NCBI GenBank assembly: GCA_001792115.1
Contig: MGFX01000001.1
Location: 122,694-186,693, forward strand
Direction of reading: 5' to 3'
Length of the DNA: 64,000 nucleotides
Source: Candidatus Woesebacteria bacterium RBG_16_42_24
GTDB lineage: Bacteria > Patescibacteriota > Microgenomatia > UBA8517
Shown here: one piece after another, positions 1 through 64,000 of the stretch
How the letters are laid out: every line of letters starts with the position of its first letter
How positions within the stretch are numbered: position 1 is the first letter of the stretch
Position numbers and translations under genes: made by a program
Notes under the pieces: model-generated
Told to the model about the DNA's origin: nothing
The model's input: only the letters and a program-made list of their open reading frames with translations
Database searches by the model: none

Positions 1-65
1 TTTATATAAAGGGTCATTTTGGGCTGCGTCGGCAAAGCCAAAATAGGAAAGCTGTTTAATTATCC

Positions 66-728
66 TCATTTAATTGGATTTAGCTTGTGTGCCGCTTCCT
101 GAAACTTCTTTAAATTCTTTCCTATATCTCCTTCAAAAAGTCTTCTTCCAATTGCAATTTCGTCGGCTCCGGCAAAATGAGTATCGTCAACCGTTGTTAC
201 AGTCTCCCCACCGTCGACACATATTCTAAAAGGGGTAGCATCATTCTTCCTTATCTTGGTTAGTTCTTTAACCTTATCAATAGCCCTTACGTCAAACTCC
301 TGCCCGCCTCGACCGGCCTTGACGCTCATTACTAGAACCACATCCAGGCTAGTTAAAATTTCAGGTTCGATTTGGGAAACGGGCGTGTCAATATCAACAG
401 CCAATCCTACTGAAACTCCTGCTTCAGCAATCTTCCCGATAAAAGCTGCTTGGTTTGTCATTTGCTCAATTTGTCCAATAATCCTGTCTGCCCCACCCCT
501 GACGGCTCTTTCTACCCAATCCACGGGTTCCTTGGTCATTAGGTGAAAATCTAATTCCAAAATCGTATCGAGATCACTAAGTGCTGCCGGGTCTATTGTT
601 TTGCCCTCGGCAAATACCCCGTCGATAATGTCTATCTGGGCTCTGTCGCATACTCCCTCCAGTTTTAATAAAAGTTCCTTTGCCTCAACTGGGCTTGCAG
701 TCAAAATTGCAGGAATTATTTCGACCAT
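66..728 (-). CDS. rpe: ribulose-phosphate 3-epimerase
   Basis: 220 aa; TIM-barrel epimerase-like sequence (ILTASP..., GGADRI..., VLVMSV.PG.GGQ motif region). Confidence 0.75.
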   Translation of the reverse strand: MVEIIPAILTASPVEAKELLLKLEGVCDRAQIDIIDGVFAEGKTIDPAALSDLDTILELDFHLMTKEPVDWVERAVRGGADRIIGQIEQMTNQAAFIGKIAEAGVSVGLAVDIDTPVSQIEPEILTSLDVVLVMSVKAGRGGQEFDVRAIDKVKELTKIRKNDATPFRICVDGGETVTTVDDTHFAGADEIAIGRRLFEGDIGKNLKKFQEAAHKLNPIK

Positions 729-1180
729 TTCTTGTAGAATTGCTCTAAAGCCTGTTTCTGAACATCTTCTAGACGAACCCCCGGTCGCTGTGACGAAACA
801 AAGGAAATAGCTTCATCTACAACCATCCCCTTATACCTGATAAGGTAAGCCGCAACCATTGTCGGGCTTCTTCCGTGTCCCACCTTGCAATGTACGTAAA
901 TTGTTTTTCCTTTCCTGACAATGTGATCAATAAGATACGTGCCTGCCTCAAATTGATCCGGAGAGGGGGCTCTATGATCAACTATCGGCATCCATGCATA
1001 AAATTCTATCTCATCAGGGGGTGTTTCTTTGTGCTCCGCCGTAAGATTTAATTCTGCCCAAACCTTCAACTGTCGAAATTGCTCGGAGTGGACTGGGCAA
1101 ATATTTCCTTTACAGAGGTCGCTTCCTATATAGATATTGTCTGTAATTTTCGAATAGTCGAAAAGGTGATCGTCATTCAT
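716..1180 (-). CDS. dual-specificity / protein-tyrosine phosphatase family protein
   Basis: 154 aa; catalytic P-loop HCxxGxxRS (VHCKVGHGRSPT). Confidence 0.65.
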   Translation of the reverse strand: MNDDHLFDYSKITDNIYIGSDLCKGNICPVHSEQFRQLKVWAELNLTAEHKETPPDEIEFYAWMPIVDHRAPSPDQFEAGTYLIDHIVRKGKTIYVHCKVGHGRSPTMVAAYLIRYKGMVVDEAISFVSSQRPGVRLEDVQKQALEQFYKKWSK

Positions 1181-2283
1181 TGAGGGCTTTTAAATGAAAG
1201 GGTTATTGGGTCTGTTGGAATAGATTCTCCCCCTATTGTTCTGCCGACCCTAATTACCTGCTCAATCAAACGATTAGCATATCCCCATTCGTTGTCATAC
1301 CAGGCAAAAACTTTGACCAAGTTTCCGCTGACTACCTGGGTAAGGGCAAGGTCAACAATCGCCGATTCATCTCTCCCGATTATATCTGAAGAAACCAGTG
1401 GTTCTTTCGAAACTGCCAAAATTCCCTTATAGATTGCATTTTCGCTGGCCTTAACAAATGCTTCATTTACTTCCTCAACGGTCACTTTTTTGGTTAGTAG
1501 CAAGGTAAAATCGGTAATCGAACCCGTGGCAACTGGAACCCTTAGGGCCATTCCGTCAAAGCGGCCTTTCAAATCCGGAATTGTCTCTGTGGTAGAAATA
1601 GCGGCACCGGTAGTTGTGGGGATAATGTTTTCGGCAGCTGCCCTAGCCCGACGCAGGTCCGTGTGGGAATTGTCCTGAAGGTTTTGATCATCGGTGTAGC
1701 CATGGATTGTGGTCATTACGGCTTTCTCAATTCCAAAGGTTGAGTGAAGAACCGAGATAACCGGTGCAACGCAATTTGTAGTGCATGAAGAATTCGATAA
1801 GATTTCTGATTCGCCCTTGAATTCATTCACCCCGATTATATAAGTGCCTACATTTCCACCCTTCACTGGCGCCGAAATAACTACTCTTTTAGCCCCTCCC
1901 ACAGCGTGTTTTTTGGCGTCTTCCTCACTAACGAATTTTCCGGTCGATTCAATCACTACTTCGACGCCGTAGACGCCCCAGGGGATTTTGGTTGGATCTT
2001 TCTGTGCTAAAAGCGGGGTCTTTCTTCCTTCATAAAGTAAATAACCGATAAGCGGATCGGCGTCTACCGCCTCGGAAGCTTTTTTGACTTCTTCGAACTT
2101 AACCTCCTTGGCAAACTTCCGATACATGGTATCGTAGTTGACAAGGTGGGCCCAGCCGGAAACGTCCATACTCCCTGAAGTATTTATGGCGGCAAATTCT
2201 ATTTCGTTCGCGTGTTTTAGAAGACCTATCCTGAAAGCAATTCTGCCAATGCGGCCGAACCCGTTTATTCCAACTTTGAGCAT
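1177..2283 (-). CDS. gap: glyceraldehyde-3-phosphate dehydrogenase
   Basis: 368 aa; N-term GINGFGRIGR NAD-binding motif, catalytic SCTTNC. Confidence 0.9.
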   Translation of the reverse strand: MLKVGINGFGRIGRIAFRIGLLKHANEIEFAAINTSGSMDVSGWAHLVNYDTMYRKFAKEVKFEEVKKASEAVDADPLIGYLLYEGRKTPLLAQKDPTKIPWGVYGVEVVIESTGKFVSEEDAKKHAVGGAKRVVISAPVKGGNVGTYIIGVNEFKGESEILSNSSCTTNCVAPVISVLHSTFGIEKAVMTTIHGYTDDQNLQDNSHTDLRRARAAAENIIPTTTGAAISTTETIPDLKGRFDGMALRVPVATGSITDFTLLLTKKVTVEEVNEAFVKASENAIYKGILAVSKEPLVSSDIIGRDESAIVDLALTQVVSGNLVKVFAWYDNEWGYANRLIEQVIRVGRTIGGESIPTDPITLSFKSPQ

Positions 2284-2334
2284 TAGTTCATTCTAACAGC
2301 GCCTCTATCCCGGGTAAAGCTCCTTTCGCTCTTA

Positions 2335-2535
2335 TTACTTCTTTTTTGTAAGCATGGCGTAGGCTCCCCAAAGCCCGGCAAGCCCAACCAGTGCATAAAC
2401 GATCGTCACAAGCATAGGCCAGCTGCCCAGTATGCTTCCAACCAAATCAAACCTTAGAACACTCATGAAACCTACTTCCAAAGCTCCAAGTACTACTAGC
2501 CATTTTGAAAAGGTCTTTAATTTCATCTTTCTCAC
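2335..2535 (-). CDS. small hydrophobic membrane protein (hypothetical)
   Basis: 66 aa, two predicted TM helices; no motif. Confidence 0.3.
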   Translation of the reverse strand: MRKMKLKTFSKWLVVLGALEVGFMSVLRFDLVGSILGSWPMLVTIVYALVGLAGLWGAYAMLTKKK

Positions 2536-2579
2536 CCCCTCTCACCAAAGCCTTCCTATTTACATTAACACTTTTTACT

Positions 2580-3596
2580 TCAATGTATCAGGGCCTCAAT
2601 TCCGGGTAAAGTTCCTTTTGCCAAAAACTCCAAGGCCGCCCCGCCCCCGACGGAGAGCCAATTAAAGTATTTTTCTAGGCCAAACGTAGTAATTGCCTTA
2701 TGAGTTTCTCCTCCGCCAGCTACCTTAAATGCCCTTGTTTCTGCAATTTTTTTATACACTCTTTCTGTCCCCAGTTTGTGTCCCGGATCCTCAAATTTTC
2801 CTATCGGACCGGCTACAACTATGGTTTTCCCATTACCAATCTCGGCTTCAAACGCCTCAATTGAGTGAATAGTAATATCCTCTTTGTCCGGGTTTAATTT
2901 TGCATAGACTATTTTGGGGTCTTCATCCTTTTTTTCCTCTGGCACAAAATCGGGAAGTCTGCCTCCGACTAGAATCTTGTCGGCGAACTTTTTAAAATCC
3001 TCTATATAGGTAAGCTTATCCTCTTTAAGGCCAGAAATGATAACTACGACCGGACGGGCAGGACTAACAAAAACCTTGCTTAAATTCTCGACTTCTTGGA
3101 AAAATCTGGATCCCGCAACGTGGGGGAGAAACTTTGGAACTCCAGCAATTGAGGCGTGCTCCCTGTGACTTACCGCAAAAGCCTCATTTACATATAGATT
3201 CCCAAGTGCCGCCAGTTCTCTTGCAAAAACGTCACCATTCCCCTCCTCTTGCGGATCAAAGCGAAGATTTTCTAGAAGTAGAATTTGACCCTCGGTCATT
3301 CTATCAACCCTTTCTCTTGCAACAAACCCTGATACTTCGTGGATAAAATCTATCTCATGCTGAAGGAGTCTCCTCAACCTTTGGGCAACGTTTCCAAGAG
3401 ACAGGCTGCTCACGTGTTTACCATTAGGCCTGCCCATGTGCCCCATCAAGATAAGTTTTGCGTCGCTTGAGATTAAGTATTCTATTGTGGGCCTGGCGGC
3501 AATTATTCGAAAGTCTTCACTGCCAACGTCCAAGTCCAGTCTAACCAAGACTTTTTTGCCAAAAAGCTCCTGCGTTTCGAGTCTGGGGATAAGCAT
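2580..3596 (-). CDS. pgk: phosphoglycerate kinase (short form)
   Basis: 338 aa; LENLRF, NEAFAVSHR, AGGGA/GGGAALEFL motifs typical of PGK. Confidence 0.8.
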   Translation of the reverse strand: MLIPRLETQELFGKKVLVRLDLDVGSEDFRIIAARPTIEYLISSDAKLILMGHMGRPNGKHVSSLSLGNVAQRLRRLLQHEIDFIHEVSGFVARERVDRMTEGQILLLENLRFDPQEEGNGDVFARELAALGNLYVNEAFAVSHREHASIAGVPKFLPHVAGSRFFQEVENLSKVFVSPARPVVVIISGLKEDKLTYIEDFKKFADKILVGGRLPDFVPEEKKDEDPKIVYAKLNPDKEDITIHSIEAFEAEIGNGKTIVVAGPIGKFEDPGHKLGTERVYKKIAETRAFKVAGGGETHKAITTFGLEKYFNWLSVGGGAALEFLAKGTLPGIEALIH

Positions 3597-3617
3597 TAGT
3601 TTATTCTAGCAAGAAGT

Positions 3618-4082
3618 TTAATTGTTTGCCTCGAGTCTTTTGATATCTTCAAGTCTTTTTTTATGCCTCGCTTTTCCCGCAAAATTAGTTTCCAGAAAAA
3701 CCTTAACCATTTCTTTGGCTTCATTCTCTTTTGTATAGCCCGCCGCAATCACCAAAACATTCATATCGTCATCGTTTCTTCCGGCTTTTACTTGTGCTGG
3801 AGATTTGCCGATAGACGCTCTTACTCCGTCCATTTTATTTGCAACTACGTCAACGCCCACTCCAGACCCACAAAGAAGGATTCCCAATGAGCCTTTAGTC
3901 TCGGCAACAATCGAGGCAACGCGCTCGGCATAGACTGTATAGTCGTCTTTGGGATCAAGGTAACTTGCCCCCAAATCCGTAAACTCGTATCCCCATTCAA
4001 AAAGCCATCCGGCGATACTCTCTTTAAGCTCATATCCTCTATGGTCCGCCCCTAAATAAACTTTTAACTTTTGACTTTTCAC
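3618..4082 (-). CDS. rpiB: ribose-5-phosphate isomerase B (RpiB/LacAB family)
   Basis: 154 aa; GADHRG..., LLCGSGVG motif of RpiB. Confidence 0.8.
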   Translation of the reverse strand: MKSQKLKVYLGADHRGYELKESIAGWLFEWGYEFTDLGASYLDPKDDYTVYAERVASIVAETKGSLGILLCGSGVGVDVVANKMDGVRASIGKSPAQVKAGRNDDDMNVLVIAAGYTKENEAKEMVKVFLETNFAGKARHKKRLEDIKRLEANN

Positions 4083-4089
4083 TTTTAAC

Positions 4090-4749
4090 TTATTTAAATC
4101 CTTCCACCAATTCCAATAGCTCCGCCTTGGGGTCGACTGCGGTAACCACGTCGGTTGCTAAAGCCACCCCAACGGCCCCCAACTCTAAACTCATTTTTAC
4201 GTCGTCCCGAGAATGTATTCCGGCTCCGACTATAAGAGGGATACCTGCGTTTTTGCAGATTTCTGAGGCCTGGGAAATAATATCCGGGTGCGCCTGGGCA
4301 ACCGAAGTCTCGCGGCTTCCAATGAGTTCCTGGGGCTCGTAACTTGCAAACGTGGGTTTAAGGGTAACAATTTGGGCGAGCTCTCTTGCATCGGAGGCGA
4401 ACACCAAAGTTTTCAATCCTACATCGCTGGCCCTCTCTACCGAGGCTTTGAGTTTTTCAAAATCTCCTACCTTGGCTTCAGAGTGATTTAAAAATGTTCC
4501 GGAGGCTCCGTCCTCATATACTGCTTCCGGTAAAATACCCCCTGTATGGGCGCCAAAGGTTACAGGATCTATATTCTGAACCCATATTTCGAGTTTTGAG
4601 GCTAAAGTCGCTTCCTTTACGTCAGAGGCTTGTACAACTGGGATGATTTTGACTCCAGAGGTGAGGACTACACTTTCAATAGTTTTAATTAAAGCCAGCC
4701 CCTTTTCTCCGGTACCTCCTTCGAAGGTTTTGAAGTTTACAAAGATCAT
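4090..4749 (-). CDS. tpiA: triosephosphate isomerase, archaeal-type short form
   Basis: 219 aa; NHSE catalytic motif region (FLNHSEAKV), IVGAGIHSRDDV; length typical of archaeal TIMs. Confidence 0.65.
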   Translation of the reverse strand: MIFVNFKTFEGGTGEKGLALIKTIESVVLTSGVKIIPVVQASDVKEATLASKLEIWVQNIDPVTFGAHTGGILPEAVYEDGASGTFLNHSEAKVGDFEKLKASVERASDVGLKTLVFASDARELAQIVTLKPTFASYEPQELIGSRETSVAQAHPDIISQASEICKNAGIPLIVGAGIHSRDDVKMSLELGAVGVALATDVVTAVDPKAELLELVEGFK

Positions 4750-4797
4750 TGGATTAAAAGTAACACAGGTAGCAAAAGTATGACAAGTATAACAGGC

Positions 4798-5163
4798 TTA
4801 TCTACCTATTTTGCTTTTGTATCTAAAAAGTAAATAGCCAACCTTTGCTCTTTGACTGTCAAACCTCAAGTAATCATTCTCGTTCCAGTACTTTACTTCT
4901 CGCGCAACCTCCCCTTGGCTCTCCAATTCTAATAACGATCCTTCGGCAATTTCAAGATACCTAAGTTTATCTTTAGAAGACCTCCTCAACCAACCTTCGG
5001 CCATCTGGCTCATAATAGACACTGCGGCTCGCCTCATTTGTCCTTTAAGTGCGAAGTCTTCACTTCTGGGGAATTTTTCTGTTAGCTCATAAACCAATAC
5101 TGTAAGTTTTTTTGCTTCCTTCCAAACAATTAGGTTTCTATATCCGCTTACCAGTTTTTGCAT
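4798..5163 (-). CDS. four-helix-bundle protein (TIGR02436 / 23S rRNA-intervening-sequence protein family)
   Basis: 121 aa; family-typical YELTEKFP...R...QMRRAAVSI..NIAEG; flanked by inverted repeats (CAGGTAG/ CTACCTG, ACAAGTA/TACTTGT). Confidence 0.7.
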   Translation of the reverse strand: MQKLVSGYRNLIVWKEAKKLTVLVYELTEKFPRSEDFALKGQMRRAAVSIMSQMAEGWLRRSSKDKLRYLEIAEGSLLELESQGEVAREVKYWNENDYLRFDSQRAKVGYLLFRYKSKIGR

Positions 5164-5203
5164 TACCCTTTTCTACCTGCTCTACCTTTACTACTTGTAA
5201 TAC

Positions 5204-5458
5204 CTATCCTTGTATTCCCAATACTTGATTTATTTTCCCTTTATCGAATCCAACTATCGTCGATTTTGACCCATCGTCCTGGGCAATAACCGTAAAAGGT
5301 ACTCCTAAAAATCCGCCCGAGTCTTTCACCATCTCTTCCCTCGCCGCCTCATCCTGATCGACAAGTTTTTCGGTAAAAGGAATTGCCTTCCCACTCAAAT
5401 AATCCTTGAGCATTTTGCAGTAAGGACAAGTAGTTGTCGAAAAAACTGTAACAGTCAT
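5204..5458 (-). CDS. glutaredoxin-family (NrdH-like) redoxin
   Basis: 84 aa; CPYC active site near N-terminus. Confidence 0.7.
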   Translation of the reverse strand: MTVTVFSTTTCPYCKMLKDYLSGKAIPFTEKLVDQDEAAREEMVKDSGGFLGVPFTVIAQDDGSKSTIVGFDKGKINQVLGIQG

Positions 5459-5911
5459 TTATTCTGTCACCTCCAAGGTTCCTTCCAACCCAAGACCTCT
5501 GTGATTCCCAACGCTGCAATAAAAAGTGTAAGTTCCGGCCTCGTTAATTGTAAATTCGACAGAAACTGATTTACCGGGTCCTGCAAGCGAGGTAGATACA
5601 TTCATATCTTCAACGACAAAATCGTGGGGCATGTTGCCATTATTCACTAGAGTCAGTTTAATTTTCTCACCTTTTTTAACCGAGATCTCTTCGGTCGAGT
5701 AAGAAAATTCATCGGCTTCAATCGTAATTTCGCGAACGTCCTCTTCCCCCTCGCCTGGTATCACCTCTGGGGTCGGGGTGGGAGTAACAATCGGGGTAAT
5801 ATTCCCCGTGGGACTCTGGGTTTTCTCCCGACCTACTCCCAAAAAATATCCTGCAACAAGAAGTACAGCAACTAGGCTTCCAACCCCTAACCAAAGTCCC
5901 TTACCTTGCAT
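5459..5911 (-). CDS. membrane-anchored cupredoxin-domain protein
   Basis: 150 aa; N-term TM, C-term FYCSVGNHRG.. cupredoxin-like Cys/His ligands. Confidence 0.5.
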   Translation of the reverse strand: MQGKGLWLGVGSLVAVLLVAGYFLGVGREKTQSPTGNITPIVTPTPTPEVIPGEGEEDVREITIEADEFSYSTEEISVKKGEKIKLTLVNNGNMPHDFVVEDMNVSTSLAGPGKSVSVEFTINEAGTYTFYCSVGNHRGLGLEGTLEVTE

Positions 5912-6009
5912 AAATCTAGTCCAAGTATATCAGAACTTTTATTTTATTTGATACCTAAGTTTATATGCAAAACCAAAGAGTCAGGCGTAAGACAAATGCG
6001 ACAGGGAAA

Positions 6010-6759
6010 TTAACCGGTATGTGGAAGAATTGCCCTCATTAAAATGATCAAAATTACTCCCAAGATCAAAAATGAAACGTTTTTAACAGAAGACTTCTCC
6101 GATTCCATCTTGGTTTCGGGCAAAAAATCGGTTGCGGCAACATAGAGAAAAAGGCCCGCTGCAACGGACAGTAGCACGCCAACTGAACCTTCAATTTTTT
6201 GTGAGAAGAAAAAGGTTAGAAGTGCTCCTGGGAAAGTAGCAAGGGCCGAGTAAAAATTGGTTAAGAATGCTTTTGAAGGTTTAAATCCCGCTGAAAGAAG
6301 AATACCAAAGTCCGCTATCTCGTGGGGTGTTTCGTGCAAGAAAGTTGCAAGGGCAACAGTAAGTCCTAAAGGTGGGCTAACCATAAACGCCGCAGCGATG
6401 GCAACTCCGTCTAGAAAGTTGTGGATTGTGTCCCCAAATATTACAAGCGGGATGGCCGTTTTAGGTTCTACCTCGTCTTCAGTTGTATGGTGGTGGAGGT
6501 GAAATAAGAATCGCTCTATTAAAAAAAGAAGAATAAAAACTACAAGAACGACGCTAAAAGCGCCCGTATCTAACTGATCAACGGCTTCTGGTAGTAAATC
6601 TAAAAAGGAAACCGCCAGAAGTACCCCGGTAGCAAGTGGTAAAGCCATGCTTGAAAGTTTACGGCCCCAATCCGCTCTGAATAAAAAGATCGCTCCCCCT
6701 ATAAGTCCGGCTATACTTCCTAAAAACGCCAATGCAATAATATTTAGAAGATCTCCCAT
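6010..6759 (-). CDS. ZIP family metal (Zn/Fe) transporter
   Basis: 249 aa; His-rich loop HLHHHTTEDE, HNFLDGVAIA and HETPHEIADF motifs of ZupT/ZIP. Confidence 0.8.
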   Translation of the reverse strand: MGDLLNIIALAFLGSIAGLIGGAIFLFRADWGRKLSSMALPLATGVLLAVSFLDLLPEAVDQLDTGAFSVVLVVFILLFLIERFLFHLHHHTTEDEVEPKTAIPLVIFGDTIHNFLDGVAIAAAFMVSPPLGLTVALATFLHETPHEIADFGILLSAGFKPSKAFLTNFYSALATFPGALLTFFFSQKIEGSVGVLLSVAAGLFLYVAATDFLPETKMESEKSSVKNVSFLILGVILIILMRAILPHTG

Positions 6760-7485
6760 TTAAGAAAACAAAAAACCGAATACTCTCAACCAGGCTGGTT
6801 GTTCTACAAATAGAACTTCCCCGGTCATGGCCGAGATTGAAGTTGTAACCGGTATCTGGAATTTAAAAAGATTTACAATATTTATTGTCTTTTGTCCAAG
6901 AATTTCGTAGGTAAGTTCACCTCGTCCTCCTTCGGCCAACTCCATAGTATCTCCTTGTTTCATATTTGAAAATGTCTTTGCCCGAATCGCAACTTCTAAT
7001 GCTTCTTTTGGAAGAAATGGTAGAATTCTAATCCCGGAAGCAGTAACCACCGAAAGCTCCGCCCTGGCAGGGTCTATTTTTATGGGGTAGTCGGTTAGGG
7101 CAAGTGTTCCTTCCTCCTCAATCAAAAATCTACCAGCTAAAACTCCGATTTTGACCTTTCTTACCTGCGGTCTTTCCTCAATTTCTACAATTTCACCACC
7201 GATACTGGTTACGTCTAGACTTCTTTCTTGACCCCCTTCTTTAACGCTCAGTGTAAACTTGTCGCCTTCTTTTAGAAGCGAAACCAGCGAACTTTCGGCC
7301 GGTGAACCTCCGACGACATTTTTTACAACAATTTGAGATGCTTTTGGAATACCCAATGTGGCTTCGCTGGCAAGAACCTTCCAAACGACTTCGCCATTTT
7401 TGTCAATTACAATCAAGCTCGCAAAAGCATTTCTTGGGAAAAAAAAGGGTAAAATTAGTAGGAATAAAAGCAGGCTCCTTTTCAC
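6760..7485 (-). CDS. secreted hypothetical protein
   Basis: 241 aa with N-terminal signal peptide; no recognisable motif. Confidence 0.4.
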   Translation of the reverse strand: MKRSLLLFLLILPFFFPRNAFASLIVIDKNGEVVWKVLASEATLGIPKASQIVVKNVVGGSPAESSLVSLLKEGDKFTLSVKEGGQERSLDVTSIGGEIVEIEERPQVRKVKIGVLAGRFLIEEEGTLALTDYPIKIDPARAELSVVTASGIRILPFLPKEALEVAIRAKTFSNMKQGDTMELAEGGRGELTYEILGQKTINIVNLFKFQIPVTTSISAMTGEVLFVEQPAWLRVFGFLFS

Positions 7486-7533
7486 TACCTTAGAATACCC
7501 TTCTTAAATGGAGTCTGTCAACGAAGAATTTAC

Positions 7534-8061
7534 TTAAAAACTACCCTCTAGAATGTGCTTCTCGGGCTTTTTGTCGTCAACCGCTTCAAGCGTGACAACA
7601 ACTTCCGAGTATTCGGAGTAATCCCTTGAAGATTCAAATTCTAACATGTAGCCGCCTTTGGCAAGTGTTAGCCTTCCTGTTGAGATATAAGCAAAATTCT
7701 CATCCCCCTGCCTTCCGCGCACTAACCAGCCCTCGTAGAAATACCCGGCTGCGGGATCCGAAAGGTCGGCTAGAACCGCGTGGGTGAATTTACCCGATTC
7801 GAACTTTCTGGTTGCAAGGCCGCTAGCGTCTCCTCCTGAAACATCCCTAAGTTCCGCCTTATCGACATCTTCCGGAACTTGAATATTAAACCTGTCTTCA
7901 AATGTTTCTTCAAAAGTCGGTTGGGGTGCTGGAGGAAGCTCTGGGGTGCCCGCTTTACGATACCAGTAAACTATACCGGCGATAATTAGCAATACAATCA
8001 AACCTATAACTATATTTCTGCTCATTGGCCGAAGGTTAACACGACCTTTATATTTTGTCAA
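7534..8061 (-). CDS. membrane-anchored hypothetical protein
   Basis: 175 aa; single N-terminal TM, Pro-rich linker, C-terminal domain of unknown function. Confidence 0.4.
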   Translation of the reverse strand: MTKYKGRVNLRPMSRNIVIGLIVLLIIAGIVYWYRKAGTPELPPAPQPTFEETFEDRFNIQVPEDVDKAELRDVSGGDASGLATRKFESGKFTHAVLADLSDPAAGYFYEGWLVRGRQGDENFAYISTGRLTLAKGGYMLEFESSRDYSEYSEVVVTLEAVDDKKPEKHILEGSF

Positions 8062-8155
8062 ATTTTGGCGGGAGAACTCAAAATTTCCGCATATTTAACG
8101 CATTATTTCCGAAACGTACGAATTTATTAAAAGATTTTACGTTTCAAGCCTTACT

Positions 8156-8323
8156 TTAGATAGAGTCCAAAAAGGGCAAGAACCGCCGCCACCAAAAGCC
8201 ACTGTGTTGAGGCAAGCCAAATGTCCGTCCCCATATAGCCTACACCAGCTAAAATTACAGAAAAAACCGCCCCTGCAATCATTACTTGGGAAAATGTACT
8301 TCTCTCTTTCTTATCCATCTATT
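8156..8323 (-). CDS. small membrane protein (hypothetical, <60 aa, not in ORF track)
   Basis: ATG at 8323 (minus) gives ~55 aa with two hydrophobic segments (MDKKERSTFSQVMIAGAVFSV...). Confidence 0.25.
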
Positions 8324-8332
8324 CTCACCTCC

Positions 8333-8857
8333 TTAGACAACAAACTTATCTAATAAATAGCCTACTAAATAAGCAAGGGACGCTGCAAGACCCCCAATAA
8401 CAAGCATCTCAATTCCACTTTTAAACCAACTTTTTTTTGTGTAAAAACTCCGGAAACTTCCTATGCTAAAAAGCGAAATCCCTACAATTACCGCGGACTG
8501 AATAAATTCACCGCCCCATCTAAAGATAAACGGCAAAAGAGGTAAAAGTCCAGCGCCTACGAAAGCCGCATAAGTGATTACACCTGTTTTTACAGGTGAG
8601 GTATGTTTAGGTATGACTCTTTCTTCGGCTCTTTCATAATCAAGTTCACTTTTTACACCCAAGTATTTACCGGTAGCCATAGAAAGTCCGTCGGCTAAAA
8701 GATTTGCGAATCCCAAAATTAAAACAACCGTGGGGGAAAAAGAAGCACCTGCCGAGCCTGCCACAACTGCAAAAGTAGTAATCAGGCCGTCGTCAGCCGC
8801 AAAAACAGCCTCGCCAAAAAGCGAGGCCTTCTCATGAATTACTTCTCTTTCTCCCAT
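8333..8857 (-). CDS. VIT1/CCC1-family (DUF125) iron/manganese transporter
   Basis: 174 aa; GLITTFAVVAG..., GLSMATGKYLG, conserved Glu-rich loop; family-typical topology. Confidence 0.6.
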   Translation of the reverse strand: MGEREVIHEKASLFGEAVFAADDGLITTFAVVAGSAGASFSPTVVLILGFANLLADGLSMATGKYLGVKSELDYERAEERVIPKHTSPVKTGVITYAAFVGAGLLPLLPFIFRWGGEFIQSAVIVGISLFSIGSFRSFYTKKSWFKSGIEMLVIGGLAASLAYLVGYLLDKFVV

Positions 8858-8889
8858 TAATCCATATTACCACGACGAGGTGGGAAGAA

Positions 8890-9705
8890 TCATTCAACGA
8901 CAAAGGTCGATTCCTCGTAGAACCTCAAATTTAGATTTTTAAGAAAATTTTTGAAATAATTTTGCTTTTCTCTCTCTGTCACTCCTTTGCCGAGCATCGC
9001 GATTGGATAGTTGATTCTTAGAGCTCTCCCATTTATAACGTGCCTTGTTATTCCTGTAGGCAGCGTTATCCCTTTCTCCAGGAGACTATAAATTTCGTGG
9101 CTCGAAAATGATGGGAAGAAAAGAGCCACATTTTTATCCTTATGTTTGGTAAAGAATTCCGAAAGTTGGGCCATACTTTCTATGGTGACTTGCCTGTCGC
9201 GCTCAATAAGCTGCCCATAAAGCTTGACTACCGACCTCATGAGCTTTACCCGCCTTATTAGGTCGGAATTGGAGAAAATACTCAAGCCGTTTCCATCCCG
9301 GAAAATGATCGACGCTGCCGCCAGGGGATGACCGGTGAGTGTTACTCCGAGGCCAATCTTAAAGCTTTCCGTTTCTACTTTTGGGAGCATCTTCAGTTTT
9401 TTGAGAAATTCTTGTTTATTAACTTTGGAAACGTGGACCCAAGATTTAATTAGGACGGATGAGGTATCGTGGTAGTCAACCACCTGAACAACCACATGAC
9501 TACAGCCCAATTTTCTCAAGACATTGATTCTATTTGTACCGTCGAGCTGAATCAGCTTTTTACCCAGACCCGAAGCCACGATTGGAGGGTCTTTTAAAGT
9601 TTGCGATTTTCTGAATGCTTCGACCAAGTTCTTGAGGCGCTCACTTTCTGCTTCCTCCTGAAGTTCGATTGAAGAAAGCGGGACAAGTTTAAGTACCGGC
9701 TCCAT
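8890..9705 (-). CDS. ParB/sulfiredoxin-like nuclease-domain protein
   Basis: 271 aa; N-terminal ParB-like box (IQLDGTNRINVLRKLG). Confidence 0.45.
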   Translation of the reverse strand: MEPVLKLVPLSSIELQEEAESERLKNLVEAFRKSQTLKDPPIVASGLGKKLIQLDGTNRINVLRKLGCSHVVVQVVDYHDTSSVLIKSWVHVSKVNKQEFLKKLKMLPKVETESFKIGLGVTLTGHPLAAASIIFRDGNGLSIFSNSDLIRRVKLMRSVVKLYGQLIERDRQVTIESMAQLSEFFTKHKDKNVALFFPSFSSHEIYSLLEKGITLPTGITRHVINGRALRINYPIAMLGKGVTEREKQNYFKNFLKNLNLRFYEESTFVVE

Positions 9706-9773
9706 GCAAGGATTTTAACACTTTTTGAACATTCCTTAGAAACTGAAGTGCTCGCCAAGTGAAGTGACTAAAC

Positions 9774-9977
9774 TTATTCTTGCGGGGGTGGCTGAACTCC
9801 GCTCGGCGGTAGATTTTGCCCCCCACCCGGTTGTTGACCAGGAGGCTGTTGCTGGCCCGGTTGGGGCCCTTGTGGACTAGGGGCGGTGCGCCTTCCTAAA
9901 TAAAACCCGATAGCACCGGCAATTAACAATCCAATTCCCACCCAGGTTAAAATTAAAGCCTTCTTTTCGGGTGACAT
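9774..9977 (-). CDS. small Pro/Gln-rich membrane-anchored protein
   Basis: 67 aa; one TM then low-complexity PQG-rich tail. Confidence 0.3.
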   Translation of the reverse strand: MSPEKKALILTWVGIGLLIAGAIGFYLGRRTAPSPQGPQPGQQQPPGQQPGGGQNLPPSGVQPPPQE

Positions 9978-10089
9978 CTAATTACCTCCAGCATAACCAG
10001 ATTAGCAGAAATTCAAAACCCATGTCAAAAAACCTTCCTGCCCGCCCCTTTTTCTTAATTATGCTAAATCCAAAAACAGTTACATTTCA

Positions 10090-19039: not shown

Positions 19040-20509
19040 TTATTGCGGGTGTTGGTAGATTACCGCAACTTGATCCTCATATACTTTCTGCCAGCCGTCC
19101 TTCTCTAGTTCCTTGACTAAATTAAAAGGCTCACCCTTTTTGAATAACACCTGTTCTAATTTTTGCGAAAGGGTGTCAAAAAACTTTAATGGTTTATCTT
19201 TGGGCCAGAGAACCACGCTAACGCCATATTTCTCGAAGATTTCCTGATATGGGATACGCCCATTAAGTACGTCTGTGTAGTCCCGCATCGCGTAGCTACT
19301 CTCGCTAGTTGGATTTTCCCCATAGCGCCAAGACGGCATTCTTCCGTCTATAAAAACCTTCTTTTCCGGGAGTTTCCAAATCAGATACCCGCCCCATCCG
19401 TAAACCGAAAAGATCTCGCCTTGAGGAAGGTTTTGCTTAAGAAACAAGACGGCGCCTTTGGGATAAAAACCTTCCTCGTCCATAGAATTTGCTGCCCCAA
19501 GAATAATAAACGATTGTAAAAGGGCGATTACAACAGATAAATAAAGAGTCCATTTATAGACTAATTTGAAGCGTTTTTCCCCAAAGGCAATACCCTTGAC
19601 GCTCGCCAATAAAAATCCAAAGGCCCTAATCGTCATCGGTATCGAAAGAATCACCCATAAAGGTATATGGCGCGTAGAAGCTAAGCCTTGTAAAAGGAAG
19701 AAAAAATAAAGGCTAAGCTCGTAGATCCCATACCTTTTGCGACTCCTCCAAATTAAAAACACGCTAACTACCAGATAGAAAATGAGGGCGAGGTTAACTG
19801 AGAAAAATGCGGGTTGCCACTCTAATATACTCCATCTAAGTGAAGTGTCGGATATCGAAAGCCAAACTTCGTACCAAATACGCGGGCCGTAAGGGTTTAT
19901 AAAGGTGGCCAGGGTGCTCAGTAAAAACACTAAAATCAAATCGACTCTTCGCTTGCGCTTTTCCCAAAAACTAAAAATTCCAATAAGCGCCAGAGACACT
20001 ATTCCGATAGCAAAACTTGCGTGCAGGTTTACCCAAACTACAAAAAAGAATGGCAAGAAAAAACGCCATTTGTCCCATACTTTTTGGCTGAGAACGAGAG
20101 TTAAAAAAATTGCCCAAAAAAGCCAGGTCACCACCTGTGGCCGTACGCCAAAATATGGAAAAATAATTCCAAACCCCAGAACTAAAGAAACTTCCCAGAA
20201 AGTTCTCCTTCCATCACCGCCCCTTAATGCTGGGTAGAGCGCCAAAAATGCGATGGTCGTAAAAATTAAAGAGAGTCCGGTCATACCCAAACTCTCGTAT
20301 AAATTTTTTAAAAGTACGTCCACGAGCCACTCGTGACTTATAAAAGGAAAGGAGGGCATGGTGTAGGAGAATGGGTCTCTCGTCGGGATGCCTGCACGTG
20401 AGATTATTTCTCCCATCCTTATGTGCCAGCCAAAGTCCGGGTCTAGGAAAGTAGATGCTCTAAAGCAGAATGCCAAAAAGATAGAGATTATCGAAAGCAA
20501 TACTATCAT
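19040..20509 (-). CDS. large polytopic membrane protein, possibly GT-C-type glycosyltransferase
   Basis: 489 aa; ~10 TM helices followed by soluble C-terminal domain; architecture only, no motif confirmed. Confidence 0.35.
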   Translation of the reverse strand: MIVLLSIISIFLAFCFRASTFLDPDFGWHIRMGEIISRAGIPTRDPFSYTMPSFPFISHEWLVDVLLKNLYESLGMTGLSLIFTTIAFLALYPALRGGDGRRTFWEVSLVLGFGIIFPYFGVRPQVVTWLFWAIFLTLVLSQKVWDKWRFFLPFFFVVWVNLHASFAIGIVSLALIGIFSFWEKRKRRVDLILVFLLSTLATFINPYGPRIWYEVWLSISDTSLRWSILEWQPAFFSVNLALIFYLVVSVFLIWRSRKRYGIYELSLYFFFLLQGLASTRHIPLWVILSIPMTIRAFGFLLASVKGIAFGEKRFKLVYKWTLYLSVVIALLQSFIILGAANSMDEEGFYPKGAVLFLKQNLPQGEIFSVYGWGGYLIWKLPEKKVFIDGRMPSWRYGENPTSESSYAMRDYTDVLNGRIPYQEIFEKYGVSVVLWPKDKPLKFFDTLSQKLEQVLFKKGEPFNLVKELEKDGWQKVYEDQVAVIYQHPQ

Positions 20510-20551
20510 GAAATTCCTCGTTATCTTCGAATATACTAAAGGGAAATCAAA

Positions 20552-21736
20552 ATGTCCTCTACTAAAAAGTGGTTAAGCGTAACTAACGGCCTTATTTTAT
20601 TTTTTGCCTTAAATGCCCTCTTGTATTTATTTATTGTCCAATTTAACCAAAAGGTGGAATTTAACAAATATAATTATTTATATAACGCACACCACTTTTT
20701 AGAGGATCCAAGGGTAAACGGTGGGAAATTTAATCTGTTTAGAGCCCTCGGGCAGTATGACTCCCAATGGTACCTAAAGATTGCATCTTTCGGCTACCCA
20801 AAAAATCCTTCTCCTCCTGATATTAACAATAAAAGTGAAATGGGTGGAGCAACATTCGCCTTTTTCCCCCTCTACCCGATCTTTTTATCTTTAATAAATA
20901 TTTTAGTCAAGAATATCGAAGTAAGTGCTTTCTTATTAAGCAATATTTCTCTTATAGCTAATTTTATAAGTCTTACATACATCGTGGGCAAACTTTACAA
21001 ATTCTCACTTGCCTTAAAAACCGCCTTCTTACTTTTTCTCTTCCCTTTCGGTATTTTCTTTCGAAGCTACTATCCCGAAAGTCTTCTACTTCTCTTTCTT
21101 ACGTGGTTCAGCTTTTTTCTCATAAAGAAGAACTTTCTAGCCTCGTCTATCTTCCTTTCCCTTATGAATGTAACCAAAGGAAATCTCCTACTACTTAACT
21201 TTGTCTTTTTCTATTTTCTTTATCGGAATTTCAAGAAGCAGGGAGGGCTATATTCGAAATACCTAATAACAATATTAGTAGTAATTATTCCTTTTTCATC
21301 CTGGATCATTTTTAATTACTTAAAGACTGGTAATCCTATTTATTTCTATACTACCCAAGGGGTATGGTACGGCAATACATTCCCCGGTCCTCTTCTAACT
21401 ATCTATTCAGTATTTAATTTTCCCAGGCTACCTTTCCATTCATTTCACTTCTCACAGGTTGAAATCATTGTTATGCTTACCCTTTTAGTTTTATTGATAA
21501 AATCCAAAAAGTACCTGTTAAAGGAGCTCTGGTTTATAAGCTTCTTTATCTGGCTAGCCCCGCTTTTTTTAAGAGACACAATGTCTTTTACAAGATATCA
21601 AAGCATATCATTCCCACTATTTATCTATTTAGCTTATTCCCTAAAAGGGAAGGCCTATTGGATGGTGGCAGGTCTTTTTTTTGTAGGACTTTTTATTACC
21701 TCACTCTTTTTTGTCAATTGGTATTGGGTAGGATAG
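20552..21736 (+). CDS. polytopic membrane protein, possibly GT-C/ DUF2029-like glycosyltransferase
   Basis: 394 aa; multi-TM, Phe/Leu-rich; architecture only. Confidence 0.35.
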   Translation: MSSTKKWLSVTNGLILFFALNALLYLFIVQFNQKVEFNKYNYLYNAHHFLEDPRVNGGKFNLFRALGQYDSQWYLKIASFGYPKNPSPPDINNKSEMGGATFAFFPLYPIFLSLINILVKNIEVSAFLLSNISLIANFISLTYIVGKLYKFSLALKTAFLLFLFPFGIFFRSYYPESLLLLFLTWFSFFLIKKNFLASSIFLSLMNVTKGNLLLLNFVFFYFLYRNFKKQGGLYSKYLITILVVIIPFSSWIIFNYLKTGNPIYFYTTQGVWYGNTFPGPLLTIYSVFNFPRLPFHSFHFSQVEIIVMLTLLVLLIKSKKYLLKELWFISFFIWLAPLFLRDTMSFTRYQSISFPLFIYLAYSLKGKAYWMVAGLFFVGLFITSLFFVNWYWVG

Positions 21737-21811
21737 GAGCATTATCGAACACTGAACCCGACGCGAGGCTAGCAGGCGGTCCTCGACCGCCGTAGCTATG
21801 GCGAGCGAAGG

Positions 21812-21895
21812 CGGTGGGGACAGGATTCGAACCTGCGCGTGCTTTCGCACATACGATTTCCAATCGTACGCCTTGAACCGCTCGGCCACCCCACC
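21812..21895 (-). tRNA. tRNA-Ser (GGA)
   Basis: Minus-strand cloverleaf GGTGGGG...anticodon loop TTGGAAA, long variable arm, T-arm GCAGGTTCGAATCCTGT. Confidence 0.7.
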
Positions 21896-21906
21896 TTGGG
21901 GCCCAA

Positions 21907-22410
21907 TTATACCAAACTTCCTTGAACTGGCTGATTTAGTCTTTTATTTGCTTTAGAAAGAACGTCTTTTTCTCTTTTATAAGAAAGTTTTCTTTTCGCA
22001 TCTTCAAATTCTCGCCACGCGACCTCTTGGGTCTCCCAACCGAATCCCTCGGGTAAATCGCGCTCCCACTCCATCAAATAAAAGGTCACAAACTTAAGAA
22101 TCCTCTGGCCTTTAAAGTTCAAAAAATATTTCTCGGTACCAAGTTTGAATAGAATACTCGCTAGAACCCCTCCCTCTTCCCTGACCTCTTTTAAAGCAGC
22201 TTCTTTAATTTCTTCTTGGGTGGCCTTACGCAATCCTGAAGCAAGCGGCCCCGGGCTTCTCCCTTCATTTTTATCATCTAACCAGCCCTTGGGGAGCCTC
22301 CAAATATTATCGGGGAAATCTGGACCTGGAGTCCCTTTTGCCACTAACCAAAATATCTTTCCTTTTAATCTCTTAAAAACTACCCCTCCGGCGGAAAACT
22401 CACGATTCAT
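21907..22410 (-). CDS. NUDIX hydrolase
   Basis: 167 aa; Nudix box-like E(x7)REVREEGGV with insertion; C-terminus paralogous to next gene. Confidence 0.55.
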   Translation of the reverse strand: MNREFSAGGVVFKRLKGKIFWLVAKGTPGPDFPDNIWRLPKGWLDDKNEGRSPGPLASGLRKATQEEIKEAALKEVREEGGVLASILFKLGTEKYFLNFKGQRILKFVTFYLMEWERDLPEGFGWETQEVAWREFEDAKRKLSYKREKDVLSKANKRLNQPVQGSLV

Positions 22411-22461
22411 GACCCTCCACCTGTTTACCCTGAGCTGGTCGAAGGGAGGCGAATTCTCTAG

Positions 22462-22965
22462 CTAATAGGCTTTGCCGTGTAATCTTTCCCACGCTCTTAA
22501 TACTCCTTTTGCCTGTCTTATCATTTCCTTTTCTCTTTTAAGGCTAAGTTTTTTAACTGCTTTTCCATATTCAATCCATTCATAATCGGGGAAGCCCAAA
22601 ATTTCCCCGGCCGAGAATTTAAAAACTAAAAGATAGTAAAGAAATTTTTGGGGTAAAGACCTTCCATTGATAACGGCTGAAGCACTCGCCCGCCCCACTT
22701 CCTCCAAAACCCTCACGCTCATTCCGGCAAGCTCCCCCAAAACTCTTAAGATAGCTCTGACCGAGGACTCTCCTTTTCGAACCGTTGCCTTGGGAAGCTC
22801 CCAGCCAATCTCTTCAGCATTTTTGACAACCAACCAATAAGTTCTGCCCCTACTTTCCTTAAAAAGGCAGGCTCCTGAAATTAAAATAGATTGTTCTTTG
22901 TTCATAATAGCGAGACGTACAAATTGCCTTGGCAATTCTACGTCCCAGCCACGTTTAAATTTCAA
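22462..22965 (-). CDS. NUDIX hydrolase paralog
   Basis: 167 aa; GESSVRAILRVLGELAGM Nudix-box variant; shared C-terminal KKLSxKREKE motif with 21907..22410. Confidence 0.45.
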   Translation of the reverse strand: MKFKRGWDVELPRQFVRLAIMNKEQSILISGACLFKESRGRTYWLVVKNAEEIGWELPKATVRKGESSVRAILRVLGELAGMSVRVLEEVGRASASAVINGRSLPQKFLYYLLVFKFSAGEILGFPDYEWIEYGKAVKKLSLKREKEMIRQAKGVLRAWERLHGKAY

Positions 22966-22982
22966 CGCAATTTATTACGTGG

Positions 22983-23065
22983 CGGTGGGTACAGGATTTG
23001 AACCTGTGTAGGGATTTCTCCCTCGGGTTTTCGAAACCCGCGCATTTGGCCACTCTGCCAACCCA
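22983..23065 (-). tRNA. tRNA-Ser (CGA)
   Basis: Minus-strand cloverleaf GGTGGGTTGGCAGAGTGG..., anticodon loop TTCGAAA, long variable arm, T-arm ACAGGTTCAAATCCTGT. Confidence 0.7.
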
Positions 23066-23072
23066 CCTTGAG

Positions 23073-23144
23073 TGCGCCCACCCAGAGTCGAACTGGGATC
23101 AACGGCTCCGCAAGCCGCCACTTTATCCGTTAAGCTACGGGCGC
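23073..23144 (-). tRNA. tRNA-Arg (GCG)
   Basis: Minus-strand cloverleaf GCGCCCG..anticodon loop TTGCGGA, T-arm CCCAGTTCGACTCTGGG. Confidence 0.7.
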
Positions 23145-23151
23145 AAAAAGA

Positions 23152-23706
23152 TTATTGATTTCCAGGCAATTTCCTGGCAAACCAATTTGCCGCCTTGTCG
23201 AGGGCTGAAGGAGGTACCTCCTCTTCGGCAAGATACGTGGAGATAGCCTTTTTGACTTCGTCCTTAATCCCGTCTTTGAGGACAATCTCAAGCCTTCCAG
23301 GTAAGACCAAAGTTTCAAAAATCACTAGTTCGCTATCGAATCTCTTCATAAACCAGAATCTTGTCATTACACTCCACTCGGTCTTTCTCCCAGCAACTTT
23401 TACCCCTTTATTGGTAATTTTATATTCGACGTGCCCTGGTTCAACCGTGTTCATTACATAGAAAAGAAAAACCAAAGAAACGATTAGAACCACAGGCATA
23501 AAGCCCTCTACAAAGAAAAGAATCAGAGCAACAATCCCAGCGATGGCAAAGATAGTTACGTAAAATTGCCTGTCTCTTCTCTTAAAGGGTCTGGCTGGTG
23601 CTTCCCATGAAACCAACTCCTTTTCCGGCTCTGGTCTAAGAACGACCGGTTGGGGGATCTTACCCTCTTCTTTTAAAGTACCTTCTTTTTCGTCTTCGGC
23701 AGGCAT
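23152..23706 (-). CDS. hypothetical membrane protein
   Basis: 184 aa; two central TM helices; no motif. Confidence 0.4.
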   Translation of the reverse strand: MPAEDEKEGTLKEEGKIPQPVVLRPEPEKELVSWEAPARPFKRRDRQFYVTIFAIAGIVALILFFVEGFMPVVLIVSLVFLFYVMNTVEPGHVEYKITNKGVKVAGRKTEWSVMTRFWFMKRFDSELVIFETLVLPGRLEIVLKDGIKDEVKKAISTYLAEEEVPPSALDKAANWFARKLPGNQ

Positions 23707-23778
23707 ACTAATTGATATTATACCTTAAAGTTGAGTTTCGTTCCAAAGCTAAAGTCTGATATAATTGGAGGCTAGTTT

Positions 23779-23863
23779 GGAGGGTATGCCGAACGGCTAA
23801 GGCATCAGTTCGCTAAACTGAGGTCGCGAAAGCGGCCGGTGAGTTCGACTCTCACACCCTCCG
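23779..23863 (+). tRNA. tRNA-Ser (GCT)
   Basis: GGAGGGT...anticodon loop TCGCTAA, long variable arm GTCGCGAAAGCGGCC, T-arm GTGAGTTCGACTCTCAC. Confidence 0.75.
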
Positions 23864-23933
23864 CAACGTACAAATTCTCAAGGAATTTTACGTTGCTGAG
23901 ACGTAAAAATTTCCAATTTTGTACGTCTCGCGC

Positions 23934-24188
23934 ATGTATTACGTTTACGTTCTTTTAAGTCAAAAGAAGAAAAGTTTATACATTGGCTATACTACGGACT
24001 TGAAAAAACGCCTGATTAATCATAATTCTGGTAAAAGTAGGGCTACCAAACCCTTTATTCCATATAAGTTAATCTTTTACGAGGCCTTTTTAAGTCCTAA
24101 AGATGCCAAAGCAAGGGAAGTTTACCTGAAAAGCGGTTGGGGACTGAGAAGCCTGAAAAAAATTAATAGGAGTATTTCGTTTAGGTGA
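23934..24188 (+). CDS. GIY-YIG nuclease, YhbQ/UPF0213 family (copy 3)
   Basis: ATG 23934: MYYVYVLLSQKKKSLYIGYTTDLKKRLINHN...; stop codon overlaps 5' end of tRNA-Ser(TGA); preceded by nested ACGT-centred hairpins. Confidence 0.7.
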   Translation: MYYVYVLLSQKKKSLYIGYTTDLKKRLINHNSGKSRATKPFIPYKLIFYEAFLSPKDAKAREVYLKSGWGLRSLKKINRSISFR

Positions 24189-24272
24189 GGTGCTAGAGCG
24201 GCCGAATAGGTCGGTCTTGAAAACCGATGTGGGGATTTATCCTCACCGTGGGTTCGAATCCCACCCTCACCG
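24184..24272 (+). tRNA. tRNA-Ser (TGA)
   Basis: GGTGAGG..anticodon loop CTTGAAA, long variable arm, T-arm GTGGGTTCGAATCCCAC, acceptor CCTCACC. Confidence 0.75.
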
Positions 24273-24618
24273 CAGCGTAATAAATTGCTTTGCAATTTAA
24301 ACGCTGCTGGGACGTTTAAATTTTCCTAAAAATTATTACGTCTCCGCCAGTTAGCCAAAATATTCATATGCTTAGGAAGCTATTATTGTTATTATTTGTT
24401 CTTCTCGTCTTTGGAATATTACACTCAATTGTTTATTGGAAGTTATATAAAATCCCTTCCCCTCTTTCGAAACCGATTGATTGTAGTGGCGTGAGTATGC
24501 CAAGAATAACTTTTGGGTTCGAGAGATATGACTTACGGGAATATTTATTCGGGAGAAGATGTCTGGGTCATTAACAATATTGTTTCTAGTAGGCCCTAGA
24601 TAATCAGCTAGGCGACGC

Positions 24619-25368
24619 TTAAGAAATCCCTCTCGCTAGAGTTAATCCCCAAATTTTTTCAACGTGAGCTCGTTTTAGAACCTTCGCCGCTTCTTTGAGA
24701 GTTGAGCCCGTTGTCCAGACGTCGTCAAATAAAACTAGCGTATGGGGTATAGGGTTTAGTGCATAGGAGGAATTTAGGGCGAAAACGCCCCTTACATTTT
24801 GTAGTCTTTCCTTACGCTTGAGAGCGGTTTGGGGAACTTTAAGCTCATGTCTAACCAATAAATCTGGAATAAACTTCCAACCAACACCCTCTGCAACCAC
24901 TTTTCCAATCTCCTCTGTCTGATTAAAGCCCCGCCAGTTTTTCCTGTACCAATAAAGAGGAACGGGAACCAGGGAATAAGAATTAGGCCTGCCTGCCGGC
25001 GAGGCAGGAACTAAGAATGATGAATTGTAGGTTTTGATAGCTGCGAGAGCATAGTTAGAAAGTTCTTTGGCGACCTCGTCGGCATATTTATATTTGAGAG
25101 CTAAAATTGCTTTTCGGATAACCCCGTCGTAATTCCATAGAGCAGTAAGACCATCTAATCCCCAGGGTCGCAAACACTTTGAATGCGTCATTCCGTCAAT
25201 CGAGGATTTAAGGCACCCGGGGCAAACGGGCTTTGGGGTTTTTACTTTATCAATACAGTTTTCGCAAATATACCTGCCCTCTTTACCACAACCAAGACAG
25301 GTTTTAGGAAAAAGGAGGTCCAAAATTCCCATCGCGCTATAATATAACCAGACCATGAAAATTACCAA
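24619..25368 (-). CDS. comFC: ComF-family phosphoribosyltransferase-like competence protein
   Basis: 249 aa; N-terminal Cys4 zinc finger (CLGCG...CENC), C-terminal PRTase motif LVLFDDVWTTGSTL. Confidence 0.7.
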   Translation of the reverse strand: MVIFMVWLYYSAMGILDLLFPKTCLGCGKEGRYICENCIDKVKTPKPVCPGCLKSSIDGMTHSKCLRPWGLDGLTALWNYDGVIRKAILALKYKYADEVAKELSNYALAAIKTYNSSFLVPASPAGRPNSYSLVPVPLYWYRKNWRGFNQTEEIGKVVAEGVGWKFIPDLLVRHELKVPQTALKRKERLQNVRGVFALNSSYALNPIPHTLVLFDDVWTTGSTLKEAAKVLKRAHVEKIWGLTLARGIS

Positions 25369-25786
25369 TAAGCGAGCAAATTATGAATACAAACTCGAGG
25401 GTGATCGGGTTGAAGCCGGAATTTCTCTCTCTGGCGGGGAGGCAAAAGCCATAAGGACTGGACATGCGGATATTAACCAGTCAGTCGCAAGAGTTGTTAA
25501 TGACGAGATTTTCCTGATTAATGCCAACATTCCGATTCCAGAAGCCCAAAAGTATTCATCGACAAGGACAAGAAAGCTCCTTTTACATAGAGATGAAATA
25601 GTTTCATTAACCACAAAAATGAAGCAATTTAAATTGACTTTGGTGCCTACAAACCTATATAATAAGGGCCGCTTAATCAAGGTGACTCTTGCCTTGGGTA
25701 AACCCAAGCGTGAGTTTGAAAAGAAAGAAGCGATTAAGCGAAAAGATATCGAGCGCGAGCTCGAGAAAGAGTTCAAGTTACGTTAA
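25355..25786 (+). CDS. smpB: SsrA-binding protein SmpB
   Basis: 143 aa; canonical SmpB N-terminus (NKRANYEYKLE...GISLSGGE) and basic C-tail. Confidence 0.85.
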   Translation: MKITNKRANYEYKLEGDRVEAGISLSGGEAKAIRTGHADINQSVARVVNDEIFLINANIPIPEAQKYSSTRTRKLLLHRDEIVSLTTKMKQFKLTLVPTNLYNKGRLIKVTLALGKPKREFEKKEAIKRKDIERELEKEFKLR

Positions 25787-25822
25787 TTTCTTTGCCGAAC
25801 TTTCTTTCGCAAAGAAAGTTCG

Positions 25823-26186
25823 AGTAAGGTAATGGGGGCGTAAAGGTTTCGACGGGAAGTTCTTTTAAAAGACAGCAAGCAGACTTTGATTAAAAGTCTC
25901 AAAACATAATCAAAACTTAAGCGTCAATAAATATGATGCTCCAGCGTACGCTTATTTAGCTTAAACTGGTGTCTACTAGCTTGATTCTCGACCGAACTAG
26001 ATAGGCATAAACCAGTCGAGATTGACCAAAAGCTTTCGATTTAAAGTTTTCGGTTAAAAAATAAAAATCTTACTCTAATTCGTCCTGTTGGTTGGTAAGA
26101 ATTAGAGGAAATAAAATAAACCAAATAAGCTTGTAGAAGTCTTTTAGTTGACTTTTCGGACGCGGGTTCAATTCCCGCCGCCTCCA
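25823..26186 (+). ncRNA. ssrA: tmRNA (SsrA)
   Basis: 5' GGGGGCGTAAAGGTTTCGACGGG and 3' tRNA-like end GGACGCGGGTTCAATTCCCGCCGCCTCCA pairing with 5' acceptor; internal tag ORF ending ...YAYLA-TAA; immediately downstream of smpB. Confidence 0.8.
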
Positions 26187-26261
26187 CTCTTCGCTCTGTA
26201 CTAGACGTACAGAGCTACGAAGTGGCAAGCCATACTTTGTTATGATTAAAGCTATAAACTG

Positions 26262-26543
26262 ATGGCGAAGAGTGTCCCGCGAAGTTTTAACGAAGTGGGA
26301 CAAAATATGTACTACGTTTACCTTCTAAAATTAAATAACGGAAATTACTACACAGGCTATTCAGCTAATCTGGAAAAAAGGATAGTGGAACATAAGCGGG
26401 GCAAAATTTTGACTACTAAAAATGCCTTACCCCTAAAACTTGTTTATTATTCTGTTTTCTTTACAAGGAAAAGGGCTCTTGCTTTCGAAAAATATTTAAA
26501 ATCAAGCTCGGGATTTGCTTTCAGGAACAAACGCTTAATCTAA
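26262..26543 (+). CDS. GIY-YIG nuclease, YhbQ/UPF0213 family (copy 4)
   Basis: 93 aa; MYYVYLLKLNNGNYYTGYSANLEKRIVEHKRGK...; directly downstream of tmRNA and its hairpin terminator. Confidence 0.7.
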   Translation: MAKSVPRSFNEVGQNMYYVYLLKLNNGNYYTGYSANLEKRIVEHKRGKILTTKNALPLKLVYYSVFFTRKRALAFEKYLKSSSGFAFRNKRLI

Positions 26544-28502
26544 ATGTTTTATCTCTATCGAATAAAGTTTGCTCCCCGCAAGTAATATTATCTTTTTGGT
26601 ACTTTCCGAAACGGCTAAATCGACTGCTTCTGAAATCGAATCTCCCATGTATTGGGCCTTATATTCTCCATTTTTGTCGACCACAACCACCCTGCTCCCT
26701 ACTCTATCCAAGATGTAGATGTATTTAAGAGCCTCATTAGAATAAATCGAAGCCCCCGAGGAAAGTTCCGGGACAAGGCCGTTAATAGAAAAAGTGACTT
26801 TATTCCCCAGGGAAAATCTCGAAATTTCCCCGGAATTCGTTATAAGCCAAATGGAGCCGTCGACCGTAACTGCCGCCAAGTCGTTAAAGTTCAAGTTAAT
26901 CTCGCTCGTGTTCCATTTGGATCTATCCCCAAAGCCCTCAAGCGTGCCCGGATATCGCCAAATAGTTTTTGCGTTTTTGTCAACTAAGTACATATTTCCA
27001 GCATAAGAATAGGGAAGAGCCTCACCTTCCCAATCTTTCTCGATAACTTTTTTGGGAGTTTGGCCGACTTCGCTTATGCCGTCCCCGAGTACAAAAACTC
27101 TATTTTCATAGCTGGCTAAATAGTCAGCCGAAGAAATCGCATCTGGCCCGGCCACAACCTCCGTCTTTTTTGCATCAAATTCGACCCCAACTACTTTACG
27201 GCCTTCTCTATCCAGTACAAAAAATCTATCTTCGCTTCCCGCCAAATCGTCTCCGCTCAAGCCCGAGGAAAGAATTGAAAGGTCTATAAAAAGTTCGGGT
27301 GTCACCCTATATATTCCCAAAATTAATCCCTCTTTTTCATCAATCTGGCTTTTGGCTTCGGCAACCTCTTGGTCTTCCACTCCCTCACTCTCAATTTCTG
27401 AAATCAAACTTCTGGCCGAGGCAAATAGTTCGCGGGCGCGAGCAGCGTCCAGGGAGTAAAGTTTCTCCGCTTCTTCAAGGTCGTGTTTAGCTTGGTTCAG
27501 GCGGGTTTCATACTTTTCTTTTTTTACGTTGGCCGCTTTTTGTTTTATCCCAAAAGCAATGCTCACAACCAAAAGTATAAGAAGAATTAGGCCGACAGAT
27601 ATGGCTAGACGCCTATTGCCAACTCCCGTTAGTTCCGCCGGAGGGGATTTAACAAATATCCTCCTTTCCGGCAAGGTGCGCCCGATTGCGCCGGTTACCC
27701 AAGCTACAACTTTCTCAAAAAAAGGTCTAATCAAGCTAGCCGGGCTTGTCGGGGGAGGTGTCGCAGCTTTTTTTTCAATAGGAGCCGAGACCTCTTGGGC
27801 AGGGGAAGTTTCTTCCTCTGTTTCAATTTTGGGAACATAGCTCTCGCCCCTCTCAAACTTCATCACCACTACCCCCACATTACCTGTGTCCTCCCTTGAG
27901 TGTATAAAGGGCGCGAGTGCTTCCCCGGCTTCCGCGGGGCTGCCCCCCTCAAGTGCGGCCTTAATTACTCCGTGGGGCAAAATTTGAAAGAAAGATTTCG
28001 TTCCCAGAAGAAAAATGTCTCCGTCTTTTGGATACCCGGATGCTGAAATTACACCACTTTCTTGACCAGCGCTGGTTAAAATTTTAGCAAGCATCCCATC
28101 CCGAAAAACTGCTGCCTCTGCGCCCCCCCCGACCGCGGAATAAACAACATCCCCGATGAAGCTTGCGGCGGCAATTTGGACGTCGCCCCAGGCAGAGGAA
28201 AACTCGGACGTAACTTTCTCCACAGCCTCTTTTAGGGCATGAAAGGCTGGCTTTTCGGTTTTGCCAAAATACTCTTCATGAAGTCTCCCGAGAAGTTCGC
28301 GTCCAGCCACAACGCTATCTAAATTTCCTCCTGGCTGTACTGCACCAGGGGCTTTTCCTCCTTTTGAGGTTGCGATAACCGCAAAAAGCTCGCCCCGGGT
28401 CTTAAGTTTATCTTCTTCCTCGGGCCTAAATTCGTGAACTTGAGCCCAGCCCGATTCACCCGGGTTACCCGTAATTTTTGCGGTAGCAAGCGTTAACGTC
28501 AC
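26535..28502 (-). CDS. membrane-anchored multidomain protein (N-terminal domain weakly SpoIIE/PP2C-like, central TM + coiled coil, C-terminal beta-propeller-like repeats)
   Basis: 655 aa; GYPKDGDIFLLGTKSFFQ resembles PPM/SpoIIE motif; TM LAISVGLILLILLVVSIAFGI; repeated ...V.D..G.. blades at C-terminus; weak. Confidence 0.35.
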   Translation of the reverse strand: MTLTLATAKITGNPGESGWAQVHEFRPEEEDKLKTRGELFAVIATSKGGKAPGAVQPGGNLDSVVAGRELLGRLHEEYFGKTEKPAFHALKEAVEKVTSEFSSAWGDVQIAAASFIGDVVYSAVGGGAEAAVFRDGMLAKILTSAGQESGVISASGYPKDGDIFLLGTKSFFQILPHGVIKAALEGGSPAEAGEALAPFIHSREDTGNVGVVVMKFERGESYVPKIETEEETSPAQEVSAPIEKKAATPPPTSPASLIRPFFEKVVAWVTGAIGRTLPERRIFVKSPPAELTGVGNRRLAISVGLILLILLVVSIAFGIKQKAANVKKEKYETRLNQAKHDLEEAEKLYSLDAARARELFASARSLISEIESEGVEDQEVAEAKSQIDEKEGLILGIYRVTPELFIDLSILSSGLSGDDLAGSEDRFFVLDREGRKVVGVEFDAKKTEVVAGPDAISSADYLASYENRVFVLGDGISEVGQTPKKVIEKDWEGEALPYSYAGNMYLVDKNAKTIWRYPGTLEGFGDRSKWNTSEINLNFNDLAAVTVDGSIWLITNSGEISRFSLGNKVTFSINGLVPELSSGASIYSNEALKYIYILDRVGSRVVVVDKNGEYKAQYMGDSISEAVDLAVSESTKKIILLAGSKLYSIEIKHLD

Positions 28503-28507
28503 GCCGT

Positions 28508-28724
28508 TTAGAGTATGATAAGGGCAAAAATTAAAACTGCAAAAGCAAAGAGCAAATGCATCACAGCCAAAAACCTTAGCGGGCCCTCAAAACCAACTTC
28601 AAGAGTATCTGTCATTAACTGAACCTGGCGAACCACGACCAGGGCAAAGGCGATATAAAGCCCGAGAGCAATAATCACGGCGATTTTAACAATTGGCCAA
28701 ACTGATATACCAATAATAGGAATC
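28508..28724 (-). CDS. small two-TM membrane protein
   Basis: Likely ATG at 28724 (MIPIIGISVWPIV...); ORF-track N-terminus ([11 protein letters not shown]) is a TTG-start read-through of the heptamer repeat. Confidence 0.35.
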
Positions 28725-28732
28725 ATAGATAC

Positions 28733-28841
28733 AATTTCCAATTTCCAGTTTCCAGTTTCCAATTAGTTCGAAGATCTCGAAATTTGAATTTATTAATTTG
28801 ATAATTATTTGGTATTTGGAATTTGGTGATTGGAAATTTCA
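28733..28841. repeat. heptamer-iteron palindromic element (TTTCCAA/TTTCCAG x4 ... AATTTGATAATTATTTGG ... TTTGGAA/TTGGAAA)
   Basis: Inverted arms of phased 7-nt TTCCARN / NYTGGAA repeats around AATTATCAAA-like core; family also at 32729-33228, 34124-34210, 53249-53356, 54173-54265, and a TCAAA-type variant at 29612-29728. Confidence 0.7.
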
Positions 28842-29546
28842 TTAGCGCACTCTTCCTTCCAACTTTTCCTGCTCTTCTTCAATTCTTAAATCCTGAAGGA
28901 TCTTTGCCACCCTATCCGGATTGGGAACCGCCGCAAACTCGAAATTTGGAACCTCGCTGGCTGTTTGAATTTCGACGTCGCCATAATTAAAAAAGGTCCT
29001 GGCAACTCCTCCCATTTTGTAAGTTACGTCCTGGATTTTATCAATATTGGCATCCGATACTTCCTTATATATCAGATTGTAAAAGTCTATGTCTACTATT
29101 CTCTCGTCTGTGACGATATAGACATTAAAGTACCAGGAAAGGAAATTTTCCAAGATATAAGCCGTCGTTACCAAATACCAGCCGAGGATGGCTATGAATT
29201 GGAAATTGGAAGGCAAAAAGTCAAGAATTGGGAATGCTACCAAGAAGAGTGGGGCAAGGACTAAAACTAGGGTAATAGCTATCCAGCGCAGATTTGTGAT
29301 TGGGTGTTTCCGCAAGAAAAGGACTATTTTTTCTTGTCTTTCTCTTATTTCAAAATCGACGTTGTCGGGAAAATAGTCGTAAGAAGAAAGTGGATTGTGG
29401 GTATGTCCCGGGATGTGTTCTCGGGCGGCTGGTTTTTCAACCTTTTTTATGTCCTCTTCAATTTTCGTATGGTATTTTTCCGGCTCGGAGGCTGCTCTTG
29501 GGGCTTCTTTCACTCTATGTTTTTCGCCTACAAAAATATCGGACAT
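28842..29546 (-). CDS. membrane protein with bacterial PH (bPH_2 / YdbT-like) domain
   Basis: 234 aa; two TM helices followed by ...ERIVDIDFYNLIYKEVSDANIDKIQDVTYKMGGVARTFFNYGDVEIQTAS typical bPH_2. Confidence 0.5.
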   Translation of the reverse strand: MSDIFVGEKHRVKEAPRAASEPEKYHTKIEEDIKKVEKPAAREHIPGHTHNPLSSYDYFPDNVDFEIRERQEKIVLFLRKHPITNLRWIAITLVLVLAPLFLVAFPILDFLPSNFQFIAILGWYLVTTAYILENFLSWYFNVYIVTDERIVDIDFYNLIYKEVSDANIDKIQDVTYKMGGVARTFFNYGDVEIQTASEVPNFEFAAVPNPDRVAKILQDLRIEEEQEKLEGRVR

Positions 29547-29611
29547 TTTGCCCGATTATAACGCGCCCAGCGCGATATATCAAAATTCAGATTTTGCTAT
29601 AGCACGAAAAT

Positions 29612-29728
29612 AAAGTCAAAACTCAAAAGTCAAATGTCAAAGTTTAAACTTTAAAACTAAAAAGTTTGAGTCAACAACTTTTGAATTTTTAATTACAATT
29701 TTGAATTTTGAGTTCTAAATTTTAAGTT
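29612..29728. repeat. heptamer-iteron palindromic element, TCAAA-type variant
   Basis: GTCAAAA CTCAAAA GTCAAAT GTCAAAG ... TTAATTACAATTTTGA ATTTTGA GTTCTAA ATTTTAA. Confidence 0.6.
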
Positions 29729-29730
29729 GA

Positions 29731-31485
29731 TTACAGCTTCTCTATATTAAAAAGCGTGCTCTTGAGACCAATGTAGCCTGGGGCGCGAAGGTTAAAGGCG
29801 CGTTTTAACTCCTCGCCACTCACTGAAATACTTCCTTTATTGGTGCCGAAGGTAACCGATAGGGTGGAACCATTAGTTGAATAAATTACTGAAATTGAAG
29901 AAGCACTATTGTATCCTCCAATTCCCGCAAGTTCGCTTTTGGAGTAGGGGTTTCCGCCCCAACAAGCAGTATCTATGGGAGAAACCCTCGAAGCATCTCC
30001 CCCTCCTTGGTAGAGTACATGCCAAGCATTTAGAATGTCCGCCATCTCTTCCGAGGTTAGCCAAGGGTGGGAACGACCGCAGGTTGCACCTGACCTGGCT
30101 TTATACCAACCCTTATAAAACCAAGGCGAGGCCGAAACTTTCTCGTAAGCTGTACCCGGCCAATCGCCGGATGCGTCTTTTATTCCGCTCCAACCCCATT
30201 GGGAAATGGTAAATCCTCCGGAGGTTGAGGCATAGTAAGTCGTTGCAAAACTTCCCCCCCTCATCATCACCCAACCGCGAGTGGCTTGAACTGCTTCTCT
30301 CCACTTGCCGCTTTTTAACTGTGGCTTATACACCTGACAACTCTCGGTCGGACAAATTGTTCCCGACCCTCCATTTGTAACTGCCAAGGCATAAGAGCGT
30401 GCCGCGACTGCCTGGGCTTTCAAAGCCTCAAATCCGCCCGAGTTTCCCCAAGACTCTGGAACTTCGTAAATGCCTAAAAGGTAATTGTCTTCAAAGGGAA
30501 TGCTTCCATAACCCGAGACATTTATAGTTGCCGGTGAGGGATAATCTTTCCTAAGCTCTCCTCCTTGATAGTATGCAGAAAGAATCGTCTCCGCAGACTG
30601 CCCCGACTTACTCCTTCCATAGGCTCCGTACTGACTCATACCGGTTCTATGTGGAGCGCCAAATGAGAAAGCGGCGAATGCGGGTCGAAAGCCCGGGTCG
30701 CAGAAATTGGAAGAGCCGGGGGCACCGGAGCAGGGTTCTAAAGTTGCCGGCGTATCCCCAACAGAAGTTGAAAATCCTCCTGCCTTGAGTGCCAAGAGCT
30801 CATTTTGGCGTGAAGTTAGAGAGCTTAGATAGGATTCTGTTTTCGCGACTTCCCCTGCCAGAAAGTCCGCCTGTTTATCAACTTTTGCCTGGAGCGCGGA
30901 AAGGGCTGTTTTATTTTTTTCTAAAGATTCTTTGTCGGATTTCAGGTTTCCAAGATCCTGGGCATAAGCCTCCATTGTGCGTCTATCCTCGTCGGCCGCT
31001 TTTTGGCGAAAGTTAATCTCCCGAAATGCTTCCGATGCGTCAGTTGAGGAAAGAAAGGGCATAAGGGGATCATAAAGACGAATAAACTTATAATGATTTG
31101 CGGCTTTTTCCTCAAAAATTTCTTTTGTATACGCCAAGTCCTCTTCTCTTTGGGCGATATCCGACTCAACCCTGGTTAGTTGGGCGGAGACTCCTGTAAT
31201 TTGCTTGGAAATTGAGGCTAGCTGGGCTTTTAGCTTAGCCAGTTCCTGTTTATTTGTTTCTTGGGCCGGAGTTAGGGCGTCGAGCTGCTCCTGAATTTTT
31301 GCAAGGCAATAGTCAATGTCGCCAGGGCCGGGCGAGTCGCAGTTGGGCTCGGCGGAAATAGTGAATAGTGAATGGTAATTAGGGATTGGTCGGGGCAGGA
31401 TGGCCAATGCAAGAGAAATGCTTCCGAAAAATAAAATTATTAACTTTGTACTATGCACTATGCGCTTTGCTCTATACTTTCTCAC
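29731..31485 (-). CDS. secreted coiled-coil protein with C-terminal SpoIID/LytB domain (cell-wall amidase enhancer-like)
   Basis: 584 aa; signal peptide, ~200-aa coiled coil, then HRTGMSQYGA...AQAVAARSYALA SpoIID/LytB signature. Confidence 0.6.
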   Translation of the reverse strand: MRKYRAKRIVHSTKLIILFFGSISLALAILPRPIPNYHSLFTISAEPNCDSPGPGDIDYCLAKIQEQLDALTPAQETNKQELAKLKAQLASISKQITGVSAQLTRVESDIAQREEDLAYTKEIFEEKAANHYKFIRLYDPLMPFLSSTDASEAFREINFRQKAADEDRRTMEAYAQDLGNLKSDKESLEKNKTALSALQAKVDKQADFLAGEVAKTESYLSSLTSRQNELLALKAGGFSTSVGDTPATLEPCSGAPGSSNFCDPGFRPAFAAFSFGAPHRTGMSQYGAYGRSKSGQSAETILSAYYQGGELRKDYPSPATINVSGYGSIPFEDNYLLGIYEVPESWGNSGGFEALKAQAVAARSYALAVTNGGSGTICPTESCQVYKPQLKSGKWREAVQATRGWVMMRGGSFATTYYASTSGGFTISQWGWSGIKDASGDWPGTAYEKVSASPWFYKGWYKARSGATCGRSHPWLTSEEMADILNAWHVLYQGGGDASRVSPIDTACWGGNPYSKSELAGIGGYNSASSISVIYSTNGSTLSVTFGTNKGSISVSGEELKRAFNLRAPGYIGLKSTLFNIEKL

Positions 31486-31571
31486 CGCCTTTCATTATAC
31501 CAACTCCCATCCTCGCGTCGCCGCAAGGCGCGTTTTACTCCTCTTCATTTTTGTCCTAAAATGATTGTTAG

Positions 31572-32381
31572 ATGAAAAAATTATTTTTGATAAGCGCATT
31601 TCTTTTCCTCGTTTCTTTAGCTCTGCCAAGCAAAGTCTTTGCCGACTGCGCCTTGGCCGACTGGAACGAAAATACAAGGAATATGCAGGTTTGTGTCGGA
31701 GAATTCAGTTCCGTGGCCGAACTTAGAGATACCACTGTTGAGTTTCATTGCACGGGTAATTCAAACATACCATATGGCTCTTTCTGTCGAGACATTGTAA
31801 ACCCCACATTTTCCTTTGCTAGTACAACCGACCTCCCCGATAGCGAGATCAGGCAAGATCCAAACGGACTTTACTATGCCTGCATAACCGGGCAAGGACT
31901 CAATAGAGCCATCGGCTCATTAGATGTAATCTTTTGGAATGGCGGCTCTGAATACTGTCGAATAAATAATTTATATACCCGGCCACCCGACTGGAACCCT
32001 CTTACAGAAGGCGCTCCTTGGCAAAGGGGGACCAACAATCCTGCCCCAGTTCCAATTACGGTAGATATTGAGTTAATGTGTACGACGGGCGGGGATAGGG
32101 GAATTAATACCGCCATAGGCTGTATTCCGATTTATGATTCCACTGCCTTATTTGGTTTTATTCTTAAGTGGGCGATTGGAATCGGTGGGGGAATTGCATT
32201 CATCCTAATTCTTGTCGCCGGATTTCAAATAATAACCTCGCAAGGAGATCCGCAAAGACTCCAGGCCGGAAAAGAACTCTTAACGTCGGCCATTGTTGGG
32301 CTACTTCTTATAATTTTTTCGGTATTCATTCTGGAGGTAATAGGGGTGGACATATTGGGAATCCCGGGATTTAATCAATAA
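31572..32381 (+). CDS. secreted Cys-rich protein with C-terminal VirB2/TrbC-like pilin module
   Basis: 269 aa; signal peptide; C-terminal ~70 aa (AFILILVAGFQIITSQGDPQRLQAGKELLTSAIVGLLLIIFSVFILEVIG) matches the motif shared by the downstream small pilin-like genes. Confidence 0.5.
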   Translation: MKKLFLISAFLFLVSLALPSKVFADCALADWNENTRNMQVCVGEFSSVAELRDTTVEFHCTGNSNIPYGSFCRDIVNPTFSFASTTDLPDSEIRQDPNGLYYACITGQGLNRAIGSLDVIFWNGGSEYCRINNLYTRPPDWNPLTEGAPWQRGTNNPAPVPITVDIELMCTTGGDRGINTAIGCIPIYDSTALFGFILKWAIGIGGGIAFILILVAGFQIITSQGDPQRLQAGKELLTSAIVGLLLIIFSVFILEVIGVDILGIPGFNQ

Positions 32382-32382
32382 A

Positions 32383-32718
32383 ATGCAACTTGCGCAAATA
32401 GATTTCGGACAACTATATAGGGAGTTAAGGCAAGGAAATGCGGGTTTTGATTTTAATCAGAGCCTGACACTCGGACAAATTATTAGCTCTTTAATCCCGT
32501 ATATTTTTGTAATCGCGGGGCTACTTCTGCTTTTATATCTAGTTTTTGGCGGATTCGGACTTATGACTTCAAGAGGAGACCCAAAAGCAGTTGCCGCAGC
32601 CAAGGAAAAAATCACTTTTGCCGTTGCGGGGTTCGTCATCATTTTTGTATCATATTGGATAGTTCAGATTGTAGGGCAAATTTTGGGAATTCAGGATATC
32701 CTGGATATATTTGGCTAA
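32383..32718 (+). CDS. T4SS pilin-like protein (VirB2/TrbC-type two-TM hairpin), paralog 1
   Basis: 111 aa; TM1-GGFGLMTSRGDPKAVAAAKEKITFA-TM2-YWIVQI; motif hydrophobic-GG..ITSGGD(K/P)..AK..IT.A..G-hydrophobic-W.IIQ shared by 8 genes. Confidence 0.55.
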   Translation: MQLAQIDFGQLYRELRQGNAGFDFNQSLTLGQIISSLIPYIFVIAGLLLLLYLVFGGFGLMTSRGDPKAVAAAKEKITFAVAGFVIIFVSYWIVQIVGQILGIQDILDIFG

Positions 32719-32728
32719 AGCCTTAATA

Positions 32729-33228
32729 CAATTTCCAGTTTCCAGATTCCAATTTCCAGTTAATTTCTAATTATCAAAATTTCGAAATTAATAATTTTTC
32801 CTTTCTAAAGTAAGTATTGAAGTTGTCAAAATCTTTATAATTTCCCCACCCTCATTTATTAGCGTCTTACACTTTATAACAACTTCCTCATAAGAGGGAT
32901 TGGCCTCCAGGATTAATCGAAGCCAATAGATAGATTCTCTGGTCTCTTTCCTGCAGACCCTTAATCTATGAACAAAGTCTTTTCTTCCAAGTGCTTCGAG
33001 CGCTTCAATATAATTTGACCCGGGTGAAGCGGAAGATCGTATAAGCTGTTTTCCATATTCTCTGTTGTATTCGGATTTTGGAAGTTCGAATATTATTTTT
33101 TGACAATTTTGTGCAAAAACTACGAGTCTTTCATAAAAGGCTTCTGAATCGAATTTGGTTGCCATGGGGCGAATTCTATCATTTTATTTGGAAACTGGAA
33201 ATTGGAGATTGGAAATTATCAATTATAG
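32729..33228. mobile_element. split heptamer-iteron palindrome enclosing a four-helix-bundle gene
   Basis: Left arm CAATTTCCAGTTTCCAGATTCCAATTTCCAG..AATTATCAAAAT (32729-32800); right arm TTTGGAAACTGGAAATTGGAGATTGGAAATTATCAATTAT (33183-33228); the 4HB gene lies between the arms. Confidence 0.5.
32788..33165 (-). CDS. four-helix-bundle protein (TIGR02436 family)
   Basis: 125 aa; family-typical ...Y.RL..FAQNC..II.ELPKSEY..GKQLIRSSAS.GSNYIEA.... Confidence 0.7.
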   Translation of the reverse strand: MATKFDSEAFYERLVVFAQNCQKIIFELPKSEYNREYGKQLIRSSASPGSNYIEALEALGRKDFVHRLRVCRKETRESIYWLRLILEANPSYEEVVIKCKTLINEGGEIIKILTTSILTLERKNY

Positions 33229-33285
33229 TCTTGCATGGACACCATTTGCGGCGCTATGCTAAACTACACAAGCTAAAATAAAACG

Positions 33286-34032
33286 ATGGCTAATAAGCTT
33301 CACATTAAAGCACCCCAACACGTTGCAATTATCATGGACGGCAACCGTCGCTGGGCGGCCAAGCGTGGCTTAGGGGCGGTCGATGGTCATAGGGTTGCGG
33401 CAGAAAAAACCATTGAGCCAATTGTCGAGCGGGCAATTACCCTGGGCATTAAATATTTAACCTTTTGGGCTTTCTCATCTGAAAATAGAGATAGGGACAA
33501 GGTTGAGCTCTCCGGACTTTTTAAAATTTTTAGGGAAGCACTAAAAACCCAAGTCAGAAGACTTTCGAAAAAGGGTGTAAGGATAAGAATGATAGGAGAC
33601 GTGAGCTGGTTCCCACTCGACATCGTCAAAAGGGTAAGGGAGATGGTTACACTCACAAAAGATAATGACACAATAACGGTTTCCTTTGCCCTTAATTACG
33701 GCGGCCGCAACGAAATCCTAAGAGCCGTTAAAAAACTCATAAAAGAAGTTGAAGTTGGAAGAGTTTCGATAGAGCGCGTGGACGAAGCGGAATTTTCAAG
33801 ACACCTTGATACGATTGGTATTCCTGACCCCGATTTGATTATTCGAACCGGCGGGGAAATGAGACTTTCGGGATACCTACCTTGGCAGGCGGTTTATGCA
33901 GAACTTTACTTTACTGAAGTTCTTTTTCCTGATTTTTCTCCAAAAGAATTTGATAAGGCTTTAGAAGATTTTAGTAAGAGGGACCGGCGCTTCGGGAAGG
34001 GGAGTTTCAAAGACTATATAAAGACTATATGA
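33286..34032 (+). CDS. uppS: undecaprenyl-diphosphate synthase (cis-prenyltransferase)
   Basis: 248 aa; HVAIIMDGNRRWA, LTFWAFSSENRDR, IRTGGEMRLSGYLPWQ signatures. Confidence 0.9.
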   Translation: MANKLHIKAPQHVAIIMDGNRRWAAKRGLGAVDGHRVAAEKTIEPIVERAITLGIKYLTFWAFSSENRDRDKVELSGLFKIFREALKTQVRRLSKKGVRIRMIGDVSWFPLDIVKRVREMVTLTKDNDTITVSFALNYGGRNEILRAVKKLIKEVEVGRVSIERVDEAEFSRHLDTIGIPDPDLIIRTGGEMRLSGYLPWQAVYAELYFTEVLFPDFSPKEFDKALEDFSKRDRRFGKGSFKDYIKTI

Positions 34033-34123
34033 AGAAGACTTCGTCTTCACGAAATTCCAAATTCCCTGCCTCGCCGGCAGGCGGGCAATTACCCCGCCTA
34101 CGCCAAGGCTTCGGCGGGCAGGC

Positions 34124-34210
34124 AATCTCCAATTAAATTCCAAAATCCTAATTATTAATTTGATAATTCTAGATTATCTGGAAACTGGAATCTGGAAATT
34201 GGAAATTAGT
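34124..34210. repeat. heptamer-iteron palindromic element upstream of pilin gene
   Basis: TCTCCAATTAAATTCCAAAATCCTAATTATTAATTTGATAATTCTAGATTATCTGGAAACTGGAATCTGGAAATTGGAAATT. Confidence 0.65.
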
Positions 34211-34233
34211 ATATGTTTTGTTACACTTAAGTC

Positions 34234-34548
34234 GTGAGAGAGATTGCCCTGAATATCGGAACCTATTTTAATTCTCCCATCGGTAAAACCGTGGGTGCAG
34301 GGCAACTAGTTTCAATAATCCTTTCAAACGCATTACTTTTTGCCGGAGTTCTTATGGTCTTCTTCTTAGTTGTCGGGGGAATTGGGGTAATATCGGGTGC
34401 GGGAGAAGACAATCCCGAGAAAGCCGCTAAAGGAAAACAGGCCGTAACTTTTGCCCTCATAGGTTTTCTGGTAATTTTTGCATCTTATTGGATAATTCAG
34501 ATAATAGAGCAGATTACGGGAGTCAACATTTTTAACCCGGGATTTTAG
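34234..34548 (+). CDS. T4SS pilin-like protein, paralog 2
   Basis: 104 aa; LVVGGIGVISGAGEDNPEKAAKGKQAVTFALIGFLVIFASYWIIQIIEQI. Confidence 0.55.
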   Translation: MREIALNIGTYFNSPIGKTVGAGQLVSIILSNALLFAGVLMVFFLVVGGIGVISGAGEDNPEKAAKGKQAVTFALIGFLVIFASYWIIQIIEQITGVNIFNPGF

Positions 34549-34591
34549 GAAGTCTTTATTTAGTATCTGTTTTGGTATTTAATAATATTAG

Positions 34592-34939
34592 ATGCAAGAA
34601 GTAGCACAAGTTTTCGGAAACGTTAATGCGCCCCCTGGAGTTAGCCAATATGGAAACCTGACCGAGGGGGGGCCGACTTATTTCATAACCAATATTTTAA
34701 GGTTTCTAATTGTCATTGCGGGAGTATATGCGCTAATTAACATGGTTCTTGCAGGTTATGCTTTTTTGTCAGCGGGAGATGACCCGAAAAAGGTGGCTGG
34801 GGCTTGGGCCAAGATTTGGCAATCTATTTTGGGGGTTGTAATTTCGGCCGGGGCATTTGTTCTGGCTGCTCTTTTTGGAAGACTTTTGTTTGGGGATTAC
34901 TCGGCCTTCTTAAGGCTTAGAATTTTCGGTCCCAATTAA
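34592..34939 (+). CDS. T4SS pilin-like protein, paralog 3
   Basis: 115 aa; MVLAGYAFLSAGDDPKKVAGAWAKIWQSILGVVISAGAFVL. Confidence 0.5.
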   Translation: MQEVAQVFGNVNAPPGVSQYGNLTEGGPTYFITNILRFLIVIAGVYALINMVLAGYAFLSAGDDPKKVAGAWAKIWQSILGVVISAGAFVLAALFGRLLFGDYSAFLRLRIFGPN

Positions 34940-34940
34940 T

Positions 34941-35330
34941 ATGGAAAACTTTATCGCTCAAAGAGAAATACCAATAAACGGTACTATCGAAGGGTTTGGC
35001 CCACTGGGGTTGGAGGGTAGAAATCCCCAAGAGTCAACGAACATATTTAATTTCTTCCTCTCAAGCACGATTGGGCTACTGACTATTATTGCTGCTATTT
35101 GGTTTCTTTTTGTGCTTATCACGGGGGCAATTAGTATTATCTCTTCCGGAGGCGACAAGGCTAAAGTAGCAGAAGCCAGGGGGAGAATTACAACGGGGCT
35201 TATCGGGTTAATAGTAGTTATTGCCGGAATATTTATCTTAGAGCTTATCGGAACTTTAATCGGGTTTGATCTTATCTTAAATCCGGGGGAGTTTATTCAA
35301 AGAATCCCGCCCTGGATTGTTGGTCCATAA
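34941..35330 (+). CDS. T4SS pilin-like protein, paralog 4
   Basis: 129 aa; LITGAISIISSGGDKAKVAEARGRITTGLIGLIVVIAGIFILELIG. Confidence 0.55.
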   Translation: MENFIAQREIPINGTIEGFGPLGLEGRNPQESTNIFNFFLSSTIGLLTIIAAIWFLFVLITGAISIISSGGDKAKVAEARGRITTGLIGLIVVIAGIFILELIGTLIGFDLILNPGEFIQRIPPWIVGP

Positions 35331-35679
35331 AATGCTAGCCCAAGTTCCAGCTCCAAATAAGATAACTAACCCCGCCTTAGGGAATAATCTCCAAAACCTA
35401 ACGGGCGCTGAATTTTTTGAAAAATTTGTTCCCATGTTAATTAGTCTTGTACTTATCATCGGGGTTGTCATCTTTACTTTTGTTCTAGTCTTGGGGGCGA
35501 TAAGTTGGATTTCCTCCGGGGGAGACAAGGCTCAAGTCGAAAGCGCAAGGGGGAAAGTTACTACGGCTATTATCGGGCTAGTTCTTCTCTTTTCAGCCTG
35601 GGCAATTATTAATCTAATTGAGCTATTTTTCGGGATAAACATTTTAACACTTGACATTCTTAACTTAGCAATTCAATAA
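35317..35679 (+). CDS. T4SS pilin-like protein, paralog 5
   Basis: 120 aa; LVLGAISWISSGGDKAQVESARGKVTTAIIGLVLLFSAWAIINLIE. Confidence 0.55.
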   Translation: MLVHKMLAQVPAPNKITNPALGNNLQNLTGAEFFEKFVPMLISLVLIIGVVIFTFVLVLGAISWISSGGDKAQVESARGKVTTAIIGLVLLFSAWAIINLIELFFGINILTLDILNLAIQ

Positions 35680-35694
35680 TTAAGGAGTAGAGAT

Positions 35695-36021
35695 ATGTTA
35701 GCCCAAGTCAATCTATCACCTCAAGGCCAGTGGACCAATCTGGGTGGCCTTACAATCCCAGGAATCATAGCTGGTTTTATTACTGCTGTATTAATTATTG
35801 CCGCAGTTGTTTTCTTCTTCATTCTCGTAATTGGAGGGATAAGATGGATTACTTCTGGTGGAGATAAGGCCAATACGGAGGCTGCCAGGGGTCAAATTAC
35901 CGCCGCCCTGGTTGGGTTAGTAATTGTCTTTGCCGCCTGGGCAATAATTCAGCTACTTCAGACATTCTTTGGCATGAATATTCTCCAAAATCTTACTATA
36001 CCTACTGCAAACACTCCGTAA
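35695..36021 (+). CDS. T4SS pilin-like protein, paralog 6
   Basis: 108 aa; LVIGGIRWITSGGDKANTEAARGQITAALVGLVIVFAAWAIIQLLQ. Confidence 0.55.
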   Translation: MLAQVNLSPQGQWTNLGGLTIPGIIAGFITAVLIIAAVVFFFILVIGGIRWITSGGDKANTEAARGQITAALVGLVIVFAAWAIIQLLQTFFGMNILQNLTIPTANTP

Positions 36022-36033
36022 GACTTATCTAAG

Positions 36034-36061
36034 GCAGCGCCCGAAAGGGCGCTTTTTTGTT
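36034..36061 (+). terminator. rho-independent terminator
   Basis: GCAGCGCCCGAAAGGGCGCTTTTTTGTT: GC-rich hairpin followed by T-run, directly after pilin paralog 6. Confidence 0.7.
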
Positions 36062-36113
36062 GGCAAAGGGCAAAATTGCTTTTTTTGTATCTACGCCCTA
36101 AACTTTTAGTGAT

Positions 36114-36434
36114 ATGTTGCCGCCGCCATGGTCGGATCCAACCGGGAATACCCCCGCAACTTTTAGTGACATCGAGGTCGCCTTTGCCAGGATCGTATTG
36201 GTAATTTTGGGACTTGCCGCAATTGTTCTTTTCATCATGCTTCTTGTCGGAGGATTTAAATTTATTACGGCCGGGGGTGACCCCAAAGCCGTGGAGTCGG
36301 CTAAAAAAACTTTGACTTACGCAATTGCCGGAATGGTTTTGGTTGCCTCGGCCTATCTAATCCTTCGCTTCATTGGTGTATTTACCGGCATTGACGTGGT
36401 TAACTTTAGAGTATTTCAACCCCTTCAACCCTAA
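36114..36434 (+). CDS. T4SS pilin-like protein, paralog 7
   Basis: 106 aa; LLVGGFKFITAGGDPKAVESAKKTLTYAIAGMVLVASAYLILRFIG. Confidence 0.55.
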   Translation: MLPPPWSDPTGNTPATFSDIEVAFARIVLVILGLAAIVLFIMLLVGGFKFITAGGDPKAVESAKKTLTYAIAGMVLVASAYLILRFIGVFTGIDVVNFRVFQPLQP

Positions 36435-36440
36435 TGATAT

Positions 36441-38840
36441 ATGATTCAACTGCCCAAATTACCAAGATTTAGGAATTATGATTTACGATTTAAGATAGCA
36501 CCTATCCAGGGACTTACACTCATTACATTTTCCCTTCTACTAGCGTCTTCACTTTTTCTCTCGATAAAACTTGCCAGCGCCCAAGTCCCCCCACCAACTG
36601 TACCTTGCAATCAAACGAATGAAGACAGGGGTTATCCCGACGAATTCCATTCACTCCGTCCTTACCAGGCAAGTCCCTGTAGCGACGAAACAGAGCCCTC
36701 TGCTCTTTTTTGCGGGAATGACCTGACTTTGCAAGACAGCTTTACGGTAAGCAGAAGCCAAGCATCTCAGTGCGACCCCATAAGTCCGGATACGGAAGAG
36801 TGTATTTTTAAAATAACCCGAAATTTGGATATTGCGGTTGACGTTTCGGGTGCAGAGCTACCCATAATGGGAAGGACTGAGGATGACGTAATCAATTCCC
36901 AAAATCAAAACGAAACCAGAAACGATGCTGAAAAAGTCAACGAGTATGTAAGTTGGTATTTAAATGGTACAAATATTGCCGCCGAATATGGAGATTTAGA
37001 CGCAGGCAATGAAGACGATATCTCAAAACTCGTGAACTTCTCGGGTCCAATAAAAAAACTTCTTCCCGAACGAATAAAAAGAGATGAAATTAGAGAGACC
37101 ATAGAGGCAAGACGAGCAGACAGGCACGACCAGGTTGTTGGATGTATAAGAAGAGAAGGATTTCTCGGAATTTATGTGGGAATCGTCGAATGTTACTCGG
37201 GCGGTGGGGGAACGGAAATTCGCCTTTCCGACCTGGCTGATCATATGCCGCCACAGGAGGAAGATCCACGCTTTGCCAATTATCAAGAGTTCCTCTGGGC
37301 ATATTTTAGGTGGCGGGGCTACGAATGTCCGAATATCCCAATTGTCAATATTACCGTCTGCTTCGAGGCGCCCTGGCTGTTTAATTACTGGGCCGACCTT
37401 TATTACCTAACGCCCCTTTCTTCCACCGAAGACAGGCTGGGACAAATTCAAGTCGTCAATCCTTACGTGCAACCCGTGACTCCCGGAATGTTTATTTTTG
37501 TGAATAGTTTAGTTACAACTCCAGCAAAACTTTTTTTTGCCCACATGGAAGAATCGCAGGAGCTGGCCGATACTCTTCAAGATACTTTTGTTCCCAAGGG
37601 GAACCCCAAAAGCGGTCCGGTCTCAGGAGTAAGCCCGCCCGAATATTGCGACTTAACCGAAATTAGAACCAACCCGGGTGACGACCTTTTTGCAGGAGAG
37701 ATTGGGGTGGACCTAACTTATACTGCCGACTTTTCCTGCACCTTTGATATATTCGACCCGCCGGACCCGGTTGATAGATACCGATGCAGCGAACTCTATG
37801 GGGGTGTCTGTGTATCGGATGATTACGATTGCGACGAAATGGACGGACAACTCGATTGTCCTTCGGGGTGGAGATGCGGTAGACCCGAGGGTAGCTGTAA
37901 CGCCCAAAGACCTAACCCGTCTTGTCCGGCAACTGCGCAGGTGGTTCTGAATACAGTGACCAAAACTCCATTGGTAGACGATATTTGGTCTAGGCTTGTT
38001 GCCGGAGTTTCTGGGGTGTTCAAAAGAATTTTCCCCAAAGTAGCGCCGGGGGCACCCGTTGAGGGAATTCTTGACATTCCGGCGGCGACCGGAGTCACCT
38101 ATAGCGCTGAAATTAATAACGTCCCTGTCCCGGTTGCCGCCGGGAATCCGGGAAACCAGCGTGGCCCAGCCGCGGAGCTTTATTTTCCCCATATAGGAGG
38201 AATTGAGCAATACTTCTTACAATGCATCCAAACTGCCCTTAGGCCGCAGGGTTTTGGGGAAGTTTGCCCCTCGGGGGAACCTCCCGAAGTGGTTACAACC
38301 TGTCCGTCCGTACCCGACTCAGCAATCGACAGTAAATGGCTGGGTGTACCTAAACAAAATTACTTAAGGATGGCTAATCAGAGAATGGCTGCCTGTCCCG
38401 GACCTGAAAATAACCTTGCGGAAGAATGCTACAACTACGTAGTAAGTGAATCGCTAGATGAAGGAGTTAATCCTGCCTTTTCCCTGACAATGTGGTTTAA
38501 CGAAAGTGGTGCAAGCAATTACTGCACATCTCCTACTTTTGATTTTGGTATAAAAAATGGTGCACCTGCTGAAAACATCGTTGAACAACTCGACTTATTT
38601 TTGGTCCAACCATTCAGAATAACTGCTGCCTGCAGGAGCGACCCCGCCTGGATAGAACCAATGGAAGCGTTCTTGAGCGTTTTCCACGGAAACTACTACT
38701 GCGACACTTCGTATGATGACGGCGGCTATTATCAAAACACACTTAATAACAGCTGGATCCCGGTAACAGACGGGTGGGGCGGCTGCGGCGGAGGAACTTC
38801 TTTTGGCATCGACTGGCCGACGGATAGTAGCTGTCCATAA
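36441..38840 (+). CDS. large secreted Cys-rich surface protein (candidate pilus-associated adhesin)
   Basis: 799 aa; N-terminal TM/signal, >40 Cys in CxxC/CxxxxC clusters, no catalytic motif; position directly after pilin array. Confidence 0.4.
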   Translation: MIQLPKLPRFRNYDLRFKIAPIQGLTLITFSLLLASSLFLSIKLASAQVPPPTVPCNQTNEDRGYPDEFHSLRPYQASPCSDETEPSALFCGNDLTLQDSFTVSRSQASQCDPISPDTEECIFKITRNLDIAVDVSGAELPIMGRTEDDVINSQNQNETRNDAEKVNEYVSWYLNGTNIAAEYGDLDAGNEDDISKLVNFSGPIKKLLPERIKRDEIRETIEARRADRHDQVVGCIRREGFLGIYVGIVECYSGGGGTEIRLSDLADHMPPQEEDPRFANYQEFLWAYFRWRGYECPNIPIVNITVCFEAPWLFNYWADLYYLTPLSSTEDRLGQIQVVNPYVQPVTPGMFIFVNSLVTTPAKLFFAHMEESQELADTLQDTFVPKGNPKSGPVSGVSPPEYCDLTEIRTNPGDDLFAGEIGVDLTYTADFSCTFDIFDPPDPVDRYRCSELYGGVCVSDDYDCDEMDGQLDCPSGWRCGRPEGSCNAQRPNPSCPATAQVVLNTVTKTPLVDDIWSRLVAGVSGVFKRIFPKVAPGAPVEGILDIPAATGVTYSAEINNVPVPVAAGNPGNQRGPAAELYFPHIGGIEQYFLQCIQTALRPQGFGEVCPSGEPPEVVTTCPSVPDSAIDSKWLGVPKQNYLRMANQRMAACPGPENNLAEECYNYVVSESLDEGVNPAFSLTMWFNESGASNYCTSPTFDFGIKNGAPAENIVEQLDLFLVQPFRITAACRSDPAWIEPMEAFLSVFHGNYYCDTSYDDGGYYQNTLNNSWIPVTDGWGGCGGGTSFGIDWPTDSSCP

Positions 38841-38942
38841 AGAGAAGATATTACGATATTAAGATACAAAGATATAAAGTGCTTTTAACACTCAAGTGAT
38901 GTTTTTTATTTTAGAGGTCTGTAGTATTATGAAATAATCACC

Positions 38943-40679
38943 GTGATTAAAAAACTGCTCGCATCCCTGCTTTTGTCTATCTTCCTTTTGGTTTCTATCT
39001 TCCCCAAAGTTGCCTCTGCTCAGACCTGGTACAGCCAAGGACCCCTGGAGTGGTATACCAAGGTCTATGACGAAGCCCAATCTCCTCAAAATGAAATATT
39101 TGGGGAGCGCTATACTGCGGCTCAGGTAGAGTGGATCATCTATACAATCGTCACCTGGCCATTTACAAAAATCTTGGGTCCGGAGATCACTACCTGTGCC
39201 CTTAGTACCGATGTTGGTACGTGTATCACGGCTATTATTACAGACGCTAGCCCTCTCCCTAATCTCGCAGCCCTCCCGAAACCCAAAGAAGAAGGCCTAT
39301 TAAAAGTTATGTTTAAGGATAAAGAACTTTCCGGAGTTACTTATGTAAAAAACGTAATCAGAAAGTTTCACTTAGTACCCCAGGCAGAAGCACAAGCGGG
39401 TTTCGGCTTCACAGAAGCACTTCTGCCAATCCAGGCTATGTGGAGGGCTTCAAGAGACATTGCATATGGACTCTTTGTCGTAGTTGCTTTGATTCTGGCA
39501 TTCATGATTATGTTCAGAGTCAAAATCGCCCCACAGGTCGTTATAACCGCCCAGTCCGCCCTTCCCAAAATTCTCATTGCTGTCGTACTTGTAACTTTTT
39601 CCTACGCAATAGCCGGCTTTATTATCGACTTTATGTACGTCGTTATCGGGCTAATTAGTCTTCTGGCAGTTAACTACTTTCCCGACCTTCTCATAAAATC
39701 CATAGCCCCACCCCTCCCCCCCGTTATCACACCAACTGTGATATTTAATACCCTAACCCTAGGGCAGCCATTATCTCTAAACTTTCCTTCGCCATATGGG
39801 ATATTTGGACTTTTTGCCTTTTACTTATTGCTTTTTGCCTTGTCAGGTGCTTTGGTTATTGGCTCTTCTATTGGCCTCATAGGGATTGCTCTGACAGGGG
39901 CGGTTGGGGCAGCCTTACTATTAAGCGTGTTTCCAACTGCTGGGCTGACAGCAATGCTGCTCTTAGTTGGGTTTATCCTCTTTCTAATAGTATTTATCAT
40001 CCTTCTCTGGATGTTTTTCAAAACGTTATTTATGCTTTTTAAGGCCTACGCAGGGGTTATTCTATTGACTATATTTGCACCGTTTCAAATTTTGGTTGGA
40101 ACAGTAGTTCCGAGCCTGGGATTCGGCAGGTGGCTTCGGAGTTTTGTGGCCAATTTAGCTGTTTTCGTGGTAGTTGGGGTTCTATTCCTCCTTGCTTATA
40201 TTTTTGCCATTCAGGCAATGACTTTTGCCCTTCTTGCGAATGGTATTCAAGAAGACGTAATCCTTGGTATTCTAAACGGGATTTTCGGAACAAACATTAT
40301 CGGAACAGCCCAAAACCTCTTTCTCGGCACCAGCTCAGCCGGCTGGCCGCCTCTTTTGGGAACATTGGGGGGGTCGGGAGACGCGGCCGTCTCCTTCCTA
40401 TTTTTAGGAGTAAGCTTTGTCCTATTTACACTTATTCCCAAGGCCGCCGACATCATCCAGGGCCTCATCTCCGGCCGACCATTTGCATATGGAACGGCGA
40501 TAGGTGAAGCCTTCTCTCCTCTTGCCTATCCATTCGGTGTGGCGAAGGGCGCAGCTGAGAAAGGAGTAACGGGATACGTTGGTGAAGGCTACATTAAGCC
40601 CTGGCTTCAGCAAAGATTTGGGCACGGAACACCTGAGGTTGGACGCAGAGGGCTTGGTGGAAAACCTCTCGCTGAGTAA
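38943..40679 (+). CDS. polytopic membrane protein, candidate VirB6/PrgH-like T4SS channel component
   Basis: 578 aa; signal peptide, periplasmic domain then ≥8 TM helices; assignment by topology and gene order (upstream of PrgI/VirB4-like genes). Confidence 0.4.
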   Translation: MIKKLLASLLLSIFLLVSIFPKVASAQTWYSQGPLEWYTKVYDEAQSPQNEIFGERYTAAQVEWIIYTIVTWPFTKILGPEITTCALSTDVGTCITAIITDASPLPNLAALPKPKEEGLLKVMFKDKELSGVTYVKNVIRKFHLVPQAEAQAGFGFTEALLPIQAMWRASRDIAYGLFVVVALILAFMIMFRVKIAPQVVITAQSALPKILIAVVLVTFSYAIAGFIIDFMYVVIGLISLLAVNYFPDLLIKSIAPPLPPVITPTVIFNTLTLGQPLSLNFPSPYGIFGLFAFYLLLFALSGALVIGSSIGLIGIALTGAVGAALLLSVFPTAGLTAMLLLVGFILFLIVFIILLWMFFKTLFMLFKAYAGVILLTIFAPFQILVGTVVPSLGFGRWLRSFVANLAVFVVVGVLFLLAYIFAIQAMTFALLANGIQEDVILGILNGIFGTNIIGTAQNLFLGTSSAGWPPLLGTLGGSGDAAVSFLFLGVSFVLFTLIPKAADIIQGLISGRPFAYGTAIGEAFSPLAYPFGVAKGAAEKGVTGYVGEGYIKPWLQQRFGHGTPEVGRRGLGGKPLAE

Positions 40680-40697
40680 TTAAAAAGGAATTTATTT

Positions 40698-40850
40698 ATG
40701 GATGATAATAAAAATATACCTAAATTTTCAAAGAGTAAATCTAAAGACATAACTAGGGAAAAACAAGAATTAAATCCGGATGAAGATTCCGGGCCCCTAG
40801 AAGATGAAACTAAACCAGGAGTAATAAAAGCGGGAGAACTTCCAGAATAA
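40698..40850 (+). CDS. small hydrophilic hypothetical protein (50 aa; below ORF-track cutoff)
   Basis: AAAAGGA Shine-Dalgarno-like 8 nt upstream of ATG; MDDNKNIPKFSKSKSKDITREKQELNPDEDSGPLEDETKPGVIKAGELPE. Confidence 0.25.
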   Translation: MDDNKNIPKFSKSKSKDITREKQELNPDEDSGPLEDETKPGVIKAGELPE

Positions 40851-40853
40851 AAG

Positions 40854-43559
40854 TTAACCCCTAGTAGCCTTATCAAAAGCCGCACTCAAAGCCTTCTGTC
40901 CGGCAAGTTTTGCTAGTCTTCTATTAAAGTTAAGTCTACGCTTTATATCTTCCATAGTTATTTCTGTTAGAAATGTTCCTACCTCGGGAGAAAGCTCTTC
41001 CCGCGTTAATGTATTTATGAATTCCGCCAAAACTGTACCTATTGATTTACGCCCTATATCCAAGTCTTTATCGGCAAGGGCCATGTCTATTACACCGACT
41101 GCCCAAAGACCTCTTAGCTGCATAGGGCCCATTTTCTCGATTCTCAGATTTTCAGGTGCATCGGCAGTATTGAAATATACAACAGCTTCTTGCATAAAAG
41201 TCTTGTCCATTTCGGCAATCTTAGGCTTTCTATCTAAAAGAAGTCCACTTAGAAGCTTATATCTTGTCATAATAACGCTGCAATAAAACTGCCAATTGTC
41301 CTCTATTTGACTTATATCCAAATTGTCCACATTCATTTGGGTATCTACCCTAAAAGGAAGCCTTTCCCGCTGCCTCCCTTTAAATTTCTTTGTTTGTTTA
41401 TCCTCTTGGGTCCATCTTAACCACGACGTTCCAAACCCCCTAATTTCATCCTCGTGTACTTGCGGGCCCCTTATTCTACCCTTGCTTCTCCTGGCTTCCC
41501 TCCACTTTTTCAGACCAAATATTTCAGCTACCTGGTCGTTGCCTACAGTATCTCCTCTATTGAAAACAGAGTCTTCAAGGGTGGCCCGAGATAGTTTTTC
41601 TGCAAGCTGAAGCGACTTTTTAGCGTTTTCTCTTCTTTCTTCTGGAGTATTTCCATCAACACTCTCACTCCTCGCAATTTCCTCTATAAGAAGATTCCTA
41701 ACGGCTTCTTCTATTATTGGGTTTGTTTCTCTAAAAAAATTTACATTAGTGCGCGGCTTGAGTTTTCCTTCTTTGTTTCGTAAATCTTTATCATCTTTTG
41801 GAACCACCCTATCAACCCATTTCATATACTCCTGGTTATCGAAAACTGTATTGCCATCCTTATCTTCGCTTACATCAAAATGGTTTAGTTGCTGAAGTAA
41901 GTCCCACGCCCTGGGCACATCGAGCCCAGGCAATAACTCTCGTTTTAAAAACGTCTCTACTATCTCCCTATTTAACTGGTGCCCCCTTCTCTGAGCTTCT
42001 GCCGCCGCACTTCCAATTGCATATCCATGTCCCACTTTCTCTTCCTCCCTAAAAATCCACCCGTCAGCTTGTTTAATTAGCTCTGAACAGTCGTGTACGG
42101 CAAGCCTGGCTCTAGCTTCTCTCGCGATTCCTTTATCAATTTTTTCTATGGCCCCAAGTGATACCTCTAGCCCCCTTACAATATAGGTATTGCCAAAATC
42201 GAGAGTATCCCTGTTCGAATTCTCTATAGCATCTAATTTCTCTCGAACAAAAGCCCTAAGTTCTTCCACTTTTCCTTCGTATCTTTTAACGTCTATTTGA
42301 TACTCCCCCATAGTCATCCTAGATTGTGATTCGGCGGCACTCCTCATCGCCTCTGCGGCAGCAGTTAACACATCTGCCGATTCTTTAGTCCCTTGTTCCG
42401 ATTCGGGTCTAAATTTCTTCTTTGATAATGACGTCTTGACAAAATCGTGGGGTTCTACTCCCAGCTGGAAAAATGCTTCCCTCTGTACGCGCTTCTCTAG
42501 AAATTTCAAGCCTTCCTCTCCCTCTGATTCTCCGTGCATTTTTAACCACAAAATATCCTCCGGGGATCCCGCCACCATTGAAGGTCGCTTTTTAAATCGC
42601 TTTTCAAAACCGATTTTTCTAATTCTTAGCGCCTCCCCGGCGAATGCCGCACGCAGCATTCCTTCTTCTTCGGGTTTTAGGAAGCCCGTTGTACTTAAGG
42701 CTAAATTTTCTGCGTTAATCCCAAAGTTTTTAACATTGTCGTAAACCTCATCCCAAGTACTATCTCCAAGAATATTTAAATAAGTTTGTGTAATATCTTT
42801 AACAAATGCTTTGTGGTCCTGGTCTCGTTCGCTAAAGTTTTTCCACATCTCGTCCCTTTTTTCCATTGCTTTCTTTCTCGTCTCTTCTGATGTCTCATCG
42901 TCAATAATTATTTTTCGAAGGTCTTTAAAATTATCTGGTAATCTACCATCCTCTTTTGGGGGTTCCTCGGGCGGTTTTTCCGGAGGGCCTCCCTCTCCAC
43001 CAGGAGGAGTGCCTCTAGCTTCTTTTTCCCACCCCCTACTTTTTATCCATCGTGCAACCGCTCCCGGAAACCTTTCGACAAATTCATCTGCGGCATGAAC
43101 AGCTGCACCCCCCAGCGAAACCGGTAGGGCATTTAGCAAGCCTTCCCATGTTGACGCCTTTCCTTCCTTCTCAAGCTCCTCAATGTAGCGCATAAGGATT
43201 TTGCCCTGCCAGTGATGGCCCTCTGTCTCACTAATCTCATTTCTATTTACAAGCCCTTCTATAGTGTCGTAAGACCCTTGTAGAACTTCTTTGCTCACCA
43301 TGACATCTGGCCTTCTAGCGAGGCTATGAATTTCTACTTGAAGTGTCTCATTTTTAATATTATCGACCTCTTCTCGATTCTTAACTAACCATGGAGCCCA
43401 CTCTTCTCCCTCCGGTCCCTCAACCCGCCGATGGGGTAAAGATTGGTGTGGGTTGACAGGATTAGCCATAGCCCTTTTTCGAATCTCCCCAATTGAAGCA
43501 CCTTTTGATTCAATAATAATTTCGGGGCCTTTGCCCCCTCCGCCTTCTGCCATATCCAT
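40854..43559 (-). CDS. large acidic cytoplasmic hypothetical protein
   Basis: 901 aa single ORF, opposite strand within the T4SS-like locus; no recognisable motif. Confidence 0.4.
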   Translation of the reverse strand: MDMAEGGGGKGPEIIIESKGASIGEIRKRAMANPVNPHQSLPHRRVEGPEGEEWAPWLVKNREEVDNIKNETLQVEIHSLARRPDVMVSKEVLQGSYDTIEGLVNRNEISETEGHHWQGKILMRYIEELEKEGKASTWEGLLNALPVSLGGAAVHAADEFVERFPGAVARWIKSRGWEKEARGTPPGGEGGPPEKPPEEPPKEDGRLPDNFKDLRKIIIDDETSEETRKKAMEKRDEMWKNFSERDQDHKAFVKDITQTYLNILGDSTWDEVYDNVKNFGINAENLALSTTGFLKPEEEGMLRAAFAGEALRIRKIGFEKRFKKRPSMVAGSPEDILWLKMHGESEGEEGLKFLEKRVQREAFFQLGVEPHDFVKTSLSKKKFRPESEQGTKESADVLTAAAEAMRSAAESQSRMTMGEYQIDVKRYEGKVEELRAFVREKLDAIENSNRDTLDFGNTYIVRGLEVSLGAIEKIDKGIAREARARLAVHDCSELIKQADGWIFREEEKVGHGYAIGSAAAEAQRRGHQLNREIVETFLKRELLPGLDVPRAWDLLQQLNHFDVSEDKDGNTVFDNQEYMKWVDRVVPKDDKDLRNKEGKLKPRTNVNFFRETNPIIEEAVRNLLIEEIARSESVDGNTPEERRENAKKSLQLAEKLSRATLEDSVFNRGDTVGNDQVAEIFGLKKWREARRSKGRIRGPQVHEDEIRGFGTSWLRWTQEDKQTKKFKGRQRERLPFRVDTQMNVDNLDISQIEDNWQFYCSVIMTRYKLLSGLLLDRKPKIAEMDKTFMQEAVVYFNTADAPENLRIEKMGPMQLRGLWAVGVIDMALADKDLDIGRKSIGTVLAEFINTLTREELSPEVGTFLTEITMEDIKRRLNFNRRLAKLAGQKALSAAFDKATRG

Positions 43560-43624
43560 ATTTTCCCATTTTTAGGCTTTTTTTGCAAAAAATGACTTGT
43601 GAAAAAGCATAGTACTTGAATTGA

Positions 43625-43700
43625 AGTGTTCACGGGGTAAGCTAGAAACTAGTGCATAGTACATAGTTTATAGGCGATAGTACAAAGTACATAGTCCAAA
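43625..43700. repeat. AGTGCATAGTACATAG-family palindromic element, left arm
   Basis: CTAGTGCATAGTACATAGTTTATAGGCGATAGTACAAAGTACATAGTCC; inverted partner at 44100-44145 (TCTATGCACTTTGTTCTTTGCACTACGTACTA) on the other side of the 4HB gene; same family at 31375-31470 and 53133-53210. Confidence 0.6.
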
Positions 43701-43714
43701 GAAAAAATAAACCA

Positions 43715-44098
43715 ATGGCGGAACCTGTCCAAAAAACTAGCTATAAAAACTTAATAGTTTATCAGAAGGCAAAAGCTCTAACGACAGATGTCCTTAGTTA
43801 TTTCTCAGAACATAAGCTACCTTACACAAAAGAATTCTTAATAAGACAATTATTCCGATCCGTTAGTTCAGTTGGGGCAAATATTGCTGAAGGCTACGGA
43901 AGGCATTATCAAGGAAGCCTAAGGCAATTCTTCGCCATCGCACGAGGTTCGAGTTTTGAGTCAGATTACTGGCTAGAGATTCTTCAGGAAATGGGAGAAT
44001 TTGACGGGAAAATAATATCAGATTTTATTAACAGAAACACAGAGCTTTCAAAAATGTTGACAAGTTTGATGAAAAAGACAGACGTTTCGCGTCAATAG
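43715..44098 (+). CDS. four-helix-bundle protein (TIGR02436 family)
   Basis: 127 aa; YKNLIVYQKAKALT..V......LPYTKEFLIRQLFRSVSSVGANIAEGYGR. Confidence 0.7.
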   Translation: MAEPVQKTSYKNLIVYQKAKALTTDVLSYFSEHKLPYTKEFLIRQLFRSVSSVGANIAEGYGRHYQGSLRQFFAIARGSSFESDYWLEILQEMGEFDGKIISDFINRNTELSKMLTSLMKKTDVSRQ

Positions 44099-44149
44099 TC
44101 TATGCACTTTGTTCTTTGCACTACGTACTAATTACTATTTACTAAATTA

Positions 44150-45286
44150 ATGGAACAACAACACCCGATACCGCAACAAATCTCCTCTTACCAATTCCGA
44201 CTGGTGGGGGATATGACCCTCAAGCAATTCCTGCAAGTCGGCGGAGGCATGTTAATTGCCCTAATTATTTACTCAACTCCAATCATTGGACTTATTAAGT
44301 GGCCTCTTGTAATTATTTCTGCCTTAACAGGCGCGGCCCTTGCGTTCCTGCCTTTCCAAGAGAGGCCCCTAGAGAAATGGATTTTTGCTTTCCTTCGCTC
44401 AATCTATTCCCCAACCCTTTTTTATTGGAAACGTCTGCCCTCCGAAACCGCTTTTTTCCAAGAACAACCCACAACCCTACCCACCCCCTCGGTAGTTACC
44501 CCGCCGCCTCCCCCCGGGTATCCTGAACTGGCTATAGAAATCACTCCTCCTGTCGCCCCTGCTGCCCCTCTTCCAGCCGGAAGTCCTCAAGGTTTGACTG
44601 CCAAGCCACCCCTTATGGTGCCAACAATTGCCCCTCTGGGTTTTCCTTCATCGGGGCCGGTGTCCCAGGCCCCGAAAGCTCCAGTGGAGCTTGAACCGGG
44701 ATTAACAATCTTTCCTAACCTTGAGGAAGCAGAAAAAACTTTCTTGAGTAAAATCACGGGGCTATTTAGTCTTGCCCCAACCTTGCCTACCAATGAAGGT
44801 CCCGTTAGCGAGGAAGAGAAAAAAGGGCGCCTGAATGTCGTTCCATCAAAGCCAATCAAAATTGAGCCCATCCATGAGGAAAAAGAGGTCCCCGAAGAAC
44901 CCGCACTAGAACCTGTTTATGTTTCTGTTGCACCAACCTTAACTCCCACAAGGAAGTTAGCCGAGGAATTTGCGCAATTTAGTGAGGACGCCGCTCCTCC
45001 CTTTCCTCCCAGTCTTCCAAATGTGATTGTAGGTCAAGTTATGGACTCAAATAAAAAAATCGTAGAGGGAGCAATACTTGAAATTAAAGATTCTGCGGGA
45101 AGGCCCGTAAGAGCACTCAAAAGCAATAAACTAGGACATTTTATGATCGTCACTCCTCTAACTAACGGCCGCTATACAATAGAAATCGAAAAAAATGGGT
45201 TTATCTTTGATACTGTAAGTTTTGACGCGCTGGGAAACGTCATTCCGCCGATAGCGATCAAGGCCAAGGAGATAACCAATGCCTAA
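44150..45286 (+). CDS. PrgI-family (VirB3-like) T4SS membrane protein with Pro-rich linker and C-terminal CarboxypepD_reg-like beta-sandwich domain
   Basis: N-terminal ~100 aa: QFRLVGDMTLKQFLQVGGGMLIALIIY...LPFQERPLEKWIFAFLRSIYSPTLFYWKR matches the PrgI family pattern; followed by PPPPGYPELA... linker and GQVMDSNKKIVEGAILEIKDSAGRPV...GRYTIEIEKNGF domain; overlaps start of VirB4 gene. Confidence 0.55.
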   Translation: MEQQHPIPQQISSYQFRLVGDMTLKQFLQVGGGMLIALIIYSTPIIGLIKWPLVIISALTGAALAFLPFQERPLEKWIFAFLRSIYSPTLFYWKRLPSETAFFQEQPTTLPTPSVVTPPPPPGYPELAIEITPPVAPAAPLPAGSPQGLTAKPPLMVPTIAPLGFPSSGPVSQAPKAPVELEPGLTIFPNLEEAEKTFLSKITGLFSLAPTLPTNEGPVSEEEKKGRLNVVPSKPIKIEPIHEEKEVPEEPALEPVYVSVAPTLTPTRKLAEEFAQFSEDAAPPFPPSLPNVIVGQVMDSNKKIVEGAILEIKDSAGRPVRALKSNKLGHFMIVTPLTNGRYTIEIEKNGFIFDTVSFDALGNVIPPIAIKAKEITNA

Positions 45287-48023
45287 ACTATCTTTTCCTA
45301 CTCTCCCTATTGCGAACCCTTTCAAGGTACCTGATACTCCGATTATTGCCACCTCCCAGGACTTACTACCAATAGCAGACATTGACCAAGATGTTGTGGT
45401 TTACAAAGAAGGTGGCGCGGCATTGGTGGTTGAGACTACTTCTTTAAATTTTGGACTTCTTTCGGAGAAGGAGCAGTATGCCGTAATTGCGGCATATGCG
45501 GCACTCCTTAACTCCCTTTCTTTCCCAATTCAAATTCTGATCCGCTCCCAGAGAAAAGATATTAGCCACTATATGGAATATCTCGCTCAGGCAGCCAGGA
45601 AGGGTATGGATCCCAAACTTGCCAAGATAATGGAGGGGTATAAACTCTTCATCGTTGACGCCGTAAAAAAGAAAAATGTTCTGGGTAAAAAATTCTATAT
45701 AATAATCCCCTTTAGTCCTCTTGAGTTGGGTTTGGCTAAATCCATAAGCTCCCTTACCAGGTCCTCCGGCCCCCTTCCTTATCCCAAAGCATATGTAATT
45801 AAGAAGGCGAAAGACATCCTTTATCCCAGGCGCGACCACTTAATCAGACAGGGGGGGAGGCTGGGAATTAAACTAAGGCAACTTAGCACAAAGGAGCTTG
45901 TTGAGCTCTACTACAACATATTTAATCCCCCACCACCGGCTACTAAAAAGATGGAGGAATTTGCCCCGCGCGAGAGCGGTGGTTTGCCAGATTTTCTAAA
46001 AGCCGGCGCGGGTCTTCTTGGAGGCCATAAACCCCCTACCCAATCCCCACCCGAAGCACCAGTCCCGAGCGGACTTGGAGGATCACCGATCCCGAGTGGA
46101 AATGGAGGACCAACGGCCCCGAGCGGACTTGTCCTGAGTAAAATCGAAGGAGTCGAGGGACCAACGGCCCCGAGCAGAGTCGAGGGGCAGATTGGCCCAT
46201 GGGGTGAAAAGCCGAAGGTATTTTCTCCAACAATTTCTCTTGCCCAGAAAAATATGGGCCTTTTGGATGTCATTGCTCCTCAATCAATTGAGATTGATTT
46301 TGACTTTATTAAATTAAACGGCGTCTATATCCGCACTCTCTATACAGCCATTAGACGCAGGTACGCTTCCCCCGGGTGGATTGAGCAAATTATCAATTTT
46401 GATAGTTCTTTGGACATTTCATTTCATATCTATCCAGTCGAGGGTAAAAGCGTACTTGACGACCTCAGACGCAAAATTGCCGAAATGGAGGCGGAAATGG
46501 AAACGGACATTGAAAGAGGCAAAATTGTCAATCCGGTTACTCAGGCTCAGCTGGAGGATGCATTGGCTCTCCAGGAACAATTGGTTAAGGGAATTGAGCG
46601 GTTTTTTGACTTCTCCTTCTATATCAGTATTCCGGCGTCGGACTTAGAGGAGCTTAACCATCTAACTTCCCAAGTAAAATCGACCCTTCGTTCGCTACAG
46701 ATCGAGGGAATTCCGGGCGCCCTTGATTGTGCCGACGCTTTTATCTCAGCCGGGCCATTCGGGTTGGACAAGATGGCCGTAACCAGAAACATGGATACAA
46801 CCAGCCTGGCAACGACTTTCCCGCTAACGAGTGCGGAGTTATCTTCCGACAAAGGAGTACTTTACGGAATAAATTCACAAAACGAGTCTTTCATTATTTT
46901 TGATAGATTCTCCTTGGAAAACTCCAACATGACAATATTTGCCACATCAGGAGCCGGAAAAAGTTATTTTGTAAAGCTCGAGGCCTTAAGAACCTTAATG
47001 CTAGGAGCTGAGATTATCGTCATTGACCCGGAAAGTGAGTATAAGACTTTGGCCGAGGCCGTCGGAGGAGAATTTATTTCCTTCTCCTTCTCCTCCCCTT
47101 CAAAAATTAACCCATTTGATTTGTCAGCTGTATATGAAGAGGGTGAGAACTCGTTGGGACTTAAGATTCTGTCCCTCCACTCTCTTTTTAAGGTCATTAT
47201 GGGGGCACTCACCCCAACCCAGGAGGCGCTTTTGGATCGGGCCCTAATCATGGCCTATCGCGGAAAAGGAATTACCCAAGACCCAGCCACCCAAAAGAAA
47301 GAGCCCCCCCTAATGGAGGACCTTTATAAATCACTCGTGGGGATGGAAACGCCGGATGCGATGGACTTGGCCGCCAGAATCGAAAAGTTTGTAAAGGGAA
47401 GCTTTGTGGGAATATTTGACCAGCAGACAAATATCGATATTAAAAACTCCTTTACTGTGTTCTCCGTCAAGGACCTTGAGGAAAGCCTTCGGCCTATTGC
47501 TATGTTTATTATTCTTGATTTTATTTGGACCAGGGTTAAAAGGGACCTTAAAAAGAGGGTTTTAATAGTGGATGAGGCCTGGCACATGATGCGCTACCCC
47601 GACTCTGCCCAATTTTTGTGGTCTGTGGTTAAAAGGGCTAGAAAATACTTTCTAGGTTTGACCACCATTACGCAGGACGTGGAGGATTTTTTGGCCCAGG
47701 ATATCGGAAAAGCCATTGTTACAAACTCCGCCCTCCGCGTACTTCTCAAACAGTCCCCGGCCGCAATTGACAATATCGGCCAAGTATTTTACTTGTCTGA
47801 GGGAGAAAAACAGTTGCTTCTTGCCGCAAATATCGGAGAGGGGATCTTTTTCGCCGGTGCTCACCACGCTCCCATTAGGGTTGTAGCCTCGCCCGAAGAG
47901 CACGGCCTAATAACCACCAAGCCGCAAGAGCTTTTGCAAAAAGAGGCGGCGTCTGCCCAAGTCGCCCCTTCTGAAGCCGCATCTATCGCCCAAGCAACTG
48001 TCCAGGGGCTAGGAAACCTTTAA
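45279..48023 (+). CDS. VirB4/TrbE/PrgJ-family type IV secretion ATPase
   Basis: 914 aa; Walker A TIFATSGAGKSYFVK, Walker B VLIVDEAWHMM, CagE/TrbE/VirB4 C-terminal region; Pro/Gly-rich insertion (aa ~230-300). Confidence 0.8.
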   Translation: MPKLSFPTLPIANPFKVPDTPIIATSQDLLPIADIDQDVVVYKEGGAALVVETTSLNFGLLSEKEQYAVIAAYAALLNSLSFPIQILIRSQRKDISHYMEYLAQAARKGMDPKLAKIMEGYKLFIVDAVKKKNVLGKKFYIIIPFSPLELGLAKSISSLTRSSGPLPYPKAYVIKKAKDILYPRRDHLIRQGGRLGIKLRQLSTKELVELYYNIFNPPPPATKKMEEFAPRESGGLPDFLKAGAGLLGGHKPPTQSPPEAPVPSGLGGSPIPSGNGGPTAPSGLVLSKIEGVEGPTAPSRVEGQIGPWGEKPKVFSPTISLAQKNMGLLDVIAPQSIEIDFDFIKLNGVYIRTLYTAIRRRYASPGWIEQIINFDSSLDISFHIYPVEGKSVLDDLRRKIAEMEAEMETDIERGKIVNPVTQAQLEDALALQEQLVKGIERFFDFSFYISIPASDLEELNHLTSQVKSTLRSLQIEGIPGALDCADAFISAGPFGLDKMAVTRNMDTTSLATTFPLTSAELSSDKGVLYGINSQNESFIIFDRFSLENSNMTIFATSGAGKSYFVKLEALRTLMLGAEIIVIDPESEYKTLAEAVGGEFISFSFSSPSKINPFDLSAVYEEGENSLGLKILSLHSLFKVIMGALTPTQEALLDRALIMAYRGKGITQDPATQKKEPPLMEDLYKSLVGMETPDAMDLAARIEKFVKGSFVGIFDQQTNIDIKNSFTVFSVKDLEESLRPIAMFIILDFIWTRVKRDLKKRVLIVDEAWHMMRYPDSAQFLWSVVKRARKYFLGLTTITQDVEDFLAQDIGKAIVTNSALRVLLKQSPAAIDNIGQVFYLSEGEKQLLLAANIGEGIFFAGAHHAPIRVVASPEEHGLITTKPQELLQKEAASAQVAPSEAASIAQATVQGLGNL

Positions 48024-48027
48024 TTAA

Positions 48028-49836
48028 ATGGCAAAAGAAGTCTCTTTAAAAATAACCTACTCACAAGCTCCGGGGGTAAGAAAGCCTACAGTCGAAAAAC
48101 TTCATCAAGATATCAAAGAGGCGGGCTACGGCTTTTTCCAAAAAAACCCAGAATATGGGCCTTCTTTTTTACTCTTTTCCTCGGGTGTAAAAAGTAACCA
48201 ATTAGCAGGTGAGATAAAAAAAGCTCCCGAGAAGGGGCTTGATATTGAAAGCATTTCTCTTCTTGAAGACGTCAACTTAAAATTAAAAACTTTTGAGCAA
48301 GAAAACCCTGAGCTTTTTCGAGACCTGAGCGAAACTTACTACGAAGGCGTTTCTCAAATTGAAATCACCGAGGAGGTCGGGGGTCCAGGACAATATATCT
48401 CTCTTAAGCCTTCCGCTGACAACACATATTATGAATTTTCCCCGGGGCCATCCTTAGACCAAGCAGGAATCGATATTGGCCCCGCCAGAGAGGCCGCCTC
48501 CTTCGCCCTTAACAAAATTGCTGAACCGGTCAAAAAGAAAATTGTCGAAGCCGGAGTGAAAGTCGCTACAAAGGCCGTCACAAAAGCCGCTGTTGGGACC
48601 GCCACAAAAGTAGGGGTACAGGCTGCGGCTCAAGCCGTCGGTTCAACCGTTCCGATAATAGGAAATATCATCGCTTTTATTACCACAACTGTTATAGCTG
48701 GCATTATCGACCGGGCTTTAATCGCAGCCAAAAAAAGGGCAAGGGACGTTGAGGACGCCGTAGGGGGGGCTATTATAGCCTCCTTGCAGTTTTTGGGTCT
48801 TCTGGGGGGAATCCTTTCGGCAACTTTTTCAACAATTCTTGGAATGGTCATCGTCATAATCATCTCCATACCGTTCACCATCGCCTATATACTCTTCATC
48901 ATTAACTCCGGCGCCTACCTTGTACCACCCTCACAAATTTTAGCTCCTGGTGAAAATCCCTATATAGAGATAACAAAAGTGGCTAGCGAAACGGAATTCG
49001 AAAATTCAGATTTACCAATTAGCGTCACTTATACAATTACCGTCACTCCTTTAAGGGGGTCTTTAACAAACATCTCTATTTCCCACGTATGCGAAATCTT
49101 AAGCCGCAGGCCTACCGACGATTGTCCCGCCCCTACTGATCCAGCACCAGTTTTGATATCACCAGCGACTCCTTATGTATATACGTATACGGTAACTTAC
49201 ACTCAGGCGGATGCTGATTATCGCGATTCCTTGGTCCTCAATACTTTTTCTGTTACCGCAGACACCGACGAAGTTTCCCAAACTACAGCAACGGGGGCGG
49301 CCTCGGTCATTATCGGAAATCCTCCCACGGAGTGTTATACTTTTGATGGTAGCTGGGACGCCAGTTCTCAAGCACAAGGTTACAAAAACACGCTACTAGG
49401 TGCCATTACCACCCTCACTTCTAACTATACTCCTTTTGCCCAAAAGGTCTGTACAGGCGGACAGCTAGTACGGCTTGAATACACACAAAACTTAGGTTGT
49501 CCTGGCGCCTGGGCTTGTGCCTTCAGAAGCAGTGTAATAAGATTTAATGGAGGCGGACTGAATAATCCCAATAGTGCCTTGTATATTTTGACTCACGAAT
49601 CCGGTCATATTGTTAACTACAGACTGGACTCCCTTTACCAACAATATGAAGATTGGCCGGGGGTAGATCAGGAAAGACCGTCTATCTGTTCCTATGCTCC
49701 AGCAAGAACGGAGGCTGCGGAGGCGTTTGCCGAATCGGCTGCATTATATGTAGCGTCGACCCGCTGCACAACCCCGTCTACCTACCCCTCTCTTTACCCT
49801 GCACATTACTCATTTGCTGACCAAGTATTATTCTAG
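48028..49836 (+). CDS. membrane protein with C-terminal HExxH zinc-metallopeptidase-like domain (candidate T4SS cell-wall-remodelling component, PrgK/VirB1 functional analog)
   Basis: 602 aa; central TM bundle (aa ~180-300), C-terminal ...ALYILTHESGHIVNYRL...E... (HExxH + downstream Glu); position after VirB4. Confidence 0.4.
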   Translation: MAKEVSLKITYSQAPGVRKPTVEKLHQDIKEAGYGFFQKNPEYGPSFLLFSSGVKSNQLAGEIKKAPEKGLDIESISLLEDVNLKLKTFEQENPELFRDLSETYYEGVSQIEITEEVGGPGQYISLKPSADNTYYEFSPGPSLDQAGIDIGPAREAASFALNKIAEPVKKKIVEAGVKVATKAVTKAAVGTATKVGVQAAAQAVGSTVPIIGNIIAFITTTVIAGIIDRALIAAKKRARDVEDAVGGAIIASLQFLGLLGGILSATFSTILGMVIVIIISIPFTIAYILFIINSGAYLVPPSQILAPGENPYIEITKVASETEFENSDLPISVTYTITVTPLRGSLTNISISHVCEILSRRPTDDCPAPTDPAPVLISPATPYVYTYTVTYTQADADYRDSLVLNTFSVTADTDEVSQTTATGAASVIIGNPPTECYTFDGSWDASSQAQGYKNTLLGAITTLTSNYTPFAQKVCTGGQLVRLEYTQNLGCPGAWACAFRSSVIRFNGGGLNNPNSALYILTHESGHIVNYRLDSLYQQYEDWPGVDQERPSICSYAPARTEAAEAFAESAALYVASTRCTTPSTYPSLYPAHYSFADQVLF

Positions 49837-49855
49837 ATAAGATTGTAGGAGGTAA

Positions 49856-50428
49856 ATGAAAATCATAGAATTTATTAAAAAAAGAAAACTAATCCTGATT
49901 CTTGTTCTGGTTCTTACCGCATGGATAGCAAATTCTATTCTTTCAAGAATCCCTGAGCGGCCCCAGGGTCCGGGGGAGCCCGGTGTTAGCTACAGGAATC
50001 TAGTTCCCGGGGTAAGTAGCCGATCTGATGTTATCGAAAAAATGGGAAACCCTGTCGATCAAGCCGCCAAAGGAGAAGAAATTTTACTTAGTTTTAAGTC
50101 TACAAGTCCTACAAGAACCCATGAAGCGATAGTAGACAGCGGCAACACTCTTTCTTTCATAAAGGAGATTGTCTCTGTAAATGACGATAAACATATCGCT
50201 GATATCACCTCCCAACATGGAGAAGCCCCCCATACCCTTTACGGGCCGCACTCTATCAATGGTTTTGATCTGTTCGTCTATCCCGATAAGGGCCTTGCCT
50301 ATATCGGTAATCCTTATGGCACCCAAGGAACTATTCTGGAAATCTGGTATTTCCCACCAACGACAATTGAAAATTTTAAGTCGACTTGGGCACCGGGCTA
50401 TTCGAATACTTATCAACCGTCTCAATAA
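49856..50428 (+). CDS. membrane-anchored secreted hypothetical protein
   Basis: 190 aa; N-terminal TM; last gene of the + strand block. Confidence 0.35.
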   Translation: MKIIEFIKKRKLILILVLVLTAWIANSILSRIPERPQGPGEPGVSYRNLVPGVSSRSDVIEKMGNPVDQAAKGEEILLSFKSTSPTRTHEAIVDSGNTLSFIKEIVSVNDDKHIADITSQHGEAPHTLYGPHSINGFDLFVYPDKGLAYIGNPYGTQGTILEIWYFPPTTIENFKSTWAPGYSNTYQPSQ

Positions 50429-50432
50429 ATCT

Positions 50433-51545
50433 CTAAACCTGAACCCTTACGGGCATTATAAGATGAAGAAAATTGACGTCGGAGGGATCGGTAAAAACTC
50501 CGGGAGCATTCTCGTTGGAAAGCCCTATGTTAACATCACCACCGCTTACGGCGTGCAAGAATTCCTCTAAAAATCTATAGTTAAAAGAAATTTCAAACCC
50601 GCCCGTCGGTAACCCTTCAACTTTTGCCTCAACCTGACTTTCTTGCCTCCCCGCCATCTGGCTTTCAGCGGCAATTACTACTCCGTCCTTTTTAAGTGAA
50701 AACCTAACTATGTTGGCTGAATCCCTGGCAAAAACCGAGGCAAGCTTTACGGCTCTTAAAAGATCATCTTTATCAAGTGATACCTTGATATTTGTCTCTT
50801 TTGGAATTATTTTTTCGAACTCCGGAAAATCACCTTCTAAAATCCGCGTTGATAAAATCGTATCCCCTACTCCAAAAACCACCTGATTATCTTCTTCTCT
50901 GAAAGATAGTTTTAAATCTTGCTCCTCAATCCCTATTCTTGCAAGCTCCGACAAGGCGCTTTTAGGAAGTATTACTTTTTTTTCTTGATGAAAGCCTGCG
51001 TCTTGTAATTTTTTTTGAGAAAGCCTAAAACCATCAGTCGCCACAAGTGAGAGCCCCCCTTTTTTAAATAGAAAGAGAACTCCTGTCAAAATCGGTCGGG
51101 TTTCGTCAGTTGAGGCGGCAAAGACAACTTGAGAAAGAGCCTGTAAAAGCGCTTCTTTCGGGAAGGAATATGAAGTCTTGCCCAAAGATTGAGGGACTTC
51201 GGGAAAGTCTACTGCATTCATTCCGGAAACACTCGAGTTAGTGTTGGATGATGAAATTTCCAAAATTTCTTTTTCAGAATTGAGCATTATTGCACCGGGG
51301 GTAAAATTTACTACAAGTTCGCTAATTACTCGCGACGGGATAGTAATTTCTCCTTCGCTAGATACTTTTGCTCCAATAGAAATGGCCACAGAAACTTCGA
51401 GATTAGTCGAGCAGACTAGGAGTTTGTTTTTCTTGGCCGAGAGGTAGATATTTCCGAGAACAGGCAGTTGAGCCCGAGAACTTGCAAAGCGTGAAGCGGT
51501 TGAAAGTGCTCTTGAAAAATTTTCCTGAAGAACTTCTAATTTCAT
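50433..51545 (-). CDS. dnaN: DNA polymerase III beta sliding clamp
   Basis: 370 aa; three-domain clamp pattern, MKLEVLQENFSRAL N-terminus; downstream of dnaA. Confidence 0.85.
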   Translation of the reverse strand: MKLEVLQENFSRALSTASRFASSRAQLPVLGNIYLSAKKNKLLVCSTNLEVSVAISIGAKVSSEGEITIPSRVISELVVNFTPGAIMLNSEKEILEISSSNTNSSVSGMNAVDFPEVPQSLGKTSYSFPKEALLQALSQVVFAASTDETRPILTGVLFLFKKGGLSLVATDGFRLSQKKLQDAGFHQEKKVILPKSALSELARIGIEEQDLKLSFREEDNQVVFGVGDTILSTRILEGDFPEFEKIIPKETNIKVSLDKDDLLRAVKLASVFARDSANIVRFSLKKDGVVIAAESQMAGRQESQVEAKVEGLPTGGFEISFNYRFLEEFLHAVSGGDVNIGLSNENAPGVFTDPSDVNFLHLIMPVRVQV

Positions 51546-51744
51546 AAAAATAAGCTTTACCCTTTTATCATATATTAACTAGTAGTTCTAGTAGTAGGGG
51601 CGGTGGATATGTTGAAAACTAGCCCCCTTTTGGAACAGTCTTCGGTAGAAATTCGTGTGTACATTGAGCTAGTCGAAATGTTGATATATTTGTGGATAAA
51701 AGTAAGGCCAGTGTTGATAAGTTGATAAGCGGGCGGAGACTTCC
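51546..51744. promoter_or_regulatory. putative oriC segment (dnaA-dnaN intergenic) with DnaA boxes
   Basis: AT-rich 199 bp; perfect DnaA box TGTGGATAA (51691-51699, = TTATCCACA rc), near-boxes GGTGGATAT, GTTGATAAGTTGATAAG. Confidence 0.55.
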
Positions 51745-53130
51745 TCAAAGGCTATTTTTTATCCCCAATAAATCCTCACGAATTTGCACATCCTCGCTGG
51801 CCAAATGTGTGATTTTTTCAACAGCGTGCATAACGGTTGTGTGATCACGCCCTCCGACCAGGCGTCCAACCTCGGTGAGAGGGAGCCCGAGCTCTCTTCT
51901 TAGAAGATACATAAGTATTTGTCGTGGTCTGGCGATGGGGCGGACCCGCGACTCACCCAGCAAATATTTTTTACCCACAGAGAAGTGTTTAGCAACCGCC
52001 GAAATGACATCCAAGGGTTTTGCCCTTATTTTCAGGGCTATCGACTCCGCCCCTTTACCAATTAGGGAATTTACAAGATCTTCGGAAATTTCTGTTTTTC
52101 TAAGGCGCGCTTGACTTGCGAGTTTGACCAAAAACCCTTCAATAGGCCTGGCAGCGTCAATGTTTGCTGCGATAACTTGTACCAGATCCATGGGAAGCTC
52201 AATGCCCCTCTCTTTAGATTTAATTTGGGTAATAGCACAGCGCAGTTCAAAGTCGGGAGGCGCAATGTCTACAATTAGACCTGCCTCAAAGCGGCTTTTT
52301 AAGCGTTCCTCGAGTTTTGAAATATCTGACGGGGGCTTATCCGAAGTCATAATTACTTGTCCACCGGCGTTAGTTAAGGCGTTAAAAGTGTGGAAGAATT
52401 CTTCTTGGACCGCGTCTTTCCCTGCGATGAATTGAATGTCGTCTATAAGAAGCGCTTTAAGTCTTCTATATTTGTCGCGAAACGCTGTCGTTGTTTTGTT
52501 TCTGATTCCTTCGACGATGCCATTTGTAAATTCTTCCCCAGAAACAAAGAGAATTTTTGCCAAAGGATTCTCTGCAAGGAGGCAGTATCCGATTGCGAGC
52601 ATTAAATGTGTTTTGCCGACCCCTACTCCACCCCAAATAAAAAGCGGGTTATAAGCACTTCCAGGTGTATTTGAAACGGCTTCAGCCGCCGCGTGGGCCA
52701 TTTGATTAGATGAGGAGACGGCGAAATTCTCAAATGTAAAACCTGGCCTGATATGTGTTCGCAAGAAGGCCTCATTAATTTCCTCTTTGTCGTCTTTCTG
52801 AAAAAGTGGGGTGTCGAGGGTGTGCTCAAAAGTCTTTTTATCAGGGTTTTGCCTAACTACAAACGTTAAGTCGCAGGAGGCTTCTAAGGATTTGACAAGT
52901 GAATCTTGGAGCATTCCAAAATAACGACTTTCAATTGTTGTTTTTATAAAGGGGGAAGCGCAGCCGACCTCTATGACAAACCTAGTTCCCTGTTTCTCGA
53001 TTTTTGCAAGGAATGTCTGCGAGAACCACGTTGAGAAAATTGCGGGGGAAACTGAAACTTTAATACTTTCGAGTGTATCGCGCCAGAGTTTTTTAGTATC
53101 AAGCATGATAGTAGATAGTGCAGAGTACAT
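51745..53130 (-). CDS. dnaA: chromosomal replication initiator DnaA
   Basis: 461 aa; AAA+ Walker A GGVGVGKTHL, Walker B LLIDDIQF, C-terminal DNA-binding helix-turn-helix. Confidence 0.9.
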   Translation of the reverse strand: MYSALSTIMLDTKKLWRDTLESIKVSVSPAIFSTWFSQTFLAKIEKQGTRFVIEVGCASPFIKTTIESRYFGMLQDSLVKSLEASCDLTFVVRQNPDKKTFEHTLDTPLFQKDDKEEINEAFLRTHIRPGFTFENFAVSSSNQMAHAAAEAVSNTPGSAYNPLFIWGGVGVGKTHLMLAIGYCLLAENPLAKILFVSGEEFTNGIVEGIRNKTTTAFRDKYRRLKALLIDDIQFIAGKDAVQEEFFHTFNALTNAGGQVIMTSDKPPSDISKLEERLKSRFEAGLIVDIAPPDFELRCAITQIKSKERGIELPMDLVQVIAANIDAARPIEGFLVKLASQARLRKTEISEDLVNSLIGKGAESIALKIRAKPLDVISAVAKHFSVGKKYLLGESRVRPIARPRQILMYLLRRELGLPLTEVGRLVGGRDHTTVMHAVEKITHLASEDVQIREDLLGIKNSL

Positions 53131-53132
53131 AG

Positions 53133-53210
53133 TGCATAGAAGGATTTTTAGTAGGACAGGGGTTAATGTTTTTTACTTTGCACTATGCACTAATGACTAT
53201 GTACTATTTA
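53133..53210. repeat. AGTGCATAGTACATAG-family palindrome in dnaA-rpmH intergenic region
   Basis: GTAGATAGTGCAGAGTACATAGTGCATAG ... CTTTGCACTATGCACTAATGACTATGTACTAT inverted arms; followed by perfect DnaA box TTATCCACA at 53216-53224. Confidence 0.6.
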
Positions 53211-53248
53211 TTGAGTTATCCACAATTAGTCAACCCCCAAAATACACG

Positions 53249-53356
53249 AAATTCCAAATTCTAATTTCAAAATTCCAGTTAATTATCAAAATTCAAATTT
53301 GACAATTCGAAACTTTGCAACAAATTTGGAAACTGGAAACTGGAAATTGGAAACTA
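53249..53356. repeat. heptamer-iteron palindromic element upstream of rpmH
   Basis: AATTCCAAATTCTAATTTCAAAATTCCAGTTAATTATCAAAATTCAAATTTGACAATTCGAAACTTTGCAACAAATTTGGAAACTGGAAACTGGAAATTGGAAAC. Confidence 0.7.
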
Positions 53357-53368
53357 TATAATATCAAA

Positions 53369-53509
53369 GTGCCTAAAAGAACTTTTCAACCAAATAAGGC
53401 AAAGAGAGCCAAAACCCATGGTTTTAGAAATAGAATGGCCTCTCGTTCTGGCCGCGAAGTACTTGCTAGAAGAAGACAAAGGGGTCGGAAACTTCTTACC
53501 CCAAGCTGA
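53369..53509 (+). CDS. rpmH: 50S ribosomal protein L34
   Basis: GTG start gives (M)[45 protein letters not shown]; ORF-track N-terminal extension ([14 protein letters not shown]) is read-through of the heptamer repeat from a TTG. Confidence 0.8.
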
Positions 53510-53618
53510 AATTCTCCGTGGGTTTAAAACCCACGGTTTTTCACCTAAGTGAGAATTACATACGGGTTCAATTCATCCGTAAACTAAAGTTTACGGTTTT
53601 CTTGAATCCTTTAATAAA

Positions 53619-53948
53619 ATGCTTGCCAGAAAGTTCATCCTCACAGGGGAGACAGAATTCGCTAGAGTAAAGCAAGAAGGCAGAGTTATTCAGTCGGAAA
53701 GTTTTGGCACATCTTTTATTAAAAAAGAGGGTTTGTCGAAATTTGGATTTATAGTTTCGAATAAAATTAGTAATTCTGCGGTTGCCCGTAATAGAATAAA
53801 AAGGGCACTGAAGGAAGCGGTGAGACAAACGATTGATGAAAAGGGGAGGGGGCTTGCGGTGGTTTTCTTTGCAAAACCACAAGCATTGAGGCGATCAAAC
53901 GAAGAAATAGCCAATGAAGTAAAAAGGGTTCTAGCCAAAATTATCTAA
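53619..53948 (+). CDS. rnpA: ribonuclease P protein component
   Basis: 109 aa; basic, RNR motif region ([19 protein letters not shown]); rpmH-rnpA synteny. Confidence 0.8.
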
Positions 53949-53949
53949 A

Positions 53950-54174
53950 ATGGAAAAATCAGCAACATCTTTAATTTCTTTTTACAAAAAGGTTATCTCC
54001 CCTATTTTGGTGATTAATTTTGGCCACGCCTGTAGATATACACCAACCTGTAGTGAGTATTCCAAAGAAGCAATTAAGAGGTTCGGACTGGTCAAAGGGA
54101 TAACCCTTTCTTTAAAGAGAATTTCAAGGTGCAACCCATTTGGCAGATTTGGATACGACCCAGTACCTAGTTAA
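53950..54174 (+). CDS. yidD: membrane protein insertion efficiency factor YidD
   Basis: 74 aa; [10 protein letters not shown].....CR..PTCSEY...AI...G..KG..L...RI.RC.P canonical YidD. Confidence 0.8.
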
Positions 54175-54265
54175 AAATTCCAAATGCCAAATTCCAATTT
54201 CCAAATAATTATCAAATTAGCAAATTCGAATTTAACTGGAAACTGGAGACTGGAAACTGGAAATT
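54173..54265. repeat. heptamer-iteron palindromic element upstream of yidC
   Basis: TTCCAAATGCCAAATTCCAATTTCCAAATAATTATCAAATTAGCAAATTCGAATTTAACTGGAAACTGGAGACTGGAAACTGGAAATT. Confidence 0.7.
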
Positions 54266-54272
54266 ACCGAGT

Positions 54273-55085
54273 ATGAATATTTTTACCACCCTACTTACCC
54301 AACCACTGGCCAACGGATTGGTGCTTTTTTACAAAGTCTTGGGCGACAACATGGGCTTGGCCATAATAGGCTTCAGCCTTTTTTTAAGAGTGATCCTTAA
54401 CCCCCTAACTAAGCCATATATGCAGTCGATGAAAAGAATGAAAGACCTTGCCCCGCGACTCGAAAAATTGAAGGCAAAATATAAAGACGATAAGAAAGGA
54501 ATGGCTCTCGCGCAGGCCGATCTATATAAACAAGAGAAAATTAATCCAGGAGCGGGGTGCCTCCCCTACCTACTGCAGATAGTAGTTCTTATTGCCTTCT
54601 TTAATGTATTTACCAGAACACTTTCTCCGGATGGAGAAATTGCCGGTCGTTTTAACGAGCTACTTTATGGGCCGCTAAAATTTTCTGCCGACCAAATCGT
54701 TAACACGAGATTCCTCTATCTTGACATAACCAAACCAGATGCCTTCCCGGTCTCGGGTCTTCCATTTGCCATTCCAGGACCGATACTTATCTTGGCGGCT
54801 CTTATACAGTTCTTTTCAGCTAAAATGATGGTTCCCTACGTTGCGGCAGAAGAGAAGCTGGCAAAAAAGACTAAAGAGGGAGCCGACGATATCCAGGTGG
54901 CTATGCAAAAAAGTACGATTTATACTTTTCCCCTTTTTACGGTGATTTTTGGTCTTAGATTTCCCTCGGGACTGGCTCTTTATTGGCTTTTGTTCTCCGC
55001 TTCTCAAGCTTATCAGCAGTATAGGACTTCGGGTTGGGGCGGAACGACCCCTTGGCTAAAGAAGGTAGGTTTGCTAAAATCTTGA
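54273..55085 (+). CDS. yidC: membrane protein insertase YidC (short form)
   Basis: 270 aa; 5-TM core with conserved P..LLQ...L..F/ Y.LLFSASQ motifs; follows yidD. Confidence 0.8.
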   Translation: MNIFTTLLTQPLANGLVLFYKVLGDNMGLAIIGFSLFLRVILNPLTKPYMQSMKRMKDLAPRLEKLKAKYKDDKKGMALAQADLYKQEKINPGAGCLPYLLQIVVLIAFFNVFTRTLSPDGEIAGRFNELLYGPLKFSADQIVNTRFLYLDITKPDAFPVSGLPFAIPGPILILAALIQFFSAKMMVPYVAAEEKLAKKTKEGADDIQVAMQKSTIYTFPLFTVIFGLRFPSGLALYWLLFSASQAYQQYRTSGWGGTTPWLKKVGLLKS

Positions 55086-55088
55086 CCT

Positions 55089-55565
55089 ATGGTACAAAAG
55101 AAAAAAGAATCTAAGGGTGAGACGGCTAAGAAGTTAACCGAAGAGCTTTTAGAATTAATGGGAGTAGCGGCGAGTATCGAGGTTGCCGAGGGTGCTGAAA
55201 ATGATGCCCTTGTTGTTGACGTCTCCTCTGAAAATGAAACCGGTCTTTTAATAGGGAGACACGGGGTCACACTTCTTTCTTTACAGGCGGCAATTGGAAT
55301 GATGCTAAAGCAAAAGCTTGGGGAGTGGGTTCGTGTGATTGTCAATGTCGGCGACTGGAGGCAAAAAGAGGAGGAACACCTGGGGGGGTTGGCGGAGGCA
55401 GCAGCAGAAAGAGTAAAGACGACAGGGGAGCCCCAACCGATTTACAATCTTACACCGAGCCAAAGAAGAATTGTTCATTTGAAACTATCCACCGACCCGA
55501 GCATAGCAACAGAATCTCAAGGTGAAGGAGAAGAACGATATCTGGTTGTTAAGAAAAAAGGATAG
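55089..55565 (+). CDS. jag: Jag/SpoIIIJ-associated KH + R3H RNA-binding protein
   Basis: 158 aa; C-terminal R3H (LTPSQRRIVHLKLS); canonical yidC-jag synteny. Confidence 0.7.
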   Translation: MVQKKKESKGETAKKLTEELLELMGVAASIEVAEGAENDALVVDVSSENETGLLIGRHGVTLLSLQAAIGMMLKQKLGEWVRVIVNVGDWRQKEEEHLGGLAEAAAERVKTTGEPQPIYNLTPSQRRIVHLKLSTDPSIATESQGEGEERYLVVKKKG

Positions 55566-56826
55566 CAAGATGTCTAAGCTGGGAAGGCTCTATCTTGCCC
55601 AGCAAATAGTTTTTGCTATTCTCATCTTTTTAATCCCAACCCAGCTGGGTTACCACATTTGGCTCCCGAGTTCTTACTTTTTTGGAATAAGGGTTGACTA
55701 TTTTGTACCTACAATTTATCTGACCGACCTTGCCACACTGGCATTATTTGGGCTTTATCTTTTACAGAAAATTAGAAGCAAAGAACCCGTATTTAAAAAG
55801 CGCGACTTTATTTATCTCTTATTGTTTCTGGGCCTGGCGCTTTTAAATACATTCTTGGCTACGTCTTTCGAACCATCTTTAATAAAATGGATGAAATATA
55901 CAGAGCTTTTTTTGTTGGCGCTTTATATAAAAAACCAATACAAGCTAGAGGCAAATTCGTGGGTGTTATTGCCTTTACTGCTTTCTGGACTTTTCTTTTC
56001 CTCAATTGGAATCGCCCAATTTATTTCTCAGAAGACTCTCGGAGGCCCGTTTTATTTATTAGGGGAAAGGGCATTCAACGCGGGTACGCCGGGCATCGCT
56101 TTAGCCCGCTATTTTGGTTCTTATCTGCTTAGGGCATATTCCACCTTTTCTCATCCAAATTCCTTCGCTGCATTTTTAGGATTTCTGTTAATAGCTGGTT
56201 ATTTTTTTATACCCAAAGGACCTCTGGCCAAGATACTCCGATGGGTTTCATTAGGTTTGGGAATAACCGCGCTCTATCTGACTCTTTCAAAGTGGGTATA
56301 TATTTCTCTGCTTATGATTTTTTCGACGATATATTTAAACAAACAGAGAGTAATTGATATTAGAAAAATTATTCCTTGGATTTTGGGATCAGTTGTTGTC
56401 GCAAGCTTGCTACTAACTATTTTTTCAAACAAAATTTTAGAGGCGGATAGACCCTTTTCCGAGGCCTTTTTAGAAAGACTTTATCTTGCCAAAAGGGCAG
56501 GAGACATTGTAGTAAAAAATCCCCTCATTGGTGTTGGTTTAAATAATTACATACTTAATTTACCAAGGAGCGACGTTGTTGGCTTCTCATGGGAACTTCA
56601 ACCGGTACATAATATTTTCCTTTTAACGTTTTCTGAGGTAGGACTTATCGGACTTCTGGTGTTTACCCTGCTTCTTGCGAAGGGTTTGCAGAATTCAAAA
56701 GGGCTCGTGTTTTGGGCGCTTTTATTTATTGTTTTTTCAGGATTCGCCGACCATTATTGGTTGACTCTACAACAAAATCAGTTAATTTTCACTCTAGTCC
56801 TGGGCCTTGCCTTAAGAGAAACTTGA
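55522..56826 (+). CDS. O-antigen ligase/polymerase-like (Wzy_C family) polytopic membrane protein
   Basis: 434 aa; ≥10 TM; large periplasmic loop region with conserved H/R pattern (FSHPNSFAAFLG); assignment by architecture. Confidence 0.4.
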   Translation: MKEKNDIWLLRKKDSKMSKLGRLYLAQQIVFAILIFLIPTQLGYHIWLPSSYFFGIRVDYFVPTIYLTDLATLALFGLYLLQKIRSKEPVFKKRDFIYLLLFLGLALLNTFLATSFEPSLIKWMKYTELFLLALYIKNQYKLEANSWVLLPLLLSGLFFSSIGIAQFISQKTLGGPFYLLGERAFNAGTPGIALARYFGSYLLRAYSTFSHPNSFAAFLGFLLIAGYFFIPKGPLAKILRWVSLGLGITALYLTLSKWVYISLLMIFSTIYLNKQRVIDIRKIIPWILGSVVVASLLLTIFSNKILEADRPFSEAFLERLYLAKRAGDIVVKNPLIGVGLNNYILNLPRSDVVGFSWELQPVHNIFLLTFSEVGLIGLLVFTLLLAKGLQNSKGLVFWALLFIVFSGFADHYWLTLQQNQLIFTLVLGLALRET

Positions 56827-56863
56827 GTCTTTTTTGACCCACTACTTATGTTAAACTGACTCC

Positions 56864-57280
56864 GTGGAAAGCGCGATTTATATAAATTGCGATGGAGGAG
56901 CAAGAGGAAACCCTGGCCCGGCCGCCTCGGCCTTTGTTGTTAAAAAAGAAGGCAAAGGTATTTACAAGCAACAGAAATATTTAGGAAAAACGACAAACAA
57001 TGTCGCTGAATATCAGGCCGTGATCTCAGCCCTTAAATGGCTCACTGAAAATAAAAAAATAGCCGGTGGAGCCGACATAATTTTTCTCTTGGACTCGGAA
57101 CTAATTACAAAACAACTTATGGGAATTTATAAAACAAAAAATCCTACACTAAAAAAACTATTCACGTCGGCGAAGCTTTTAGAACAGGGATTGTCGAATA
57201 AAATTTATTACAAAAGAATCCCTCGGGAAAAAAATATGGACGCGGACTATTTGGTAAATACAGTTTTAAGAAACTATTGA
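56864..57280 (+). CDS. rnhA: ribonuclease H (type 1)
   Basis: 138 aa; IYINCDGGARGNPGPAA.., NNVAEYQAVISAL, DSELITKQL, C-terminal D..VN catalytic residues. Confidence 0.75.
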   Translation: MESAIYINCDGGARGNPGPAASAFVVKKEGKGIYKQQKYLGKTTNNVAEYQAVISALKWLTENKKIAGGADIIFLLDSELITKQLMGIYKTKNPTLKKLFTSAKLLEQGLSNKIYYKRIPREKNMDADYLVNTVLRNY

Positions 57281-57347
57281 ATTTCACGTCATCGAAAAAT
57301 AATAATCTTTTTTAACTTACTGTCACCTGAAAAAATAATTTTTTCTC

Positions 57348-59951
57348 GTGAACTTTAGCAATGAAATGCGAAAGCAATTTTCCTCCAACGGAAGACCCGT
57401 TGCTGTCTTTGTAACAGAATTAGACGACCTATCTTTTTCTCTTTGTAAAAATTTAATTAAAAAGTCGTGCAAAATATTTTTAATTACGAAAAAAAGAAAA
57501 AGGTGGAAAGAAATAATAAGAAAATTATGGGGACCGGGAAACATAGCGTTCCTCAATATAAATGAGATTTATAAACTTGAAAGGATAGATTATTTTCTTT
57601 ATCACTACAATCTTTTCAGAGCCCTATCTTCTAACCACCTGACGGCAAAAAAAGAAATTAAGAAGGAAATTTCAATACTCGCACAAAAAACCGCTTCTTT
57701 CAGGCCAAAAAACATACTTCTACTTCCAGTTGTTCACGGAATGTTAATAAATAGAGAATCGATTGTCGGTAGACTGGTTTATTTTTCAGAATCATTCGGA
57801 CCCCACATGATTTTAACAAAAAATCTTTTTATTTTTTCTGCGCTGGAGGCTTACGCGAAAGAAAAAAGACTTATGCTTCCTAAAGAAGATGAAACATTTA
57901 GACCTGTTTTTTCCGACACGCTTGCAGATAAAATTTTAAAGATATTGTTTTCTATAGCCTACCCTTACGAAATTACGTTGGTCGGTGAGACAATTTCTGC
58001 CCAAACATTTCTTACAAAATTGAACTTTGATCCAGAAAAAATAGAGACTAAAAAGAGAAGTTATAAAAACTACTACGAAAGGAGTATTGGGCAAAAGATT
58101 TCTTTGGGAGAGATTGCCGGGCTTAGCCAAACCACCCAGTTTTTAAAAGATGGTGGAAGACCCCCCGTGAGAGCTAGTAGGAAAGTTAAATATTCTTCAG
58201 GTATAGCAATATTCATTATTACGCTAGTATTATTACCCTTCTTTACCCTGCTTATTTCTGGGACGTTGCTCGCAACGTCATTTCTACTCGCAAAAAAGGG
58301 GCAATTCTTTCTATCAAAAACTGCTCTAATAACTTCAAGAGATGCGTCAAAAATTTCCGAATTAGGGTTTGGGATACTTTCCGGCATTCCGGGGGTCAAA
58401 AGACCCTTCGCTTTTTTTGCAACCATATCGGAAATATTTGCAAGAAGTGCAAACCTAGGAGAGAAAAGTCTATTACTTGTAGAAAACGCAAATTCGCTTT
58501 TTGCAAAGTTTATAGAGGGGAAGCCCTATAGCGTCTTGGAATATTCCCAGCGTTTATCAACAGAACTTGATTATGTATATAGAGAGTCTGGGTTTATCTT
58601 GGGTGAAATTTACTCTGATCCTTATCTAGCTAGCAACATTGAAAAGATTAGAGGTTTTACCGAACTATCCAAAAAAAGAGAATATCTTGTTTTTCTAGCG
58701 CAACTTAGCGAGGACCTACCTCAACTCTTTGGGGAAGCGCATCCCAGAAAGTATTTAATACTTTTACAAAACAACATGGAACTAAGACCAACGGGAGGTT
58801 TTATAGGTTCTTTTGCTTTGGTTTCGGTCGAGAGTGGAGCGCTTACAAATTTAGAAATTTGGGACGTATTTGAAGCGGACGGTCAGCTCAAGGGTCACGT
58901 CGAGCCCCCTCTCCCGATAAAGGCCTACTTAAACGAGGCAAACTGGTTTTTGAGAGACTCTAATTGGGATCCGGATTTTGGAATATCGGCCGCCCGTGCA
59001 GAATGGTTTTTAGATAAGGAAATTGACGAGAAGGTAGATGGAGTAGTTGCGGTCGATCTGGAATTTGTTAAGCGCATGCTTACGGTTACGGGGCCACTTA
59101 CTATTAGCGACTACGACGTTGTAGTTGATGAGAAAAATTTTTATGAAGTCACCCAAAAAGAAGTTGAGGAAGATTTCTTTCCCGGCTCGACCAAAAAGTC
59201 TGGTTTCCTCACGGCAGTCTACAAAGCTCTGTCTGAGGAAGCTAAGGAAATTGATGCGAAGAAGGGGATTGCCTTGGGTATAAACGTTTTAGAAAATCTA
59301 CAAGAGCGGCACGTCCAAATATTTGCCCACGAAAAATCAACTGCGAGGGCCATAAAAGAACTTGGTTGGGATGGAAGTATTTCAAAAATAGGTGCTTGCG
59401 GAGATAATTGCTATTCCGACATTTTGGGGATTGTTGAGGCAAACGTTGGAGTCAATAAAGCAAACATTAACGTTACAAGGTCATTTTCCGCTTCAATAAA
59501 TTTGTTAGAAGGAAAACTAAAAAGAGAATTTACTGTCCACCTAAATAATTCTAACGATAAGGGTTTGGGGGAAAAAGGAATATATAAAGCTTATATCAGG
59601 GCCATAGCATCCCAAAAGGCCTCTTTTAGAAGGGCAAAATTAGTGAGAGGGGGTGGGGGGATTGAGGTTACACCCGAACTTGAAGATGTGAGAGACCGCA
59701 AAGAAGCGGGGGTGATGGTCATTGTTGCTCCACAAGAGACGGTTTCTTTAACTTTTTCCTGGGAAGAACCTACGGGAGTAACCCCCCAAAAAGGAGGAGA
59801 ATATAGGTTTCTTATCCGTAAACAGGCTGGGACCTCGGCCGACCCCATTGCCGTAAGTATTACGGGTCTCGGGAATTCCTTGACCGGTCAGCCAAGCTTT
59901 GTATATAATACGCTACTAGCGAGAGATTTTGTCTCTCGCGTTTCTTGGTAA
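57348..59951 (+). CDS. DUF4012-domain large membrane-anchored protein
   Basis: 867 aa; C-terminal LLQNNMELRPTGGFIGSFALV... matches DUF4012 signature; central TM segments. Confidence 0.5.
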   Translation: MNFSNEMRKQFSSNGRPVAVFVTELDDLSFSLCKNLIKKSCKIFLITKKRKRWKEIIRKLWGPGNIAFLNINEIYKLERIDYFLYHYNLFRALSSNHLTAKKEIKKEISILAQKTASFRPKNILLLPVVHGMLINRESIVGRLVYFSESFGPHMILTKNLFIFSALEAYAKEKRLMLPKEDETFRPVFSDTLADKILKILFSIAYPYEITLVGETISAQTFLTKLNFDPEKIETKKRSYKNYYERSIGQKISLGEIAGLSQTTQFLKDGGRPPVRASRKVKYSSGIAIFIITLVLLPFFTLLISGTLLATSFLLAKKGQFFLSKTALITSRDASKISELGFGILSGIPGVKRPFAFFATISEIFARSANLGEKSLLLVENANSLFAKFIEGKPYSVLEYSQRLSTELDYVYRESGFILGEIYSDPYLASNIEKIRGFTELSKKREYLVFLAQLSEDLPQLFGEAHPRKYLILLQNNMELRPTGGFIGSFALVSVESGALTNLEIWDVFEADGQLKGHVEPPLPIKAYLNEANWFLRDSNWDPDFGISAARAEWFLDKEIDEKVDGVVAVDLEFVKRMLTVTGPLTISDYDVVVDEKNFYEVTQKEVEEDFFPGSTKKSGFLTAVYKALSEEAKEIDAKKGIALGINVLENLQERHVQIFAHEKSTARAIKELGWDGSISKIGACGDNCYSDILGIVEANVGVNKANINVTRSFSASINLLEGKLKREFTVHLNNSNDKGLGEKGIYKAYIRAIASQKASFRRAKLVRGGGGIEVTPELEDVRDRKEAGVMVIVAPQETVSLTFSWEEPTGVTPQKGGEYRFLIRKQAGTSADPIAVSITGLGNSLTGQPSFVYNTLLARDFVSRVSW

Positions 59952-59985
59952 ACCCCCATACCAAGATTTGGTGCTAGGGGTAAAC

Positions 59986-60705
59986 ATGGATATACACAAA
60001 CTTTCCGCTCAAAAAAGAGAAATTTTAGGAAGAAAAGTAAAGACTTTAAGAAAAGAAGGTCTTCTTCCTGCTAACCTCTATGGAAAGAAAATAAAATCTG
60101 AGTCACTGCAAGTCAAACTTACTGATTTTGTTCCGATATATAAGGAAGCGGGAGAGACTGGGGTTATCAGCTTGACAGTTTCCGGCAAGAGCAAGGGAAA
60201 GGGCGAGGAGGTTTCGGTTCTTGTTGCCAATCTGCAAAAAGATCCAATTAGCGATAGTCCAATCCACGTTGATTTTAGAAAGGTAGACCTCAAGGAGAAA
60301 ATTACCGCAGCCGTTCCTGTTGAATTCACCGGAGAAGCTCCTTGCGAAAAGACCGGGATTGGAACTGTTGTTCAGTATTTGGACGAGGTTGAGGTTGAAG
60401 CATTACCTACTGACCTCCCCGAAAAATTTGAAGTTGACGTTTCAGTTCTTACCGAGGTTGACCAGGCAATTTACTTGAAAGATCTTAAAATCGACAAGGC
60501 AAAAGTGACCCTCAAAGACGACATTCAAAAAATTATTGCTAAAGTCGAACCTCCTCAAAAGGTAGAAGAAGAAGCGCCACCAGCGGAAGAAGTTCCCGTA
60601 GAGGGAGAAGTTGCCGGAGCTCCGAGTGGGGAGGTTCCCTCTGAAGAAGCAACGGAAGCACCCGTGCCAGCCAGTAACGAAAAGCAAACTCCATCAGAAC
60701 CCTAG
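59986..60705 (+). CDS. rplY: 50S ribosomal protein L25 / general stress protein Ctc
   Basis: From ATG 59986: MDIHKLSAQKREILGRKVKTLRKEGLLPANLYG...; long acidic C-terminal tail as in Ctc forms. Confidence 0.8.
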   Translation: MDIHKLSAQKREILGRKVKTLRKEGLLPANLYGKKIKSESLQVKLTDFVPIYKEAGETGVISLTVSGKSKGKGEEVSVLVANLQKDPISDSPIHVDFRKVDLKEKITAAVPVEFTGEAPCEKTGIGTVVQYLDEVEVEALPTDLPEKFEVDVSVLTEVDQAIYLKDLKIDKAKVTLKDDIQKIIAKVEPPQKVEEEAPPAEEVPVEGEVAGAPSGEVPSEEATEAPVPASNEKQTPSEP

Positions 60706-61023
60706 GGATTTTTTTGCTTCATTAACGCTTTTGGAGTTTGGGCTTAAGTTATGGGCCGATAGCCAGTAAACTGCCGCTTTATTAGTATTTCCCCTTCTTG
60801 CTTCGAGAAGCGAGAGCCTGACAAGTCCATCTACATAGGTGGGATTTTTATTAATAAATTTTTCCCAAAAGAGAATTTCATCATCGGCATCATAGCTTGC
60901 TGAGAGTACCTGGGTCGTCGGAGTAGGGTGGGGTTTGAGAATAAAAAACCCTAGTGAGATAAGAATTAAAGAAAAAGACACAAAAGCTAAATTAACAGGA
61001 CCTCTTTTTTTATGCTTCAACAT
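60694..61023 (-). CDS. membrane-anchored hypothetical protein
   Basis: 109 aa; N-terminal TM; no motif. Confidence 0.35.
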   Translation of the reverse strand: MLKHKKRGPVNLAFVSFSLILISLGFFILKPHPTPTTQVLSASYDADDEILFWEKFINKNPTYVDGLVRLSLLEARRGNTNKAAVYWLSAHNLSPNSKSVNEAKKSLGF

Positions 61024-61057
61024 TTTATATTGACTTTCAAACTCACTACTAGCTACT

Positions 61058-61870
61058 ATGATTAGTATGGAAGAAAATAGCGGGGGGAATCAAGGAGCTT
61101 TCGGGGGGGAGGAGGTGGGCCCACTCACCTCTACTTCGCAAAACCCTCCACCGACAAACCTCCAAGTTTCTGGAGTGAGCCATATTCTAGAAACGAATGT
61201 AATGGGGACGGTAAATTCTGGCGGTAGAAACAGGTCGAAAATATTTATCTGGCTAATATTAGCTTTTATCTTGCTTCTTATAATGGCGTTAGCAGCCTAC
61301 TTTTTGGGTTCTGGCCAAACCCCAAAGCTTCCAATCCCCAATATTTCTAAAACACAAGATGGCTCCGGGCCTACCCCTTCGGACCAGAACGTAGTACCCA
61401 CTTCAACTCCGCAAGTTGTGGAAGGGATAGAGGGTTGGCTGGAGTATAAAAAAGGAGGACAATTTTCTTTTAAGTACCCTCCCGAGGCCGAAACTAAAGA
61501 GTATGATGATGGTTCCTTTGCAGTTACTCAATGGGGACCAACCCAAAAAGAAGGTACAGAGTTCTACGACGGAGTCTCTATGTCCTTTAGGGCCTTTGAC
61601 CCAGAGGGAAAAACCTTAAAAGAAACGGCTGATGTGCGCTATTTAGAACTAAAAGATGTTTTTGAAACTACCCAGCCGGTGGTTACATCTGTAGCCCAAG
61701 TGAGTGGTTATACTTTTCGCGTGAGGGGTTTCGTTGACGCAGATTATTATTACGTGGTGATTAACCCGACACTTTATTTGGAAGTTATTAATGCAACAAA
61801 AGATCCGACTGACGCGGGCTTTACCGAAACTGCCGGGAAAATTCTGATGACGCTAGTTCTTAACCCCTAA
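61058..61870 (+). CDS. secreted hypothetical protein
   Basis: 270 aa; Gly-rich N-terminus, TM, Pro/Thr linker, C-terminal globular domain. Confidence 0.35.
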   Translation: MISMEENSGGNQGAFGGEEVGPLTSTSQNPPPTNLQVSGVSHILETNVMGTVNSGGRNRSKIFIWLILAFILLLIMALAAYFLGSGQTPKLPIPNISKTQDGSGPTPSDQNVVPTSTPQVVEGIEGWLEYKKGGQFSFKYPPEAETKEYDDGSFAVTQWGPTQKEGTEFYDGVSMSFRAFDPEGKTLKETADVRYLELKDVFETTQPVVTSVAQVSGYTFRVRGFVDADYYYVVINPTLYLEVINATKDPTDAGFTETAGKILMTLVLNP

Positions 61871-63943
61871 CTATTTCGGCCAAGGGGCAGAAATTAGGAT
61901 GGGGGAGTCAAATCGCTCTTTGCCCTCCTGCCAAATTACTTCGGTCACAAATGGCATGAATGGATGTAGAAGTTTTAGGCTTTCTTGAAGAACAAGCTCC
62001 AATGTTTTTTGGGCTTCTTCTCGTCTTTCTTTTGTTTTTTCAATATAGACATCTGCAAATTTATGCCAGATAAAGTCATAAATTTCCTCGGCAGCTTCAC
62101 TCAGACGATATTTTTCAAGAAGTCTCGTGATATTACGGGAAGTGACCTTTAGGTGTTTAATTATTTCCAAGTCATCTGTGTTTTTCTTGGCCTTTTTTGC
62201 TGGGGATTGCATAAAAACAAAACGTGCAACGTTCCAAATTTTATTGGCAAAATTTCTCTGTCCTTTAATATTATCCTCGGAAACAGAATTGTCGTTTTCT
62301 ACAAGCGATCCCCAAATTAAAGCAACCCTTAAGGCGTCTGCGCCATATTTTTGAACCATTTCGATTGGATTAATTATGTTGCCTTTAGATTTGCTTATTT
62401 TTACTCCGTATTTGTCTCTGACCAATCCATGAAGCAGAACCTCTTTGAATGGAGGCTTGCCGGTTACATAAAGACCAAGCATAATCATTCTAATGACCCA
62501 AAATGGAAGTATGTCGTAGGCTGGATTCATGACGCTTGTTGGATAAAAGTATTCAAAGTCTCCCCGTTTTGTCGTCTGTAGGGTAGCAAACGGCCACTGG
62601 CCTGAAGAAAACCAAGTGTCAAACGTGTCAGGATCTTGAGTTAACTTAGTATGTGAACAGGATTCGCATTTTTCAGGTGGAGGGCCTTCTGTAATGGTCC
62701 ACTCGAGACACTTGTCACATCGAAAGGCCGGAATTCGAATTCCCCAAACAATTTGGCGGCTTATGTTCCAATCTCTCAAGTTTTTCAGCCAGTAGACTGC
62801 TATTTTTTCATACTTTTCGGCTGTGAACTTAACTTGACCGGCATGGATAGCCTTTAGAGCCGGTTTTGCTAGGGGAGAAATTTTGACAAACCACTGTTTC
62901 GAAAGCATTGGTTCGATTAATCCCTTATCGCGGTAGCAGACACCAACAACGTGTTTGATAGTCTCAACCTTTTTAATTAGGTGATTCGCGTTAAGGTCCT
63001 CTACCACCGCTGCCCTTGCTTCGGGGGCTTTCAATCCAATGTACTTTTCAGGAGTATTTACAATGCGACCGGAAGAGTCGATAACAGATACCGCCGAGAG
63101 GTTATGCTTCTGTCCAATTTCAAAGTCGACTGCGTCGTGTCCCGGGGTAATTTTTAAAGCACCCGTACCAAAACTTTTATCCACTAAGGAATCAGAAATT
63201 ATTGGAACCTTTCTTCCAATAAGCGGGAGGGTAGCGGTTTTACCTACGAGGTTTTTATATTTTTTGTCCTCCGGGTTAACCGCAACCGCAACGTCGGCAA
63301 AAATGGTTTCGGGCCTGGTTGTTGCGATACTAATTCCTCCATAGTCTAAATAATAAAGAGGATCTTCCCTCTCAACAGAGTCAACCTCAAGCTGTGAGAA
63401 AGCAGTACCACACCTAGGACAATAATTCACAATCCGCTCCCCACGGTATATAAGTCCATCATCGTAAAGTCTTTTAAAAGTTTTATAGACAACCTTAATT
63501 ATTTCTGGCCCTAGAGTGAAGCGGTTTCTACTCCAGTCGCAGGACGCACCCAGGGTCCGTAGCTGATTTTCCATTGTGGATTTATTTTCTTGGACATAAT
63601 CCCAAATCATTTTAAATAAAGTTTCGCGGTCGAAATCGAATCTGGATTTACCTTCTTTTTGGAGTTTTTTTTCGAATACAAATTGGGTTTCGATTCCAGC
63701 GTGATCGGCTCCTGGAAGCCACAATGTCGACTCTCCTCTCATTCTGTGATAGCGCGTAAGAATATCTTGAGTAGCGACTTCTCTAGCGTGACCAATATGT
63801 AAGGGGTCGTTGGCGTTTGGCGGAGGCATGATTATTGTAAAAGGTTTCTTTTTCTTGTCCACTTTGGCAGTAAATGCCCCAGAATTTTCCCACTGTCTAT
63901 AGATATCTGCCTCGAATTTTGTATGGTCGTAAACTTTGTCCAT
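61871..63943 (-). CDS. valS: valyl-tRNA synthetase (compact form)
   Basis: 690 aa; class I HIGH (PPPNANDPLHIGHA) and KMSKS (KISKSKGN); PPPN...HxGHA is ValS-like; Zn/editing regions reduced. Confidence 0.75.
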   Translation of the reverse strand: MDKVYDHTKFEADIYRQWENSGAFTAKVDKKKKPFTIIMPPPNANDPLHIGHAREVATQDILTRYHRMRGESTLWLPGADHAGIETQFVFEKKLQKEGKSRFDFDRETLFKMIWDYVQENKSTMENQLRTLGASCDWSRNRFTLGPEIIKVVYKTFKRLYDDGLIYRGERIVNYCPRCGTAFSQLEVDSVEREDPLYYLDYGGISIATTRPETIFADVAVAVNPEDKKYKNLVGKTATLPLIGRKVPIISDSLVDKSFGTGALKITPGHDAVDFEIGQKHNLSAVSVIDSSGRIVNTPEKYIGLKAPEARAAVVEDLNANHLIKKVETIKHVVGVCYRDKGLIEPMLSKQWFVKISPLAKPALKAIHAGQVKFTAEKYEKIAVYWLKNLRDWNISRQIVWGIRIPAFRCDKCLEWTITEGPPPEKCESCSHTKLTQDPDTFDTWFSSGQWPFATLQTTKRGDFEYFYPTSVMNPAYDILPFWVIRMIMLGLYVTGKPPFKEVLLHGLVRDKYGVKISKSKGNIINPIEMVQKYGADALRVALIWGSLVENDNSVSEDNIKGQRNFANKIWNVARFVFMQSPAKKAKKNTDDLEIIKHLKVTSRNITRLLEKYRLSEAAEEIYDFIWHKFADVYIEKTKERREEAQKTLELVLQESLKLLHPFMPFVTEVIWQEGKERFDSPILISAPWPK

Positions 63944-64000
63944 ACTTATGGTCGAATTATACCAACATTCGAGAAAACTCCAAAATTAGATTTTGGGGAT

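Follow-up and report, generated by a model that had tools for sequence, protein, structure and literature searches.

VirB3 is normally a minimal anchor. In the described T4SSs it has two transmembrane helices, and both of its ends are cytoplasmic (PMC12857230, PMC9259494, PMC12624023). In reviews and the R388 cryo-EM work it is wrapped around the cytoplasmic VirB4 at the latter's N-terminal domain, and the two proteins are sometimes fused (PMC12857230, PMC9259494, PMC12624023). R388 (PMC9259494) and the modelling of pCF10 (PMC12857230) suggest that VirB3/PrgI binds this domain 1:1 and on the cytoplasmic face. The PrgI of pCF10, a protein of 117 aa, was modelled like VirB3 (PMC12857230).

The T4SSs of Patescibacteria that lie close to the replication origin were described by Quinonero-Coronel et al. 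2025 (PMC12102498). They are related to the monoderm MPF-FATA class, PrgI/VirB3 homologues have been catalogued across Patescibacteria, and VirB8 homologues were reported to be scarce in them (PMC12102498). PrgI is essential in Southlakia epibionticum (PMC12102498, PMC10633639), and the T4SS is essential for host-dependent growth of the sole genetically tractable Patescibacterium. In S. epibionticum ML1, PrgI is SEML1_0010, a gene of 903 nt (300 aa) with the PrgI domain at residues 5–90; next come a gene for 293 aa, whose position suggests that it is TrsD-like, and then VirB4 (Wang et al. 2023, Table S2).

Here we describe a VirB3/PrgI-family subunit of Candidatus Woesebacteria bacterium RBG_16_42_24. 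Positions are those of the window, the whole stretch of 64,000 nt that was analysed. The protein is a conserved three-part VirB3 subunit, and its gene is tightly coupled to trsD/virB4. Its conserved tail, a tether with a beta-sandwich, is previously undescribed for VirB3/PrgI; the protein family itself is already in the databases. The searchable text and tables of the 2025 survey of Patescibacterial T4SSs do not mention a C-terminal extension (PMC12102498). No paper linking PF13620 (CarboxypepD_reg) with CPR/Patescibacteria was found among the searchable papers, and this fold joined to a T4SS inner-membrane subunit was not described in the literature searched.

A long prgI gene is the standard form in its lineage

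The gene, designated prgI-ext, occupies 44150–45286 on the forward strand and encodes 378 aa, as defined by the ORF, Pfam and homologs. It starts with the ATG at 44150. This start is correct, as residues 1–21 were 78–92% conserved in 120 homologs. Public gene calls place the start later and give products of 357 or 345 aa. Such late starts are frequent and leave proteins named only 'carboxypeptidase regulatory-like', so that surveys may miss the VirB3 subunit.

An earlier note on this DNA had called the protein unusually large for a canonical VirB3/PrgI, and it is: VirB3 proteins are of 10–15 kDa (PMC12857230) with short cytoplasmic tails, and the pCF10 PrgI is also small, whereas here about 270 of the 378 aa follow the PrgI module as a conserved extension.

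A search of 5.8 billion proteins with the prgI-ext product gave at least 1,370 homologs (protein clusters) at E ≤ 1e-3, which is far beyond chance. The best 120 were all at E ≤ 1e-83 and 303–386 aa long; the named ones among them were PrgI family proteins or carboxypeptidase-like regulatory domain proteins from Woesebacteria, Microgenomates or Patescibacteria. When residues 1–105 alone were the query, an exhaustive search gave 1,644 cluster representatives (1,236 at E ≤ 1e-10), and the best 150 of these were mostly 300–480 aa long. An outward search toward other lineages from a divergent relative (P0255) returned fragments only.

Scanning one genome per species, relatives were present in 240 genomes, 80 of which were kept; Woesebacteria, Microgenomates, one Blackburnbacteria and mislabelled metagenome bins were among them. 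A single ORF of 303–384 aa held the PrgI module and the C-terminal domain together in 81 of 82 related loci, and the named records were Woesebacteria or Microgenomates. An ENA contig of 163 kb (L085) contained the identical ORF; it was 99.994% identical to the window over 16 kb and, as the window may derive from it, was not counted as independent support. Promoter and terminator scans gave chance-level results. No further copies of the beta-sandwich or of the helix motif described below were found in other proteins of the window or the related loci.

The earlier note had also asked whether the extension was a frameshifted fusion of two genes, betrayed by a stop near residue ~120 in homologs. 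The long ORF would then be an artefact, in which a short prgI and a beta-sandwich gene had been joined by a frameshift or an assembly error. Two observations seemed to fit: public calls differ on the start (357 versus 345 aa), and in contig L083 each part has a gene of its own. The split in L083, however, falls where the scaffold has a stretch of N, and its VirB4 is broken as well. The short forms among the relatives were fragments at contig ends or carried visible frameshifts, and most relatives had no stop near residue 110–120. The lengths of the best 120 homologs and of most of the best 150 representatives also speak against a joined product. With both domains in one continuous ORF in 81 of the 82 loci, and the architecture kept in more than 1,000 protein clusters, the fusion was ruled out and the artefact is refuted. 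Nor is the extension an oddity within its own lineage: the sampled Woesebacteria/Microgenomates loci have it as their standard form.

The N-terminal part is a PrgI module

The PrgI module spans residues 1–105 (44150–44464, forward strand), as delimited by Pfam, hydropathy, AF2 and column identity. The PrgI profile PF12666 matched residues 6–85 with 28.8 bits, above the Pfam cut-off of 27, which confirmed the PrgI-like N-terminus read from the sequence earlier. The same profile was matched by 50 of 51 family members at E ≤ 1e-3. Hydropathy peaked at residues 28–49 and 45–69. The two membrane segments were placed by hydropathy at residues 27–45 (TM1, nt 44228–44284) and 51–69 (TM2, nt 44300–44356), both on the forward strand and joined by a very short loop with K50.

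In an AlphaFold2 model built on 51 sequences, helices 12–42 and 47–66 formed a hairpin (pLDDT ~95). It was followed by an aromatic amphipathic helix at residues 73–86 (nt 44366–44407, forward strand). Column identity per 10-residue block was 67–93% over residues 1–90 and lower (~50%) in residues 91–105. The module gave no match by sequence to solved VirB3 structures. The PrgI match and the hairpin followed by a helix are features shared with PrgI of Enterococcus pCF10 and with VirB3 (TrwM of R388, Agrobacterium VirB3). By profile, by fold and by the position of its gene (below), the protein is a member of the PrgI family in all but the small size usual there.

The gene overlaps a trsD-virB4 fusion

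The stop of prgI-ext overlaps the next start by 8 nt (ATGCCTAA, 45279–45286, forward strand, from the ORFs). The overlap had been noted before and was borne out, the next ORF starting at 45279. This ORF (45279–48023, forward strand) encodes a TrsD-VirB4 fusion of 914 aa, identified with NCBIfam and Pfam: conju_CD1110 matched with 379 bits, TrsD matched residues 26–79, and Pfam gave P-loop_TraG. It consists of a TrsD/VirB4-NTD-like part (residues 1–215, nt 45279–45923, forward strand), a Pro/Gly-rich insert (residues 216–320, nt 45924–46238, forward strand) and the VirB4 ATPase part (residues 321–914). The earlier reading of the downstream gene as VirB4 was therefore right about the type of ATPase; it is not a plain VirB4, since a TrsD-like domain is fused to it.

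In 72 related loci prgI-ext, a trsD of ~230 aa and a virB4 of ~610 aa followed each other as distinct genes. The latter two were fused through the Pro/Gly-rich insert in the window and in four relatives. prgI-ext stood immediately 5' of trsD/virB4 in the 76 loci in which both parts were visible, and in the window. The junction was tight in 78 loci, lying between about -32 and +35 nt in all but one, with a mode of -4. As the spacing is tight almost everywhere, the implied co-expression of prgI-ext with the next gene is conserved.

A gene directly 5' of, and overlapping, a VirB4-type gene is also the arrangement of pCF10 PrgI and VirB3, and the product is likewise presumed to anchor the VirB4 N-domain. 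In VirB3-VirB4 fusions, such as those of Campylobacter plasmids and CagE, the VirB3 C-terminus runs into further polypeptide, as it does here. That polypeptide is cytoplasmic in the fusions, which places the C-terminal end of VirB3 on the cytoplasmic side. Unlike in the fusions, the added part here is a tether with a beta-sandwich, and virB4 is a separate gene that is translationally coupled.

The tail contains two tethers around a conserved helix

Alignment of 121 sequences showed three conserved blocks, residues 1–105, ~188–208 and ~273–375, with unalignable sequence between them. AF2 predicted disorder in residues 90–186 and 209–270.

Tether 1 (residues 106–187, 44465–44710, forward strand) was assigned from pLDDT <50 and composition. 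It is disordered and Pro-rich, with 29% Pro. In the family its length averaged 33.5 aa (range 14–82), and in this lineage it has expanded to about 80 residues. In most relatives the conserved helix lies only 20–50 residues past the PrgI module.

The second block is a conserved amphipathic helix motif (LEEAEKTFLSKITGLF, residues ~188–208, 44711–44773, forward strand), recognized by identity, a motif HMM and AF2. Its consensus is LEEAEKxFLSKxTGLF (LEEAEKSFLSKLTGLF). Column identity was 74%, the hydrophobic moment was 0.35, and AF2 gave a helix at residues 189–207 with pLDDT ~81. With the motif HMM, the helix was detected in almost every one of the 82 related loci.

Tether 2 (residues 209–272, 44774–44965, forward strand), assigned from AF2 and composition, is disordered and rich in Glu, Pro and Lys, with 17% Pro. 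Its length varied from 44 to 97 aa among the best 120 homologs, and relatives of 421–482 aa had a longer tether 2 rich in Gln, Lys and Thr. The low-complexity linker of ~170 aa proposed in the earlier note is thus Pro-rich, as claimed, and mostly disordered (~165 aa), but it is not featureless: it is two tethers around the conserved helix.

The tail ends in a beta-sandwich

The last part (44966–45283, forward strand) comprises an invariant AAPPxPP...N motif (residues 281–291) and a transthyretin-like/CnaB-type beta-sandwich (residues ~292–375). AF2 modelled the sandwich, at residues ~280–375, with pLDDT ~95, and the fold was a seven-strand prealbumin-like sandwich. Column identity was ~71–86% across residues 291–350, about equal to that of the PrgI module.

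The domain had been called CarboxypepD_reg-like, and a Pfam search of residues 290–378 had been proposed. Pfam gave a match to PF13620 at residues 293–351 (26.7 bits, E 7e-6), under the cut-off of 32.3, and the profile was matched by 44 of 51 members at E ≤ 1e-3. The assignment is right at the structural level, though the Pfam cut-off was missed. A weak NCBIfam match to the NikL family was also found for the protein.

In the CnaB isopeptide domains of Gram-positive surface proteins, a triad of Lys, Asp or Asn, and Glu forms an intramolecular isopeptide bond. An isopeptide-forming CnaB domain, which would have spoken for a place on the surface, was considered and rejected, as the alignment of 121 sequences lacked the conserved triad. 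None of the Lys residues in the sandwich is invariant. K348, the sole near-invariant one, lies in a central strand; no Lys occurs in the first strand (NVIVGQV), and the Lys residues of the last strand are poorly conserved. The domain thus differs from the known transthyretin-like/CarboxypepD_reg/CnaB domains (the carboxypeptidase D TTL domain, CnaB2, the SusC NTE domain) in its sub-cut-off match and the missing triad. Its structural neighbours were mostly extracytoplasmic: Gram-positive pilins and adhesins, carboxypeptidase TTL domains, the SusC NTE domain and the S-layer protein SlaB. A few were cytoplasmic, for example the transhydroxylase beta subunit and PucM.

The surrounding locus is an origin-proximal T4SS

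An array of eight VirB2-like T4SS pilin genes (31572–36434, forward strand; Pfam PF18895) lies upstream of prgI-ext. The array is interrupted by a 23S_rRNA_IVP gene on the reverse strand (32788–33165) and contains a 248-aa ORF (33286–34032) that was assigned as uppS by eye from the sequence. A polytopic membrane protein of 578 aa (38943–40679, forward strand) is a probable VirB6 analogue by its position and hydrophobicity; Pfam gave no match for it, and a counterpart is found at the same position in L001 and L002. The genes upstream of prgI-ext also include those for a Cys-rich secreted protein of 799 aa and an opposite-strand protein of 901 aa.

Downstream of prgI-ext and the VirB4 gene come a probable hydrolase of 602 aa, an anchored protein of 190 aa (orf190), dnaN and dnaA. 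The gene order of the locus is kept in a 172-kb relative. The 602-aa protein (48028–49836, forward strand) is membrane-anchored; its outer part contains Cys, and it has an HESGH motif. It is probably a cell-wall hydrolase and a putative VirB1 analogue. In L001 a protein of 601 aa in the same place carries Peptidase_M23. dnaN (370 aa, 50433–51545) and dnaA (461 aa, 51745–53130), both on the reverse strand, were assigned from the ORFs and the precomputed Pfam matches of the L085 genes.

The T4SS locus therefore adjoins the replication origin, as reported for these systems (PMC12102498). It has the other marks of a Patescibacterial T4SS locus as well: the VirB4 has a TrsD-like N-domain, a VirB2-like array is present, dnaA is near, and no relaxase or coupling protein was found nearby, with no T4CP-like match among the ten further large ORFs of the window that were scanned.

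The locus yielded no VirB8/NTF2-like protein. orf190 was considered as a VirB8-like scaffold and rejected, as its AF2 fold (pLDDT 92) is BLIP-like/DUF4309-like, not NTF2-like; at the corresponding position in L001 it is not conserved. Three of the four predicted outer domains at the locus have 8–28 Cys, and the tail of PrgI-ext has none. The absence of Cys is a weak argument for a cytoplasmic tail, as orf190 is also without Cys.

Location of the tail

The earlier note had proposed that the extension spans the periplasm or cell wall and may replace missing outer components. Neither part found support. VirB3 ends are cytoplasmic, and a third hydrophobic segment was absent in 232 of 233 relatives; the one marginal case (P0103) was the conserved helix itself, which is more hydrophobic there. 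As for the outer components, the system is of the monoderm type, in which VirB7/9/10-type parts are not expected (PMC12102498), and outer-membrane components are therefore not 'missing'.

With both VirB3 ends in the cytoplasm and no third membrane segment, the tail begins on the cytoplasmic side, and no route outward is evident. The family means for Lys/Arg were ~2 ahead of TM1, 1 within the 8-residue loop and 5.4 over the 36 residues past TM2, a distribution that favours both termini inside. The conservation of the sandwich suggests a better fit with a conserved internal partner than with a variable host surface. The cytoplasmic VirB4 of the same genome holds a Pro/Gly-rich insert of its own. 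From hydropathy, charge counts and homology, the tail, with its tether and sandwich, probably sits in the cytoplasm beside the ATPase.

A tail outside the membrane seems to us a minority possibility, to be taken seriously. The Pro-rich tether would then span the wall in the manner of TonB/VirB10 and put the sandwich in contact with peptidoglycan, the S-layer, the pilus base or the host. The tail might also stand in for a VirB8-like or other outer scaffold, which is hard to find in Microgenomatia; the lack of a VirB8/NTF2-like protein in the locus and the scarcity of VirB8 homologues in the phylum (PMC12102498) agree with this. The fold is typical of extracytoplasmic proteins, the weak NikL-family match included, and in Southlakia SEML1_0004, encoded beside T4SS genes, has a prealbumin-like domain right after residue 25. 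Wall-spanning proteins commonly have Pro-rich spacers. The envelope-spanning proteins of the TonB and VirB10 type likewise combine a membrane anchor with a Pro-rich spacer and a globular domain at the C-terminus. These, however, have a single helix with the N-terminus in and the C-terminus out, whereas PrgI-ext has two membrane helices in a hairpin, a C-terminal end predicted inside and, in a monoderm, no outer-membrane partner. To place the tail outside, the hairpin would have to be inverted, with the conserved N-terminal tail outside and the VirB3-VirB4 contact broken, or ~270 hydrophilic residues would have to be exported without a membrane segment, the third one being absent in 232 of 233 members. 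The charge bias toward C-in and the cytoplasmic VirB3 ends of the solved and modelled systems argue against an outside tail. Further, the tail lacks a conserved isopeptide-type Lys and, unlike most other outer domains of the locus, Cys, and the sandwich is very conserved, whereas the pilins are highly variable (PMC12102498). Far less probable is a tail handled by the machine itself, its C-terminal part being threaded or released by the T4SS, as a plug on a tether or a cargo-like domain that is cleaved off, and ending up outside. The long unstructured tether, the fold typical of outside proteins and the position of VirB3 where the pilin recruitment cavity opens (PMC12624023) point to it indirectly. 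But neither a cleavage motif nor a recognisable secretion signal is present, VirB3 offers no precedent, and six copies per machine cannot all thread one channel.

Proposed role

We propose that PrgI-ext is the VirB3-type subunit of a chromosomal, origin-proximal Microgenomatia T4SS, and that it has a cytoplasmic docking tail. We give this explanation as a whole a probability of about 0.55. By analogy with VirB3, the hairpin and its flanking helices would tie VirB4 to the membrane by its TrsD-like N-domain, with one copy of PrgI-ext per central VirB4 subunit, beside VirB6 and the pilins. If the topology is as predicted, the tether and sandwich would surround the ATPase on its cytoplasmic side, and each machine would have about six docking domains on tethers.

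Protein-protein docking would be the likeliest role of the tail. One task might be to hold the VirB4 motor or to regulate it; in this phylum that motor is separate from its N-domain, or joined to it only loosely, as by the floppy linker of this lineage. Alternatively, it might capture cargo or partners where a nearby coupling protein and relaxase are usually absent. A bolder version, which we think rather improbable, is a cytoplasmic 'fishing line': six tethered beta-sandwich receptors per machine would recruit cargo, taking over from the missing coupling protein, or hold the detached VirB4 motor on the PrgI-TrsD membrane platform, a device that would be Patescibacteria-specific, essential and fitted with lineage-specific ends. 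If true, it would help to explain the choice of cargo by relaxase-less systems that are needed for the epibiotic lifestyle. The conserved add-on of ~270 aa with its folded end offers a testable handle on what sets this machine apart.

The comparison with PrgI homologs of other CPR genomes proposed in the earlier note showed the same extension as standard in the lineage and a long PrgI in Southlakia too. Like prgI-ext, SEML1_0010 of S. epibionticum ML1 (Saccharimonadia) is long and lies near dnaA; it belongs to an essential T4SS. At 300 aa, it shows that long PrgI proteins are present in two classes of the phylum or more. Its tail differs from that of prgI-ext: the annotation gives a small helical domain (TFIIS domain 2/KIX-like), the two tails being compared by annotation, not sequence. 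The beta-sandwich end is the Microgenomatia/Woesebacteria version of the long PrgI. The different, helical tail in Saccharimonadia suggests that a cytoplasmic add-on is needed in common, with end modules particular to each lineage.

Start of the prgI-ext gene

The public calls of the prgI-ext protein, the VirB3/PrgI-family subunit with the C-terminal tail (378 aa; window 44150..45286, + strand), begin at Met22 or later and give products of 357 and 345 aa. The alternative starts lie at window 44150 and 44213 (compare 4394..5431 in L085, a near-identical public contig, and P0001, a homologue from the protein search). Because the public calls start late, the PrgI domain is trimmed, and the product is therefore annotated with PF13620 alone. 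The late calls were perhaps caused by a G-rich stretch before the internal ATG. Residues 1–21 are strongly conserved, and the real start is therefore 44150. Mis-called starts of this gene could let surveys overlook VirB3 in Microgenomatia.

Fusion and inteins in VirB4 genes

In the lineage of the window, the VirB4 gene (window 45279..48023, +) is a fusion, in which a TrsD-like (VirB4 N-domain-like) domain (residues 1–215) is connected to the VirB4 ATPase (residues 321–914) by a Pro/Gly-rich insert of about 105 aa. Among the loci compared, trsD and virB4 were fused only in the window, L001–L003 and L048. Separate adjacent trsD (about 230 aa) and virB4 (about 610 aa) genes were found in 72 related loci in the comparison of L004–L082.

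Several Woesebacteria had long VirB4 ORFs of about 1,170–1,250 aa (L008, L025, L014, L021, L023, L030, L031 and L045). In the two that were scanned (L008, 7664..11251; L025, 7719..11234), an intein that sits before the P-loop domain and carries a LAGLIDADG homing endonuclease accounted for the extra length.

Other proteins of the T4SS locus

In three proteins of the locus the predicted outer parts were rich in Cys, with an even number in each: the 799-aa protein (window 36441..38840, +) had 28, the 269-aa pilin-like protein (31572..32381, +) had 8 in its N-domain, and the 602-aa protein (48028..49836, +) had 8 in its outer part. This last protein also contained a metalloprotease-like motif, HESGH. 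The cytoplasmic proteins of the locus had almost no Cys.

On the 3' side of the 602-aa protein gene, orf190 (49856..50428, +) encodes an N-terminal membrane anchor and a domain that was predicted with confidence (pLDDT 92). The closest match of this domain was DUF4309/YjgB (4ygt); BLIP-like matches were weaker. Its fold is not of the VirB8/NTF2 type. The gene was kept in some Woesebacteria, but an unrelated 330-aa gene stands at this position in L001.

Midway through the locus, the other strand encodes a hydrophilic protein of 901 aa (40854..43559, −), which gave no match in Pfam. L001 and L002 had a shorter 569-aa protein at this position.

The locus also contained two members of family PF05635 ('23S rRNA intervening sequence protein'), neither of them near any rRNA gene. 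One was immediately upstream of prgI-ext (43715..44098, +). The other (32788..33165, −) broke the array of VirB2-like pilin genes, as did a uppS-like ORF of 248 aa.

Beside the T4SS genes of Southlakia epibionticum, SEML1_0004 has a prealbumin-like domain from residue 26 onwards and a BT0923-like domain after it, and SEML1_0005 is a PEGA-type sandwich protein assigned to 3e8v (Wang et al. 2023, Table S2). The C-terminal beta-sandwich of prgI-ext likewise matched 3e8v in structure. A functional link of SEML1_0004 and SEML1_0005 to the PrgI tail is possible.

Follow-up and report, generated by a model that had tools for sequence, protein, structure and literature searches.

The window, i.e. the whole 64,000 nt stretch of DNA analysed here, carries the genes of a type IV secretion system (T4SS) next to dnaN (Table 1). 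The target gene starts 4 nt behind the stop of the VirB4-like ATPase gene, and the 602 aa ORF directly downstream of VirB4 is present exactly as first described. The ATPase matches the NCBIfam model NF045971 of the CD1110 family (E 3.6e-113, 379 bits at a cutoff of 325) and additionally Pfam P-loop_TraG. The candidate VirB6-like ORF further upstream keeps its position across related loci; family searches (Pfam, NCBIfam, PDB) returned no match for it, and sequence searches of PDB with the neighbouring ORFs of 799, 578 and 901 aa found nothing. The target itself is rejected as a VirB6 analogue, as it has just 3 TM segments and the conserved locus contains this separate 8-TM ORF. PF18895 (T4SS_pilin) is annotated in locus L003 at the place equivalent to the pilin array. 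Pilin-gene arrays of this kind are described for Microgenomatia, and VirB6 homologues are scarce in the same group (PMC12102498).

The gene order PrgI-VirB4-target-partner-dnaN-dnaA recurs in CPR contigs of 951 kb and 172 kb and in 34 species genomes, and the target occupies a hydrolase-type slot adjoining virB4 that is kept in 38 loci. A set of 60 homologues of the target gene derives entirely from metagenomes or CPR MAGs. The target is a chromosomal core gene beside dnaN/dnaA of an ultra-small Patescibacterium and does not belong to a conjugative element of Gram-positive type, which corrects the original account.

Table 1. Genes, domains and motifs at the T4SS locus, with positions in the window
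Feature	Position	Strand	Basis or description
Array of about 8 VirB2-like pilin genes, same T4SS locus	31572..36434	+	Translations
Polytopic membrane protein, candidate VirB6-like channel subunit	38943..40679	+	8 hydrophobic segments
PrgI (VirB3)-like protein with CarboxypepD_reg-like domain	44150..45286	+	PF12666, E 1.8e-6; two TM segments
VirB4-like T4SS ATPase, CD1110 family, 914 aa	45279..48023	+	NCBIfam and Pfam
Target gene, 602 aa, ATG start	48028..49836	+	ORF; homologues; virB4 synteny
N-terminal folded domain, aa 1-140, putatively cytoplasmic	48028..48447	+	AF2 full-length model, pLDDT about 72-93
Three predicted TM helices, about aa 207-228, 244-266 and 270-296	48646..48915	+	Kyte-Doolittle windows
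Motif INSGAYLVPP, aa 292-301, outer end of TM3	48901..48930	+	38-locus comparison
Ig-like beta-sandwich domain, about aa 310-430	48955..49317	+	AF2, Foldseek, weak Pfam
M34-like (anthrax LF / Pro-Pro endopeptidase fold) zinc metallopeptidase domain, aa 437-602, 165 aa	49336..49833	+	
HESGH (H523, E524, H527), two zinc ligands and catalytic base	49594..49608	+	Homologue conservation
Y556...E565-A-F-A-E569, candidate transition-state Tyr and third zinc ligand	49693..49734	+	Homologue conservation, HMMER
Cognate partner gene, family X, 190 aa	49856..50428	+	N-terminal signal-anchor and domain of about 150 aa
dnaN, right-hand conserved boundary of the variable cassette	50433..51545	-	Identity to relatives resumes here

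According to the computations, the target protein consists of a folded N-terminal domain, three TM helices, the motif INSGAYxVPP, an Ig-like spacer and a 165 aa M34-like zinc endopeptidase, in this order. The N-terminal domain has no PDB match with the full-length AF2 model as query. In the homologues P0008, P0024 and P0025 the equivalent region in front of the TM segments bears a J-domain (PF00226), which argues for a cytoplasmic location. Hydropathy indicates an amphipathic, Lys/Ala-rich stretch (aa 170-205) followed by the three TM helices, so that of the dense TM bundle once proposed for aa ~180-300 the membrane helices remain and the bundle does not. As the TM region is poorly modelled (AF2 pLDDT just 23-44), the topology is derived from hydropathy, from the Cys pattern, with all 8 Cys of the protein in its C-terminal part (the ectodomain), and from the J-domain argument. 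These features predict a membrane anchor with the N-terminal domain on the cytoplasmic side and the peptidase displayed outside the membrane.

All 38 loci share the residues I, N, S, G, A, Y, V and the first P of the INSGAYxVPP motif, which lies at the outer end of TM3; 35 of the 38 also keep the second P. This conservation resides at the protein level, because third codon positions are free, and a function of INSGAY as a DNA-level recombination site is rejected for the same reason. Scans with the INSGAY pattern match only Woesebacteria, Microgenomates and unclassified MAGs. The proposed extracytoplasmic region of ~300 aa is not a single domain but comprises the Ig-like domain and the zincin. 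AF2 models the former as beta strands (pLDDT about 74-94), Foldseek relates it to CARDB and adhesin Ig-like domains (probability 0.97-1.0), and the match to Pfam DUF7507 is weak (E 2e-4) and under the gathering score. Apart from this sub-threshold match the full protein finds nothing in Pfam and NCBIfam, nor does a single-sequence search of PDB. Scans of the target with Pfam/NCBIfam detect no peptidoglycan-binding modules (LysM, SH3b, PG_binding).

The C-terminal 165 aa adopt a zincin (M34-like) fold in the structure prediction, in agreement with the peptidase domain proposed originally. Among 158 diverged homologues, H523, E524 and H527 are kept in 157, 158 and 158, respectively, and HExxH is invariant in alignment A1. 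The downstream Glu of the original prediction is likewise present, namely as E565 (155/158) and E569 (E in 150/158, D in 7/158) within EAFAES, and Y556 is found in 150/158. The predicted catalytic set of H523, E524, H527, Y556 and E565 is complete, and the retention of H, E, H, Y and E in 95-100% of the homologues points to selection for catalysis. Since the target has just 5 His in total, HExxH is expected in it by chance only 0.0025 times; of the 42 ORFs scanned in the window, each 150 aa or longer, only one other possesses the motif.

The closest structures to the peptidase domain are PPEP-1/2/3 and LF, and aa 437-602 possess the overall catalytic-domain fold of M34 (LF/PPEP). Shared with PPEP-1 (Zmp1, C. 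difficile), PPEP-2, PPEP-3 and LF (MEROPS M34) are the predicted extracytoplasmic location and, at similar spacing, HExxH and a helix of 'EExFAE' type with the Glu ligand; Y556 is a candidate for the Tyr of these enzymes. In M34 the third zinc ligand is a Glu some 40 residues further on, within a helix of EExxAE type, and E565 lies in such a position; the HMMER alignment pairs E565 (EAFAES) with the second Glu of 'PEEFFAES' in PPEP-1. Y556, in contrast, stands 9 residues before the Glu ligand instead of 7, and is aligned 2 columns off the PPEP-1 Tyr (the catalytic Tyr of the M34 references is Y178 in PPEP-1 and Y728 in LF). Identity to the PPEPs is just 15-18%, and by sequence the C-terminal half of the domain alone can be aligned; Pro-Pro specificity cannot be assumed for this reason. 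PF07737 (ATLF-like) matches 0/22 members even at E<=10, a Pfam scan of the HExxH domain, run member by member at this threshold, returns scattered weak zincin matches (M64, reprolysin, M48, eCIS_core), and the profile of the domain reaches a best E of just 0.002 against PDB. Sequence-level membership in M34 is consequently rejected, and the most suitable place for the peptidase is a new family with a relationship to M34. Its domain is disulfide-rich, unlike PPEPs and LF, and forms the C-terminal fusion part of a T4SS-locus protein with 3 TM segments, whereas PPEPs and LF are secreted. No zincin of the LF/PPEP fold is known to act as a murein hydrolase. The target belongs to Patescibacteria, whereas PPEPs are reported only from Clostridiales and Bacillales (PMC8610288).

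Woesebacteria genomes carry an ectodomain of one out of three types here: M34-like, M23a, with Pfam M23 matches at E 1e-13 to 1e-20, or M23b, which is assigned by its HxH motif and weak Pfam matches (E 7e-4 to 0.03) only. The target has the M34-like zincin alone and no recognised peptidoglycan hydrolase domain (SLT, CHAP, NlpC/P60, glucosaminidase, M23). Each ectodomain type is paired with its own downstream family of small membrane-anchored proteins, with a match in 38/38 loci, and the cassette types are interleaved on the DnaN and VirB4 trees. A close relative (L005) possesses 83-86% DNA identity to the target locus on both flanks, but is unrelated from the INSGAY motif to dnaN. Its identity stops at nt 48932, so that the motif is the recombination breakpoint in this closest relative, and the DNA breakpoints at the INSGAY motif and the dnaN 3' end are sharp. 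The homologue P0002 is 80-89% identical to the target over aa 1-299 and continues with an M23-like module. Ectodomain and next gene are one exchangeable unit. No orphan copies of ectodomain or partner occur between the partner gene and dnaN in the surveyed loci. VPP of INSGAYxVPP is equally conserved in M23-type alleles, and Pro-Pro autoprocessing at this site is not favoured.

The partner gene of the M34-like type (family X) falls inside the stretch that is non-homologous to L005. It has a GGAGG ribosome-binding site 5 nt upstream of its ATG and encodes a protein with one TM (aa 3-21). Family X follows the HExxH-type gene directly in 10/10 loci of the genome set; in a search seeded with X, an HExxH ORF is directly upstream in 35/36 assessable loci, and no orphan X genes are present among the 36 X-seeded loci. 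Neither Pfam nor PDB contains a match to the family, its profile included, Pro-Pro conservation is absent from it, and the partner proteins have no similarity to known immunity families in Pfam and PDB searches. Three partner families without relationship to each other alternate along with the cassette, which makes an analogy of the 190 aa protein to VirB8/PrgL unlikely.

VirB1-type hydrolases of monoderm T4SSs (PrgK of pCF10, TraG of pIP501, CwlT of ICEBs1, TcpG of pCW3) likewise lie next to virB4 in an MPF-FATA-like cluster and are likewise membrane-anchored with an extracytoplasmic hydrolase, which for the target is a prediction. Sister alleles of the target carry M23, and PrgK likewise has a LytM/M23-like domain. 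The target differs in its M34-like zincin instead of SLT, CHAP, NlpC/P60 or M23, in the three predicted TM helices and the large, putatively cytoplasmic domain in front of them, in an ectodomain that is exchangeable together with a partner gene, and in its location in the chromosomal core beside dnaN/dnaA rather than on a mobile element.

In the Saccharibacteria, SEML1_0007 of Southlakia epibionticum also lies directly after VirB4 of an origin-proximal Patescibacteria T4SS and is likewise a large protein with a zinc peptidase domain at its end, but is longer (1113 aa) and ends in a Hedgehog/DD-peptidase (M15B-like) fold. This DD-peptidase fold and the orthologous alleles with Peptidase_M23 bear out the original expectation of a peptidoglycan hydrolase at this place. 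SEML1_0007 is essential for epibiotic growth, an indirect hint that a hydrolase in the slot may be needed for T4SS function, and according to a 2025 survey VirB1-type hydrolases are rare in the vicinity of virB4 (PMC12102498). The function of Patescibacteria T4SSs has been called 'completely unknown' (PMC11665869).

As M23 peptidases replace tip and partner in related genomes, the M34-like tip looks like an exchangeable envelope-cutting tool. On balance we regard the target as probably the envelope-cutting subunit, in the VirB1/PrgK slot, of an origin-proximal chromosomal T4SS of the Woesebacteria type. This explanation is supported by the virB4 position and operon, the conserved catalytic residues, the topology, the equivalence to M23 and DD-peptidase modules and the cassette pattern. 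The predicted activity is peptide-bond cleavage in the cell wall, the job of the M23 sister alleles and of the Saccharibacteria DD-peptidase. It may be directed at the own wall, letting T4SS and pilus through, or at that of the host at the contact site. The co-varying partner would bind the ectodomain and restrain or position it. Repeated exchange of non-homologous cassettes among close relatives, a pattern that characterises loci for conflict or host specificity more than housekeeping wall remodelling, is counted against the explanation, as are the poor model of the TM region and a partner family without Pfam or PDB match. An alternative is that the HExxH domain is a catalytically dead pseudo-peptidase and merely a scaffold or wall-binding tip. 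This would agree with the observation, reportedly by Laverde Gomez et al. in 2014, that some T4SS hydrolase domains, e.g. LytM and CHAP of PrgK, are individually dispensable, but the conservation of the catalytic residues renders it very improbable.

A Pro-Pro endopeptidase-like surface protease, cutting specific surface proteins and not peptidoglycan, appears rather unlikely. Its substrates would be own adhesins, VirB2-like pilins, the partner protein or host surface proteins, and by cutting them it would regulate attachment and detachment or bring T4SS components to maturity. The structural neighbours speak for it and count against a wall-cutting role, since proteins, not peptidoglycan, are the substrates of every M34 relative characterised (anthrax LF, PPEP-1/2/3; PMC8610288); the same holds for the missing peptidoglycan-binding module, and the 8-gene pilin array of the locus would supply candidate substrates. 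However, orthologous loci fill the slot with M23 and DD-peptidase modules, which are typically murein peptidases, the resemblance to PPEPs is low and partial, Pro-Pro is not conserved in family X, and the VPP motif is kept irrespective of the ectodomain type.

The architecture also resembles polymorphic toxin loci (CdiA-CT/CdiI, Rhs, the peptidoglycan-hydrolase effectors X-Tfe/X-Tfi of the Xanthomonas T4SS), in which a conserved N-terminal part and a short invariant junction precede C-terminal enzymatic modules that are non-homologous, and the gene downstream co-varies with the module. In an effector-immunity-like module of this kind, the ectodomain would be released, e.g. at INSGA|Y, where S-G-A at -3 to -1 reads as a fit to the signal-peptidase rule, and act via or beside the T4SS against the envelope of host or competitor. 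The downstream anchored protein would be the cognate immunity protein or inhibitor, and switching between M34-like, M23a and M23b would suit different target walls. The invariant junction between conserved N-terminal part and non-homologous modules, the perfect co-variation of the downstream gene within the exchanged DNA and the scatter of cassette types over the housekeeping trees all agree with such a module, and effector delivery to hosts has been proposed for Patescibacteria T4SSs (PMC11665869). We nevertheless consider it unlikely. There are three cassette types only, compared to the dozens typical of polymorphic toxins, and the orphan modules and immunity genes that accompany such large repertoires are missing both before dnaN and in the X-seeded loci. 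Moreover, the target is TM-anchored by three helices and its partners are signal-anchored, and the essentiality of the Saccharibacteria slot gene for growth is explained no less well by a role in structure or assembly. Equally unlikely, or nearly so, is a more far-reaching version, in which ectodomain and partner would be a 'warhead plus safety catch' of the Patescibacteria T4SS that exists in three states and is exchanged horizontally, with release at INSGA|Y, attack on the host envelope at the epibiont-host contact, protection of the producer by the partner and retuning of host range by cassette switching. If true, a CPR secretion system would for the first time have a candidate determinant of host specificity, and a peptidase of the lethal-factor type would for the first time be seen to act on the envelope of a bacterium.

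With the envelope-cutting subunit as the preferred explanation, the hydrolase slot is now filled for Woesebacteria, in a type of system, the Patescibacteria T4SS, that epibiotic growth depends on in the single species studied so far. Close relatives have repeatedly swapped the extracellular end of the machine along with its cognate partner gene, a pattern that points to a part that meets a variable target, be it the own wall chemistry or that of the host. The anthrax-LF/PPEP fold is extended beyond Firmicutes into a membrane-tethered, secretion-system-linked context. Ectodomain, partner and an E524A mutant are clonable reagents to probe T4SS function. The peptidase family, undetected so far and without a Pfam or NCBIfam model, comprises 587 cluster representatives.

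The target ORF begins with ATG 4 nt after the VirB4 stop codon and encodes 602 amino acids, with HESGH at residues 523-527; both its placement directly after VirB4 and the HExxH in its C-terminal part are as originally predicted. HExxH would be expected by chance 0.0025 times in this protein, because it contains only five histidines. Among ORFs of at least 150 aa elsewhere in the window, the motif occurs just in 6010-6759 (minus strand), as HETPH at residue 142 of 249. The upstream ORF (914 aa) is a VirB4-like ATPase matching NCBIfam NF045971 'CD1110 family' (E 3.6e-113, scoring over the model's cutoff) as well as Pfam P-loop_TraG, AAA_10 and DUF87, with a PrgI (VirB3)-like gene 5' of it.

The gene order of the window is that of related loci: pilin(s), large Cys-rich protein, polytopic membrane protein, large protein on the opposite strand, PrgI, VirB4, target, small gene, dnaN, dnaA and rnpA-yidD-yidC. 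Quinonero-Coronel et al. 2025 (PMC12102498) described this system, an MPF-FATA-like T4SS that Patescibacteria carry on the chromosome close to the origin; in Southlakia epibionticum it is essential for epibiotic growth (Wang et al. 2023, PMC10633639). Homologues of the target are all metagenomic; the few with names are 'Candidatus Woesebacteria' or 'Patescibacteria group'. A core-motif scan of one genome per GTDB species found 34 loci, and those with lineage labels come from MAGs of Woesebacteria, Microgenomates or Patescibacteria, some of them complete chromosomes of ~0.9-1.0 Mb. Nine of the bins are labelled 'uncultured Gammaproteobacteria' and three only 'bacterium', labels that probably carry no lineage information.

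The HExxH domain proves to be a true peptidase of the M34-like kind. Its 165 C-terminal residues are common to 24 of 60 first-pass homologues, all 24 of which keep HExxH. A domain profile searched against 1.84 billion cluster representatives matched 587 proteins at E<=1e-3 (385 at E<=1e-10). Among the matches listed, those above ~250 aa, which are the majority, carry the domain C-terminally in proteins of 360-1130 aa; the shorter ones look like contig fragments. In 158 aligned members, H523 is conserved in 157, E524 and H527 in all, Y556 in 150 and E565 in 155; position 569 is Glu in 150 and Asp in seven. The sequence profile ranks Zmp1/PPEP-1, a Pro-Pro endopeptidase (PPEP), top in the PDB (E 0.002), pairing the HExxH motifs and aligning the 'peEsfAE' helix with 'PEEFFAES' of PPEP-1. 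Together with the conserved catalytic residues, this supports the earlier metallopeptidase interpretation, and the computations point to a zinc endopeptidase that is both conserved and intact. Because the domain escapes every Pfam and NCBIfam model even at E<=10, it constitutes a new sequence family, with M34 peptidases as nearest relatives. PPEPs have been reported from Clostridiales and Bacillales only (PMC8610288). The 98% identical homologue P0001 (locus L006, another metagenome) lacks ten residues, QQYEDWPGVD (residues 538-547 of the target), in the loop from HExxH to the conserved Tyr, which therefore tolerates indels.

The target is a membrane protein, as predicted, but hydropathy resolves the supposed dense TM bundle into three hydrophobic segments (about residues 207-228, 244-266 and 270-296) that follow an amphipathic stretch rich in Lys and Ala. 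A structure model of the whole protein (pLDDT 74) divides into four parts. An alpha/beta domain is folded at the N-terminus (residues 1-140), and the zincin domain stands at the C-terminal end. Between them, the TM region is poorly modelled, and residues ~310-430 form a beta-sandwich that resembles CARDB and adhesin Ig-like domains in Foldseek and weakly matches Pfam DUF7507. The N-terminal domain has no HPD motif and no family match. Three homologues (P0008, P0024 and P0025), however, carry a DnaJ J-domain (PF00226, E 1e-13 to 1e-16) at residues 63-178, N-terminal of the TM segments, and hence the N-terminus should be cytoplasmic. Three TM helices, and a C-terminal part rich in Cys (8/8 cysteines follow the last TM segment), would then place the peptidase outside the membrane. 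J-domain alleles, with either HExxH or M23b ectodomains, suggest that this T4SS subunit recruits Hsp70. The sequence FIINSGAYxVPP sits right where TM3 ends. All 38 loci agree in its I, N, S, G, A, Y, V and first P, and 35 have the second P; third codon positions vary freely, so the constraint is at the protein level. S-G-A at -3 to -1 fits a signal-peptidase site, and cleavage there is hypothetical.

The remaining 36 first-pass homologues also have the TM region and the Ig-like domain, and all but one (P0055, which ends differently) carry M23-type C-terminal modules. 'M23a' modules contain HLHYEF and match PF01551 at E 1e-13 to 1e-20; 'M23b' modules contain HLHLEF or HVHIE and match it only weakly. 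Regional identity to the target is mosaic. For P0002 (M23b) it is 80-89% over residues 1-299 and 52% in the Ig-like domain, after which the sequences are unrelated; for P0003 (HExxH) it is 43-49% N-terminally, but 73% in the Ig-like and 55% in the catalytic domain. At the DNA level, the P0002 contig is 83% identical to the window from the virB4 3' end to nt 48932, the end of the INSGAYLVPP codons, has no detectable similarity in the rest of the gene or in the next gene, and returns to 86% exactly at the dnaN 3' end. Three more sister pairs of differing type have the identical right-hand boundary. Neighbour-joining trees built from DnaN and VirB4 show the three types intermingled, even between sister taxa, so replacement of the cassette has occurred many times. 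Computation thus supports a peptidase domain exchangeable with M23 modules.

It likewise supports tight coupling to a partner gene. Across 38 loci the downstream family follows the catalytic type without exception: family X (187-197 aa) follows HExxH in 10/10 loci, and family Y (322-347 aa) follows M23a in 17/17. Once the common N-terminal signal-anchor is removed, BLAST separates the three partner families into disjoint clusters. When metagenomes were scanned with family X as the seed, an ORF ending in HExxH lay directly upstream in 35 of 36 assessable loci, and orphan copies were absent.

In S. epibionticum, the VirB4-like SEML1_0008 is directly followed by SEML1_0007 (1113 aa), whose last 155 residues adopt a Hedgehog/DD-peptidase fold, with 'Peptidase M15B' and 'M23' as best named matches. 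After SEML1_0007 come a lysozyme/cysteine-peptidase protein (SEML1_0006) and a small exported Ig-like protein (SEML1_0005), and all of these genes scored essential. The post-virB4 slot thus holds a large zinc-peptidase-ending protein in two Patescibacteria classes, but the catalytic fold varies: M15B-like, M23 or M34-like.

A peptidase tethered to a T4SS-locus membrane protein, as the computations support, probably cleaves peptide bonds of the wall, either the cell's own at the point where T4SS and pilus pass through or that of the host where the two cells touch, and the partner would bind the peptidase and restrain or position it. Against a murein substrate, every characterised M34 enzyme cuts proteins and the target has no PG-binding module; two rivals therefore remain. 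The target may be a PPEP-like protease acting on surface proteins or pilins. Alternatively, it may belong to an effector-immunity-like module fixing host range, as the cassette behaviour would suggest, but the repertoire is small (three types), no orphans were found, the protein is TM-anchored and the slot gene is essential in Saccharibacteria. Conservation of the catalytic residues makes it very unlikely that the domain is catalytically dead.

The T4SS, its position beside dnaA and peptidase/lysozyme genes after virB4 in Saccharibacteria are already published. In the literature searched, neither the M34-like family nor its position in the T4SS of Woesebacteria is described, and the three-state ectodomain-plus-partner cassette is likewise absent. 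We rate the target as a putative T4SS-associated envelope hydrolase whose catalytic family is new and whose polymorphic organisation is unusual.

Each pilin of the window combines two hydrophobic helices with a 'GGD/GDP-K' loop; their array, broken by a 23S-IVP-like gene and uppS, agrees with arrays reported for Microgenomatia. The survey PMC12102498 found VirB1 homologues rare near virB4 and VirB6 scarce in Microgenomatia. Both 23S-IVP-type genes fall within the T4SS locus, and L006, a contig nearly identical to the window, has a copy ahead of PrgI. The PrgI-like protein is unusually long (378 aa), with a CarboxypepD_reg/PEGA-like beta-sandwich at residues 293-351; L006 has two called genes there (227 and 180 aa). 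The single VirB4 ORF has a weak TrsD-like match at residues 26-79 (NF041427, E 0.002), whereas the related locus L001 (7345-9998) has a 230-aa TraC-like gene and a 652-aa ATPase gene; the TrsD-like part is thus fused or separate by lineage.

Features of the T4SS locus in the window
Feature	Position	Strand	Remarks
Pilin array	31572-36434	+	about 8 divergent small VirB2-like genes
VirB2-like pilin	31572-32381	+	longer, Cys-rich N-terminal part
VirB2-like pilin	32383-32718	+	
23S rRNA intervening sequence protein-type, four-helix	32788-33165	-	judged by eye
VirB2-like pilin	34234-34548	+	
VirB2-like pilin	34592-34939	+	
VirB2-like pilin	34941-35330	+	
VirB2-like pilin	35317-35679	+	
VirB2-like pilin	35695-36021	+	
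VirB2-like pilin	36114-36434	+	
Secreted protein, 799 aa	36441-38840	+	28 Cys; no family match, conserved in locus
VirB6-like candidate, 578 aa	38943-40679	+	8 hydrophobic segments; no family match, conserved in locus
Soluble protein, 901 aa	40854-43559	-	opposite strand; no family match, conserved in locus
23S rRNA intervening sequence protein-type, four-helix	43715-44098	+	PF05635 E 4.6e-24
PrgI (VirB3)-like	44150-45286		
VirB4-like	45279-48023		
Target	48028-49836	+	
Family X partner	49856-50428

Follow-up and report, generated by a model that had tools for sequence, protein, structure and literature searches.

Gene organization and strand composition of the dnaA region

The window analyzed here, a 64-kb stretch of a ~394-kb contig, contains the gene order dnaN–dnaA / rpmH–rnpA–yidD–yidC–jag, in which genes were identified by Pfam matches. 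These matches bear out the divergent arrangement of rpmH, rnpA, yidD, yidC, and jag against dnaA and dnaN that had been proposed in the initial annotation. The dnaN gene (50433–51545, minus strand) encodes a DNA polymerase III beta clamp of 370 amino acids with all three of the Pfam beta-clamp domains, and the product is an exact match to OGM15811.1 from Ca. Woesebacteria. The dnaA gene (51745–53106, minus strand) encodes a protein of 453 amino acids (OGM16051.1) with Pfam domains I, III, and IV and a retained Walker A motif. The nearest solved structure is that of B. subtilis DnaA (8btg; E = 5e-99), of which this protein is a full-length orthologue. A longer open reading frame starting at 53130 was rejected in favor of the start at 53106 (MLDTKKLW), because the latter is the NCBI start and marks the beginning of the N-terminal alignment with B. 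subtilis DnaA, and because the longer form would be translated across a palindrome arm (see section Predicted Promoter Box and Repeat Elements of the dnaA–rpmH Spacer).

The genes on the opposite side of dnaA all lie on the plus strand. The rpmH gene (Pfam L34; 53357–53509 including the −10 element) starts with GTG at 53369, and a promoter scan located TGGAAA-17-TATAAT (10 of 12 positions matched) with the −10 TATAAT at 53357–53362. Only 6 nt separate this −10 element from the GTG codon, and a leaderless mRNA is therefore predicted; a spacing of 6–7 nt is also present in the related loci L081, L083, and L001. The gap between rpmH and rnpA contains two tandem terminator-like hairpins detected by a terminator scan (53516–53603, plus strand), followed by rnpA (53619–53948), yidD (53950–54174), yidC (54273–55085), and jag/KhpB (55089–55565), all supported by Pfam. 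An Rfam scan of 51300–54400 (E ≤ 1) returned nothing beyond chance-level miRNA-type matches on a hairpin upstream of yidC.

Within the window, the cumulative GC skew has its minimum at 51093, which is inside dnaN and ~450 bp from the dnaA–dnaN spacer. At third codon positions, the skew turns from negative on the left to positive on the right, irrespective of the strand on which genes are encoded. In curated genomes, the GC skew usually inflects near dnaA (PMC7111523). The raw skew is blurred by a 19-kb block of plus-strand genes (31.5–50.4 kb) to the left of the origin.

DnaA boxes and DnaA-trios in the dnaA–dnaN spacer

Perfect DnaA boxes are found only twice in the whole 64 kb (0.41 expected), at the two places initially annotated: TTATCCACA at 53216–53224 (plus strand), upstream of dnaA, and TGTGGATAA at 51691–51699 (minus strand), in the dnaA–dnaN spacer. 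Boxes with ≤1 mismatch number 22 in the window against 13.5 expected. Near-boxes had also been noted in the 199-bp dnaA–dnaN spacer (51546–51744), and six boxes with ≤2 mismatches are indeed located there in a single orientation, starting at 51602, 51610, 51679, 51691, 51712, and 51720. This group, spanning 127 bp, is the densest box cluster of the window, and none of 300 Markov simulations gave six same-strand boxes within 130 bp (the maximum was five). The GC content of the spacer is 39%, compared with 43% for the window and 30% for the dnaA–rpmH spacer.

The six boxes, all on the minus strand, fall into three pairs. Nearest to dnaN is a tandem pair (51602–51618) of GGTGGATAT (51602–51610) and TGTTGAAAA (51610–51618), each with two mismatches and with starts 8 nt apart. 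The second pair (51679–51699) comprises TGTTGATAT (51679–51687, two mismatches) and the perfect box; the corresponding block ATGTTGATATATTTGTGGATAAAA recurs unchanged in L081, and L082–L084 have equivalent boxes. The third is the tandem pair of TGTTGATAA (one mismatch) and AGTTGATAA (two mismatches) at 51712–51728, which constitutes a two-copy repeat of GTTGATAA and is kept in L081–L084. The near-box TTATCCCCA at 51759 was left out of the count, as it consists of the final dnaA codons and is conserved as coding sequence.

In the definition of the basal unwinding system (BUS), a DnaA box with ≤2 mismatches lies 0–16 bp from at least three consecutive DnaA-trios (NAN; consensus 3′-GAT-5′), the best-matching of which are closest to the box (PMC8287927). 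The strict pattern searched for here (three trios, 0–16 nt, and a box with ≤2 mismatches) has one match on both strands of the 64 kb, at 51589–51610 in the dnaA–dnaN spacer. The trios belong to the array TAG TAG TTC TAG TAG TAG (TAGTAGTTCTAGTAGTAG; 51580–51597, plus strand), 5′-TAG-3′ being equivalent to 3′-GAT-5′; the three box-proximal trios (TAG TAG TAG, 51589–51597) are followed by one TTC and two further TAG. The array sequence TAGTAGTAG occurs once in the window. A GC-rich spacer, GGGC (51598–51601), connects the trios to the first box, GGTGGATAT, at a distance of 4 nt. Like a textbook Firmicute-type BUS, the spacer combines a box within the defined distance, at least three trios, a tandem box pair, AT-rich DNA beyond the trios, and a box cluster; a tandem pair beside the trios is the commonest BUS arrangement (57%; PMC8287927). 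Both trio-proximal boxes have two mismatches, and the central A is missing from the fourth trio, TTC.

The candidate duplex-unwinding stretch (51546–51579, 21% GC) adjoins the trio array and reaches into the dnaN start codon. Ranked by nearest-neighbor stability across the 64 kb, the 30-nt window from 51563 onward belongs to the bottom 0.13%, the 50-nt window from 51534 onward is one of the ten least stable, and the AT-rich stretch as a whole ranks within the lowest 0.13–0.3%. This stretch amounts to only 34 bp ahead of the dnaN start. When the dnaA–dnaN spacer was folded as single-stranded DNA, no special structure was found (z = +0.7).

The arrangement is widely conserved. L081 has the same trio array, and nearly the same array is found in L001, L083, and L007. 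A BUS is kept in the dnaA–dnaN spacer of L082, L083, L084, and L001, and conservation at the orthologous position extends over L081–L084, L001, and further CPR loci. These CPR relatives and the Bacillales and Clostridium controls have in common the order dnaA, boxes, GC spacer, trios, AT-rich DNA, dnaN; the tandem TGTGGATA–TGTGGATAA arrangement is found in Bacillales and Clostridium loci, and the GGGC/GGGG spacer recurs in the Firmicute controls L013, L022, and L037. The BUS pattern is present at the position downstream of dnaA in 47 of 154 loci, compared with 6 matches in 2.16 Mb of background (0.001 per 410 nt). The initial annotation was right about the origin locus but emphasized the dnaA–rpmH spacer, and the trio array and tandem boxes at 51580–51618 place the predicted unwinding site in the dnaA–dnaN spacer instead.

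Predicted Promoter Box and Repeat Elements of the dnaA–rpmH Spacer

In the dnaA–rpmH spacer, only one perfect box and a two-mismatch match at 53283 were found at the threshold of ≤2 mismatches, and they do not form a multi-box cluster. The match at 53283 was excluded from the DnaA boxes, since it is the AATTATCAA core of a repeat element (see below). The perfect box at 53216–53224 falls within the 17-nt spacer of a predicted sigma-70-type dnaA promoter (53205–53233, minus strand; −35 TTGACT at 53233–53228 and −10 TAAATA at 53210–53205). The same layout of −35, box, and −10 is seen in L081, L082, L083, L001, L002, L005, L006, L085, and others, and the promoter-embedded box is kept in at least 12 CPR loci. 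As the box lies in a conserved promoter directed toward dnaA, an autoregulatory operator fits better than an origin box cluster, and, on sequence grounds, the box is most likely an operator of this kind.

The origin region was initially described as densely structured on account of a palindrome and a heptamer-iteron element in this spacer. Both are real repeats. The AGTGCATAG palindrome is a hairpin of inverted heptamer arrays (family B; 53108–53207, minus strand) with arms at 53108–53139 and 53175–53207 and a 35-nt loop. It occupies the predicted dnaA 5′ UTR and ends 1 nt ahead of the ATG, and its RNA fold is stable (−28.1 kcal/mol; z = −6.6); a hairpin of the same kind is present in L081, and other copies are located at 31353–31480 and ~43650–44145. 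The heptamer element (family A; 53249–53356, plus strand) lacks an open reading frame and consists of (AAATTCC)n at 53249–53280 and (TGGAAAC)n at 53327–53356 around a center beginning AATTATCAAAATTC (RNA fold z = −3.7). Over its full length, it can be aligned with copies at 54166–54275, 28720–28845 (minus strand), and 34085–34236 and in L081, the first of these corresponding to a second plus-strand family-A element that lies at 54175–54265, between yidD and yidC.

In total, 12 period-7 arrays are present in the window, nine of them intergenic, and copies of the heptamer elements are found at no fewer than six other intergenic sites (28.7, 31.4, 32.7–33.2, 34.1, 43.6–44.1, and 54.2 kb), so that the arrays are not confined to the origin. 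The elements are absent from the corresponding spacers of relatives with 54–63% DnaA identity, and L082, L083, L084, and L001 lack them between dnaA and rpmH. In L001 (Amesbacteria), period-7 arrays do occur, but they are part of an open reading frame for a membrane protein and represent a different phenomenon. Given the copies elsewhere in the window and the absence from the spacers of L082–L084, the palindrome and the heptamer element are not origin elements, and the apparent dense structure of the origin is coincidental, the elements having been inserted close to promoters.

Both repeats belong to a family of dispersed cassettes flanked by inverted heptamer arrays and represent copies without an ORF. 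Two full-length cassettes in the window carry a PF05635/TIGR02436 four-helix-bundle gene within the inverted repeats. At PF05635 loci, the flanks pair in 8 of 12 cases (dG −36 to −45 kcal/mol; z = −4 to −7), and some cassettes contain an inner inverted repeat, AATTATCAA / TTGATAATT, inside the inverted 7-nt arrays. At least three heptamer families coexist, and each may have its own divergent PF05635 paralogue. The cassettes lie directly upstream of host start codons, and those with PF05635 sit between protein-coding genes rather than within 23S (or 16S) rRNA. Searches of a literature library found no description of this heptamer/PF05635 cassette family and nothing in that library connecting heptamer repeats with four-helix-bundle or S23 proteins, and the family is the sole potentially novel item of the locus.

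Tentatively, the ORF-less elements may represent an undescribed PF05635 cassette family that controls dnaA expression, either as IVS-like processed stems or as protein-binding arrays. In the first mode, RNA stems may be processed, e.g., by RNase III, to yield short-leader or leaderless mRNAs; in the second, the arrays may bind the cognate four-helix-bundle protein. If this is true, the cassettes would provide the uncharacterized PF05635 family with a sequence partner and suggest a reason for heptamer arrays beside start codons, and under either mode the element would control dnaA expression in this lineage.

Cyanobacterial STRR are heptamer repeats. Like STRR and the TAACTGA repeats (PMC4679880), the Woesebacteria arrays are tandem 7-nt units of 3–6 copies that are intergenic and located a few nt from start codons. 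TAACTGA repeats lie by start codons in Beggiatoaceae, cyanobacteria, and Bacteroidetes, are nearly all direct, and have no reported link to a PF05635-type gene (PMC4679880), whereas the Woesebacteria arrays are inverted pairs that make long hairpins, and full-length copies enclose a PF05635 gene. In 23S rRNA IVSs, an ORF for a PF05635 “23S rRNA IVS protein” is located within a stem cleaved by RNase III (PMC11270868). The cassettes share with these a PF05635/TIGR02436 ORF in stem-forming inverted repeats and the existence of ORF-containing and ORF-less versions, but their arms are built of heptamer arrays, they are sited outside rRNA, and their cleavage is hypothetical.

Origin Model and Comparison with Known Systems

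Beside dnaA, the genome of this uncultivated Woesebacteria (CPR) bacterium has what is very probably an ordinary bacterial chromosome origin. The initial designation of the locus as a replication-origin neighborhood is upheld by gene identity, box statistics, the skew switch within the window, and conservation in relatives. The 199-bp dnaA–dnaN spacer is very probably oriC, as judged from its sequence features, and would act like the incC BUS of B. subtilis, the promoter box being autoregulatory and the repeats extraneous. DnaA-ATP would bind to the six same-orientation boxes (51602–51728), and the tandem pair at 51602–51618, beside the GGGC spacer, would guide a DnaA oligomer to the trios at 51580–51597. 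The oligomer would then stretch and open the AT-rich DNA at 51546–51579, upstream of and into dnaN, allowing helicase loading at the opened stretch. DnaA would most likely repress its own transcription through the box at 53216–53224, and the ORF-less cassettes would have been inserted at the dnaA 5′ UTR and the rpmH promoter in the lineage to which this genome and its closest relative belong.

Bipartite origins are known in B. subtilis (incAB plus incC) and H. pylori (oriC1/oriC2), and the box of the dnaA–rpmH spacer could similarly cooperate with the dnaA–dnaN cluster, e.g., by DnaA looping across dnaA, with both being needed. Perfect boxes flank dnaA on both sides, the upstream box is strongly conserved in relatives, and the dnaA–rpmH spacer is the more AT-rich (30% GC). 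However, there is one real upstream box, the match at 53283 being the AATTATCAA core of the family-A element; trios are lacking in this spacer; and the position of the box between −35 and −10 is accounted for by autoregulation. A bipartite origin is thus improbable.

In E. coli, the dnaA locus is separate from oriC. Likewise, the boxes here might only regulate dnaA and dnaN, with the locus inactive as an origin and the true origin outside the window. The analysis spans 64 kb, and the plus-strand genes at 31.5–50.4 kb would be head-on to a fork leaving the locus, but the skew minimum and third-position switch of the window coincide with the locus, the BUS signature is highly specific, and rpmH/dnaA/dnaN is the usual origin site, with a skew inflection near dnaA also being usual (PMC7111523), which makes an origin elsewhere very unlikely. 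Unwinding in the dnaA–rpmH spacer, with the heptamer arrays and palindrome as origin repeats (iterons, DUE, or cruciform), is the least credible reading, since the lower GC content of this spacer, its strong hairpin potential, and its one perfect box are set against repeats that are dispersed over many non-origin sites and missing from the spacer in L082, L083, L084, and L001, where the BUS is kept, and against the absence of DnaA-trios.

With oriC assigned to the dnaA–dnaN spacer, a precise and testable origin (boxes, trios, and unwinding stretch) is available for an uncultivated Microgenomates/Woesebacteria genome, of use for genome start points, growth-rate (PTR) estimates, and future replicon engineering. 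The Firmicute-type BUS is kept nearly verbatim in many CPR lineages, which is not surprising. The main text of PMC8287927 makes no mention of Patescibacteria or Candidatus taxa.

Autoregulation of dnaA through a DnaA-box operator in the dnaA promoter is classical in E. coli (dnaAp) and B. subtilis. The Woesebacteria locus shares with these a consensus box that overlaps the dnaA core promoter in a divergent rpmH–dnaA region, but its predicted operator lies exactly in the 17-nt spacer between −35 and −10, and does so across many CPR lineages. The B. subtilis incC/BUS (Richardson, 2016, 2019; Pelliciari, 2021, PMC8287927) has in common with the present spacer its position between dnaA and dnaN and the succession of boxes, a GC spacer of ~4 bp, 5′-TAG-3′ trios, AT-rich DNA, and dnaN, with a tandem box pair by the trios. 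In Bacillales and Clostridium controls, the BUS reads TAGTAGTAG–GGGC–TGTGGATA–TGTTGATAA, nearly the same sequence as in the Woesebacteria spacer. Compared with the BUS of B. subtilis, the proximal boxes of Woesebacteria are more degenerate (two mismatches each), the fourth trio is TTC, and the AT-rich stretch, only 34 bp long, directly adjoins dnaN; furthermore, a single box, rather than the incA/incB clusters, is located upstream of dnaA, and the host is an uncultivated CPR bacterium.

Gene Order and Strand Composition Around dnaA

The genes dnaN (50433–51545) and dnaA (51745–53106) lie on the minus strand, and rpmH (53369–53509, GTG start), rnpA (53619–53948), yidD (53950–54174), yidC (54273–55085), and jag/KhpB (55089–55565) on the plus strand; Pfam assignments match the order proposed in the initial annotation. 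DnaA and DnaN are identical to public proteins of Candidatus Woesebacteria RBG_16_42_24/RBG_19FT_COMBO_42_9 (Microgenomates, CPR), and DnaA is a full-length ortholog of Bacillus subtilis DnaA (8btg, E = 5e-99). The nearest DnaA in species-representative genomes has 49% identity (Ca. Amesbacteria), and nearer relatives are encoded on metagenome contigs (loci L081, 78%; L082, 63%; L083, 60%; L084, 54%). The true dnaA start is almost certainly 53106 (MLDTKKLW; 453 aa) rather than the longest-ORF start at 53130, because 53106 is the NCBI start and the extra 8 codons would run through an arm of the palindrome upstream of the gene.

T4SS-like genes within 44150–49836, including a PrgI-family gene (44150–45286) and a virB4-type ATPase gene (VirB4/TraG P-loop, 914 aa; 45279–48023), both assigned by Pfam, directly adjoin dnaN. 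This agrees with the tendency of Patescibacteria T4SS genes (virB4) to neighbor dnaA, dnaN, rpmH, and rnpA (PMC12102498). The VirB4-like ORF contains an internal 27-nt tandem repeat (46063–46131, 2.6 copies) coding for a Pro/Gly/Ser-rich repeat. Downstream of jag, an O-antigen-ligase-like membrane protein gene is followed by an RNase H gene (55522–57280); this pair recurs close to dnaA in locus L001 of Amesbacteria (246–1938), where heptamer periodicity occurs inside the membrane-protein ORF.

Cumulative GC skew reaches its minimum in the 64-kb window at 51093, near the locus, as the origin reading anticipated. Because raw skew is confounded by gene orientation, third-codon-position skew was measured: it is −0.12 for plus-strand and −0.04 for minus-strand genes on the left of the locus, and +0.07 and +0.14, respectively, on the right. 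The skew switch within the window is of the replication type and independent of transcription direction. A block of about 19 kb on the left (31572–50428) consists almost entirely of plus-strand genes, the transcription of which would be head-on to a fork leaving oriC; here, raw skew tracks gene direction and third-position skew remains negative.

A Predicted Basal Unwinding System in the dnaA–dnaN Spacer

The two perfect DnaA boxes reported in the initial annotation (51691–51699 and 53216–53224) are present and are the sole perfect boxes in the 64 kb, in which boxes with at most one mismatch number 22 (13.5 expected). At up to two mismatches, the dnaA–dnaN spacer contains six boxes in one orientation (at 51602, 51610, 51679, 51691, 51712, and 51720), the densest cluster in the window; a first-order Markov simulation of the window, run 300 times, never placed six same-strand boxes in 130 bp.

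Along the plus strand, beginning at the start codon of dnaN, the spacer consists of an AT-rich stretch (21% GC; 51546–51579), the DnaA-trios TAGTAGTTCTAGTAGTAG (51580–51597), GGGC (51598–51601), and, beyond it, the tandem DnaA boxes GGTGGATAT/TGTTGAAAA (51602–51618). A basal unwinding system (BUS) is defined by a DnaA box with at most two mismatches, a spacer of 0–16 bp that is often GC-rich, and at least three DnaA-trios with 3′-GAT-5′ as their consensus, and commonly adjoins a tandem DnaA-box pair (PMC8287927). By its sequence, the spacer layout is that of a BUS. The strict BUS pattern has one match in the window, at this site, when both strands are searched; TAGTAGTAG occurs exactly once, and the AT-rich DNA beside the trios is within the 0.13–0.3% least stable stretches. 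Loci from Bacillales and Clostridium, which the same search supplied as positive controls, carry a near-identical TAGTAGTAG-GGGC-TGTGGATA-TGTGGATAA in the dnaA–dnaN interval, with matching position and orientation. The structure is kept in close and distant CPR relatives, and in L081 both the trio block and the distal box block are identical to those of the window. Among the fetched loci, 47 of 154 have the strict pattern within 400 nt downstream of dnaA, as against 6 matches elsewhere in 2.16 Mb.

Given this BUS evidence (uniqueness, low stability, controls, relatives, frequency among loci, and DnaA orthology), the dnaA–dnaN spacer is the predicted oriC, of canonical Firmicute type. By homology with the BUS mechanism, unwinding would occur at 51546–51597. 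Gene identities, box statistics, the skew switch within the window, and conservation in relatives support the initial identification of an origin neighborhood, in which the BUS layout of the spacer had gone unnoticed.

The DnaA Box and Predicted Promoters Between dnaA and rpmH

The perfect box at 53216–53224 lies, in the dnaA sense, inside the 17-nt spacer between TTGACT (53233–53228) and TAAATA (53210–53205), and this −35/box/−10 arrangement is common to the comparison loci L081, L082, L083, L001, L002, L005, L006, L085, and others. The box is probably a DnaA operator for autoregulation within a predicted dnaA promoter, which fits better than membership of an origin box cluster. A bipartite origin in which this perfect box participates is improbable: a box scan at up to two mismatches and the strict BUS scan found no further genuine DnaA box and no trios in the dnaA–rpmH spacer.

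On the other side of this spacer, a consensus −10 (TATAAT) ends 6 nt before the rpmH GTG (53357–53371), for which reason the rpmH (L34) mRNA is predicted to be leaderless; spacing is equivalent (6–7 nt) in L081, L083, and L001. Between rpmH and rnpA (53516–53603), two hairpins resembling terminators follow one another, both with a T-run after them, and the palindrome of the first, AAAACCCAYGGTTTT, is also found within rpmH (53411–53425).

Heptamer Arrays and PF05635 Cassettes

The palindrome upstream of dnaA (53108–53207) and the heptamer element upstream of rpmH (53249–53356), noted initially as parts of a densely structured origin, are both real, and folding indicates that both can form strong hairpins; an origin-specific role is contradicted by their dispersed copies and by their absence from the spacers of relatives. 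Period-7 tandem arrays are a distinctive trait of this genome: the window has 12 of them, as against 0–1 for any other period between 4 and 12. Intergenic DNA, 10% of the window, contains 9 of them. They are paired in inverted orientation, and the distance from the end of the proximal arm to a start codon is usually within about 0–20 nt. Copies of family A, (AAATTCC)n...(TGGAAAC)n, precede rpmH and yidC and recur at 28.7 and 34.1 kb, and these copies align end to end; copies of family B, (ATAGTRC)n...(GYACTAT)n, precede dnaA and recur at 31.4 kb. Arrays of a third family (AAAGTNA/TTTTGAA type; 4054–4096 and 29607–29728) occupy intergenic or gene-start sites, with no four-helix-bundle gene seen beside them in the window. 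L081 has both elements at orthologous positions, and L082, L083, L084, and L001, which keep the BUS and the promoter box, have neither, which argues that the two elements are lineage-specific insertions. The repeats are dispersed elements unrelated to the origin.

Each of families A and B has one ORF-bearing copy in the window, in which a PF05635/TIGR02436 gene lies between inverted arrays (family A, gene 32788–33165 in cassette 32729–33217; family B, gene 43715–44098 in cassette 43650–44145). The products are "four helix bundle/23S rRNA IVS" proteins with 27% identity to each other; each family has its own divergent paralog. Arrays are retained with PF05635 orthologs or homologs in 10 other loci (L161, L163, L165, L167, and L169–L174). 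Orthologs of the family-B gene (50–77% identity) are upstream of the T4SS genes prgI-traC-virB4 in all of 7 other loci, with arrays on at least one side in each; the arms covary, CATAGTG/CACTATG changing to ACAAAGA/TCTTTGT in both together. Family-A homologs occur in varied contexts, upstream of yceG-rpoB and beside bipA, with (TTTCCAR)n and (TGGARAC)n on the flanks. L172 shares the inner inverted repeat AATTATCAA/TTGATAATT with the family-A copy of the window, and in L172 and L173 a TATAAT-like hexamer is immediately 5′ of the ATG of the next gene.

The 90-nt flanks of the PF05635 ORF can pair in 8 of 12 loci (dG between −36 and −45 kcal/mol, z between −4 and −7). Because of this pairing, and because copies of the same families enclose PF05635 genes, the hairpins upstream of dnaA and rpmH resemble IVS-like cassettes that lack the ORF. 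The cassettes may act as an RNA processing stem, as protein-binding arrays, or as mobile DNA.

The predicted origin is an ordinary oriC of an already known Firmicute type, and potential novelty lies instead in the PF05635 heptamer cassettes. PF05635 is functionally uncharacterized and resides in rRNA intervening sequences, including those of CPR (PMC11270868). No paper connecting PF05635 genes with heptamer repeats was found in the paper library searched. Beggiatoaceae, cyanobacteria, and Bacteroidetes carry heptamers as direct repeats positioned 1 nt upstream of start codons (PMC4679880); those repeats are described without any link to PF05635-type genes, whereas some of the arrays here enclose such genes.
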